The notes beneath the pieces were generated by a model, which did not search any database, was not told the DNA's origin, and saw only the letters and a program-made list of their open reading frames with translations. From the NCBI RefSeq assembly GCF_002854065.1, contig NZ_CP024147.1: DNA of 64,000 nt, one strand, 5' to 3'. The translations under genes were made by a program, and so were the position numbers. Each line of letters starts with the position of its first letter. Position 1 is the first letter of the stretch. This DNA is from Escherichia coli (GTDB taxonomy: Bacteria; Pseudomonadota; Gammaproteobacteria; Enterobacterales; Enterobacteriaceae). Shown here piece by piece: positions 1-64,000 of the stretch.

Positions 1-72
1 CGCGGCGTCCGGTCCGATATGGCGTTCAATAAAAGCGCCGCTGTTTTCAAGCTGGCTTAACGTCTGTGTCAT
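1..72 (-). CDS. gcvP: glycine dehydrogenase (decarboxylating) GcvP, first 24 codons only; gene continues beyond window start
   Basis: Minus-strand translation from ATG at 70-72 reads [24 protein letters not shown]; position downstream of gcvH fits gcvTHP operon. Confidence 0.85.
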
Positions 73-190
73 GAGCGATGGTTCCTGAAACGTGCAGTGA
101 ATTGTGAACCTCTCTCCTTGCGAAGAGAGTGAGGGTGAGGCATAAATTTTCCTCACCCTGATCCTCTCCCGCAGAAGAGGAATAAAGCCG

Positions 191-580
191 TTACTCGTCT
201 TCTAACAATGCTTCGTATGCGGTCGCATCCAGCAGTGATTCCAGTTCGCTTTCATCGCTGGCTTTGATTTTAAAGATCCAGCCACCTGCATACGGTTCGC
301 TGTTCACCAGTTCCGGGGAATCGCTCAGTGCGTCGTTTACCGCCACGATTTCACCGCTTACTGGCGCATAAATGTCTGACGCCGCTTTTACTGATTCGGC
401 AACCGCGCAGTCATCGCCCGCGCTAACCGTTGCGCCTACTTCCGGCAGGTCAACAAACACCATATCGCCTAACAGCTCCTGAGCGTGTTCGGTGATGCCA
501 ACGGTATAAGTGCCGTCGGCTTCTTTACGCAGCCATTCGTGTTCTTTGCTGTATTTCAGTTCTGCTGGTACGTTGCTCAT
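191..580 (-). CDS. gcvH: glycine cleavage system H protein (lipoyl carrier)
   Basis: ORF 191..583; product [17 protein letters not shown]... 129 aa from second Met; recognised GcvH. Confidence 0.95.
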
Positions 581-603
581 CAATCAATCTCCAAAAAAGT
601 AAA

Positions 604-1698
604 TCACGCGACGGCTTTGCCGTTACGCACAAAAACAGGTTTCGTCACTTTAACCGGCATTTCACGGTTGCGAATTTGCACAATCGCTGTTTCACCAATA
701 CCTTCCGGCACGCGCGCCAGCGCAATGCTGTAACCCAGCGTCGGGGAGAAAGTCCCGCTGGTGATAATGCCTTCATGCTGGTTGCCCTGCGCATCGGTAA
801 AACGTACCGGCAGTTCATTACGCAGCACGCCTTTTTCGGTCATCACCAGACCAACCAGTTTTTCTGTGCCATGTTCACGCTGCGCTTCCAGAGCTTCACG
901 ACCGATAAAGTCACGATCTGCCGGTTCCCAGGCGATGGTCCAGCCCATGTTGGCGGCTAAAGGAGAGATGGTTTCGTCCATCTCCTGACTATACAAATTC
1001 ATGCCTGCTTCCAGACGCAGCGTGTCACGCGCGCCCAGGCCGCATGGCTTAACGCCCGCTTCCACCAGCGCGCGCCAGAAATCCGCCGCTTTTTCATTGG
1101 GCAGCGCAATTTCATAGCCCGCTTCACCGGTATAACCAGTGGTGGCAATAAACAGATCCCCCGCCTGCACGCCAAAGAACGGTTTCATCCCTTCCACCGC
1201 CTGACGCTGGGCGTCATTAAACAGTGTGGCAGCTTTTGCCTGCGCATTCGGCCCTTGTACGGCGATCATGGAAAGGTCATCACGAACGGTAATTTCGATG
1301 CCGAAAGGTTCAGCGTGTTGGGTAATCCAGGAGAGGTCTTTTTCGCGGGTGGCGGAGTTAACAACGAGGCGGAAGAAATCTTCAGTAAAGTAGTAGACGA
1401 TGAGATCATCTATCACACCGCCAGAGGCATTCAACATCCCCGAGTAAAGGGCTTTGCCGCTTTTGGTGAGCTTCGCCACATCGTTCGCCAGCAGATAACG
1501 CAGAAACTCCCGGGTGCGGCTGCCGCGGAGATCGACGATGGTCATATGCGACACATCAAACATTCCGGCATCGGTACGTACCGCATGATGTTCGTCGATT
1601 TGCGAACCGTAATGCAGCGGCATCATCCAGCCGTGGAAATCCACCATGCGAGCGCCGCAAAGCGTGTGTTGTTCGTACAAAGGAGTCTGTTGTGCCAT
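604..1698 (-). CDS. gcvT: glycine cleavage system T protein (aminomethyltransferase)
   Basis: 364-aa [27 protein letters not shown]...; recognised GcvT; upstream of gcvH. Confidence 0.95.
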
Positions 1699-2145
1699 CT
1701 TGTCCTCATTGAATAAGCGGGGCTGACAACTTTTTCATGGTGAAATTATCACCACAAAACCCAGCATCGGAGCCACTCCCGGTCCCCAACGCAATCGTTC
1801 TCTTTTGCCTGAACTTACCACCGAAACAGACTGTTAACCATAAGGTAAAATTGATCATCACATTAGCTTATGGTTAAAAAATGCAAAAATCGCGACAGAA
1901 TAAAAAACCAAAAAACACACCAGTTTCTATACAAAGATGATGTGATGAGAAAGTCAATTTGAATAAGACAATATTAAGAGCTAAAAAAATGTCAAAAAAC
2001 ACTAAATCAAAAAATCATGGCATTAGAAAATATAATGCGAAAACGGAGGTGAAATTAGTTTATTTCAAATGAGGAAAATCTCCCGGCGAAAAAACCGGGA
2101 GATGAAAGTGTGATGCGTATCAAATAAACAGCAGAAGAGAAATTT

Positions 2146-3348
2146 TTAACGCAGCCATTCAGGCAAATCGTTTAATCCCATTGCCTGACGGATAAGTTGT
2201 GGCTTAACGCCAGGAAGCGTGTCGGCCAGTTTCAAACCAATATCACGCAGCAGTTTTTTCGCCGGATTGGTACCGGAAAACAGATCGCGGAATCCCTGCA
2301 TACCAGCCAGCATCAGCGCCGCGCTGTGCTTGCGGCTACGTTCATAGCGGCGCAGGTAAATGTACTGCCCGATGTCTTTACCCTGACGATGCAACCGTTT
2401 CAGTTCAGCAATCAGCTCTGCGGCGTCCATAAAGCCGAGATTAACGCCCTGCCCCGCCAGTGGGTGAATGGTATGCGCGGCGTCGCCCACCAGCGCCAGA
2501 CGATGTGCGGCAAACTGGCGCGCATAACGCCCCGTCAGCGGGAACACCTGACGCTCGCTCTCAACCTTGCATAAGCCCAGGCGATTATCAAAAGCGATAT
2601 TTAACGCGCGATTAAATTCGTCTTCCCCTGCCTGCTGCATCCGCTGCGCTTCCTCTGGCGACAGCGACCAGACAATCGAGCAAAGATGCGGATCGCTAAG
2701 CGGCAAAAAGGCCAGAATGCCTTCGCCGTGGAAAACCTGCCGCGCCACCGCATCATGCGGTTCTTCCGTGCGTATGGTCGCTACCAGCGCGTGATGCTGA
2801 TAATCCCAGAAAGTCAGTGGAATATCGGCTTTGTTGCGCAACCAGGAATTAGCGCCGTCCGCGCCAATCACCAGACGCGCCGTTAACATACTGCCATCTT
2901 TCAGCGTCAGGAAGGTTTCGTTTTCTCCCCAGGCGACCTGCTGTAATTCTGCGGGGGCCAACAGAGTGATATCTGACGCCTGCTGCGCTTTGTTCCACAG
3001 CGCGTAGTGAATCACTGAGTTTTCAACGATATGCCCAAGATGGCTATAGCCCATGCTTTGATCGTCAAACGAAATGTGACCAAAACTGTCTTTGTCCCAC
3101 ACTTCCATGCCGTGATAGCAACTGGCCCTACGAGAGAGAATGTCCTGCCAGACGCCAAGACGGGTGAGTAATTTTTCGCTGGCGGCATTGATAGCCGAAA
3201 CGCGCAGTTGTGGTGGTGCATCCGCCGCCAGAGGTTCCGGTACGCGCTGCTCCAGTATGGCAACGCGTAAGCCGCTCCCCTGTAAGCCGCAGGCAACCGC
3301 CAGCCCCACCATGCCGCCGCCAACAATGGCTACATCAACACTTTGCAT
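2146..3348 (-). CDS. ubiI: FAD-dependent 2-octaprenylphenol hydroxylase UbiI (VisC)
   Basis: 400-aa ORF with N-terminal FAD motif VAIVGGGMVGLA; UbiH-paralog; conserved position. Confidence 0.9.
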   Translation of the reverse strand: MQSVDVAIVGGGMVGLAVACGLQGSGLRVAILEQRVPEPLAADAPPQLRVSAINAASEKLLTRLGVWQDILSRRASCYHGMEVWDKDSFGHISFDDQSMGYSHLGHIVENSVIHYALWNKAQQASDITLLAPAELQQVAWGENETFLTLKDGSMLTARLVIGADGANSWLRNKADIPLTFWDYQHHALVATIRTEEPHDAVARQVFHGEGILAFLPLSDPHLCSIVWSLSPEEAQRMQQAGEDEFNRALNIAFDNRLGLCKVESERQVFPLTGRYARQFAAHRLALVGDAAHTIHPLAGQGVNLGFMDAAELIAELKRLHRQGKDIGQYIYLRRYERSRKHSAALMLAGMQGFRDLFSGTNPAKKLLRDIGLKLADTLPGVKPQLIRQAMGLNDLPEWLR

Positions 3349-3370
3349 TGTTTATTCCTTAAAACCGCCT

Positions 3371-4549
3371 TCAACGCGCCACCCAACCGAGGGTGCGCTG
3401 CGCCAGCACATCGCGTGCCGGGGTGAATAATTCCATCGTCATCAGCCCGATGTTGCGCCCGACAACCAGTGGCGTCCAACGGTTGGCAAAAAGATGTACA
3501 AGGCTGTCCGTGACGCCAATGGTTGCTTCGCGATCGCTCTGTCGACGCTGCTGATAACGACACAATACGCCGTAATCACCCATGTCTTCTCCGCGCTCCT
3601 GCGCCTGAGTCAGGGTTTCCGCAAGGCTCATCACATCACGCATACCGAGATTAAATCCTTGCCCAGCGATGGGGTGCAGAGTTTGCGCCGCATTGCCCAC
3701 CAGCACGGTACGATGGGTAATAGGTTTAGCGGCGCGGGTTAACGCCAGCGGATAAGCACTGCGTTTACCGGCGTGGGTAATTTGCCCCAGTCGCCAGCCA
3801 AAGGCAGACTGGAGTTCACGGCAAAACTTCTCGTCGCTCCACGACAGCACCTCTTCGCGCCGTTCCAGTGGATGACACCAGACCAGCGAACAGCGTCCGT
3901 CAGACATCGGCAACATCGCCAGCGGGCCATGTTGCGTAAAGCGTTCAAACGCGCGGCCTTCGTGCGCAACAGAAGTCGCAACGTTGGCAATCACTGCCAG
4001 TTGTTCGTAAGGCTCCTGCTGCCAGTCAACGCCGCACACAGTGGCTAACGCTGAATGGGTGCCATCAGCGGCTACCAGCACGCGGCCCGTCAGCGTCTCG
4101 CCACACTCCAGCGTCACTTCAACATGACTCTGAGTACGGGCAACGTTAGCCACGCGATCCGGGCAATGCAGCGTTACGCCAGGTGCTTTGCGCAGCAATG
4201 CAAACAGTCGTTGCCCGACATTGTGCAATTCGACAACCTGCCCCAGCGCCGCCAGTTGGTAATCTTCTGCGGCGAGGGTGACGAATCCGGCATGACCACG
4301 ATCGCTGACTTGCACGGTAGTGATGGCGGTTGCGCAATCAGCCAGAGATTGCCAGACGCCGATGCGCGCCAGTTGCTGACAGGTCCCCGCCGCTAGAGCA
4401 ATAGCTCGTCCATCAAAGCCCGGATGAGCATGTGACTCTGGCGCGGTCGCTTCAATCAAATGTACCGGCAGCGCTCCGTGACTTAACCGGGAAATAGCCA
4501 GCGCCAGCGTCGCGCCCGCCATGCCGCCACCGACGATGATTACGCTCAT
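3371..4549 (-). CDS. ubiH: 2-octaprenyl-6-methoxyphenol hydroxylase UbiH
   Basis: 392-aa ORF MSVIIVGGGMAGATLALA...; FAD monooxygenase; overlaps pepP stop by 4 nt. Confidence 0.92.
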   Translation of the reverse strand: MSVIIVGGGMAGATLALAISRLSHGALPVHLIEATAPESHAHPGFDGRAIALAAGTCQQLARIGVWQSLADCATAITTVQVSDRGHAGFVTLAAEDYQLAALGQVVELHNVGQRLFALLRKAPGVTLHCPDRVANVARTQSHVEVTLECGETLTGRVLVAADGTHSALATVCGVDWQQEPYEQLAVIANVATSVAHEGRAFERFTQHGPLAMLPMSDGRCSLVWCHPLERREEVLSWSDEKFCRELQSAFGWRLGQITHAGKRSAYPLALTRAAKPITHRTVLVGNAAQTLHPIAGQGFNLGMRDVMSLAETLTQAQERGEDMGDYGVLCRYQQRRQSDREATIGVTDSLVHLFANRWTPLVVGRNIGLMTMELFTPARDVLAQRTLGWVAR

Positions 4550-5871
4550 TGCTTTCTCGCAGCTGCCATCAACGCTTCGATTTCTTCCGGCTTTTTCACC
4601 ACGCTGGCGGTGAGGTTTTCGTTACCGGTTTCGGTAATCACAATGTCGTCTTCAATACGAATGCCGATACCGCGATATTGTTCTGGCACTTCTGCATCCG
4701 GCGCAATATACAGCCCTGGCTCTACGGTCAGTACCATGCCCGGTTCCAGAATGCGCGAGCGATCCTGACCATAAACACCCACGTCATGGACATCCAGTCC
4801 TAACCAGTGGCTAAGGCCATGCATAAAGAAAGGACGATGGGCGTTCTGAGCGATCAGTTCATCAACATCACCTTTCAGGATGCCGAGTTTTACCAGGCCG
4901 CTAACCATGATGCGCACCACTTCACCGGTGACTTCCTGAATGGAAGTTCCCGGACGATACAGGCGCAGGCTGGTTTCGAGAGACTCCAGCACAATGTCGT
5001 AGATTTCACGCTGAGCCTGAGTGAATTTGCCGTTGACCGGGAAGGTGCGGGTAATATCGCCAGCGTAACCTTTGTATTCGCAACCCGCGTCAATCAACAC
5101 CAGATCGCCGTCGTGCAGTTCACACTCGTTTTCGGTGTAATGCAGAATGCAGCCGTTTTCACCGCTGCCGACAATGGTGTTATAGGAAGGATAGCGCGCG
5201 CCGTGGCGGTTAAATTCGTGGTGAATTTCGCCTTCCAGGTGGTACTCGAACATTCCCGGACGGCATTTTTCCATCGCCCGGGTATGCGCCAGGGCGGTGA
5301 TTTCACCCGCGCGGCGAAGTACGGCAATCTCTTCCGGCGATTTGAACAGGCGCATTTCATGAACAATGGGACGCCAGTCGATCATCGTTGCCGGCGCGGT
5401 GAGATTTTGCCGCGAACCTTTACGCAGTTTCTCAAGCGCGCTGTTCACGATTTCATCAGCATATGCATATTCGCCCTGGGCGTGGTAAACCACATCCAGA
5501 CCATTAAGTAGTTGATAAAGTTGCTGATTAATTTCGCTGAATGCCAGTGCGCGGTCAACGCCCAGTTTCTCTGGCGCGGCATCCTGACCTAAACGACGGC
5601 CAAACCAGATCTCCGCCGTCAGGTCGCGAACGCGGTTAAACAGAACGCTGTGGTTATGAGTGTCATCGCTTTTAATCAGCACCAGCACCGCTTCCGGTTC
5701 GTTAAAGCCGGTGAAGTACCAGAAGTCACTGTTCTGACGATAGGGGTATTCGCTGTCGGCGCTACGTGTTACTTCTGGTGCAGCAAAAATCAGCGCGGCG
5801 CTGCCGGGTTGCATTTGCTCCACCAGGGCCTGACGGCGACGCTGAAACTCTTGCCGGGATATCTCACTCAT
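4546..5871 (-). CDS. pepP: Xaa-Pro aminopeptidase (aminopeptidase P II)
   Basis: Track ORF 4546..6084 trimmed to internal Met (MSEISRQEFQRRRQAL...) giving 441 aa; M24 peptidase motifs. Confidence 0.92.
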   Translation of the reverse strand: MSEISRQEFQRRRQALVEQMQPGSAALIFAAPEVTRSADSEYPYRQNSDFWYFTGFNEPEAVLVLIKSDDTHNHSVLFNRVRDLTAEIWFGRRLGQDAAPEKLGVDRALAFSEINQQLYQLLNGLDVVYHAQGEYAYADEIVNSALEKLRKGSRQNLTAPATMIDWRPIVHEMRLFKSPEEIAVLRRAGEITALAHTRAMEKCRPGMFEYHLEGEIHHEFNRHGARYPSYNTIVGSGENGCILHYTENECELHDGDLVLIDAGCEYKGYAGDITRTFPVNGKFTQAQREIYDIVLESLETSLRLYRPGTSIQEVTGEVVRIMVSGLVKLGILKGDVDELIAQNAHRPFFMHGLSHWLGLDVHDVGVYGQDRSRILEPGMVLTVEPGLYIAPDAEVPEQYRGIGIRIEDDIVITETGNENLTASVVKKPEEIEALMAAARKQ

Positions 5872-5896
5872 AACACTCTCCTTACGTTTTTTGTTT

Positions 5897-6475
5897 TTAG
5901 TGTAGAGTCGGTTTTTGTACTTCTGGCGCGGTCGGTTGCGGATGAGTAAAGGTGTCGTGGCATAACAGCGCGGCAACACGGACGTATTCGATGATCTCTT
6001 CAAGCGACATTTCAAGCTCTTCCTGATCTTCGTCTTCGTCGTAGCCCAACTGCGCGATGTTACGCAGATCGTCGATGGCTTCACCGGTTTCGCCGGTCAC
6101 TTTGTCCAGCTTCGGTTGCGTAACGCCAAGACCAAGCAGGAAGTGATTGACCCAACCTGCCAGCGCATCAGCCCGATCGAAAACGCTGACATCATCGCCA
6201 TCAGGCAGATAAAGCTGAAAAAGGAAGCCGTCATCCTGCAGGGCATCGCTGGTGGCAGAGTGCATTTTACGCAGTGCCTGTGCCAGCTCATGACCGAAAG
6301 CCATGCCTTCGTTCGTCAGGTCGTGAAGTAGCGGTAGCCATGAGCTGTCATCGTTACCGCCACATATCATCCCACTGATTAAACCATGCATCTCAGCAGG
6401 GGTCAGACCCGTCCCTTGTTGGTTCAGATACTGGTTCATTTCGTTGTAACCAGGCATTTCGTTCTGTATAGACAT
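5897..6475 (-). CDS. ygfB: UPF0149 family protein YgfB
   Basis: ORF 5897..6481; product [15 protein letters not shown]... 192 aa from Met 3. Confidence 0.9.
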
Positions 6476-6576
6476 AAGCATTCGTCGTCAAAGGGAGGAA
6501 TATTCATGATATGCTACCACTTTGGGCCCTGGTGGACCAGAAAAGGGCTTGTCTCTTCTCATCAGGGTAGCTATAG

Positions 6577-6972
<396 letters not shown>

Positions 6973-7013
6973 CACTTTTCGGTTTACTGTGGTAGAGTAA
7001 CCGTGAAGACAAA

Positions 7014-7199
7014 ATTTCTCTGAGATGTTCGCAAGCGGGCCAGTCCCCTGAGCCGATATTTCATACCACAAGAATGTGGCGCTCCGCGGTTGGTGAGCAT
7101 GCTCGGTCCGTCCGAGAAGCCTTAAAACTGCGACGACACATTCACCTTGAACCAAGGGTTCAAGGGTTACAGCCTGCGGCGGCATCTCGGAGATTCCCT
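7014..7199 (+). ncRNA. ssrS: 6S RNA (RNA polymerase sigma70 holoenzyme regulator)
   Basis: Sequence ATTTCTCTGAGATGTTCGCAAGCGGGCCAGTCCCCTGAGCCGATATTTCATACCACAAGAATGTGGCGCTCCGCGG... matches the remembered E. coli 6S RNA; lies between zapA and fau as in the zapA-ssrS-fau operon. Confidence 0.9.
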
Positions 7200-7271
7200 T
7201 CTTATCTGGCACCAGCCATGACGCAACTACCAGAACTCCCACTGACATTATCCCGACAAGAAATCCGCAAA

Positions 7272-7820
7272 ATGATTCGGCAACGTCGTCGTACGTTAAC
7301 GCCGGAACAACAGCAGGAAATGGGTCAACAAGCCGCTACCCGGATGATGACTTATCCCCCGGTGGTGATGGCACATACGGTCGCTGTATTCCTCTCTTTT
7401 GATGGCGAACTCGACACCCAGCCACTCATAGAACAACTCTGGCGCGCCGGTAAGCGCGTATATCTTCCAGTTTTGCATCCCTTTAGTGCCGGTAATTTGC
7501 TGTTCCTGAATTACCATCCGCAAAGCGAACTGGTGATGAACAGGTTGAAGATCCATGAGCCAAAATTGGATGTGCGTGACGTGCTACCCCTTTCCCGATT
7601 AGACGTGTTGATCACACCGCTGGTCGCCTTTGATGAGTACGGTCAGCGCCTGGGAATGGGCGGTGGTTTTTATGATCGGACCTTACAAAACTGGCAGCAC
7701 TATAAAATGCAACCGGTGGGTTATGCGCATGATTGTCAGTTGGTGGAAAAACTCCCCGTTGAAGAGTGGGATATCCCACTGCCTGCGGTGGTTACACCGT
7801 CGAAAATCTGGGAGTGGTGA
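7272..7820 (+). CDS. fau: 5-formyltetrahydrofolate cyclo-ligase
   Basis: Track ORF 7074..7820 overlaps ssrS; trimmed to MIRQRRRTLTPEQQQEMGQQAATRMM... (182 aa) as in ygfA/fau. Confidence 0.88.
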   Translation: MIRQRRRTLTPEQQQEMGQQAATRMMTYPPVVMAHTVAVFLSFDGELDTQPLIEQLWRAGKRVYLPVLHPFSAGNLLFLNYHPQSELVMNRLKIHEPKLDVRDVLPLSRLDVLITPLVAFDEYGQRLGMGGGFYDRTLQNWQHYKMQPVGYAHDCQLVEKLPVEEWDIPLPAVVTPSKIWEW

Positions 7821-7874
7821 GGGCGACACACCTGCATCGCCCTGATTGACATCGTTGATTCTTTGACCTAATTT

Positions 7875-8020
7875 AGTGAGTAAGGGTAAGGGAGGATGAC
7901 TCCTCCCCTGAGACTGACTGTTAATAAGCTGGGAAACTTATGAGTAACAGTACAATCAGTATGATGACAAGTCGCATCATAACCCTTCTCCTTCAAGCCC
8001 TCGCTTCGGTGAGGGCTTTA
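7875..8020 (+). ncRNA. sibC: SibC antitoxin sRNA (type I toxin-antitoxin; approximate ends)
   Basis: Antisense to the ibsC ORF; contains Sib-like GGGAGG repeats (aagggtaagggaggatgactcctcccctga) and a 3' hairpin agccctcgcttcggtgagggct at 7996-8017; located between fau and serA. Confidence 0.6.
7921..7980 (-). CDS. ibsC: type I toxin IbsC (19-aa hydrophobic peptide)
   Basis: Minus-strand ORF atgatgcgacttgtcatcatactgattgtactgttactcataagtttcccagcttattaa = MMRLVIILIVLLLISFPAY; not in the supplied ORF track (too short). Confidence 0.8.
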   Translation of the reverse strand: MMRLVIILIVLLLISFPAY

Positions 8021-8208
8021 CCGTTACAGCCCTGTGCTGTCCCGCCATCGTAAATCCCCATTAAATAAACACAACGCATTGATCTGACTTTGATTTATTT
8101 TCTGGAGCAGACTCGCAAAGTAGAATGCGCAACGCGGCAACGGTGTGGAGAAGGGATAAAAAAACGGGCAAGTCAGTGACCTGCCCGTTGATTTTCAGAG
8201 AAGGGGAA

Positions 8209-9441
8209 TTAGTACAGCAGACGGGCGCGAATGGTACCCGGAATAGCTTTCATTGCCTGCAGCGCTTTTTCGGCAACGTCTTCGTCGGCTTCAATATCAA
8301 TAACCACATAACCCATCTGGGCGGAAGTTTGTAGATATTGCGCGGCGATGTTGACGCCCTGCTCGGCGAAGATTTTGTTCAGCGCAGTTAGCACGCCCGG
8401 ACGGTTTTCGTGGATGTGCATCAGACGACGCCCACCGTGCAGTGGCAGCGAGACTTCCGGGAAGTTCACCGCAGAGAGCGTTGAGCCATTGTCAGAATAC
8501 TTGATCAATTTACCCGCAACTTCCAGGCCAATATTCTCCTGCGCTTCCTGAGTCGAACCGCCAATGTGTGGCGTCAGAAGGACGTTGTCGAATTCACACA
8601 GCGGAGAGGTAAATGGATCGCTATTGGTCGCCGGTTCCGTCGGGAATACGTCGATTGCCGCCCCCGCCAGATGTTTGCTCGCCAGCGCATCACACAGCGC
8701 CGGAATATCCACCACAGTACCGCGCGAAGCATTAATCAGCAGCGAGCCGGGCTTCATTAGTGAAATTTCTTTCGCGCCCATCATATTTTTGGTGGACGGA
8801 TTCTCTGGTACATGCAGACTCACCACATCGCTCATATTCAGCAGGTCAGAAAGATGCTGTACCTGAGTGGCGTTGCCCAGCGGCAGTTTATTTTCAATAT
8901 CATAAAAGTAAACATACATTCCCAGCGATTCAGCCAGAATGCCCAATTGCGTACCAATATGACCGTAGCCGATGATACCCAGCTTTTTGCCGCGCGCTTC
9001 AAAAGACCCCGCCGCCAGTTTGTTCCACACGCCACGGTGCGCTTTAGCATTGGCTTCCGGCACGCCGCGCAATAGCAACAGCAGTTCGCCAATCACCAGC
9101 TCCGCAACAGAGCGCGTATTTGAGAACGGTGCGTTAAATACCGGGATCCCGCGCTTTGCCGCCGCATCCAGATCAACCTGGTTTGTTCCGATACAGAAAC
9201 AGCCAATAGCGACCAGCTTTTCTGCGGCGTTGATCACGTCTTCAGTCAGATGGGTACGGGATCGCAGGCCGATGAAGTGGGCATCGCGGATGGATTCTTT
9301 TAATTGTTCATCATCCAGCGCGCCTTTGTGAAATTCGATGTTGGTGTAACCAGCTGCACGAAGGCTTTCCAGCGCCTTTTGGTGCACTCCTTCTACCAGC
9401 AGAAACTTAATCTTGTCTTTCTCCAGCGATACCTTTGCCAT
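8209..9441 (-). CDS. serA: D-3-phosphoglycerate dehydrogenase
   Basis: 410-aa ORF MAKVSLEKDKIKFLLVEGVHQKALESL...; NAD-binding GIIGYGHIGTQ motif. Confidence 0.95.
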   Translation of the reverse strand: MAKVSLEKDKIKFLLVEGVHQKALESLRAAGYTNIEFHKGALDDEQLKESIRDAHFIGLRSRTHLTEDVINAAEKLVAIGCFCIGTNQVDLDAAAKRGIPVFNAPFSNTRSVAELVIGELLLLLRGVPEANAKAHRGVWNKLAAGSFEARGKKLGIIGYGHIGTQLGILAESLGMYVYFYDIENKLPLGNATQVQHLSDLLNMSDVVSLHVPENPSTKNMMGAKEISLMKPGSLLINASRGTVVDIPALCDALASKHLAGAAIDVFPTEPATNSDPFTSPLCEFDNVLLTPHIGGSTQEAQENIGLEVAGKLIKYSDNGSTLSAVNFPEVSLPLHGGRRLMHIHENRPGVLTALNKIFAEQGVNIAAQYLQTSAQMGYVVIDIEADEDVAEKALQAMKAIPGTIRARLLY

Positions 9442-9696
9442 TTACCCAATCCTGTCTTTTGAAATGTTGTGTGCGGATTTGCGTCCGCCTTTCAACATAT
9501 CAAAAAATAATATTGCGGCAATATGAACGTTTGCGTCGCGATGTTGAGGAAATATCACGCAAAGGTAATTCTTGGATGAATATGCTGGTTTAGAGGATTT
9601 ATTTAGAGCAATCGACAATAGCCAGGTAAAAACGTGACACATGTCACCAAATTTAATGAAGAGAATTTTTTTAACGGGGGAGGTTCCCCCGTCAGA

Positions 9697-10356
9697 TCAT
9701 TTCACAATGGTTTTGACACCGTCAGGTGTGCCAATCAGCGCAACGTCCGCGCCACGGTTAGCAAACAAGCCAACAGTCACCACGCCAGGAATCGCATTTA
9801 TGGCGTTTTCCATCGCTATCGGGTCAAGGATTTCCATGCCGTGGACGTCGAGGATCACGTTGCCATTATCGGTCACCACGCTCTGACGGTATTCCGGACG
9901 ACCGCCCAGTTTCACCAGCTGGCGCGCCACTGCACTACGTGCCATCGGGATAACTTCTACTGGCAGCGGGAATTTACCCAGAATATCAACCTGCTTGGAA
10001 GCGTCTGCAATACAGATAAATTTTTCTGCAACCGAAGCAATGATTTTTTCACGGGTCAGCGCCGCGCCGCCGCCTTTGATCATTTGCATGTGGCCGTTGA
10101 TTTCATCTGCGCCATCAACGTAGATGCCAAGGCTGTCGACTTCGTTGAGATCAAAAACGTGAATGCCGAGGCTTTTCAGTTTTTCAGTGGAAGCATCTGA
10201 ACTGGAAACGGCCCCTTCAATCTGGCCTTTCATTGTACCGAGCGCGTCAATAAAGTGTGCGGCGGTGGAACCTGTACCTACACCAACAATGGTGCCGGGC
10301 TGAACATACTGAAGTGCCGCCCATCCTACTGCTTTTTTCAATTCATCCTGCGTCAT
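9697..10356 (-). CDS. rpiA: ribose-5-phosphate isomerase A
   Basis: Track ORF 9697..10428 trimmed to [31 protein letters not shown]... (219 aa). Confidence 0.93.
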
Positions 10357-10411
10357 GATCGTTTCGCCTGTGGTATGAAATTTCACACGCATTATATACA
10401 AAAAAAGCGAT

Positions 10412-10642
10412 TCAGACCCCGTTGGCAAGCCGCGTGGTTAACTCATCCATAAAATATCGCGCAATGGCAGGCATCCCCTTTCGCCCCGCAAATAAGGCAT
10501 GCAACAATCTGGGTATGCCGCTCCACGGTGCAAACAGGCGCACCAGTTCACCGTTCGCAAGCCCCTGTTTACAGGCAAATTGAGGCAATAACGCCACGCC
10601 ATTCAACACAACCAAGGCGCGAACTCGCTGAGCGAAATGCAT
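10412..10642 (-). pseudogene. yqfE: LysR-family regulator C-terminal fragment (yqfE-like remnant)
   Basis: 76-aa ORF resembles only the C-terminal effector-domain end of a LysR regulator; no HTH N-terminus; location between rpiA and argP. Confidence 0.4.
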
Positions 10643-10783
10643 TAGCGCAAATCCCTGATCTTTTAAGCTGCGTGTTTAACCACGAATACAAATGTTACCC
10701 GCCGACGGCTTCGGTATATGCAACCTGACACAAAATTGTGTCATAGTGCAGGAAAAAGCATTTACCAGGAGCAGACAACAGCA

Positions 10784-11677
10784 ATGAAACGCCCGGACTA
10801 CAGAACATTACAGGCACTGGATGCGGTGATACGTGAACGAGGATTTGAGCGCGCGGCACAAAAGCTGTGCATTACACAATCAGCCGTCTCACAGCGCATT
10901 AAGCAACTGGAAAATATGTTCGGGCAGCCGCTGTTGGTGCGTACCGTACCGCCGCGCCCGACGGAACAAGGGCAAAAACTGCTGGCACTGCTGCGCCAGG
11001 TGGAGTTGCTGGAAGAAGAGTGGCTGGGCGATGAACAAACCGGTTCGACTCCGCTGCTGCTTTCACTGGCGGTCAACGCCGACAGTCTGGCGACGTGGTT
11101 GCTTCCTGCACTGGCTCCTGTGTTGGCTGATTCGCCTATCCGCCTCAACTTGCAGGTAGAAGATGAAACCCGCACTCAGGAACGTCTGCGCCGCGGCGAA
11201 GTGGTCGGCGCGGTGAGTATTCAACATCAGGCGCTGCCGAGTTGTCTTGTCGATAAACTTGGTGCGCTCGACTATCTGTTCGTCAGCTCAAAACCCTTTG
11301 CCGAAAAATATTTCCCTAACGGCGTAACGCGTTCGGCATTACTGAAAGCGCCAGTGGTCGCGTTTGACCATCTTGACGATATGCACCAGGCCTTTTTGCA
11401 GCAAAACTTCGATCTGCCTCCAGGCAGCGTGCCCTGCCATATCGTTAATTCTTCAGAAGCGTTCGTACAACTTGCTCGCCAGGGCACCACCTGCTGTATG
11501 ATCCCGCATCTGCAAATCGAGAAAGAGCTGGCCAGCGGTGAACTGATTGACTTAACGCCTGGGCTATTTCAACGACGGATGCTCTACTGGCACCGCTTTG
11601 CTCCTGAAAGCCGCATGATGCGTAAAGTCACTGATGCGTTACTCGATTATGGTCACAAAGTCCTTCGTCAGGATTAA
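10784..11677 (+). CDS. argP: LysR-family transcriptional regulator ArgP (IciA)
   Basis: Track ORF 10718..11677 trimmed to [43 protein letters not shown]... (297 aa). Confidence 0.93.
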
Positions 11678-11880
11678 TCCATCAAATAATGCCTGATAGC
11701 ACATATCAGGCGTTGTCCTCACTTCTTTTTGTATTCCTTGAATCACATCACAAAATAGACAAATCTCAGGCGGCAAAAAACGACGTCTGAATGCATTTTT
11801 TTTGCTGGCGACAAACCCACGTAAAAAGCTCACCGTAGGCGCAAATACCCTCATTTTGATTGCGTTTTACGGAGCAAATA

Positions 11881-14025
11881 ATGTCTAACGTGCAGGAGTG
11901 GCAACAGCTTGCCAACAAGGAATTGAGCCGTCGGGAGAAAACTGTCGACTCGCTGGTTCAGCAAACCGCGGAAGGGATCGCCATCAAGCCGCTGTATACC
12001 GAAGCCGATCTCGATAATCTGGAGGTGACAGGTACCCTTCCTGGTTTGCCGCCCTACGTTCGTGGCCCGCGTGCCACTATGTATACCGCCCAACCGTGGA
12101 CCATCCGTCAGTATGCTGGTTTTTCAACAGCAAAAGAGTCCAACGCTTTTTATCGCCGTAACCTGGCCGCCGGGCAAAAAGGTCTTTCCGTTGCGTTTGA
12201 CCTTGCCACCCACCGAGGCTACGACTCCGATAACCCGCGCGTGGCGGGCGACGTCGGCAAAGCGGGCGTCGCTATCGACACCGTGGAAGATATGAAAGTC
12301 CTGTTCGACCAGATCCCGCTGGATAAAATGTCGGTTTCGATGACCATGAATGGCGCAGTGCTACCAGTACTGGCGTTTTATATCGTCGCCGCGGAAGAGC
12401 AAGGTGTTACACCTGATAAACTGACCGGCACCATTCAGAACGATATCCTCAAAGAGTACCTCTGCCGCAACACCTATATTTACCCGCCAAAACCGTCAAT
12501 GCGCATTATCGCCGACATCATCGCCTGGTGTTCCGGCAACATGCCGCGATTTAATACCATCAGTATCAGCGGTTACCACATGGGTGAAGCGGGTGCCAAC
12601 TGCGTGCAGCAGGTAGCATTTACGCTCGCTGATGGGATTGAGTACATCAAAGCAGCAATCTCTGCCGGACTGAAAATTGATGACTTCGCTCCTCGCCTGT
12701 CGTTCTTCTTCGGCATCGGCATGGATCTGTTTATGAACGTCGCCATGTTGCGTGCGGCACGTTATTTATGGAGCGAAGCGGTCAGTGGATTTGGCGCACA
12801 GGACCCGAAATCACTGGCGCTGCGTACCCACTGCCAGACCTCAGGCTGGAGCCTGACTGAACAGGATCCGTATAACAACGTTATCCGCACCACCATTGAA
12901 GCACTGGCTGCGACGCTGGGCGGTACTCAGTCACTGCATACCAACGCCTTTGACGAAGCGCTTGGTTTGCCTACCGATTTCTCAGCACGCATTGCCCGCA
13001 ACACCCAGATCATCATCCAGGAAGAATCAGAACTCTGCCGCACCGTCGATCCACTGGCCGGATCCTATTACATTGAGTCGCTGACCGATCAAATCGTCAA
13101 ACAAGCCAGAGCTATTATCCAACAGATCGACGAAGCCGGTGGCATGGCGAAAGCGATCGAAGCAGGTCTGCCAAAACGAATGATCGAAGAGGCCTCAGCG
13201 CGCGAACAGTCGCTGATCGACCAGGGCAAGCGTGTCATCGTTGGTGTCAACAAGTACAAACTGGATCACGAAGACGAAACCGATGTACTTGAGATCGACA
13301 ACGTGATGGTGCGTAACGAGCAAATTGCTTCGCTGGAACGCATTCGCGCTACCCGTGATGATGCCGCCGTAACCGCCGCGTTGAACGTCCTGACTCACGC
13401 CGCACAGCATAACGAAAACCTGCTGGCTGCCGCTGTTAATGCCGCTCGCGTTCGCGCCACCCTGGGTGAAATTTCCGATGCGCTGGAAGCCGCTTTCGAC
13501 CGTTATCTGGTGCCAAGCCAGTGTGTTACCGGCGTGATTGCGCAAAGCTACCATCAATCTGAGAAATCGGCCTCCGAGTTCGATGCCATTGTTGCGCAAA
13601 CGGAGCTGTTCCTTGCCGACAATGGTCGTCGCCCGCGCATTCTGATCGCTAAAATGGGCCAGGATGGGCACGATCGCGGCGCGAAAGTGATCGCCAGCGC
13701 CTATTCCGATCTCGGTTTCGACGTAGATTTAAGCCCGATGTTCTCTACACCAGAAGAGATCGCCCGCCTGGCAGTAGAAAACGACGTTCACGTAGTGGGC
13801 GCATCCTCACTGGCTGCCGGTCATAAAACGCTGATCCCGGAACTGGTCGAAGCGCTGAAAAAATGGGGACGCGAAGATATCTGCGTAGTCGCCGGTGGCG
13901 TCATTCCACCGCAGGATTACGCCTTCCTGCAAGAGCGCGGCGTGGCGGCGATTTATGGTCCAGGTACACCTATGCTCGACAGTGTACGCGACGTACTGAA
14001 TCTGATAAGCCAGCATCATGATTAA
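11881..14025 (+). CDS. scpA: methylmalonyl-CoA mutase (Sbm/ScpA), B12-dependent
   Basis: Track ORF 11860..14025 trimmed to [20 protein letters not shown]... (714 aa); mutase and C-terminal B12-binding domain. Confidence 0.93.
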
Positions 14026-15013
14026 TGAAGCCACGCTGGCAGAAAGTATTCGCCGCTTACGTCAGGGTGAGCGTGCCACACTCGCCCAGGCCATGACGCT
14101 GGTGGAAAGCCGTCACCCGCGTCATCAGGCGCTAAGTACGCAACTGCTTGATGCCATTATGCCGTACTGCGGTAACGCCCTGCGACTGGGCGTTACCGGC
14201 ACACCCGGCGCGGGGAAAAGTACCTTTCTTGAAGCCTTTGGCATGTTGTTGATTCGTGATGGATTAAAGGTTGCGGTTATTGCGGTCGATCCCAGCAGTC
14301 CGGTCACTGGCGGTAGCATTCTCGGGGATAAAACCCGCATGAATGACCTGGCGCGTGCCGAGACGGCGTTTATTCGCCCGGTACCATCCTCCGGTCATCT
14401 GGGCGGTGCCAGTCAGCGAGCGCGGGAATTAATGCTGTTATGCGAAGCGGCGGGTTATGACGTAGTGATTGTCGAAACGGTTGGCGTCGGGCAGTCGGAA
14501 ACGGAAGTCGCCCGCATGGTGGACTGTTTTATCTCGTTGCAAATTGCCGGTGGCGGCGATGATCTGCAGGGCATTAAAAAAGGGCTGATGGAAGTGGCTG
14601 ATCTGATCGTTATCAACAAAGACGATGGCGATAACCATACCAATATCGCCATTGCCCGGCATATGTACGAGAGTGCCCTGCATATTCTGCGACGTAAATA
14701 CGACGAATGGCAGCCACGGGTTCTGACTTGTAGCGCACTGGAAAAACGTGGAATCGATGAGATCTGGCACGCCATCATCGACTTCAAAACCGCGCTAACT
14801 GCCAGTGGTCGTTTACAACAAGTGCGGCAACAACAATCGGTGGAATGGCTGCGTAAGCAGACCGAAGAAGAAGTACTGAATCACCTGTTCGCGAATGAAG
14901 ATTTCGATCGCTATTACCGCCAGACGCTTTTAGCGGTCAAAAACAATACGCTCTCACCGCGCACCGGCCTGCGGCAGCTCAGTGAATTTATCCAGACGCA
15001 ATATTTTGATTAA
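14018..15013 (+). CDS. argK: methylmalonyl-CoA mutase-associated GTPase (ArgK/MeaB)
   Basis: 331-aa ORF with P-loop GTPGAGKST; overlaps scpA stop. Confidence 0.92.
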
Positions 15014-15023
15014 AGGAATTTTT

Positions 15024-15809
15024 ATGTCTTATCAGTATGTGAACGTTGCCACTATCAACAAAGTGGCGGTCATTGAGTTTAACTATGGCCGAAAACTTAA
15101 TGCCTTAAGTAAAGTCTTTATTGATGATCTTATGCAGGCGTTAAGCGATCTCAACCGGCCGGAAATTCGCTGTATCATTTTGCGCGCGCCGAGTGGATCC
15201 AAAGTCTTCTCCGCAGGTCACGATATTCACGAACTGCCGTCTGGCGGTCGCGATCCGCTCTCCTATGATGATCCATTGCGTCAAATCACCCGCATGATCC
15301 AAAAATTCCCGAAACCGATCATTTCGATGGTGGAAGGTAGTGTTTGGGGTGGCGCATTTGAAATGATCATGAGTTCCGATCTGATCATCGCCGCCAGTAC
15401 CTCAACCTTCTCAATGACGCCTGTAAACCTCGGCGTCCCGTATAACCTGGTCGGCATTCACAACCTGACCCGCGACGCGGGCTTCCACATTGTCAAAGAG
15501 CTGATTTTTACCGCTTCGCCAATCACCGCCCAGCGCGCGCTGGCTGTCGGCATCCTCAACCATGTTGTGGAAGTGGAAGAACTGGAAGATTTCACCTTAC
15601 AAATGGCGCACCACATCTCTGAGAAAGCGCCGTTAGCCATTGCCGTTATCAAAGAAGAGCTGCGTGTACTGGGCGAAGCACACACCATGAACTCCGATGA
15701 ATTTGAACGTATTCAGGGGATGCGCCGCGCGGTTTATGACAGCGAAGATTACCAGGAAGGGATGAACGCTTTCCTCGAAAAACGTAAACCTAATTTCGTT
15801 GGTCATTAA
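15024..15809 (+). CDS. scpB: methylmalonyl-CoA decarboxylase (crotonase fold)
   Basis: Track ORF 14982..15809 trimmed to MSYQYVNVATINKVAVIEFNYGRKLNALS... (261 aa). Confidence 0.9.
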   Translation: MSYQYVNVATINKVAVIEFNYGRKLNALSKVFIDDLMQALSDLNRPEIRCIILRAPSGSKVFSAGHDIHELPSGGRDPLSYDDPLRQITRMIQKFPKPIISMVEGSVWGGAFEMIMSSDLIIAASTSTFSMTPVNLGVPYNLVGIHNLTRDAGFHIVKELIFTASPITAQRALAVGILNHVVEVEELEDFTLQMAHHISEKAPLAIAVIKEELRVLGEAHTMNSDEFERIQGMRRAVYDSEDYQEGMNAFLEKRKPNFVGH

Positions 15810-15832
15810 TCCCTGCGAACGAAGGAGTAAAA

Positions 15833-17311
15833 ATGGAAACTCAGTGGACAAGGATGACCGCCGATGAAGCGGCAGAAATTATCCAGCATAACGACATGGT
15901 GGCATTTAGCGGCTTTACCCCAGCGGGTTCGCCGAAAGCCCTACCCACCGCGATTGCCCGCAGAGCTAACGAACAGCATGAGGCCAAAAAGCCGTATCAA
16001 ATTCGCCTGCTGACGGGGGCGTCAATCAGCGCCGCCGCTGACGATGTACTTTCTGACGCCGATGCTGTTTCCTGGCGTGCGCCATATCAAACATCGTCCG
16101 GTTTACGTAAAAAGATCAATCAGGGCGCGGTGAGTTTCGTTGACCTGCATTTGAGCGAAGTGGCGCAAATGGTCAATTACGGTTTCTTCGGCGACATTGA
16201 TGTTGCCGTCATTGAAGCATCGGCACTGGCACCAGATGGTCGAGTCTGGTTAACCAGCGGGATCGGTAATGCGCCGACCTGGCTGCTGCGAGCGAAGAAA
16301 GTGATCATTGAACTCAATCACTATCACGATCCGCGCGTTGCAGAACTGGCGGATATTGTGATTCCTGGCGCGCCACCGCGGCGCAATAGCGTGTCGATCT
16401 TCCATGCAATGGATCACGTCGGTACCCGCTATGTGCAAATCGATCCGAAAAAGATTGTTGCCGTCGTGGAAACCAACTTGCCTGACGCCGGTAATATGCT
16501 GGATAAGCAAAATCCCATGTGCCAGCAGATTGCCGATAACGTGGTCACGTTCTTATTGCAGGAAATGGCGCATGGGCGTATTCCGCCGGAATTTCTGCCG
16601 CTGCAAAGTGGCGTGGGCAATATCAATAATGCGGTAATGGCGCGTCTGGGGGAAAACCCGGAAATTCCTCCGTTTATGATGTATTCGGAAGTGCTACAGG
16701 AATCGGTGGTGCATTTACTGGAAACCGGCAAAATCAGCGGGGCCAGCGCCTCCAGCCTGACAATCTCGGCCGATTCCCTGCGCAAGATTTACGACAATAT
16801 GGATTACTTTGCCAGCCGCATTGTGTTGCGTCCGCAGGAGATTTCCAATAACCCGGAAATCATCCGTCGTCTGGGCGTCATCGCTCTGAACGTCGGCCTG
16901 GAGTTTGATATTTACGGGCATGCCAACTCAACGCACGTAGCCGGGGTCGATCTGATGAACGGCATCGGCGGCAGCGGTGATTTTGAACGCAACGCGTATC
17001 TGTCGATCTTTATGGCCCCGTCGATTGCTAAAGAAGGCAAGATCTCAACCGTCGTGCCAATGTGCAGCCATGTTGATCACAGCGAACACAGCGTCAAAGT
17101 GATCATCACCGAACAAGGGATCGCCGATCTGCGCGGGCTTTCCCCGCTTCAACGCGCCCGCACGATCATTGATAATTGTGCACATCCTATGTATCGGGAT
17201 TATCTGCATCGCTATCTGGAAAATGCGCCTGGCGGACATATTCACCACGATCTTAGCCACGTCTTCGACTTACACCGTAATTTAATTGCAACCGGCTCGA
17301 TGCTGGGTTAA
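15833..17311 (+). CDS. scpC: propionyl-CoA:succinate CoA-transferase
   Basis: 492-aa ORF METQWTRMTADEAAEIIQHNDMVAFSGF...; last gene of sbm operon. Confidence 0.9.
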   Translation: METQWTRMTADEAAEIIQHNDMVAFSGFTPAGSPKALPTAIARRANEQHEAKKPYQIRLLTGASISAAADDVLSDADAVSWRAPYQTSSGLRKKINQGAVSFVDLHLSEVAQMVNYGFFGDIDVAVIEASALAPDGRVWLTSGIGNAPTWLLRAKKVIIELNHYHDPRVAELADIVIPGAPPRRNSVSIFHAMDHVGTRYVQIDPKKIVAVVETNLPDAGNMLDKQNPMCQQIADNVVTFLLQEMAHGRIPPEFLPLQSGVGNINNAVMARLGENPEIPPFMMYSEVLQESVVHLLETGKISGASASSLTISADSLRKIYDNMDYFASRIVLRPQEISNNPEIIRRLGVIALNVGLEFDIYGHANSTHVAGVDLMNGIGGSGDFERNAYLSIFMAPSIAKEGKISTVVPMCSHVDHSEHSVKVIITEQGIADLRGLSPLQRARTIIDNCAHPMYRDYLHRYLENAPGGHIHHDLSHVFDLHRNLIATGSMLG

Positions 17312-18204
17312 TGACTCGTCCCGTCACGATCTTCAGCAATATGCTGAAGCATCGTGGCGGTATAACGATGATTTCTGATTGAATAAAGATATTCCTGCAT
17401 ATACATCGGCCTGTGCGGTGCATCAAAATATTTCAGCGTTGCCGGATTCACCAGTCGCCAGGCAAAATGCGGGATCACCGTCAGAAAATGTCCGCGCTCC
17501 ACGGCGCTGATTTTGGCCATAAAACTGTAGGGACGATAAATAATGGTTGGATTGATCCCACAAGGTCGCATATTCGCATCAATCATTGCTTCGAAGTTGG
17601 CCCGGTTCTGAAAGCGCATTTGTAGCCAGGGCAGCTCCTGAAGCAGCTCTTGCTCTTGTCGCTCTTCATAACGGCGAGAAACGAGAAAGCCCAATCGCAG
17701 CGGCGGTAGTTCACTGATAGTCAGGTTTTCCAGTTCCTGAACTCGTGCAGATACATGCTGTGGGGAGATAATAAAATCTAACTGGCGGTCAAAAAGATTA
17801 TCGATAACGCCGTTTTCGCTGAACTCAACTGGCTGGGCGGTCACGCCTTCATACTTATCTCCGAGACTAATCAACTGATCGAAAATAATTGTCGGATAAG
17901 TATTATCTATGCCAATCACAATTTCTCGTGAACGACGTCCTGAGTTATGGATTTCATTATCAATCGCAGAAAGCCGTTGATAAACCGGGAACAGTTTTTG
18001 ATACAGTTCCTGTCCGGCTTTATTGAGGCTGATATTATTATCTTTGCGGGTAAATAGCGTATAGCCAATTTGTTCTTCCAGCGCGGCAATGCTTTTACCA
18101 AATGGCGAAGCCGTCATATGGATTTTTTCTGCCGCCCGGGCAATATTATTGGTTTGCGCTAATAAAATGAAATTGCGCATCTTTTTCGAAATAAAAATGT
18201 CCAT
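17308..18204 (-). CDS. ygfI: LysR-family transcriptional regulator YgfI
   Basis: 298-aa ORF, convergent with scpC (4-nt overlap); LysR-type N-terminal HTH. Confidence 0.85.
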   Translation of the reverse strand: MDIFISKKMRNFILLAQTNNIARAAEKIHMTASPFGKSIAALEEQIGYTLFTRKDNNISLNKAGQELYQKLFPVYQRLSAIDNEIHNSGRRSREIVIGIDNTYPTIIFDQLISLGDKYEGVTAQPVEFSENGVIDNLFDRQLDFIISPQHVSARVQELENLTISELPPLRLGFLVSRRYEERQEQELLQELPWLQMRFQNRANFEAMIDANMRPCGINPTIIYRPYSFMAKISAVERGHFLTVIPHFAWRLVNPATLKYFDAPHRPMYMQEYLYSIRNHRYTATMLQHIAEDRDGTSH

Positions 18205-18372
18205 CCCCCCCTCCCCCGCATCCTTGTCCGCTTAACCGTTTCAGTCAGCCTATCCTTGATGAAACCGCGAGCAAAGATAGGTGATTACGTCATGGTTTTA
18301 CAGAAAATTACAGAAAAAGGAGGCAATATCGGGTAAAGGCATTAGCCCGACGAATACGTCGGGCTACAAGTA

Positions 18373-19113
18373 TTATTGTGCTGCAGGTGTTTTAGCGGGT
18401 TGTTGATCCACAGGTTCTAACTGGAAGACCACATCGACCTGATCATCAAACTGAATAGCGGCCTGCTCGTAAGTTTCCTGGGCTGAGACCGGCGCGGCAT
18501 CGGCTTTCATCATCCGCACCATTGGGCTGGGCTGATAGTTGGAAACATGGTAGCGCACGCTATATACCGGCCCCAGTTTACGATGAAAGCCGTTCGCCAG
18601 TTCCTGCGCCTGATGAATCGCGTTATCAATCGCTGCCTTACGCGCTTTGTCTTTATAGGCATCCGGCTGCGCCACGCCCAGCGACACAGAACGAATTTCG
18701 TTAAGACCCGCCTTCAGCGCGCCATCCAGCAAGGAATTCAGTTTGTCTAACTGACGGAGCGTGACTTCCACCGTTCTCACAGCGCGGTAGCCTTTAAGGA
18801 TACTTTTACCATCCTGATAATCATAATCTGGCTGGGTGCGTAAGTTCGCTGAGCTGATATCTTTTTTCGCGATCTGATTGAGTTCAAGGAAGGAAATGTA
18901 TTGTGCGACGCGCTCATCTGCCTGTTTCTTGGCAGTAGCGGCATCCTTCGCGGCCACGTTAACTTCAATCGCAAGAGTGGCAATGTCTGGCACCGCATCC
19001 ACACTTGCCGTACCGGAGGTGACAATATGCGGTCCATCCGGCAATTCGTTAGCCTGCGCTGCCATCCCGCTAATACCCATTAATGCCGCCAGGGCGATAA
19101 CTTTGAACTTCAC
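18373..19113 (-). CDS. yggE: periplasmic DUF541 protein YggE (oxidative-stress associated)
   Basis: 246-aa ORF with signal peptide MKFKVIALAALMGISGMAAQA. Confidence 0.88.
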   Translation of the reverse strand: MKFKVIALAALMGISGMAAQANELPDGPHIVTSGTASVDAVPDIATLAIEVNVAAKDAATAKKQADERVAQYISFLELNQIAKKDISSANLRTQPDYDYQDGKSILKGYRAVRTVEVTLRQLDKLNSLLDGALKAGLNEIRSVSLGVAQPDAYKDKARKAAIDNAIHQAQELANGFHRKLGPVYSVRYHVSNYQPSPMVRMMKADAAPVSAQETYEQAAIQFDDQVDVVFQLEPVDQQPAKTPAAQ

Positions 19114-19205
19114 GTTAGTCTCTCCGTGTTAATTGACTTGCCCAAAATTCAGGACCTCTGGAGGCAAGCTTAGCGCCTCTGTTTTATTTTTCCATCAGAT
19201 AGCGC

Positions 19206-19841
19206 CTAACTGAACAAGGCTTGTGCATGAGCAATGCCATCTCTCGCCAGCTGCAAGGCAATAAACCACATAACACATCCCACTACCAGATTGATAATGC
19301 GCTGTGATTTTGCCGTGCGCAGGCGCGGTGCCAGCCAGGCTGCGAGAATAGCCAGACCAAAGAACCACAGGAAAGAGGCGCTAATTGTCCCGAGCGCAAA
19401 CCAACGTTTTGGTTCCACATCAAGTTGCCCGCCGAGGCTGCCCAGTACAACAAAAGTATCCAGGTAAACATGCGGATTCAGCCAGGTCACTGCCAACATG
19501 GTGGCGATAATTTTCCATCTTCCTTGCTTCAGGACTTCGGCACTGGCTAACTCAATATTACTGCTCATCGCTGTTTTAAAAGCGCCAAAACCATACCAGA
19601 GCAAGAAGGCTACGCCGCCCCAGGTGACCAGCGCCAGCAACCACGGCGACTGCATCAATAACGCGCTGCCACCAAAAATCCCGGCGCAAATCAGGACCAA
19701 ATCGCTGATAGCGCAAAGTAAGGCAATCATAATGTGGTACTGACGACGAATGCCCTGATTCATCACAAAAGCATTTTGTGGACCGAGCGGTAGGATCATA
19801 GCTGCGCCAAGCGCAAGACCTTGAAAGTAATAAGAAAACAC
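19206..19841 (-). CDS. argO: arginine exporter ArgO (LysE family)
   Basis: 211-aa membrane [39 protein letters not shown]... Confidence 0.92.
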
Positions 19842-19979
19842 GTTTGGTATTCCGAATTAAGTATCTGATGCAGAGACTATATCGCGGGATTGTTATTAGC
19901 AGAAATTGATAATATTAATTGGCAATCAGAAAAACTAATAAGAGAGAGACCAGAGAGTATTATCTGGCCTCAGCGTTGA

Positions 19980-20840
<861 letters not shown>

Positions 20841-21029
20841 TCAATATTCCTTTTCAACTGACTCAAAATGGAGAAATACACTCCGCCGCCTTATGACGGG
20901 CAGTCTGACAAGGGTAAACAATAAAGCATAATTTTGCCAAATAGATCACAGATTTCTCATCTGTATCACCTTGCTATTGGCGAAAAAAAGACCCGCAGAG
21001 CGGGGCTCAGACAGATATCAATGTGCGCT

Positions 21030-21140
21030 TTGTCATGCCGGATGCGGCGTGAACGCCTTATCCGGCCTACAAAAACCTGCGAATTCAATATATTGCAGGA
21101 TACGTGTAGGCCTGATAAGCGTAGCGCATCAGGCAATTTT
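21030..21140. repeat. REP/BIME palindromic repeats in mscS-fbaA intergenic region
   Basis: gccggatgcggcgtgaacgccttatccggcctac ... gtaggcctgataagcgtagcgcatcaggc; typical REP consensus. Confidence 0.85.
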
Positions 21141-21148
21141 TCTTTTGG

Positions 21149-21176
21149 CAAAAAAAAGACCCGCAGAGCGGGCCTT
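21149..21176 (-). terminator. rho-independent terminator of fbaA
   Basis: On minus strand ggcccgctctgcgggtc followed by T8; immediately 3' of fbaA stop. Confidence 0.7.
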
Positions 21177-21198
21177 GAGATAAGCAGAAAGGAATATC

Positions 21199-22278
21199 TT
21201 ACAGAACGTCGATCGCGTTCAGTTCCTGGAATGCTTTTTCCAGACGAGCGATCATCGAAGTCTGACCGGCACGCAGCCATACGCGCGGATCGTAGTATTT
21301 CTTGTTCGGCTGATCTTCGCCTTTCGGGTTACCCAGCTGACCCTGCAGATAAGCTTCGTTCGCTTTGTAGTAGTTCAGAACGCCTTCCCAGGTTGCCCAT
21401 TGGGTATCGGTATCGATGTTCATTTTCACTACGCCGTAGCTTACGGAGTCTTTGATTTCCTGAGCTGTAGAACCGGAACCACCGTGGAATACGAAGTTCA
21501 GGCTGTTGTGCGGCAGGTTGTGTTTCTTAGAAACATATTCCTGAGAATCACGCAGGATGGTCGGAGTCAGAACCACGTTACCCGGCTTGTAAACACCGTG
21601 TACGTTACCGAAGGACGCTGCAATGGTGAAACGCGGGCTGATTTTGCTCAGCTCGGTGTATGCGTAATCAACGTCTTCCGGCTGGGTGTACAGTGCAGAA
21701 GCGTCCATGTGGCTGTTGTCCACGCCGTCTTCTTCACCACCGGTGCAACCCAGTTCGATTTCCAGAGTCATGCCGATTTTGGACATGCGCTCCAGGTATT
21801 TAGAGCAGATTTCGATGTTCTCTTGCAGAGATTCTTCAGACAGGTCGATCATGTGAGAAGAGAACAGCGGCTTGCCGGTAGCAGCGAAGTGTTTTTCACC
21901 CGCGTCCAGCAGACCGTCGATCCACGGCAGCAGTTTCTTCGCGCAGTGGTCAGTGTGCAGGATAACCGGAACACCATAATGTTCAGCCATCTGGTGAACG
22001 TGATGCGCACCAGAGATCGCGCCCAGGATAGCAGCACCCTGCGGAACGTCAGATTTCACGCCTTTACCAGCGATAAAGGAAGCACCACCGTTGGAGAACT
22101 GAACGATAACCGGCGCTTTAACTTTAGCAGCGGTTTCCAGTACGGCGTTGATGGAGTCAGTACCGACGCAGTTTACTGCTGGCAGTGCGAAGTTGTTTTC
22201 TTTTGCTACCTGGAAAACTTTCTGTACGTCATCACCAGTGATTACGCCAGGTTTTACGAAATCAAAAATCTTAGACAT
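21199..22278 (-). CDS. fbaA: fructose-bisphosphate aldolase class II
   Basis: Track ORF 21199..22362 trimmed to MSKIFDFVKPGVITGDDVQKVFQVAKENNFALPAVNCVG... (359 aa). Confidence 0.95.
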   Translation of the reverse strand: MSKIFDFVKPGVITGDDVQKVFQVAKENNFALPAVNCVGTDSINAVLETAAKVKAPVIVQFSNGGASFIAGKGVKSDVPQGAAILGAISGAHHVHQMAEHYGVPVILHTDHCAKKLLPWIDGLLDAGEKHFAATGKPLFSSHMIDLSEESLQENIEICSKYLERMSKIGMTLEIELGCTGGEEDGVDNSHMDASALYTQPEDVDYAYTELSKISPRFTIAASFGNVHGVYKPGNVVLTPTILRDSQEYVSKKHNLPHNSLNFVFHGGSGSTAQEIKDSVSYGVVKMNIDTDTQWATWEGVLNYYKANEAYLQGQLGNPKGEDQPNKKYYDPRVWLRAGQTSMIARLEKAFQELNAIDVL

Positions 22279-22492
22279 GTCTCTTGTCCTGTATCGTCGG
22301 GCCTTATACTCGTCATACTTCAAGTTGCATGTGCTGCGTCTGCGTTCGCTCACCCCAGTCACTTACTTATGTAAGCTCCTGGGGATTCACTCTCTTGTCG
22401 CCTTCCTGCAACTCGAATTATTTAGAGTATGAAAAAATGCGTGCTCTAAAAGCGCGCTGAAACAAGGGCAGGTTTCCCTGCCCTGTGATTTT

Positions 22493-23656
22493 TTACTTCT
22501 TAGCGCGCTCTTCGAGCATCGCTACTGCAGGCAGTACTTTACCTTCCACGAATTCGAGGAATGCGCCGCCGCCAGTGGAGATGTAGGAGATTTTGTCAGC
22601 AATGCCGAACAGGTCGATTGCTGCCAGAGTGTCGCCGCCGCCAGCGATGGAGAACGCTTCGCTGTCTGCGATAGCGTTAGCCACGATTTCAGTACCTTTG
22701 CGGAAGTTCGGGAATTCGAACACGCCAACCGGACCGTTCCACAGAATGGTTTTCGCATTCTTCAGGATTTCAGCCAGTTCCTGAGCGGAAGCATCACCGA
22801 TATCCAGGATCTGCTCGTCAGCTTTCACATCGTTAACAGATTTCAGGGTAGCTGGTGCAGTTTCAGAGAACTCGGTTGCTACGCGAACATCAGACGGAAC
22901 CGGGATGTTGCAGGTGGTCAGCAGACGTTTTGCTTCGTCAACCAAGTCAGCTTCGTACAGGGATTTACCCACATCGTGGCCTTGTGCCGCGATAAAGGTG
23001 TTAGCGATACCACCACCAACAATCAGCTGGTCAGCGATTTTAGACAGGGAGTCCAGAACGGTCAGTTTGGTAGATACTTTAGAACCACCAACGATAGCCA
23101 CCATCGGGCGAGCAGGTTCTTTCAGTGCTTTACCCAGCGCGTCCAGTTCAGCTGCCAGCAGCGGGCCTGCGCACGCAACGTCAGCGAATTTACCGATACC
23201 GTGAGTAGAAGCCTGCGCGCGGTGAGCAGTACCGAATGCGTCCATTACGAACACGTCACACAGTGCAGCGTATTTTTTGGACAGGGTTTCGTCGTCTTTC
23301 TTCTCGCCTTTGTTGAAGCGAACGTTTTCCAGAACAACCAGTTCACCTTCAGCAACGTCAACGCCGTCAAGGTAATCTTTAACCAGACGAACCGGGTTAG
23401 ACAGTTTGTCTTTCAGGTAGTTAACAACCGGCAGCAGAGAGAATTCTTCGTTGTACTCGCCTTCGGTAGGACGACCCAGGTGGGAAGTTACCATCACTTT
23501 TGCGCCTTGTTTCAGGGCCAGTTCGATGGTCGGCAGAGAAGCACGGATACGCGCGTCGCTGGTTACTTTCCCGTCTTTTACTGGTACGTTCAGATCCGCA
23601 CGGATAAATACACGTTTCCCAGCAAGATCCAGATCGGTCATCTTAATTACAGACAT
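22493..23656 (-). CDS. pgk: phosphoglycerate kinase
   Basis: Track ORF 22493..23719 trimmed to [25 protein letters not shown]... (387 aa). Confidence 0.95.
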
Positions 23657-23705
23657 GGTGAATCCTCTCGTTGATTCTAAAAGTTTTGCAGACGCTGCTT
23701 GCGTC

Positions 23706-24725
23706 TTACCTGAAAGCAACAGTAGCCATAGCTAACGTCGTGTCGAGCATTCGGTTAGCAAAGCCCCATTCGTTATCGCACCAGACCAACGTTTTGATCA
23801 GGTGTGCGCCACTGACCCGGGTTTGGGTGCCATCGACAATGGCACTGTGCGGATCGTGGTTAAAATCTACAGAGACCAACGGCAATTCCGTATAGTCAAC
23901 TATACCATGAAATGCACCTTGTGCTGCTTTTTGCAGCAACAGGTTGACTTCATTGGCTTTTACAGGTTTCTTCACCGTCACGCTTAAATCGATTGCCGTC
24001 ACATTTATGGTTGGCACACGTACCGCAATCGCTTCAAAGCGATCGTTAAATTGCGGAAAAAATCGTGTGATACCGGCGGCCAGTTTAGTATCGACCGGAA
24101 TGATCGACTGGCTGGCTGCCCGGGTGCGACGCAGGTCAGGATGGTATGCATCAATAACCTGTTGATCGTGCATGGCGGAGTGAATTGTGGTCACAGTGCC
24201 GGACTCAATACCGTACGCATCATCTAACAATTTGATGACGGGAATTATGCAATTCGTGGTACAGGAAGCGTTAGAAACGATGCGGTGTTCCGCACGAAGT
24301 TGATCCTGATTGACGCCGTAAACAACGGTCGCGTCGAGATCGTTACTGCCAGGATGTGAAAAGAGCACTTTTTTGGCCCCGGCGGCAATATGCGCTTCGC
24401 CATGCTCGCGGGAGCCATATACGCCGGTGCAGTCGAGGACTACATCAACGCCAAGTTCACGCCAGGGGAGCGATTGCAGTGAACGTTCATGCAATACGCG
24501 GATGGCGTCATCACCAACAAAAAGTTGATCGCGTTCCTGTCGTACTTCCCATGCAAAACGGCCATGGCTGGTGTCATATTTCAACAAATGCGCCATGCCC
24601 GCAGCATCCGCCAGTTCGTTGATTGCCACCACGGTAATTTCCGCCCGGCGTCCGGATTCATACAAAGCACGAACCACATTACGCCCGATGCGACCGAAGC
24701 CATTTATCGCTACGCGTACGGTCAT
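23706..24725 (-). CDS. epd: D-erythrose-4-phosphate dehydrogenase
   Basis: Track ORF 23706..24809 trimmed to [30 protein letters not shown]... (339 aa); GAPDH family. Confidence 0.93.
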
Positions 24726-25099
24726 AGATCTCCTGCAAGGTTTTCCCTGAGCAAATTTGCCAGACAGAGTAATCCAGCAAATCGTCCGGGGAAACCTTAC
24801 CTGTCGCAAACTGCGACTGATTGGTTAATTGTCGAACATTTAATCGACTGAAACGCTTCAGCTAGGATAAGCGAAACGTGGAATAAAAGGAATGATTGTC
24901 CAGTCAAAGAAGACAATTATCTGACTTACGTCACGTTTTCAGCCCCGCCCCTGTGGAATTTATTCCACTTTGCAGAATCACGAATAAGCGTAGCAAAATC
25001 TTTTCGTTGTGCCGTCACAAACCCTGACTTATATCAGAATATGACTGATGCAGCGTCGATATTATCCGCAATACGTCCGAGTTTCGGAGTACTCCAATG

Positions 25100-25528
25100 A
25101 TGACATTGCCCTACCCATATTCTTCCTCCGCACGCTTTTACGCACTGCGCCTCCTCCCCGGGCAGGAAGTTTTTTCCCAGCTACACGCTTTTGCACAGCA
25201 GCAGCAACTTCATGCCGCCTGGATTGCAGGCTGTACCGGTAGCCTGACTGACATCGCCTTGCGCTATGCCGGGCAAGAAGGCACCACGCTCCTGAACGGT
25301 ACATTCGAAGTGATCTCACTAAACGGCACGTTGGAACAGAGTGGTGAGCATCTTCATCTCTGCGTTTCCGATCCACACGGCACGATGCTTGGCGGTCATA
25401 TGATGCCCGGCTGTACCGTGCGGACCACGCTTGAACTGGTGATCGGTAGCCTTGAGGAACTGGCGTTTAGCCGCCAACCTTGCGCGCTTTCTGGTTACGA
25501 CGAGTTGCATATTTCCCCCGTTAAATAA
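25100..25528 (+). CDS. DUF296 (PPC domain) protein; first gene of accessory transporter operon
   Basis: 142-aa ORF MTLPYPYSSSARFYALRLLPGQEVFSQL...GEHLHLCVSDPHGTMLGGHMMPGCTVRTTLELVIG; PPC/DUF296-like pattern; 22 nt upstream of next gene. Confidence 0.6.
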   Translation: MTLPYPYSSSARFYALRLLPGQEVFSQLHAFAQQQQLHAAWIAGCTGSLTDIALRYAGQEGTTLLNGTFEVISLNGTLEQSGEHLHLCVSDPHGTMLGGHMMPGCTVRTTLELVIGSLEELAFSRQPCALSGYDELHISPVK

Positions 25529-25550
25529 CTACTTTCAGAGAGGTTTTCTT

Positions 25551-26129
25551 ATGGCGCGTAGCCACTTTTCCAGTCAGGCGCTGGTGTTAATCGTTATATC
25601 TATCGCCATCAATATGATCGGCGGGCAACTGGCCAGCATGGTCAAATTACCTATATTTCTCGACTCCATCGGCACACTTATTAGCGCGGTACTGCTTGGT
25701 CCGGTGATCGGGATGCTGACCGGTTTACTGACCAATTTACTCTGGGGATTGCTGACCGACCCGATCGCCGCCGCATTTGCGCCCGTGGCGATGGTCATCG
25801 GCCTGGTCGCCGGTTGGCTGGCGCGAGCGGGTTGGTTCCGCACCCTGCCAAAAGTCGTTGTCAGCGGCGTGATTATTACGCTTGCGGTAACGGTCGTCGC
25901 TGTACCGCTGCGTACTGCGCTGTTCGGCGGTGTCACCGGTAGCGGAGCCGATTTGTTCGTTGCCTGGATGCACTCGATGGGGCAAAACCTGGTGGAGTCG
26001 GTGGCGATTACGGTGATAGGCGCGAACCTGGTCGATAAAACTCTTACAGCGGTGATTGTCTGGCTTTTACTGCGCCAGCTGCCGATTCGCACCACGCGCC
26101 ATTTTCCGGCAATGGCTGCCGTGCGCTAA
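25551..26129 (+). CDS. ECF-type transporter substrate-specific (S) membrane component, substrate unknown
   Basis: Track ORF 25452..26129 trimmed to ATG 25551 after RBS agagagg; 192 aa, about five hydrophobic helices; stop overlaps next start (TAAATG). Confidence 0.6.
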   Translation: MARSHFSSQALVLIVISIAINMIGGQLASMVKLPIFLDSIGTLISAVLLGPVIGMLTGLLTNLLWGLLTDPIAAAFAPVAMVIGLVAGWLARAGWFRTLPKVVVSGVIITLAVTVVAVPLRTALFGGVTGSGADLFVAWMHSMGQNLVESVAITVIGANLVDKTLTAVIVWLLLRQLPIRTTRHFPAMAAVR

Positions 26130-26837
26130 ATGCATCCATTTACCTCATTAACACTATGGGCATTGGCGGCCTGCACCACGCTTATCCTGCCCGCGCAGAC
26201 CATTTTGCCGATCTATAGCGCGGCGACCTTTTTTTGCCTTATTGCGCTAAAGGCCACGCGGCGGCGGGCAAAATATGTCGCCTGGCTGATGTTCTCGCTG
26301 GGAGCCGGGCTGTGGCTGGTACACGGTGGCTGGCTAACAGAATGGCTAAGCGGCACGCCGCGTTCGCCGGAGCGTTGGACGCATGCTATTACGCTCTGGT
26401 TGCGGATTCTGGCGATTGTTTCAACCTCACAGTTGTGGATGCAGTACGTCCCCGTGCAATGTTTTATCCGCGCCCTGTTCGCCTCCCGCCTGCCGCCGGG
26501 CGTCGCTTATCTGTTTGCCGGGCCGTTATTGGTCGTTGAGCAATTAAAACGGCAATTAGCGATTATCCATGAAGCGCAGCGCGCCCGCGGCGTGCCGCTT
26601 GATGAAGGCTGGTATCAGCGTTTACGCGCGATGCCCGCATTAATTATTCCGCTAACACACAATGCGCTAAACGATCTTGCTGTCCGTGGTGCGGCGCTGG
26701 ATATGCGGGCATTTCGGATCCACAACCGACGAACAACGTTGTGGGCACCAGCCGATAGCACCCTACAACGCGTAGCGCGTTACACCATGATCTTGCTGAT
26801 GCTGACAGAATTCGGAGCGTGGATATGGTTACGTTAG
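26130..26837 (+). CDS. ECF/cobalt-type transporter transmembrane (T, CbiQ-like) component
   Basis: 235-aa polytopic membrane ORF; operon position between S component and ATPases. Confidence 0.6.
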   Translation: MHPFTSLTLWALAACTTLILPAQTILPIYSAATFFCLIALKATRRRAKYVAWLMFSLGAGLWLVHGGWLTEWLSGTPRSPERWTHAITLWLRILAIVSTSQLWMQYVPVQCFIRALFASRLPPGVAYLFAGPLLVVEQLKRQLAIIHEAQRARGVPLDEGWYQRLRAMPALIIPLTHNALNDLAVRGAALDMRAFRIHNRRTTLWAPADSTLQRVARYTMILLMLTEFGAWIWLR

Positions 26838-27502
26838 AACAGTTCCGTTATTGCCCGACACACTCAACGCATCCTCCGTTCTGTTATGACTTTCACTATG
26901 TCAAACCGGGGATGGTCGCCATCTTTGGTGACAACGGCAGTGGCAAAAGTACGCTGGCGCAACTGATGGCGGGCTGGTATCCGGACTTTCTGCCTGGAGA
27001 GATTGCAGGCACGGGAACGCTCCTCGGTACGCCCGTTGGGCATCTCCCGCTTAATGAACAATCCGCCACCATCCAGCTCGTCCAGCAATCGCCCTATTTG
27101 CAGCTCTCCGGCTGTACCTTTAGCGTGGAAGAAGAAGTTGCCTTTGGGCCAGAAAATCTGTGTCTTGCTGAAGCAGAGATTATGGCGCGGATTGATGCCG
27201 CCCTGACTCTGACCGAGTGCCAGCCGTTGCGCCATCGTCACCCGGCAACACTCTCCGGTGGAGAGACACAGCGCGTGGTCATCGCCTGCGCCATCGCGAT
27301 GCAGCCAAAGCTATTAATTCTTGATGAAGCCTTTAGCCGCCTGACGCCGCAGGCCAGCGAAATGCTGTTGCAGCGCTTACAACACTGGGCGTTTGAACGT
27401 GGTTCGCTGATTATTCTTTTTGAACGTCATCGCACACCTTTCCTGAACTACTGCCAGCAAGCGTGGCAATTGCAAAACGGAGCGCTCCAGCCACTATGTT
27501 AA
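26825..27502 (+). CDS. ABC/ECF transporter ATPase subunit 1 (canonical motifs)
   Basis: Walker A GDNGSGKST, signature LSGGETQR, Walker B LLILDEAF; alternative GTG start at 26819. Confidence 0.8.
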   Translation: MVTLEQFRYCPTHSTHPPFCYDFHYVKPGMVAIFGDNGSGKSTLAQLMAGWYPDFLPGEIAGTGTLLGTPVGHLPLNEQSATIQLVQQSPYLQLSGCTFSVEEEVAFGPENLCLAEAEIMARIDAALTLTECQPLRHRHPATLSGGETQRVVIACAIAMQPKLLILDEAFSRLTPQASEMLLQRLQHWAFERGSLIILFERHRTPFLNYCQQAWQLQNGALQPLC

Positions 27503-28173
27503 CGTTAAATCAGATAACTTATCGCTGGCCTGACGCGGCAACGGATTGTCTTTGCGACATTTCTCTGCAACTCAAACAAGGTGAATGGTTGGCTCTGACC
27601 GGCGACAATGGTGCAGGAAAATCGACGCTGTTACGAGTAATGGCAGGTCTTCTTACGCCCACAGCCGGTACGGTTATGCTGCAACAACAGGCGATGAAAA
27701 ACCTGAAAAACCGCCAGCGCGCGGCAAAGGTTGGCGTACTGTTTCAGGAAGCGGAAAACCAGCTTTTTCACAGCACCGTCGCTGACGAGATCGCATTTGG
27801 TTTGAAACTGCAAAAATGCCCGGCGGATGAAATCACTCAACGTACCAATGCTGCCCTGCAATGCTGTCAGTTAGCAGACACTGCCAGCGCGCACCCGTTG
27901 GATCTGCATAGTGCGCAGCGACGGATGGTCGCCGTCGCCTGCCTGGAAGCACTCTCTCCGCCACTATTGCTGCTGGACGAGCCGAGTCGGGATTTTGACG
28001 AAAATTGGTTGAGCGTGTTTGAAAGCTGGCTGGAGAAGTGCCGCCAGCGAGGCACGAGCGTCGTAGCAATCAGTCATGACGCCGCATTTACCCGGCGTCA
28101 TTTCTCTCGTGTGGTGCGACTGGAAGATGGTCTAATCAGGAACATTAATCCACCAGACGATATTCACCCGTAG
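27496..28173 (+). CDS. ABC/ECF transporter ATPase subunit 2 (degenerate signature motif)
   Basis: Track ORF 27463..28173 trimmed to ATG 27496 (ATGTTAA overlap with upstream stop); Walker A GDNGAGKST, Walker B LLLDEP, signature replaced by LHSAQRR. Confidence 0.75.
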   Translation: MLTLNQITYRWPDAATDCLCDISLQLKQGEWLALTGDNGAGKSTLLRVMAGLLTPTAGTVMLQQQAMKNLKNRQRAAKVGVLFQEAENQLFHSTVADEIAFGLKLQKCPADEITQRTNAALQCCQLADTASAHPLDLHSAQRRMVAVACLEALSPPLLLLDEPSRDFDENWLSVFESWLEKCRQRGTSVVAISHDAAFTRRHFSRVVRLEDGLIRNINPPDDIHP

Positions 28174-28858
28174 CGGTCATCATTAAGGTCAAATTTGCAG
28201 GTAGACTCTCTTCCAGCACCCGGCGAACATTCGGCCCGTCGGTACGGTCATAAAAAGCTTCTGCGTCTGCCAGCGATACCCCTCCCGCCAGCTTGCGCCC
28301 TACCAGTCGTTCCCGCAACGCAGTAGCTGGCGCGTTGATAAAGATCGAGAATTCACAAAATTGCGCAAGCTGGCACCACTTCTCGTCGTCCAGCAACAAC
28401 CAGTTTCCTTCGACGATGACGAGTGGTGCGGTAACGTGCAACGCATCTTCAACAGGATCATGCTTTTGTCGATCGTACTGCGGCCACGTACAATCCCCTT
28501 CCACGACCTGGCGTAGATTTTCCGCCAGTTTCGCAACGTCAAATGTCTCTGGTGCGCCTTTGAAGGGGCGCAATTGATGCGCATCCAGCCAGCTATTGTA
28601 ATGGTGAAAACCATCCATCGGCAGCGTCTGAATAGCGGGCAGTTCCGGGTCTTGTTGCGCGAGATATTCCCAGAAGGTGGTTAGGGTTGATTTACCCGTC
28701 CCCGGCGGAGCGCAAAGAAAAACCACCGTACGCCGCTGCGGATTTACCGTCTGTAAGGCCGCCAACATGTGCAGCAACGGTTTATGTACATTTTCAATCT
28801 CTTCGTTCTGGTACTGTGCCTGTATCTTCAGCCCATTCACCGTTAATTCAATTTTCAC
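28145..28858 (-). CDS. yggC: P-loop nucleoside/pantothenate kinase-like protein YggC
   Basis: 237-aa ORF with Walker A APPGTGKST; convergent with the ATPase gene. Confidence 0.85.
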   Translation of the reverse strand: MKIELTVNGLKIQAQYQNEEIENVHKPLLHMLAALQTVNPQRRTVVFLCAPPGTGKSTLTTFWEYLAQQDPELPAIQTLPMDGFHHYNSWLDAHQLRPFKGAPETFDVAKLAENLRQVVEGDCTWPQYDRQKHDPVEDALHVTAPLVIVEGNWLLLDDEKWCQLAQFCEFSIFINAPATALRERLVGRKLAGGVSLADAEAFYDRTDGPNVRRVLEESLPANLTLMMTATGEYRLVD

Positions 28859-29364
28859 GGCGTTAATTCCTTTAAGGTGGTCGTTACTGCCAGCGTCAGC
28901 GCCGTTTTGACCATTCCGCTAAAACGCGCCTCTGACCAGACGGCGAAATCGGCGAACTTCATCGCTTTCAACGCGTCATAGAGCGTCGCATTGCAGGTTA
29001 TGCTATTGACGTTGCTGATAAAATCCCAAGTCATGTCATCGGCAAATCCGGGCGTTTCATCCTGTTCTTTCAGGTAATGCCAGTACTGGGAAAAATGCGT
29101 GATATCGGCGTACAGCCATTTATCCATTTTCCCCAGCGCATAAATCAAACGCAGTGCAACATCAATATCGTCAAGCGGGCCGCTTTGGGCGAGTAACGGC
29201 TTCACTGCATATTCCACGATCTCTTCATCATTATCGACAAACAGCGACGGCAGAAACTGGCGTATTCCCTGGAGCAAAATAGAATGCGCAGTTTTCATAA
29301 ATGAAAATAAATTGTCCTGTGCATCCAGTTGTTCAAGCACATCATCTTCTGTCAGCGTCGCCAT
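28855..29364 (-). CDS. yggD: YggD (FumE-like / MtlR-related) protein
   Basis: 169-aa ORF MATLTEDDVLEQLDAQDNLFSFMKTAHSILLQ... Confidence 0.85.
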   Translation of the reverse strand: MATLTEDDVLEQLDAQDNLFSFMKTAHSILLQGIRQFLPSLFVDNDEEIVEYAVKPLLAQSGPLDDIDVALRLIYALGKMDKWLYADITHFSQYWHYLKEQDETPGFADDMTWDFISNVNSITCNATLYDALKAMKFADFAVWSEARFSGMVKTALTLAVTTTLKELTP

Positions 29365-29385
29365 TGGTCTTCCGATAGATCACCA

Positions 29386-30351
29386 TCAATGCAGGGAGTC
29401 TATTATATTACACGTTTGGTCCGCGCCGCCGATCAGTAATGTCTGCGTCCGCACCCCATTCGCCGTCTGTTGGATACCGTTCACCAGCTCACCGCCCGTC
29501 ACGCCCGTAGCGCTAAAGAGGATATCGTTCCCCCTCACCAGTTCATCGAGCGAGTACACACGGTTAACGTCAACGCCCATTGCCTTGCAACGCTTGCGCT
29601 CCTGCTCTGCAATCTGCCGATTTTCCGTGTAATCCCCTTTAGCCTGACAAAAATCGATTAATTCCGCCTGCATATCTCCGCCTAACGCTTTGACTGCACA
29701 GGCAGAAATCACGCCTTCTGGCGCACCGCCGATGGTGTACATCACATCGTAAGGATTATCCTGCCAGCAGGTCAGCACGCTGGCGGCGACATCGCCATCC
29801 GGCAGGGCAAAAACCTTCACGCCCAGCTGTGTTGCTTCTTCAATCGCGGCACTCAGACGCGGTTTATCCAGCGTAACCATGCGCAGCTTGTCCAGCGGTT
29901 TACCTAACGCCCGCGCCACGTTACGCAAGTTGTCCGCCAGAGGCAAAGACAGATCAATCGCCCCGGCAGTCAGTCGATTAACAACCAGCTTTTTCATATA
30001 CATATCGGGCGCATGTAACAGGCTATCTCGAGGGGCGAAAGCCATGACCGCCAGCGCATTGCTCTGCCCCATCGCCACCATCCGCGTGCCTTCAATGGGA
30101 TCAACCGCGATATCGACTTCTGGCCCATCGCCTTTGCCCACCTCTTCGCCAATCCACAGCATCGGCGCATGGTCAATTTCTCCTTCGCCGATAACCACTC
30201 GTCCACGAAAAGCGACTTCGTTTAATGCCTGGCGCATCGCGGTGACCGCCAGGCCATCAATTTTATTTTTGTCGCCACATCCGGTTTGCGGCCAGGCAGC
30301 CAACGCTGCCTGTTCCGTAACGCGAAATAATGGCCACGCCAGGGACATCAT
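29386..30351 (-). CDS. yggF: fructose-1,6-bisphosphatase class II (GlpX paralog)
   Basis: 321-aa ORF; GlpX-family FBPase. Confidence 0.88.
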   Translation of the reverse strand: MMSLAWPLFRVTEQAALAAWPQTGCGDKNKIDGLAVTAMRQALNEVAFRGRVVIGEGEIDHAPMLWIGEEVGKGDGPEVDIAVDPIEGTRMVAMGQSNALAVMAFAPRDSLLHAPDMYMKKLVVNRLTAGAIDLSLPLADNLRNVARALGKPLDKLRMVTLDKPRLSAAIEEATQLGVKVFALPDGDVAASVLTCWQDNPYDVMYTIGGAPEGVISACAVKALGGDMQAELIDFCQAKGDYTENRQIAEQERKRCKAMGVDVNRVYSLDELVRGNDILFSATGVTGGELVNGIQQTANGVRTQTLLIGGADQTCNIIDSLH

Positions 30352-31625
30352 TGCGCGGCCTCCCCGATATCAACGCCAAATTGTGCCAGCAGATATTTCT
30401 CGGCCTGTTCATTCCAGATGCCGTGCGTTTCCTCAACCAGCCGCGCCAACTCTTTAAACAGCGGATCGGTTTTGCCTTTTTCGGCAAAATCGGCAATGGC
30501 AGTGAGCGGCATGGTCACGCCGTTATAAATGAGTTTTTTACCGCCAGGGATATCCGGCAGATTGAGCACGGTTTCTGGCACCGCATCCAGGCCACCGATA
30601 TGGGTCACCATAAACGACGGCTGTAACTGCCTAGTGGCGCTAAGGGCAATCGCCTCTTTCATGTCGTCCGTTGAACCGCCGGATGTACCGACAACGTGCG
30701 TGCTGTTGTAATGAACGTTGTAGAAATTAAACGGCACTTTGAAGTTTTTATCCGTCGGCCCGGCAAAGAAGTTCAGACAGCCATCTTCCGCCAGTAATTC
30801 ATCAGCCATCTCAACGACAGCAGGCACCGCCGCATAAACAAAAATGTCATCGAACCCGGCATCTCCTGTCAGCGCCCGCAGCATCTGGACAGGATCGCTC
30901 ATCCCTTTGGTATTCACATACACCAGCTCAATGCCTTTACTGGCCGCCAGTTCCACCGGCAGCAGCTTCTGTACCTGCGCCAGACGTTTGTCGTCGATAT
31001 CGACCACCACCACCCGCGACGGTTGTATGCCGCCGTTAATGGCGTAATCGATAGCGCCAATGCCCATCGGACCTGCACACGCCAGCAGTGCAATATTGCC
31101 GCCAGGTTTGACGCCCATGCGATGCTCATAAACATATTGCGTGGTGTGATAATTGGCATGATAAGCACCAATAATGCAGCACATAGGCTCTGCCAGCGAC
31201 GCCGCAGCAAAATAAGAGCCGTGATACGGTAATACGCAGCCCAAATTAATGGCGATTTCGGGAATAATCATATAAGTGGCATTGCCGCCAAAATATTCGT
31301 AGCTGTAGCCCGCTGAATATCCGCTTGGTAACCCCATCGCCGGTTGCAATACAAAACGCTGGCCTTTTTTATATTTGCCAGTGAGATTTTTACCCACTTC
31401 GATAATAACCCCGGCACATTCATGCCCGGTAATGACCGGATGATTTTCTAAATCGTCGGGTACGCGTTTATGTTCACTACCGAGTAACGCCGCTTTCCAG
31501 GTGGATAAACAGACGCTGTCAGAAATCACACTCACCAGTAATTCATTATCGGTAATTTCTGGCAGTTCAAATTCGCGCAGACGGACATCCCGCTTGCCAT
31601 AAATAGCAGCAACTTTGGTTTTCAT
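30348..31625 (-). CDS. yggP: zinc-type polyol/sugar-phosphate dehydrogenase YggP
   Basis: 425-aa ORF MKTKVAAIYGKRDVRLREFELPE...GHECAGVI; MDR superfamily. Confidence 0.85.
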   Translation of the reverse strand: MKTKVAAIYGKRDVRLREFELPEITDNELLVSVISDSVCLSTWKAALLGSEHKRVPDDLENHPVITGHECAGVIIEVGKNLTGKYKKGQRFVLQPAMGLPSGYSAGYSYEYFGGNATYMIIPEIAINLGCVLPYHGSYFAAASLAEPMCCIIGAYHANYHTTQYVYEHRMGVKPGGNIALLACAGPMGIGAIDYAINGGIQPSRVVVVDIDDKRLAQVQKLLPVELAASKGIELVYVNTKGMSDPVQMLRALTGDAGFDDIFVYAAVPAVVEMADELLAEDGCLNFFAGPTDKNFKVPFNFYNVHYNSTHVVGTSGGSTDDMKEAIALSATRQLQPSFMVTHIGGLDAVPETVLNLPDIPGGKKLIYNGVTMPLTAIADFAEKGKTDPLFKELARLVEETHGIWNEQAEKYLLAQFGVDIGEAAQ

Positions 31626-31639
31626 TTTTACCTCTGTAA

Positions 31640-33028
31640 TCAGTGTTTATGTTCGGCGGTTAATTGATTAAATAAAGTGTCGAGTTTTGGATCGCCAATA
31701 TAGTTATTAATCAATATCAGTGGTTTATCCGTCACACGTTTCACGCGCCCTTCCAGACTGGCATGAGTAACGACGATATCCGCATCCGCAGGCACGTTTT
31801 CTATGGCGTAATGTTTTACTTCAATTGCCAGCCCCGCTTTTTCCAGGCGTTTACGGAAGGTGGTCGCGCCCATCGCACTGGAGCCCATCCCCGCATCGCA
31901 AACAAAGGCGATACGCTTAACCCTGCTTAACGAGAATGCACCCTCTTGTTTCATCGCCTTAACCGCATTGGCTGACTGAGCAAACTCATCTTCGCTCTCC
32001 GTTTCCACCGTTTTTTCCATCTTCAGTATCAGCGAAGTGATAGCAAAGGACACCAGGGTACCTACCGTAACACCGGCAATTGTCGCCAGGAACGAACCTT
32101 TCGGCGTCAGCGCCAGGTAAGCAAAGATAGACCCCGGACTTGGGCCAGCCACCAGACCACCGTCCAGTAAGTTAAACATCCAGGTGCCAGACATACCGCC
32201 CGCAATCATGGCAATAATAGTCAGCGGCTTCATCAGCACATATGGGAAATACAGTTCGTGGATGCCACCGAGGAAGTGAATAATCATCGCCCCGGGCGCA
32301 GAACGTTTACTCATCCCTTTACCAAACAAGGTAAACGCCAGCAGCAGCCCCAGGCCCGGACCTGGGTTAGAGGCCACCATAAAGAAGATGGATTTACCGT
32401 TAACCGAAGCCTGTTGCATTCCCAGCGGATAATAGACGCCCTGATCGATCGCATTATTAAGGAAAAGCACTTTCGCCGGTTCATTGATGACTGACAGCAG
32501 AGGCAGATAACCCGCATGTACCAGCGCCTCAATACACTCTTTGACGAAAGTATTGGCAATTAACACCGCCGGGCCGATCACTTCAAAACCCAGCAGACAA
32601 AGGAGCATCCCCGCGATACCTAATGAGAAGTTATTGATAACCATCTCAAAACCGGCAGGTATGCGTTTTTCCAGTGCCTTATCAACATATTTTATGACCA
32701 GACCACCGAGCGGCCCCATAATCATTGAGCCAAGGAACATCGGGATCTCTGCGCCGACGATCACACCAATAGTACCTATTCCGCCCATGACCGCGCCGCG
32801 TTTACCGCCGACCAGATGACCACCGGTAGAACCAATCATCACGGGCAATAAATAGGTAATCATCGGGCCGACAATTTTGGCGAAATGTTCGTTAGGCAGC
32901 CAACCGGTGGGAATAAATAACGCAGTAATAAAACCCCAGGCAATAAAAGCACCAATATTGGGGATGACCATTGCAGTCAAAAAGCCCCCAAAAGCCTGGA
33001 CCTTTGCACGAGCAGACTTGTTTTCCAT
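31640..33028 (-). CDS. cmtA: mannitol-type PTS enzyme IICB (cryptic)
   Basis: 462-aa membrane ORF MENKSARAKVQAFGGFLTAMVIPNIGAFIAWG... Confidence 0.9.
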   Translation of the reverse strand: MENKSARAKVQAFGGFLTAMVIPNIGAFIAWGFITALFIPTGWLPNEHFAKIVGPMITYLLPVMIGSTGGHLVGGKRGAVMGGIGTIGVIVGAEIPMFLGSMIMGPLGGLVIKYVDKALEKRIPAGFEMVINNFSLGIAGMLLCLLGFEVIGPAVLIANTFVKECIEALVHAGYLPLLSVINEPAKVLFLNNAIDQGVYYPLGMQQASVNGKSIFFMVASNPGPGLGLLLAFTLFGKGMSKRSAPGAMIIHFLGGIHELYFPYVLMKPLTIIAMIAGGMSGTWMFNLLDGGLVAGPSPGSIFAYLALTPKGSFLATIAGVTVGTLVSFAITSLILKMEKTVETESEDEFAQSANAVKAMKQEGAFSLSRVKRIAFVCDAGMGSSAMGATTFRKRLEKAGLAIEVKHYAIENVPADADIVVTHASLEGRVKRVTDKPLILINNYIGDPKLDTLFNQLTAEHKH

Positions 33029-33055
33029 AATATTATCCTGTAGAGGAGAGAGTAA

Positions 33056-33499
33056 TTATCCGCGGCTGATAATGTCCGCTAATTGTTTTTCTGATGATGC
33101 TGTTAAGAGTTGTTCGAGTATTTCTTCTTCGCACAGTAATTCACTTAACGCCTGAATAGCGCCAATGTGCGAATCGGCATCGGCAGCAGAGAGTCCGATG
33201 AGTAATTTAATTGGTTCGTCATTCCCCGGAAAATAAACACCTTGTTCAAGTAATGTCAAAGACATCCCGGTTTTAAGCGCCCCACATTCCGGTCGCGCAT
33301 GAGGCATTGCCACGCCTGGTGCGAGAATATAATAAGGGCCATTGTTGATGGTGGAATCTTTAATAGCCTGAATGTAATTCTCGCTGATATAGTTTTTATC
33401 CAGCAATGATGCCATCGAGAAATCGATAGCTTCCTGCCAATCTTTTGCTGAATGTATAACTGAGATTGATGATTCTGGAAAATAATCACTAAGCCGCAT
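33056..33499 (-). CDS. cmtB: mannitol-type PTS enzyme IIA (cryptic)
   Basis: 147-aa ORF; PTS EIIA(Mtl) fold with active-site His region GVAMPHARPE. Confidence 0.9.
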   Translation of the reverse strand: MRLSDYFPESSISVIHSAKDWQEAIDFSMASLLDKNYISENYIQAIKDSTINNGPYYILAPGVAMPHARPECGALKTGMSLTLLEQGVYFPGNDEPIKLLIGLSAADADSHIGAIQALSELLCEEEILEQLLTASSEKQLADIISRG

Positions 33500-33570
33500 A
33501 AATTATCCTTATTTTATTTTTAGGGTGCCGTCCGGCGGTAAAAATAAAATACTCGGGTAATGACTCCAAC

Positions 33571-34074
33571 TTATTGATAGTGTTTTATGTTCAGATAATG
33601 CCCGATGACTTTGTCATGCAGCTCCACCGATTTTGAGAACGACAGCGACTTCCGTCCCAGCCGTGCCAGGTGCTGCCTCAGATTCAGGTTATGCCGCTCA
33701 ATTCGCTGCGTATATCGCTTGCTGATTACGTGCAGCTTTCCCTTCAGGCGGGATTCATACAGCGGCCAGCCATCCGTCATCCATATCACCACGTCAAAGG
33801 GTGACAGCAGGCTCATAAGACGCCCCAGCGTCGCCATAGTGCGTTCACCGAATACGTGCGCAACAACCGTCTTCCGGAGACTGTCATACGCGTAAAACAG
33901 CCAGCGCTGGCGCGATTTAGCCCCGACATAGCCCCACTGTTCGTCCATTTCCGCGCAGACGATGACGTCACTGCCCGGCTGTATGCGCGAGGTTACCGAC
34001 TGCGGCCTGAGTTTTTTAAGTGACGTAAAATCGTGTTGAGGCCAACGCCCATAATGCGGGCAGTTGCCCGGCAT
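33571..34074 (-). CDS. insB: IS1 InsB' frame (expressed as InsAB' by -1 frameshift)
   Basis: 167-aa ORF overlapping insA 3' end; IS1 transposase catalytic region. Confidence 0.9.
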
Positions 34075-34268
34075 CCAACGCCATTCATGGCCATATCAAT
34101 GATTTTCTGGTGCGTACCGGGTTGAGAAGCGGTGTAAGTGAACTGCAGTTGCCATGTTTTACGGCAGTGAGAGCAGAGATAGCGCTGATGTCCGGCGGTG
34201 CTTTTGCCGTTACGCACCACCCCGTCAGTAGCTGAACAGGAGGGACAGCTGATAGAAACAGAAGCCAC
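33993..34268 (-). CDS. insA: IS1 InsA (transposition inhibitor / N-terminal part of InsAB' transposase)
   Basis: 91-aa [46 protein letters not shown]... Confidence 0.95.
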
Positions 34269-34653
34269 TGGAGCACCTCAAAAACACCATCATACACTAA
34301 ATCAGTAAGTTGGCAGCATCACCAAATACTCGTGCGGTTTAATGAAAGCAATTGGGTACGCGAGAAGAAAAACCCCATAAACCAAAATAATAAAACCTTA
34401 AATAACAACAATATGAAATTGATATCTTTAAAGTCAACTTTGTGTTTGTTATGTTTATCACAAAATCAACATTTTGTTTGTTATTGTATTTGTGATGCAT
34501 ATCTCTATTTATTTATTGAATGTTCGAAAACATACTTTTCTAATGCAATGTTTTTTCGCTATACCCCTTTATAGAATCTGAATTCTCACCTGTCGGCTGT
34601 TTTCTCCTCATCTCATGTGACATATTCCCACACTTTACTCAAGGAAGATTGTC

Positions 34654-35562
34654 ATGAAAGCACCTGTTTCATTAACCTCATTTCGCCCACAAAAATCTCT
34701 TGCTATCGCCATCGGCGTGCTTGCCGTGGTTGTGCTGCCATTTCTCTCGTATTACACCGTTAATGAAGGTGAACGCGGCATTTTGCTGCGCTACGGAAAA
34801 ATCGTAAAAGTTGCCGAGCCGGGTCTGGGTTTTAAGATCCCGTTTATGGAAAGCGTGGAGAAAATTTCCACGCGTAATCAGGCTGTGGTCTATCAGGGAT
34901 TACAGGCCTACAGCCGCGACCAGCAACCGGCACAAATGACAGTATCAGTCAGCTTCCACATTAAACCTTCAGAAGCAGGCGCGGTTTATACCACCTACAA
35001 CACCATTGAAGCATTAAAAGATCGTCTGATTGTCCGTCAGTTGCCAACTCAACTGGAGAACGTTTTCGGCCAATATACCGCCATCAGCGCTGTACAGGAT
35101 CGTACAAAACTGGTTCAGGATCTGCAAAATGCCATGCGCAAAGCCGTTGTTGGGCCAGTGGTAATTGACGGGGTCCAGATTGAAAATATTGATTTTTCTG
35201 ACGCTTATGAAAAGTCGATTGAAGACCGAATGAAAGCAGAAGTCGCCATTGCCACGCGTAAGCAAAATCTGGAAACAGAGAAAATCCAGGCGCAAATAGC
35301 GGTAACTCAGGCCCAGGCAGAAGCAGACAGTAAACTGGCGGCAGCCAAAGCAGAAGCGGAAACTATTCGCGTAAGAGGCGCGGCAGAGGCTGAAACTATT
35401 CGTTTAAAAAGTGCGGCTGAAGCAGAAGCAATCCGCCTGCGCGGTGAAGCTCTGCGGGATAATCCCGGACTTGTAGCCCTCACCACTGCCGAACGTTGGG
35501 ACGGTAAACTGCCCGATACCATGATCCCCGGCAGCACAGTTCCGTTTATCTCTACTAAGTAA
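34654..35562 (+). CDS. SPFH/band-7 (prohibitin/stomatin-like) membrane protein with C-terminal Ala/Glu-rich repeats
   Basis: 302-aa ORF; N-terminal TM helix IAIGVLAVVVLPFL, SPFH-like core, C-terminal repeats AEAETIRVRGAAEAETIRLKSAAEAEAIRLRGEA; preceded by 330-bp AT-rich region. Confidence 0.7.
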   Translation: MKAPVSLTSFRPQKSLAIAIGVLAVVVLPFLSYYTVNEGERGILLRYGKIVKVAEPGLGFKIPFMESVEKISTRNQAVVYQGLQAYSRDQQPAQMTVSVSFHIKPSEAGAVYTTYNTIEALKDRLIVRQLPTQLENVFGQYTAISAVQDRTKLVQDLQNAMRKAVVGPVVIDGVQIENIDFSDAYEKSIEDRMKAEVAIATRKQNLETEKIQAQIAVTQAQAEADSKLAAAKAEAETIRVRGAAEAETIRLKSAAEAEAIRLRGEALRDNPGLVALTTAERWDGKLPDTMIPGSTVPFISTK

Positions 35563-35604
35563 AAAAAGGGCCGCTTTCGCGGCCCTTGAGAGTGATGGCA
35601 AAAG

Positions 35605-35725
<121 letters not shown>

Positions 35726-35781
35726 TTACCAATAATCTAAAGGGCCGCTTTCGCGGCCCTTCTCACAAAACGTCTTACTGA

Positions 35782-37773
35782 TTACAGCAGCGCTTTTGCT
35801 TTCGCAACAACGTTATCAACAGTGAAGCCGAACTCTTCAAACAGCAGCTCTGCCGGAGCAGATTCACCGAAGGTGGTCATACCGACGATAGCACCGTTCA
35901 GGCCAACATACTTGTACCAGTAGTCAGCAATACCCGCTTCTACCGCAACGCGTGCAGTAACCGCTTTCGGCAGTACGGATTCACGGTAAGCCGCATCCTG
36001 CTTGTCGAATGCATCGGTAGACGGCATGGAAACCACGCGCGCCTTCACGCCTTCGGCAGTCAGTTTTTCGTAGGCGGCAACAGCCAGTTCAACTTCCGAA
36101 CCGGTCGCGATGAAGATCAGTTCCGGCTGACCGGCACAGTCTTTCAGCACATAACCACCGCGCGCGATGTTTGCCAGCTGCTCTTCAGTACGCTCCTGCT
36201 GCGCCAGGTTCTGACGGGAGAGGATAAGCGCGGTCGGGCCGTCCTGACGCTCAACACCGTATTTCCATGCCACTGCAGATTCAACCTGGTCACATGGACG
36301 CCATGTAGACATGTTCGGGGTCACGCGCAGAGAAGCAACCTGCTCTACCGGCTGGTGAGTCGGGCCATCTTCGCCCAGACCGATGGAGTCGTGGGTGTAA
36401 ACCATCACCTGACGCTGTTTCATCAGCGCAGCCATACGTACGGCATTACGTGCGTATTCTACGAACATCAGGAAGGTGGAGGTGTACGGCAGGAAGCCAC
36501 CGTGCAGGGAGATACCGTTAGCAATCGCGGTCATACCGAACTCGCGAACACCGTAGTGGATGTAGTTACCCGCAGCATCTTCGTTGATTGCTTTAGAACC
36601 AGACCACAGGGTCAGGTTAGACGGTGCCAGGTCAGCGGAGCCGCCGAGGAATTCCGGCAACAGCGGACCGAACGCTTCGATAGCATTCTGCGACGCTTTA
36701 CGGCTGGCGATTTTCGCCGGATTAGCCTGCAGTTTAGCAATGAACTCTTTCGCTTTCGCGTCGAAGTCAGACGGCATTTCACCTTTCATACGACGGGTGA
36801 ATTCAGCCGCTTCCTGCGGGAAGGCTTTGGCGTAAGCCGCGAATTTCTCATTCCAGGCAGCTTCTTTCGCCTGGCCTGCTTCTTTCGCATCCCACTGCGC
36901 ATAGATTTCAGACGGGATTTCGAACGGTGCGTATTTCCAGCCCAGCTGTTCGCGGGTCAGAGCGATTTCTGCATCACCCAGCGGCGCACCGTGGGAGTCG
37001 TGAGTACCGGCTTTGTTCGGGGAACCGAAACCGATGATGGTTTTGCACATCAGCAGGGACGGTTTGTCAGTCACTGCGCGCGCTTCTTCTACTGCGCGTT
37101 TGATGGATGCTGCGTCATGACCGTCGATGTCGCGAATAACGTGCCAGCCGTAAGCTTCGAAACGCATTGCGGTGTCGTCGGTGAACCAGCCTTCAACGTG
37201 ACCATCAATAGAGATACCGTTGTCATCGTAGAACGCAATCAGTTTACCCAGCTTCAGCGTACCCGCCAGAGAGCAAACTTCGTGGGAGATGCCTTCCATC
37301 ATGCAGCCGTCGCCCATGAAGGCGTAGGTGTAGTGATCGACAATGTCGTGGCCCGGACGGTTAAACTGCGCCGCCAGCGTTTTTTCTGCAATCGCCATAC
37401 CTACTGCGTTGGCAATACCCTGCCCCAGCGGACCGGTGGTGGTTTCCACACCAGCGGTGTAACCCACTTCCGGGTGGCCCGGAGTTTTAGAGTGCAGCTG
37501 ACGGAAGTTTTTCAGTTCTTCCATCGGCAGATCGTAACCGGTGAGGTGCAGCAGGCTGTAGATCAGCATGGAGCCGTGGCCGTTGGACAGCACGAAGCGG
37601 TCACGGTCAGCCCAGGACGGATTCTGCGGGTTGTGTTTCAGGAAATCACGCCACAGGACTTCGGCAATGTCAGCCATACCCATAGGGGCACCCGGGTGAC
37701 CGGATTTGGCTTTCTGTACTGCGTCCATGCTCAGCGCACGAATAGCATTGGCAAGCTCTTTACGTGAGGACAT
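35782..37773 (-). CDS. tktA: transketolase 1
   Basis: Track ORF 35782..37803 trimmed to [41 protein letters not shown]... (663 aa). Confidence 0.95.
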
Positions 37774-38050
37774 TTTGACTCCAGATCGGATGATGAAGGG
37801 CACGCCCTTAACGACTTGACGACAGCGCGTTTTGGGCTACGCCGGAAAATTTGCCAACAATTTACCGCAAGCCGCGCGTCATGTACATGGAACATCCTTT
37901 TGCCGCTTCAGAAATCTCTGGATCATGCTCGCATGTTGCGCAATCTACTCGCCCGTCCGCTGCGCTTTTCCTTATACTGAGACTGAGCGTCGGTTCACCT
38001 GCAAACGGCGCATTTTTAGAATAATCCTGACCTTGTGCGGAAGAAAAAAC

Positions 38051-38809
38051 ATGAAAATTCGCGCCTTATTGGTAGCAATGAGCGTGGCAACGGTACTGAC
38101 TGGTTGCCAGAATATGGACTCCAACGGACTGCTCTCATCAGGAGCGGAAGCTTTTCAGGCTTACAGTTTGAGTGATGCTCAGGTGAAAACCCTGAGCGAT
38201 CAGGCATGTCAGGAGATGGACAGCAAGGCGACGATTGCGCCAGCCAATAGCGAATACGCTAAACGTCTGACAACCATTGCCAACGCGCTAGGCAACAATA
38301 TCAACGGTCAGCCAGTGAATTACAAAGTGTATATGGCGAAGGATGTGAACGCCTTTGCGATGGCTAACGGCTGTATCCGCGTCTATAGCGGGCTGATGGA
38401 TATGATGACGGATAACGAAGTCGAAGCGGTGATCGGTCACGAAATGGGGCACGTGGCGTTAGGCCATGTGAAGAAAGGGATGCAGGTGGCACTTGGTACA
38501 AATGCCGTGCGAGTCGCGGCGGCCTCTGCGGGCGGTATCGTCGGCAGTTTATCGCAATCACAGCTTGGTGATCTGGGCGAGAAATTAGTCAATTCGCAAT
38601 TCTCCCAGCGCCAGGAAGCAGAGGCGGATGATTACTCCTACGATTTACTGCGCCAACGCGGCATCAGTCCGGCAGGTCTTGCCACCAGCTTTGAAAAACT
38701 GGCAAAACTGGAAGAAGGTCGCCAAAGCTCAATGTTTGACGACCATCCAGCATCCGCCGAACGCGCCCAGCATATTCGCGATCGTATGAGCGCGGACGGG
38801 ATTAAGTAA
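38051..38809 (+). CDS. loiP: outer-membrane lipoprotein metalloprotease LoiP (YggG), M48 family
   Basis: Track ORF 37832..38809 trimmed to MKIRALLVAMSVATVLTGCQ (lipobox) ... HEMGHVALGH zinc motif; 252 aa. Confidence 0.92.
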   Translation: MKIRALLVAMSVATVLTGCQNMDSNGLLSSGAEAFQAYSLSDAQVKTLSDQACQEMDSKATIAPANSEYAKRLTTIANALGNNINGQPVNYKVYMAKDVNAFAMANGCIRVYSGLMDMMTDNEVEAVIGHEMGHVALGHVKKGMQVALGTNAVRVAAASAGGIVGSLSQSQLGDLGEKLVNSQFSQRQEAEADDYSYDLLRQRGISPAGLATSFEKLAKLEEGRQSSMFDDHPASAERAQHIRDRMSADGIK

Positions 38810-38820
38810 GGCATGGTGGT

Positions 38821-39120
38821 GCCAAACGTAGTTCAGATAAGGCATTTACGCCGCATCTGACATAAATGGCACATTCACTACCTCGTGCGCATTGCCGGAT
38901 GCGATGCTGGCGCATCTTATCCGGCCTACGGGTGCCAAACGTAGGTCAGATAAGGCGTTCACCCCGCATCTGACATGAATGGCACATTTGTTACCTTGTG
39001 CGCATTGCCGGATGCGATGCTGGCGCATCTTATCCGGCCTACGGGTGCCGAACGTAGGTCGGATAAGGCGTTCACGCTGCATCCGACATTAATGGCACGT
39101 TTTACCCGTGCGCATCGCAT
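38821..39120. repeat. BIME cluster: about 2.6 tandem copies of a ~113-bp REP-containing unit
   Basis: Unit gccaaacgtag..cagataaggc..ccgcatctgacat..gcgcattgccggatgcgatgctggcgcatcttatccggcctacgggt repeated from 38821, 38934 and 39046. Confidence 0.9.
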
Positions 39121-39127
39121 CTGGTGC

Positions 39128-40048
39128 TTACTCGCCCTTTTTCGCCGCCTGAATATACAGCATTTCCAGCGCCAGCGTTGCCGCTGCCAGAGCGGTGATT
39201 TCCGACTGATCGTATGCCGGAGCCACTTCCACTACGTCCATCCCAACGATGTTGAGATCTTTCAGGCCGCGTACCAGTTTAATAGCGCGATCGGAGGTCA
39301 GACCGCCAATTACCGGCGTACCGGTTCCCGGCGCAAATGCAGGATCCAGGCAGTCGATATCAAAGGTCAGGTAAACCGGCATATCACCCACAATTTGTTT
39401 CACCTGGGCGATAACGTCATCCACGCTGCGATCGTTCACCTGGCAGGCGTCCAGCACGGTAAAGCCGTTGTCTTTATCAAATTCGGTACGAATACCAATC
39501 TGCACGGAATGATTCGGATCGATCAGACCTTCTTTCGGCGCGGTATAGAACATGGTGCCGTGGTCAAATTCACAACCGTTCGCGTAGGTATCGGTGTGGG
39601 CGTCAAAGTGTACCAGCGCCATTTTGCCGAAATGCTTCGCATGAGCACGCAGCAGCGGCAGCGTAACAAAGTGGTCACCACCGAAGGAGAGCATACGCTT
39701 ACCGGCAGCCAGCAGCTTCTCGGCGTGTGCCTGCAGTTTTTCGCTCATCTCACGGGCATCGCCGAAGGCATATACCAGATCGCCGCAGTCCACCACGTTC
39801 AGACGCTCGCGCATGTCGAAATTCCACGGGAAGCGGTTGTGTTCCCAGGCCAGGTTAGTCGAAACCTGGCGAATCGCCGCCGGGCCATGACGACCACCGG
39901 CACGGCCAGAGGTGGCCATGTCGAACGGCACGCCGGTGATCACCCAGTCGGCATCGCTGTCATACGGCTGGAAGTTCATCGGCAGGCGTAAAAAACCAAA
40001 GGCGTTGGAAACCAGTGAGTTATCGTATTGATGACCTAAGGTGCTCAT
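39128..40048 (-). CDS. speB: agmatinase (agmatine ureohydrolase)
   Basis: 306-aa [63 protein letters not shown]...; arginase fold. Confidence 0.95.
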
Positions 40049-40071
40049 GGATGGACTCCTATTACAAAGTC

Positions 40072-40118
40072 GATATAAAAAAACCCTTCCGCGTCGTTAG
40101 GCCCGACGAGGAAGGGTT
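40072..40118 (-). terminator. rho-independent terminator 25 nt upstream of speB start
   Basis: Minus strand aacccttcctcgtcgggcctaacgacgcggaagggtt followed by T7. Confidence 0.6.
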
Positions 40119-40183
40119 GGATTTGCGAAACACAAGTTTGTGCTAATTATCGCCTTAAATGGGCGAGGCATCAAGCGAGGTTG

Positions 40184-40650
40184 CTATTTCCGACACGGTG
40201 GCGGCGCATAGCCATTGTTATCTGCCGGAAAGGCTTGTCCAGAGCACGGCGGCAGCGCGTTTTGCGCCTGGCCTTGTAATTCAAAGGCGGCAAAGCCGAT
40301 TACACCGGTATTACGCACATCGCCTTGCGCCGAATTGGCTGCGTAGGAATCAGCAACGTTGGCGAACTGAAAAGCCGCTTCGGTATGTTTATCTTTGCGG
40401 AATCCTTTAATCGCTAACGAATCTCCGGCATTCACAATATAGCCGTTGTTATTCAGCGAACCTTGCTTGCCGTTCAGCACATCCAGGCCATCAACCGTAG
40501 CAACGATCTCGTAGTTGGTGTTACGACTGTAATTACGAACATATAATTGATAATTCATTCCGACTCTGGCGTGGACAATATAGCGTGGTTCATTATTGGA
40601 TGAATCATAAACACGCGTAATAGGTAGAGAATTAAAATTACCATCGCGAA
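40184..40650 (-). pseudogene. 3' fragment of unknown gene, 5'-truncated by IS1 copy 2 (Asn/Tyr/Gly-rich, two C-terminal Cys)
   Basis: Minus-strand frame is open from IS1 boundary (40650) to stop at 40184, about 155 codons ending ...NALPPCSGQAFPADNNGYAPPPCRK; track shows only the part from the first Met (40184..40558); not recognisable as speA. Confidence 0.45.
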
Positions 40651-40665
40651 GGTAATGACTCCAAC

Positions 40666-41169
40666 TTATTGATAGTGTTTTATGTTCAGATAATGCCCGA
40701 TGACTTTGTCATGCAGCTCCACCGATTTTGAGAACGACAGCGACTTCCGTCCCAGCCGTGCCAGGTGCTGCCTCAGATTCAGGTTATGCCGCTCAATTCG
40801 CTGCGTATATCGCTTGCTGATTACGTGCAGCTTTCCCTTCAGGCGGGATTCATACAGCGGCCAGCCATCCGTCATCCATATCACCACGTCAAAGGGTGAC
40901 AGCAGGCTCATAAGACGCCCCAGCGTCGCCATAGTGCGTTCACCGAATACGTGCGCAACAACCGTCTTCCGGAGCCTGTCATACGCGTAAAACAGCCAGC
41001 GCTGGCGCGATTTAGCCCCGACGTATCCCCACTGTTCGTCCATTTCCGCGCAGACGATGACGTCACTGCCCGGCTGTATGCGCGAGGTTACCGACTGCGG
41101 CCTGAGTTTTTTAAATGGCGGAAAATCGTGTTGAGGCCAACGCCCATAATGCGGGCGGTTGCCCGGCAT
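40666..41169 (-). CDS. insB: IS1 InsB' frame
   Basis: 167-aa ORF; differs from copy 1 at several residues ([22 protein letters not shown]...). Confidence 0.9.
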
Positions 41170-41363
41170 CCAACGCCATTCATGGCCATATCAATGATTT
41201 TCTGGTGCGTACCGGGTTGAGAAGCGGTGTAAGTGAACTGCAGTTGCCATGTTTTACGGCAGTGAGAGCAGAGATAGCGCTGATGTCCGGCAGTGCTTTT
41301 GCCGTTACGCACCACCCCGTCAGTAGCTGAACAGGAGGGACAGCTGATAGAAACAGAAGCCAC
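41088..41363 (-). CDS. insA: IS1 InsA
   Basis: 91-aa ORF; one residue differs from copy 1 (NTIFRHL vs NTILRHL). Confidence 0.95.
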
Positions 41364-41418
41364 TGGAGCACCTCAAAAACACCATCATACACTAAATCAG
41401 TAAGTTGGCAGCATCACC

Positions 41419-42058
41419 CTCATGGGGTTATACATCAGCCGGGATTTCAAAAGCCTTCGGTGATGATAAATATCAACAGCAGTATTTATCACAGCGCAGC
41501 GGGTTTGCTATAGGTGAGGATGGTTTTGCATGGGGCCGCATGGACTATGATTCCGCGCTAATTGTCGATGCTACGGATTTGCCCGAAGATCAGTATTTCG
41601 AGGTGCGTAATCGTAATTCGGCACCAACGATTGTAAAAGGTGGTCAGAAAACAACGCTTTCTATGGAGCCGTATCGTAAGGTCGCACCAGAAGCTGAACA
41701 ACTCTACAGCAATAATATGGATGCTTATTACAATCTGAAAACGGAGTCTACTTCTACCTGGGCGAAACCAGGGCAAGTTTATAAAGTTAAACTTTCCGCA
41801 ACCCGGAATCTGACCGTCACCGGACGCCTTTATTTTGACGGTCAACCGTTGATTAACGCCAGGGTCGTTGGTGGGAATGCAATGGCAGATACTGATGGCT
41901 TATTTGTTGGTGATTTTACACTCCAGACAAATGAACAACTTAAATCTGTGAAAGTTAAACAAGACGGGCGTGATTTCATCTGTCCACTGCTGGATGAAAA
42001 TATCAAACTTGCGCAGGGTATTATGCAAATTCGTGAGGTTAATTGTGAAGTTCAATAA
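41419..42058 (+). pseudogene. C-terminal fragment of fimbrial outer-membrane usher, 5'-truncated by IS1 copy 2
   Basis: Frame open from IS1 boundary; C-terminus ...KVKQDGRDFICPLLDENIKLAQGIMQIREVNCEVQ parallels the two-Cys usher tail of FimD (...VQVKWGEEENAHCVANYQLPPESQQQLLTQLSAECR) as I recall it. Confidence 0.55.
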
Positions 42059-42062
42059 ATGG

Positions 42063-42755
42063 ATGGCTCTTTTTTTAGGATTGTTGGCTGGGTTTTCTAC
42101 CGTAGCGCAAGCTATTGAGGTGTTTCCTATTGTAAAAGAAATAAAGGAAGAAACGCCAAGAGATAATTATATTACCGTTAAGTCTATGTTTAAGCTGAAT
42201 GATAAAGTTGATGTTCCAGAACCAGACAAACAGCAATATGAATTCGTTACGCTTGATCTCTATCACATAAAAAACCCAGGCGATAAAAAAGAAAATATGG
42301 AAAAGGAATTGGGGACGGAAAACCCTGCGCTGGTATTTTCACCGACCAAACTGGTTATTCCATTCGGTGAAGAAAGGAAAATTCGCATCATGCCTATGCG
42401 TCCGGTTGATCATGAAACGGTATACAGGCTGCGTGTACGACCAAGTTATCCGGAACAGGCCCTTGAAAAAGGGAAGGTCCGTTTTGCTATTGGATATGAT
42501 GTTTTAATTCGTTATCTCCCGTCAGGTAAGCACACTCAGGGGATACAGATTAGCTGTGATAAAAACAACTGGCATTTGAAAGCAACCGGTAATGTAAGAA
42601 GTGAATTACGTAAATTGGTGATTGATGGCCGGATGCAGGAGGGGAATTTCAATGTTTATCCGGAAAACAGCAGAACTCTTAACGTGAATAAACGTCTTTC
42701 CTTCGAAATGGATGGAAAAACGCTGGTTTACGAAAATTGTCTGCTTAAGGAGTAA
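42063..42755 (+). CDS. putative periplasmic fimbrial chaperone (PapD-like)
   Basis: Track ORF 41970..42755 trimmed to MALFLGLLAGFSTVAQA signal peptide; about 230 aa; RYLP-type motif (FAIGYDVLIRYLP); follows usher fragment. Confidence 0.45.
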   Translation: MALFLGLLAGFSTVAQAIEVFPIVKEIKEETPRDNYITVKSMFKLNDKVDVPEPDKQQYEFVTLDLYHIKNPGDKKENMEKELGTENPALVFSPTKLVIPFGEERKIRIMPMRPVDHETVYRLRVRPSYPEQALEKGKVRFAIGYDVLIRYLPSGKHTQGIQISCDKNNWHLKATGNVRSELRKLVIDGRMQEGNFNVYPENSRTLNVNKRLSFEMDGKTLVYENCLLKE

Positions 42756-42758
42756 TTC

Positions 42759-43649
42759 ATGCGCTCATGGTTCTGTTTAATTGCACTGTTGTTGCCTGGC
42801 ATTGTATTTGCGAGTGGTGAGATGATTATTCAGCCTCAAAGTAAGGGGGCGGTTCACTTCCTTGCCCGTGGTCTTTCTTCTGGCGGCGACAATATTATCT
42901 CTGCTGCTTACAGCGCCGGGCGGCCTCTGTCTGTTTTATTTAGCCCGACAGGAAACGGACATTGTGAGGGCGATTTTTTGGCTGTGGATCATCTCCGGTT
43001 GTCTGTTCAGCAAGCAGGTGAAAATACTTCTTATACCTGTGGCGTTCCGGTAACGATCGAAAGTCCTTCGAAGGATGGGATCCTGCGCCTTCAGTTAACG
43101 AACTCGACGTCTGTTCAGGATTTCTCCTCATTGATGAGAACAGACGGGGGCCTGAGACAGCAAATTGGTAATTTGCAAATAACCCAGCAAGGTAATGAAA
43201 GTTTTATTGTCCCGATTTATCTGGATCTCACTATTTTGCAGAATCAGGTGGTTACGATAGCTGCTTCATTTGAAAAGCCATCTCTTCAACTTGGGCTGGT
43301 AGGCCCGGAACATGATGCTTCAGAGACTGTGGGTCTGCGCGTCAGCAAAACATTACAGGCAGGTGAGGAGGCGATGCTTTATCGCGTAACATTTGAATCT
43401 TCTCAACTGAAGGATAATAGGTTCCATTTACTATCCTCTGTTGATCATCAGTTTATTCCTTATCAAATCTATATATCTGGTGTCGAAGTTACCCCTTCTC
43501 AGCCTTATGTAAGTGAGCTGCCGCAGGGAAAGGCAACTTCTGAATTGCTTGATGTAAGATTCAATTTGTCTGGCCGAGCTGTTCGTGGCATGGCTGCCGG
43601 TTCGCGCTTACTTGATACGGTAACCGCAGTAGTAACCCCGGAAAGTTAA
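42759..43649 (+). CDS. putative fimbrial tip adhesin or minor subunit (secreted, 296 aa)
   Basis: Signal peptide MRSWFCLIALLLPGIVFA; two Cys in N-terminal half; C-terminal beta-strand-like TVTAVVTP; operon position. Confidence 0.45.
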   Translation: MRSWFCLIALLLPGIVFASGEMIIQPQSKGAVHFLARGLSSGGDNIISAAYSAGRPLSVLFSPTGNGHCEGDFLAVDHLRLSVQQAGENTSYTCGVPVTIESPSKDGILRLQLTNSTSVQDFSSLMRTDGGLRQQIGNLQITQQGNESFIVPIYLDLTILQNQVVTIAASFEKPSLQLGLVGPEHDASETVGLRVSKTLQAGEEAMLYRVTFESSQLKDNRFHLLSSVDHQFIPYQIYISGVEVTPSQPYVSELPQGKATSELLDVRFNLSGRAVRGMAAGSRLLDTVTAVVTPES

Positions 43650-43662
43650 ACTGGAGAATAAA

Positions 43663-44172
43663 ATGAAATTAACTTTTTTACCTGTTGTGCTGTCGGTAGC
43701 ATTTTGTAGTCAGGTTCAGGCTGTTGTACCGGTCAAAACATCTATTGATGTGCAGGCTGAAATCAGTACTGCGGTTAATATTTATGTTAATGGCCAGGAT
43801 GTCACCAATAAATCTATCAGTGTCAATCTGAAAGATGAAGGTGGCTATATGAAAGGCAGTACGCCACCTTTCCAGTTTGTTGGCAACGCCAGTTCTGTTG
43901 CCCTTTCGCTCCAGGCTCCGCCAGCGAATGGGTTGGTCGGCCCTGAAAATAAAGTTATGCCTTTACTGACATCCTGGTTCAATCCGGATGCGAATGCTGA
44001 AGTTTCGACAAGTTTTCCCTTTTCAAATATCAAGGTTTATCCAACGTTACAGGACGTACCTGATCCACAGAATGGTGTAAAAGTGGTATTTCGCTCGAAG
44101 GAGCGTAGCGAAACTTTCCCCTTGGGAACATATAGCGGGACTTATACCGTTATTGTAACGCCATCAGTTTAA
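43663..44172 (+). CDS. putative fimbrial subunit (secreted, 169 aa)
   Basis: Signal peptide MKLTFLPVVLSVAFCSQVQA; pilin-like size; C-terminal alternating hydrophobic strand GTYSGTYTVIVTPSV. Confidence 0.45.
   Translation: MKLTFLPVVLSVAFCSQVQAVVPVKTSIDVQAEISTAVNIYVNGQDVTNKSISVNLKDEGGYMKGSTPPFQFVGNASSVALSLQAPPANGLVGPENKVMPLLTSWFNPDANAEVSTSFPFSNIKVYPTLQDVPDPQNGVKVVFRSKERSETFPLGTYSGTYTVIVTPSV

Positions 44173-64000: not shown

Follow-up and report, generated by a model that had tools for sequence, protein, structure and literature searches.

In the 64,000-nt stretch of Escherichia coli DNA analysed here (the window), a truncated open reading frame lies between an IS1 element and speB, and the question is what this frame is, where it came from and why speA is not found beside it. 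The preliminary description counted about 155 open codons from the IS1 boundary to a stop 135 bp before speB, took the frame for a 5′-truncated gene standing in place of speA, considered it to be not arginine decarboxylase but secreted or outer-membrane-like in appearance, and called its origin unclear. The analyses described below make it very probable that the fragment is the IS1-truncated remnant of a native lipoprotein gene, that it was created together with an IS1-mediated inversion of ~35 kb, and that it has no function of its own.

Read on the minus strand, the frame at 40184-40650 has no stop between the IS1 boundary and the TAG at 40184-40186, and its translation, LRDGNFNS...GYAPPPCRK*, starts with LRDGNFNSLPITRVYDSS and ends with NNGYAPPPCRK*. 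Native sequence accounts for 467 nt: two bases of codon I89, 154 complete codons (R90-K243) and the stop codon. The Leu read as codon 155 is a hybrid that takes its first base from IS1. The frame runs on open for 19 codons into IS1 and, this extension included, no start codon was found in frame before the ATG at 40558, which corresponds to M120 of the full protein. The spacer between the stop of the fragment and speB, the ATG end of which lies at 40048, occupies 40049-40183 and is 135 nt long, so that translation and coordinates agree with the extent given in the preliminary description. A chance open reading frame was ruled out by the 100% identity of 602 nt (40049-40650) to an annotated gene region in, among others, strains XJ34 and CUWW06.

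The fragment was identified as the 3′ 467 nt (R90-K243) of a 732-nt gene for a protein of 243 aa, listed in RefSeq as ‘lipoprotein’ (WP_000758914.1; UniProt clusters A0A0D7C1F3 / A0A1Q4PKQ4), a full-length copy of which is located at 9136-9867 (-) of the comparison locus L001. A megablast search with 40049-40660 returned matches in 5425 of the 5426 complete E. coli genomes; coverage was >=80% in 3553 of the 5426 (~65%), several matches were 100% identical, and the annotation beneath the match reads ‘lipoprotein’ or ‘hypothetical protein’. The gene order in XJ34, O157:H7 TR01 and CUWW06 is tkt, loiP, speB, the 732-nt lipoprotein gene (WP_000758914.1 or WP_060616333.1), speA, yqgB, yqgG, yqgD and metK. 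The WP_000758914.1 gene has 100% nucleotide identity with the window copy over the retained 467 nt and the spacer, and the same position and orientation beside speB, whereas 265 nt at the 5′ end (M1-A88 plus one base of I89) are absent from the window copy, as expected from the 5′ truncation at IS1 noticed earlier; the 5′ half does not adjoin, and start codon, signal peptide and lipobox are missing. The core motifs of the family (YEIVATVDGLDV...GFRK...AYAANS...GVIG...AFPAD...YAPPP) all fall within R90-K243, and the position just upstream of speB on the same strand, with a spacer of ~135 nt and a terminator-like hairpin, is that of the family, while native sequence begins only inside codon 89 and the start, the signal peptide and LLAGC with Cys20 are missing. 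Judged by these features, the fragment is a piece of a family member and not a functional member. The identity and position of the parent gene are already annotated, and the fragment is neither a novel nor a foreign open reading frame. Its origin can thus be named: the parent is a lipoprotein gene that most E. coli carry natively beside speB (order speB-lipoprotein-speA) and that has orthologues in Klebsiella and Salmonella; the fragment has not replaced speA.

That the fragment looked foreign, and that speA was expected in its place, is explained by K-12, which lacks the lipoprotein gene. K-12 MG1655 and the window have identical sequence in speB, in the 77 nt immediately upstream and in the terminator-like hairpin, but in K-12 no lipoprotein gene lies between speB and speA, and speA itself ends with its stop 137 nt from speB. 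This spacing (135 nt in the window versus 137 nt in K-12), and thus position only, would favour reading the fragment as native speA 3′ sequence. That reading was discarded: in other strains a lipoprotein gene distinct from speA adjoins speB, with an intact speA beyond it, and the fragment matches this gene with 100% identity. Similarity to the K-12 spacer stops shortly after the conserved hairpin, 77 nt from the speB ATG on its upstream side. Furthermore, the parent protein has no Pfam match at E<=10, whereas SpeA has the domains Orn_Arg_deC_N, Arg_decarb_HB and Arg_decarbox_C, which are found in the intact speA adjoining orthologues of the lipoprotein gene; the earlier judgement that the fragment is not arginine decarboxylase was therefore right.

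Orthologues with 60-75% identity were found in Salmonella, Citrobacter, Klebsiella and Kluyvera. The order in Klebsiella is speA-lipoprotein-speB, and in Salmonella the gene directly follows speA. Because the orthologues hold this position in Klebsiella and Salmonella, the comparison of gene orders indicates that the lipoprotein gene is ancestral at the speB/speA locus and that its absence in K-12 is a loss. The K-12 spacer between speB and speA shares, in its distal 60 nt (L012 2876-2935), only scattered short motifs (ATTATC, CAAG) with window positions 40126-40183, and the loss in K-12 was therefore not a clean recent deletion. In Variovorax, a distant relative, the homologue lies inside a his operon, so the link of the gene to speA and speB is specific to enterics. 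The same data bear on the possibility that the fragment is foreign DNA, carried as transposon cargo of IS1 or belonging to the island beside pheV. The fragment abuts IS1, the gene is missing from K-12, and the DNA on the far side of IS1 is island DNA with a rare fimbrial operon present in 7 of 5426 genomes; however, the fragment is continuous with speB and the spacer at 99.98-100% identity, exactly as in strains without IS1 at this site, and the orthologous gene sits at the equivalent position in Klebsiella and directly after speA in Salmonella, which leaves a foreign origin with a nearly negligible probability.

The impression of a secreted or outer-membrane protein had been well founded, as the full-length product has a signal peptide and the lipobox LLAGC with Cys20, the N-terminus reading MKKWKVRSALVALIVLLAGC followed by SSN.... 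According to the Lol sorting rule, Ser at position +2 directs a lipoprotein to the outer membrane. The intact protein is accordingly predicted from its sequence to be an outer-membrane lipoprotein, with Cys20 of the lipobox LLAGC lipidated and Ser at +2. No Pfam match was obtained for the full-length E. coli protein (E<=10) or for 37 aligned family members, searches against NCBIfam gave only sub-threshold matches in the signal-peptide region, and the PDB sequence search gave only a signal-peptide match (E = 0.02). The family alignment has the strongly conserved core Y..L..RN.S...YE.VATVDGLDV..G..GS...GY......I.GFRK...E.AAF.F....AYAANS..GD..N.GVIG.A.FEL and the C-terminal tail AFPAD...YAPPP, and both are contained entirely in the part retained in the window. 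AlphaFold2 yielded a confident all-beta model (mean pLDDT 80.5, >90 for most of residues 50-210), for which no significant neighbour was detected among solved structures; the neighbours that Foldseek found in AFDB50 all bear the label ‘outer membrane lipoprotein’ and are uncharacterised; they come from Providencia, Proteus, Pseudomonas, Acinetobacter, Kingella, Moraxella, Ralstonia and others. The intact protein is predicted to have an all-beta domain and a conserved Pro-rich C-terminal tail, and C225 and C241, the conserved C-terminal cysteines of the enteric members, could form a disulfide. A profile search of 1.84 billion cluster representatives returned 4184 clusters at E<=1e-3 and 3232 at E<=1e-10, counted as clusters at 50% identity. 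The parent family is widespread in Proteobacteria, to which the members named above mainly belong, and has no Pfam model.

In the window, the 3′ 467 nt of the 732-nt gene (40184-40650, minus strand) lie within the 99.98% alignment to positions 1-4766 of the CUWW06 locus (L003). As IS1 removed the promoter, the start codon, the signal peptide, the lipobox cysteine Cys20 and the N-terminal strands, the fragment is a pseudogene. It may be transcribed passively by read-through from IS1, and a product started at M120 would have no export signal. It could be argued that the fragment is still expressed, by such read-through or from an internal promoter with M120 as the start, and has acquired a new cytoplasmic role: insA and insB are transcribed toward it, an in-frame ATG is present at 40558, promoter-like hexamers occur on the minus strand, and Y122-F211, the family's most conserved core, is kept. 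However, the fragment has lost signal peptide and lipobox as well as the beta strands at the N-terminus of the predicted domain (residues 34-91), and the repeated inactivation of the gene in other lineages points to dispensability and not to a gain of function, so that an expressed product with a new role is considered very unlikely.

Downstream of the pseudogene, speB (agmatinase; 39128-40048, minus strand) is an intact open reading frame of 306 aa, and the syntenic speB is annotated in XJ34, O157:H7 TR01 and CUWW06. Within the 135-nt spacer, a terminator-like element on the minus strand (40075-40118) is composed of a hairpin at 40082-40118 and a U7 tract at 40075-40081. The RNA fold of the hairpin has -24.4 kcal/mol and z = -4.1, with 0 of 200 shuffles as good, and the hairpin is conserved in K-12 and Klebsiella. 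A simple terminator scan did not call it, because the stem has an internal mismatch. It looks like a terminator of the upstream gene or an attenuator of speB. The interval from loiP to the speB 3′ end contains, at 38810-39120, three REP/BIME-like repeats in tandem, each of ~113 bp and ~89% identical to one another.

The IS1 element at the junction (IS1B-like, 40651-41418, minus strand) is 768 bp long, carries the pair insA (41088-41363, minus strand) and insB (40666-41169, minus strand), and is bounded by the terminal inverted repeats GGTAATGACTCC... on the left and ...GGCAGCATCACC on the right, as is characteristic of IS1. IRR (the left end) lies beside the lipoprotein fragment and IRL (the right end) beside a fragment of a fimbrial usher gene, and both insA and insB are transcribed toward the lipoprotein fragment and speB. 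The element is 100% identical to two IS1B copies beside the usher gene in CUWW06, which are located just upstream of that gene and 1.9-3 kb from the position corresponding to the breakpoint. Comparison of the 9-bp flanks, CATCGCGAA and CTCATGGGG, showed that they are unlike, and hence the 9-bp direct target-site duplication of a simple IS1 insertion is absent at the junction; a rearrangement therefore fits this element better than a simple insertion. A second IS1 in the window (33556-34323) is 98.96% identical to the CUWW06 IS1B copies and has a perfect 9-bp target duplication, AAATACTCG, and is therefore a simple insertion.

The nature of the rearrangement becomes apparent from the alignment to CUWW06. 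Window positions 35885-40650 match L003 1-4766 with 99.98% identity, and the match stops at nt 467 of the lipoprotein gene as counted from its stop; on the other side of IS1, window positions 41419-64000 match L003 39847-17266 in reverse, again with 99.98% identity. The DNA directly to the right of IS1 (41419-42058, plus strand) is, by the L003 alignment, the IS1-truncated 3′ 640 nt, encoding the C-terminal 213 aa, of a TcfC-like fimbrial usher gene. This gene is intact in CUWW06 (2541 nt, L003 39208-41748, the window match beginning at L003 39847), where it lies 35 kb from the lipoprotein gene in opposite orientation. The block at 41419-64000, which aligns in reverse to L003 and runs off the window end, contains the rest of the fimbrial operon, the T6SS remnants tssB, tssC and tssK, tRNA-Phe (49484-49559), yqgA, speC, nupG, mltC, mutY and further genes as far as hemW and rdgB. 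The absence of speA beside the fragment is thus due to the DNA right of IS1 being inverted relative to CUWW06, and not to replacement of a gene. We infer the inversion from this one junction and the collinearity with CUWW06; the reciprocal junction would be located beyond the window. Between the two breakpoints the inverted segment would measure 35,081 bp, which would place the reciprocal junction, with speA, metK and the missing 5′ portion of the lipoprotein gene, at about window coordinate 76,500 or ~12.5 kb past the window end. A second IS copy in the opposite orientation, joined to the complementary halves of both interrupted genes, would be expected there.

Adjacent deletions are a known activity of IS1, and the lack of speA in the window could accordingly be read as an IS1-caused deletion in which speA and its neighbours were lost from the genome. 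A deletion would preserve the orientation of the distal DNA, whereas this DNA is reversed, and it includes speC to rdgB, which lie between the two breakpoints in CUWW06. Moreover, the part of the segment outside the window holds metK, which is essential in E. coli. A deletion is for these reasons highly improbable. An assembly chimera, in which IS1 copies sit in both the lipoprotein and the usher gene and the intervening segment is not inverted, is somewhat less remote but still unlikely: IS1 is a 768-bp multi-copy repeat with two copies in the window, and the junction is absent from all other complete genomes searched (5426), but the contiguous 64-kb stretch crosses two IS1 copies, which suggests a repeat-resolving assembly, and the orientation of the junction IS1 matches the product of an inversion. 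Even if the junction were chimeric, IS1 would interrupt the lipoprotein gene at nt 265, and the identity of the fragment would be unchanged.

With regard to the age of the proposed inversion, the junction of speB, fragment, IS1 and usher gene was found in 0 of the 5426 complete E. coli genomes. Neither was a precursor with IS1 at the usher breakpoint detected in this set; in all seven carriers of the fimbrial island the usher gene is intact at this position. The fragment carries no extra mutations relative to its relatives, and these observations together point to a recent, strain-specific event. Two routes could have led to it: intramolecular replicative transposition by an IS1 whose IRL abutted the usher breakpoint and which attacked the lipoprotein gene, or homologous recombination between two inverted IS1 copies, which would give the same product. 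An extra step, either an adjacent deletion or a separate insertion, would be needed, as the nearest IS1 in CUWW06 is 1.9 kb off the usher breakpoint.

The fimbrial operon joined to the fragment by IS1 is itself uncommon. This Tcf-like operon (41419-44172), in the island beside tRNA-Phe (pheV), consists of a TcfC-type usher gene, truncated in the window, and three downstream genes with hypothetical products; it occurs in only 7 of the 5426 complete E. coli genomes. The adjoining part of the pheV island (44180-49450) contains decayed defence and secretion genes, namely a short IS4/ISSfl9-like remnant, tssB (frameshifted in CUWW06), tssC, tssK and partial genes for DotU and for Wadjet JetD, and represents a degraded T6SS cluster.

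The lipoprotein gene has been inactivated in other strains as well. In LY180 and DS26-1, alleles annotated in RefSeq as pseudogenes are interrupted by IS1 (LY180, L004 4768-5535; DS26-1, L006 4777-5544), and in strain U1 an IS1 in the same orientation, with a perfect 9-bp duplication, is inserted in the spacer between the lipoprotein gene and speA (L005 5080-5847). The insertions in the lipoprotein gene of the window, LY180 and DS26-1 are independent and no more than 25 bp apart, and the gene seems to be a hot spot for IS1. In addition, a frameshifted allele of 174 aa is represented by 448 member sequences, and Shigella dysenteriae carries fragments of the gene, which seems to be lost often. 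The fixed position between speA and speB in Escherichia and Klebsiella, and after speA in Salmonella, might reflect a functional link to the putrescine pathway or to the handling of polyamines in the envelope, with repeated loss being adaptive, although we regard this as improbable. If such a link were true, the losses by deletion in K-12, by IS1 insertions and by frameshift would be adaptive rather than neutral. A literature search, made partly with guessed accessions and locus tags, returned nothing on the speB/speA-linked lipoprotein gene.

In annotation terms, the appropriate label for the fragment is that of a pseudogene, derived from the lipoprotein gene next to speB and disrupted by IS1; it provides no evidence for the loss of speA. 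The junction probably marks a recent, strain-specific inversion of ~35 kb, by which speB was parted from speA and a rare Tcf-like usher gene was inactivated. Any wider point concerns the parent family only, which is widespread and uncharacterised and has neither a Pfam model nor a solved structural relative.

Compared with known systems, the window shares with LY180 and DS26-1 the interrupted gene and the orientation of IS1, and the sites in these strains lie 16 and 25 bp, respectively, from that in the window. In contrast to the window, both are simple insertions with perfect 9-bp duplications and with both gene halves and speA in place, whereas the flanks of the window IS1 mismatch and its far side is the inverted fimbrial usher gene. 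IS-mediated inversions in E. coli and Shigella arise via intramolecular replicative transposition or via recombination between inverted IS copies. While in the window one of the two junctions of such an inversion is visible, the arrangement resembles the known cases in that one IS joins distant loci in inverted order without a target duplication across the IS copy. The orientation of the element is likewise as predicted, with IRR at the lipoprotein gene and IRL at the usher gene, which we take to be the expected product of an inversion under the replicative (Shapiro) model.

Follow-up and report, generated by a model that had tools for sequence, protein, structure and literature searches.

The closest described relatives of the locus analysed here belong to the α (or "alternate") class of chaperone-usher fimbriae, which includes CS1, CFA/I, Tcf and Cbl. 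CFA/I (CfaA-B-C-E) and CS1 (CooB-A-C-D) are carried on an ETEC virulence plasmid and consist of four genes in the order chaperone-pilin-usher-adhesin, whilst Tcf of Salmonella Typhi (TcfABCD) and the Burkholderia cable pilus (CblBACD) are further members of the class.

The stretch of Escherichia coli DNA that was analysed (64,000 nucleotides, referred to as the window) contains at 41419-44172 the end of an usher gene followed by genes for a chaperone, a two-domain subunit and a pilin. This region is very probably the 3′ remnant of a six-gene α-class chaperone-usher operon in a pheV genomic island, broken at an IS1 inversion junction and no longer giving rise to a fibre. With CFA/I and CS1 it shares the CooC_C and TcfC-type domains of the usher, a chaperone homologous to CfaA (E = 5e-18), subunit folds nearest to those of CfaB and CooA, a two-domain subunit resembling a tip adhesin and, presumably, donor-strand exchange at the outer-membrane usher. 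In contrast to these four-gene systems, the parent cluster has six genes in the order pilin-pilin-usher-chaperone-adhesin-pilin, neither CS1-pilin nor CfaE/CblD models recognise its pilins or adhesin, its usher is just ~21-23% identical, and it is found in the chromosome or in an island, joined to a Tad locus, with no Rns/CfaD-type regulator seen alongside it. Tcf and Cbl are the source of the best NCBIfam matches (TcfC and TcfA) and of the CblC match found by tblastn, but the scores lie far under the equivalog cut-offs, which indicates that these are not orthologues, and gene order and subunit number differ.

The usher fragment and the chaperone

The 3′ fragment of the α-type outer-membrane usher gene lies at 41419..42058 on the plus strand and covers the end of the barrel and the C-terminal domains (residues 642-853 of 853). 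Read from 41420 to 42058, it encodes the last 212 codons of an 853-residue usher and is 99% identical to the intact usher of strain TB06052, so that the window retains no more than the final 25% of the gene. The original prediction of an usher C-terminal fragment with a conserved cysteine pair is borne out: the fragment matches CooC_C in Pfam (E = 2.8e-8) and the TcfC usher in NCBIfam (E = 5e-5), and Cys829 and Cys850 are invariant in all 16 of 16 homologues. A full-length homologue matches the Pfam TcfC E-set domain (5e-13) together with CooC_C, the models concerned being PF16967 and PF15976, and Pfam scans found no PF00577 match in either the fragment or the full-length protein. The NCBIfam TcfC model scores 80.2 bits (8.5e-23) against the full-length homologue, short of its equivalog cut-off of 1428 bits. 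In tblastn comparisons more than 95% of the usher's length aligned with ushers of the TcfC type, CblC among them, at 21-23% identity; for CblC itself the figures are 22% identity across 97% of the usher.

The next gene (42045..42755, plus strand) starts with GTG and overlaps the usher stop by 14 nt. The N-terminus MKFNKW is kept in homologues, which places the start at 42045 and yields a protein of 236 residues, rather than the 230 residues that had been predicted from the ATG at 42063. In a phmmer search of the PDB with the single sequence, the protein matched CfaA (6k73, 4y2o and 4ncd, best E = 6.8e-9), and the family profile matched CfaA with E = 4.9e-18; no other protein of known structure gave a significant match by sequence. 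These PDB matches settle its identity by homology, and the product of 42045-42755 is thereby established as a predicted CfaA-type periplasmic chaperone. The family has 68 homologues of 230-240 residues in Enterobacterales. Pfam, including PF00345 and PF02753, matched neither this protein nor, as far as annotation goes, any of the 68 homologues, and NCBIfam TcfA reached only E = 0.038 and 13.6 bits against a cut-off of 500 bits. The original prediction was to be given up if the protein had no hit among PapD-like chaperones; since the chaperone escapes the PapD Pfam models, a refutation test limited to those models would have wrongly rejected it.

The two-domain subunit and the pilin

Two further genes follow on the plus strand, one for a protein of 296 residues (42759..43649), in which an N-terminal β domain precedes a C-terminal pilin domain, and one for a pilin-like subunit of 169 residues (43663..44172), assigned from its AlphaFold/Foldseek fold and from paralogy. 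The chaperone, 296-residue and 169-residue ORFs are intact, full length relative to homologues, tightly packed and 99-100% identical to their counterparts in intact operons. By inspection each has an N-terminus resembling a signal peptide, the candidate cleavage sites of the three ORFs, that of the chaperone among them, falling between TVAQA and IEV, IVFA and SGE, and QVQA and VVP. Of the three signal-peptide proteins originally predicted, the sizes of the second and third stand.

Sequence searches with these two proteins were uniformly negative. Pfam matched neither of them nor any of 7 adhesin and 18 pilin family members, SCPU (PF05229) included; NCBIfam returned nothing for either protein or for the upstream pilins of intact operons, and in the PDB neither the proteins nor the profiles of their families found a match. 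Both the proteins and the profiles were likewise without a sequence match to the families of CS1-type major pilins and CfaE/CblD adhesins, so the likeness to them is one of fold only. Because the PDB sequence searches were empty, fold prediction was needed instead. The AlphaFold model of the 169-residue pilin (pLDDT 86.6) retrieved CfaB, the major pilin of CFA/I, as the top Foldseek match (4y2l, E = 6e-5), ahead of the pilins of Csu, Caf1 and Pap/Fim, and the predicted folds of both subunits are nearest to CfaB, CooA and CsuA/B, that is, to the pilin (incomplete Ig-like) fold. In intact operons, the 170-residue pilin encoded upstream is a paralogue of the 169-residue pilin (hhalign probability 96.5%, E = 1e-9); the pilin family and the 296-residue family gave no significant hhalign match (probability 1.3%).

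The model of the 296-residue protein is of medium confidence (pLDDT 69, with 55-70 in the N-terminal domain), and together with gene position and divergence it suggests a putative tip adhesin. The roles of chaperone, tip-adhesin-like protein and pilin that were first proposed are thus supported by the CfaA matches and the predicted folds, with that of adhesin kept as putative.

The usher domains, the CfaA matches and the predicted subunit folds place the system in the α class and not in the classical Pap/Fim class. That the cluster is instead classical, or of the archaic σ (Csu/SCPU) class, both of which have pilins lower in the Foldseek ranking, is extremely improbable, and the profiles first proposed for the check (PF00577, PF00345/PF02753 and SCPU) matched nothing.

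The IS1 junction and the inversion

The remnant lies in an island anchored by tRNA-Phe (pheV, 49484..49559, minus strand, located with ARAGORN). The same pheV arrangement, with yqgA and speC adjoining, is found in the near-identical strain CUWW06. The GC content of the remnant is 0.40-0.46, as against 0.50-0.58 in flanking core genes, and these observations support its placement in a horizontally acquired genomic island at pheV, in an E. coli rich in IS1, in agreement with the AT-rich, acquired character first noted for it.

Immediately upstream is an IS1 of 768 bp (40651..41418, minus strand), whose terminal inverted repeats can be read and whose insA and insB genes are transcribed away from the fimbrial genes. 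It is 100% identical to two annotated IS1B-family copies of CUWW06. The 9-mers that flank it differ (CATCGCGAA and CTCATGGGG), so that there is no 9-bp target-site duplication, as is expected where a copy sits at a rearrangement junction; a second IS1 copy in the window, at 33556-34323, is flanked by the target-site duplication AAATACTCG. The first position after the element that is shared with other E. coli is 41419 exactly. On its other side is the 3′ fragment of a lipoprotein gene (40184..40650, minus strand), a gene that lies between speB and speA and forms the left breakpoint of the rearrangement. This gene is intact in CUWW06 (243 residues), and the window matches CUWW06 as far as L004 position 14766, inside it. 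An IS1 also interrupts the speB-speA lipoprotein gene in LY180 and others, but it is not the same insertion, since the copy in LY180 was inserted 16 bp from this one and is flanked by a target-site duplication of its own.

Comparison with CUWW06 shows that the break in the usher gene is one end of an IS1-associated inversion of ~35 kb. The left side of the window corresponds to the plus strand of CUWW06 and the right side to its minus strand, both at 99.95-100% identity, and the breakpoints fall in the lipoprotein gene beside speB and between usher codons 641 and 642. One junction is visible in the window, the other lying beyond the window end. A Shigella origin, suggested by the IS1 load, was set aside in view of the ~100% identity of the window to E. 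coli CUWW06. The exact IS1-usher junction was present in no complete E. coli genome of the collection searched and, judged from flanks that are 99.95-100% identical to a sister strain lacking the inversion, the break is very recent. In CUWW06 a different IS1 is found 35 nt into the usher coding sequence and the upstream pilin and Tad genes are absent, the head of the operon having been lost there earlier, to that other IS1.

Truncation by IS1 was part of the original prediction and is confirmed in that the element abuts the usher at 41418/41419, although the plain insertion and deletion has to be replaced by the ~35-kb inversion. Adjacent deletions are a well-known behaviour of IS1, and CUWW06 shows such a loss at usher nucleotide 35; moreover, an inversion from that codon-12 IS1 followed by an adjacent deletion of codons 12-641 would contain a real deletion step. 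A simple insertion into the usher gene with upstream deletion and no other rearrangement is nonetheless very unlikely, given that speB and the lipoprotein fragment to the left of the IS1 have their CUWW06 counterparts at a distance of ~35 kb, in reversed orientation, and that pheV, yqgA, speC and nupG through to yggR follow the remnant in reverse order relative to tkt-loiP-speB. Furthermore, metK and ruvX are essential genes, and a plain deletion between the two breakpoints would take them out, whereas the window does contain, in inverted order, the stretch of this interval that runs from the pheV side down to yggR; in the inverted arrangement, metK and ruvX would fall beyond the right end of the window. 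Among IS1-mediated rearrangements in general, which include adjacent deletions and inversions arising by intramolecular transposition or by recombination between IS copies, the inversion described here is alike in that an IS1 exactly joins two distant chromosomal points and differs in that only one junction is visible.

The intact operon, its remnant and the Tad locus

The search for an intact homologous operon and its clade that was first proposed led to the α-class six-gene operon, which is present in TB06052, four more E. coli genomes and more than 13 other genera; Hafnia paralvei and the S. marcescens plasmid p14VA2 are among the carriers of the intact module. These intact relatives do not have the canonical α order chaperone-major pilin-usher-tip adhesin that is seen in plasmid-borne α operons. 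By homology, the CfaA-like periplasmic chaperone of the intact operon would cap the pilin subunits and hand them to the TcfC/CooC-like outer-membrane usher, where they would be polymerised by donor-strand exchange, with the 296-residue two-domain subunit placed at the fibre tip as adhesin.

Relative to this gene set, the window has lost two pilin-like genes, 641 usher codons and the operon promoter region. Neither the 5′ part of the usher (residues 1-641) nor the two upstream pilin genes and the Tad genes are found anywhere in the 64 kb, and with them have gone the signal peptide, the N-terminal domain, the plug and, up to its retained end, the β-barrel. What is kept is usher residues 642-853, the chaperone, the two-domain subunit and a single pilin paralogue, so that the window holds no full usher with a major subunit. 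With the usher barrel and the two pilin genes upstream of it missing, no fibre can be assembled, and the original expectation of a non-functional operon missing the usher 5′ part and a major pilin gene is upheld. Promoter-like matches in the remnant (12, versus 7.8 ± 2.9 in shuffled sequence) do not rise above background, nor do those of a terminator scan, and the three genes left whole probably are not expressed or yield periplasmic proteins only.

The full length of all three ORFs and their 99-100% identity to intact operons could be taken as a sign that they are still functional, either assembled by another usher, which is conceivable in principle, or as a periplasmic or secreted module. 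This is very unlikely, since the 5′ promoter region is lost and the IS1 is transcribed away from them. Intact ORFs are in any case expected after so recent a rearrangement. As a rule an usher accepts only its cognate chaperone-subunit complexes, which also argues against cross-assembly, and any match to the α-type ushers of this subfamily occurs in only 9 of 5426 E. coli genomes. A decayed operon remains the preferred reading, and the remnant itself represents ordinary genome decay, a further case of an operon destroyed by IS1 in an E. coli lineage rich in this element, with the decay of the island observed very soon after the event.

Of wider interest is the parent family, an unstudied α-like system, rare in E. 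coli, whose chaperone, pilins and adhesin are missed by the Pfam and NCBIfam models tried and are labelled "hypothetical protein" by RefSeq in the records examined. Surveys built on the classical PF00577/PF00345 profiles would probably overlook it.

In all 18 of 18 informative loci, which cover more than 13 genera and include a conjugative plasmid, a complete Tad/Flp locus lies immediately upstream of the cluster and is colinear with it. The linkage holds down to 33% usher identity (Aeromonas), and the Tad and chaperone-usher halves of the resulting ~18-kb unit (flp-tadV-rcp-tadZABCDEFG followed by pilin-pilin-usher-chaperone-adhesin-pilin) co-diverge (ρ = 0.87). A literature search on Tad-chaperone-usher linkage, on α-related fimbriae and on pheV/Tad/T6SS islands found no description of it, and the Hafnia alvei FB1 genome paper describes the tad locus as far as tadG only.

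One possible, though doubtful, reading of these comparisons is that an uncharacterised α-like sub-class, instead of being an operon on its own, forms the conserved module at the 3′ end of the Tad/Flp "widespread colonization islands" of one lineage, with the ~18-kb unit inherited and mobilised whole and the two filaments coupled functionally or in their regulation, for instance in a two-stage adhesion. A shared history of horizontal transfer without functional coupling also explains the linkage and the co-divergence. The PprB regulon of Pseudomonas aeruginosa, in which Flp/Tad pili are co-regulated with CupE, is an earlier example of a Tad pilus being deployed alongside a chaperone-usher fimbria of non-classical type in biofilm formation; there the Tad and CupE loci lie apart and CupE is of the σ/archaic class, whereas here an α-like cluster is physically joined to the Tad locus at its 3′ end and the two may be co-regulated. 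If the linkage does reflect co-regulation or cooperation of two adhesive filaments, hosts such as Hafnia, Serratia or Pectobacterium would provide a tractable system for this combination of pilus types.

The fimbrial remnant and its surroundings

The window DNA is E. coli chromosome. To the left of the remnant lie tkt, loiP and, both on the minus strand, speB (39128-40048) and an ORF of 124 aa (40184-40558), then a complete IS1 of 768 bp (40651-41418, insA/insB on the minus strand) whose terminal inverted repeats (GGTAATGACTCCAACTTATTGAT ... ATCAGTAAGTTGGCAGCATCACC) are legible in the sequence. To its right are four plus-strand ORFs encoding an usher fragment, a chaperone, a two-domain subunit and a pilin. 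The original prediction, which described an IS1-truncated chaperone-usher operon, started at 41419, and this is the exact point where the match to other E. coli restarts after IS1. The AT-richness it claimed is also seen, with a GC content of 0.40-0.46 in the remnant versus 0.50-0.58 in the flanks. The remnant sits in the pheV island; the tRNA-Phe gene itself (pheV) occupies 49484-49559, and yqgA and speC come after it.

The intact operon of E. coli strain TB06052 encodes, in order, a 179-aa pilin, a 170-aa pilin, the usher, the chaperone, a 296-aa subunit and a 169-aa pilin. Among 5426 complete E. coli genomes, only nine carry any part of it and five carry it intact. As predicted, the 64-kb window lacks any trace of the sequence for usher residues 1-641 and of both pilin genes that precede the usher, and their absence gives good support to the view that the remnant operon is non-functional. 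Transcription of IS1 runs away from the remnant, in which promoter-like matches show no excess over shuffled expectation.

Two further features of the window were observed. A second IS1 copy (33556-34323), 98.96% identical to the first, lies between cmtB and the prohibitin gene; a 9-bp target-site duplication (AAATACTCG) flanks it, and the near-identical sister strain CUWW06 lacks it. Between the fimbrial remnant and pheV is a remnant type VI secretion cluster (44700-49123; tssB, tssC, tssK and truncated tssL); tssB is annotated as frameshifted in CUWW06, and a 325-aa ORF (48146-49123) appears to be a DotU/TssL N-terminal piece joined to a JetD (Wadjet) C-terminal fragment.

An inversion junction at the usher

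To the left of the junction IS1, window segments 25108-33555 and 34324-40650 align with the plus strand of CUWW06 (100% and 99.95%); to its right, 41419-52000 and 63265-64000 align with the minus strand (99.95% and 100%). CUWW06 keeps the usual order of speB, lipoprotein, speA ... metK ... yggR ... speC, yqgA, pheV and island. Since the two sides of the junction lie on opposite CUWW06 strands, the window differs from that strain by an inversion of about 35 kb. The left breakpoint is inside the lipoprotein gene between speB and speA, between CATCGCGAA and TAGCATATT, and the right breakpoint is at usher codon 641/642, between CTGTCGATAA and CTCATGGGG. IS1 is present at the visible junction without a target-site duplication around it; this is the one inversion junction within the window, the second lying past its right end.

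A plain deletion between the breakpoints is unlikely, as it would take out essential genes such as metK and ruvX. Of that interval, the window shows the pheV-proximal part up to yggR, in inverted order; metK and ruvX would fall beyond its right end.

In CUWW06 a different IS1 sits at nucleotide 35 of the usher coding sequence, and neither the Tad locus nor the two upstream pilin genes are present, so loss of the operon's head predates the inversion. Immediately upstream of the decapitated CUWW06 usher, a pair of identical IS1 copies some 350 bp apart flanks regulator fragments (CUWW06 locus L002:4431-6768), and these copies are possible donors of the junction IS1. Two histories fit the data and give the same picture within the window: the inversion ended within the usher gene and codons 12-641 would survive about 35 kb away, or it started from the IS1 at codon 12 and an IS1 adjacent deletion then removed codons 12-641. 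In LY180 and several other strains the same lipoprotein gene holds an independent IS1 insertion, 16 bp from the window breakpoint and with its own duplication, TTCCAGTTC (locus L003:9185-10693), and the gene (window 40184-40650) looks like a local IS1 target.

A non-canonical member of the alpha class

The usher fragment (41420-42058, plus strand, 212 residues) corresponds to residues 642-853 of the 853-aa TB06052 protein at 99% identity. As these residues alone are present, it retains no more than the last part of the barrel plus the C-terminal domains, and the signal peptide, N-terminal domain, plug and rest of the barrel are lost. It matches Pfam CooC_C (CS1-pili formation, C-terminal; E = 2.8e-8) and the NCBIfam TcfC usher model (5e-5). 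The full-length homologue, named 'TcfC E-set like domain-containing protein' in RefSeq, scores 8.5e-23 on the latter and matches TcfC E-set (5e-13) and CooC_C in a Pfam scan that returned no PF00577 match. Its alignments with CblC and other TcfC-type ushers span more than 95% of the protein, with 21-23% identity. The predicted conserved Cys pair was borne out: all 16 homologues compared, which represent more than 13 genera, have Cys829 and Cys850.

The three downstream genes are full length, are 99-100% identical to their intact-operon copies, and are tightly packed, with a 14-nt overlap and then gaps of 3 and 13 nt. The chaperone (236 aa, 42045-42755, plus strand) was correctly recognised; the ATG at 42063 proposed as its start is less favoured than the GTG at 42045, because the resulting MKFNKW N-terminus is conserved among homologues. 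Neither the protein nor its 68 homologues match Pfam. A phmmer search of the PDB returned the CFA/I chaperone CfaA alone (6k73, 4y2o, 4ncd; E about 1e-8), and the family profile matched CfaA at 4.9e-18 over profile positions 60-221. The chaperone assignment is thus sound, but the type is the 'alternate' one of CfaA/CooB.

For the 296-aa subunit (42759-43649, plus strand) and the 169-aa pilin (43663-44172, plus strand), neither the protein nor its family profile matched NCBIfam, Pfam or the PDB. The AlphaFold model of the former is an all-beta, two-domain structure with a mean pLDDT of 69, rising to 80-92 in its C-terminal half. Its gene is by far the most divergent of the cluster (mean identity 35%, versus 54-63% for usher and chaperone); high divergence is typical of receptor-binding tip adhesins, and the protein is a putative tip adhesin. 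The pilin model is good (pLDDT 86.6), and Foldseek gave the CFA/I major pilin CfaB as best match (E = 6e-5), followed by Csu, Caf1 and Pap/Fim pilins. By hhalign (probability 96.5%, E = 1e-9), this pilin is paralogous to the 170-aa pilin whose gene precedes the usher in intact operons.

All sequence-level evidence points to the usher and chaperone belonging to the alpha (class 5, alternate) family of CS1, CFA/I, Tcf and Cbl. The classical usher (PF00577), PapD (PF00345) and SCPU profiles suggested beforehand gave no signal in the cluster. The parent operon differs in gene order from plasmid-borne alpha operons, which run chaperone-pilin-usher-adhesin, and has three pilin paralogues; CS1-pilin and CfaE/CblD models fail to recognise its subunits, and the cluster scores far below Tcf equivalog cut-offs. 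It is therefore treated as a non-canonical alpha-class variant, of which the window feature is a degraded remnant. The original observation is confirmed and its interpretation supported, refined by the alpha class, the inversion junction and the non-canonical layout.

Linkage of intact clusters to Tad/Flp loci

Outside the window, every one of the 18 informative loci, which cover more than 13 genera and a plasmid (loci L001:1-14754, L005-L015 and L017-L024), has the six-gene cluster colinear with a complete Tad/Flp locus and directly downstream of it, 240-590 bp beyond the tadG-like gene. These include E. coli TB06052, Hafnia, Pragia and Pectobacterium and, among loci with upstream flank from a species-dereplicated genome scan, Mixta, Izhakiella, Pluralibacter, Serratia, Phytobacter, Budvicia, Leminorella, Intestinirhabdus and two MAGs. 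On a conjugative Serratia marcescens plasmid the module is complete, running from the regulator and flp gene through the last pilin. In Aeromonas the linkage is partial: a tadG-like match precedes the usher by about 3 kb, and that locus gave no hit for the pilins or the remaining Tad genes.

No description of the linkage was found in the searchable literature, and the account of the tad locus in the Hafnia alvei FB1 genome paper stops at tadG. The linkage could reflect functional coupling or mere transfer as one island. The Tad and chaperone-usher halves co-diverge (Spearman rho 0.87, n = 12, the points being phylogenetically non-independent). Unlike the remnant, which is ordinary genome decay, the parent family and its Tad attachment are a modestly interesting lead.
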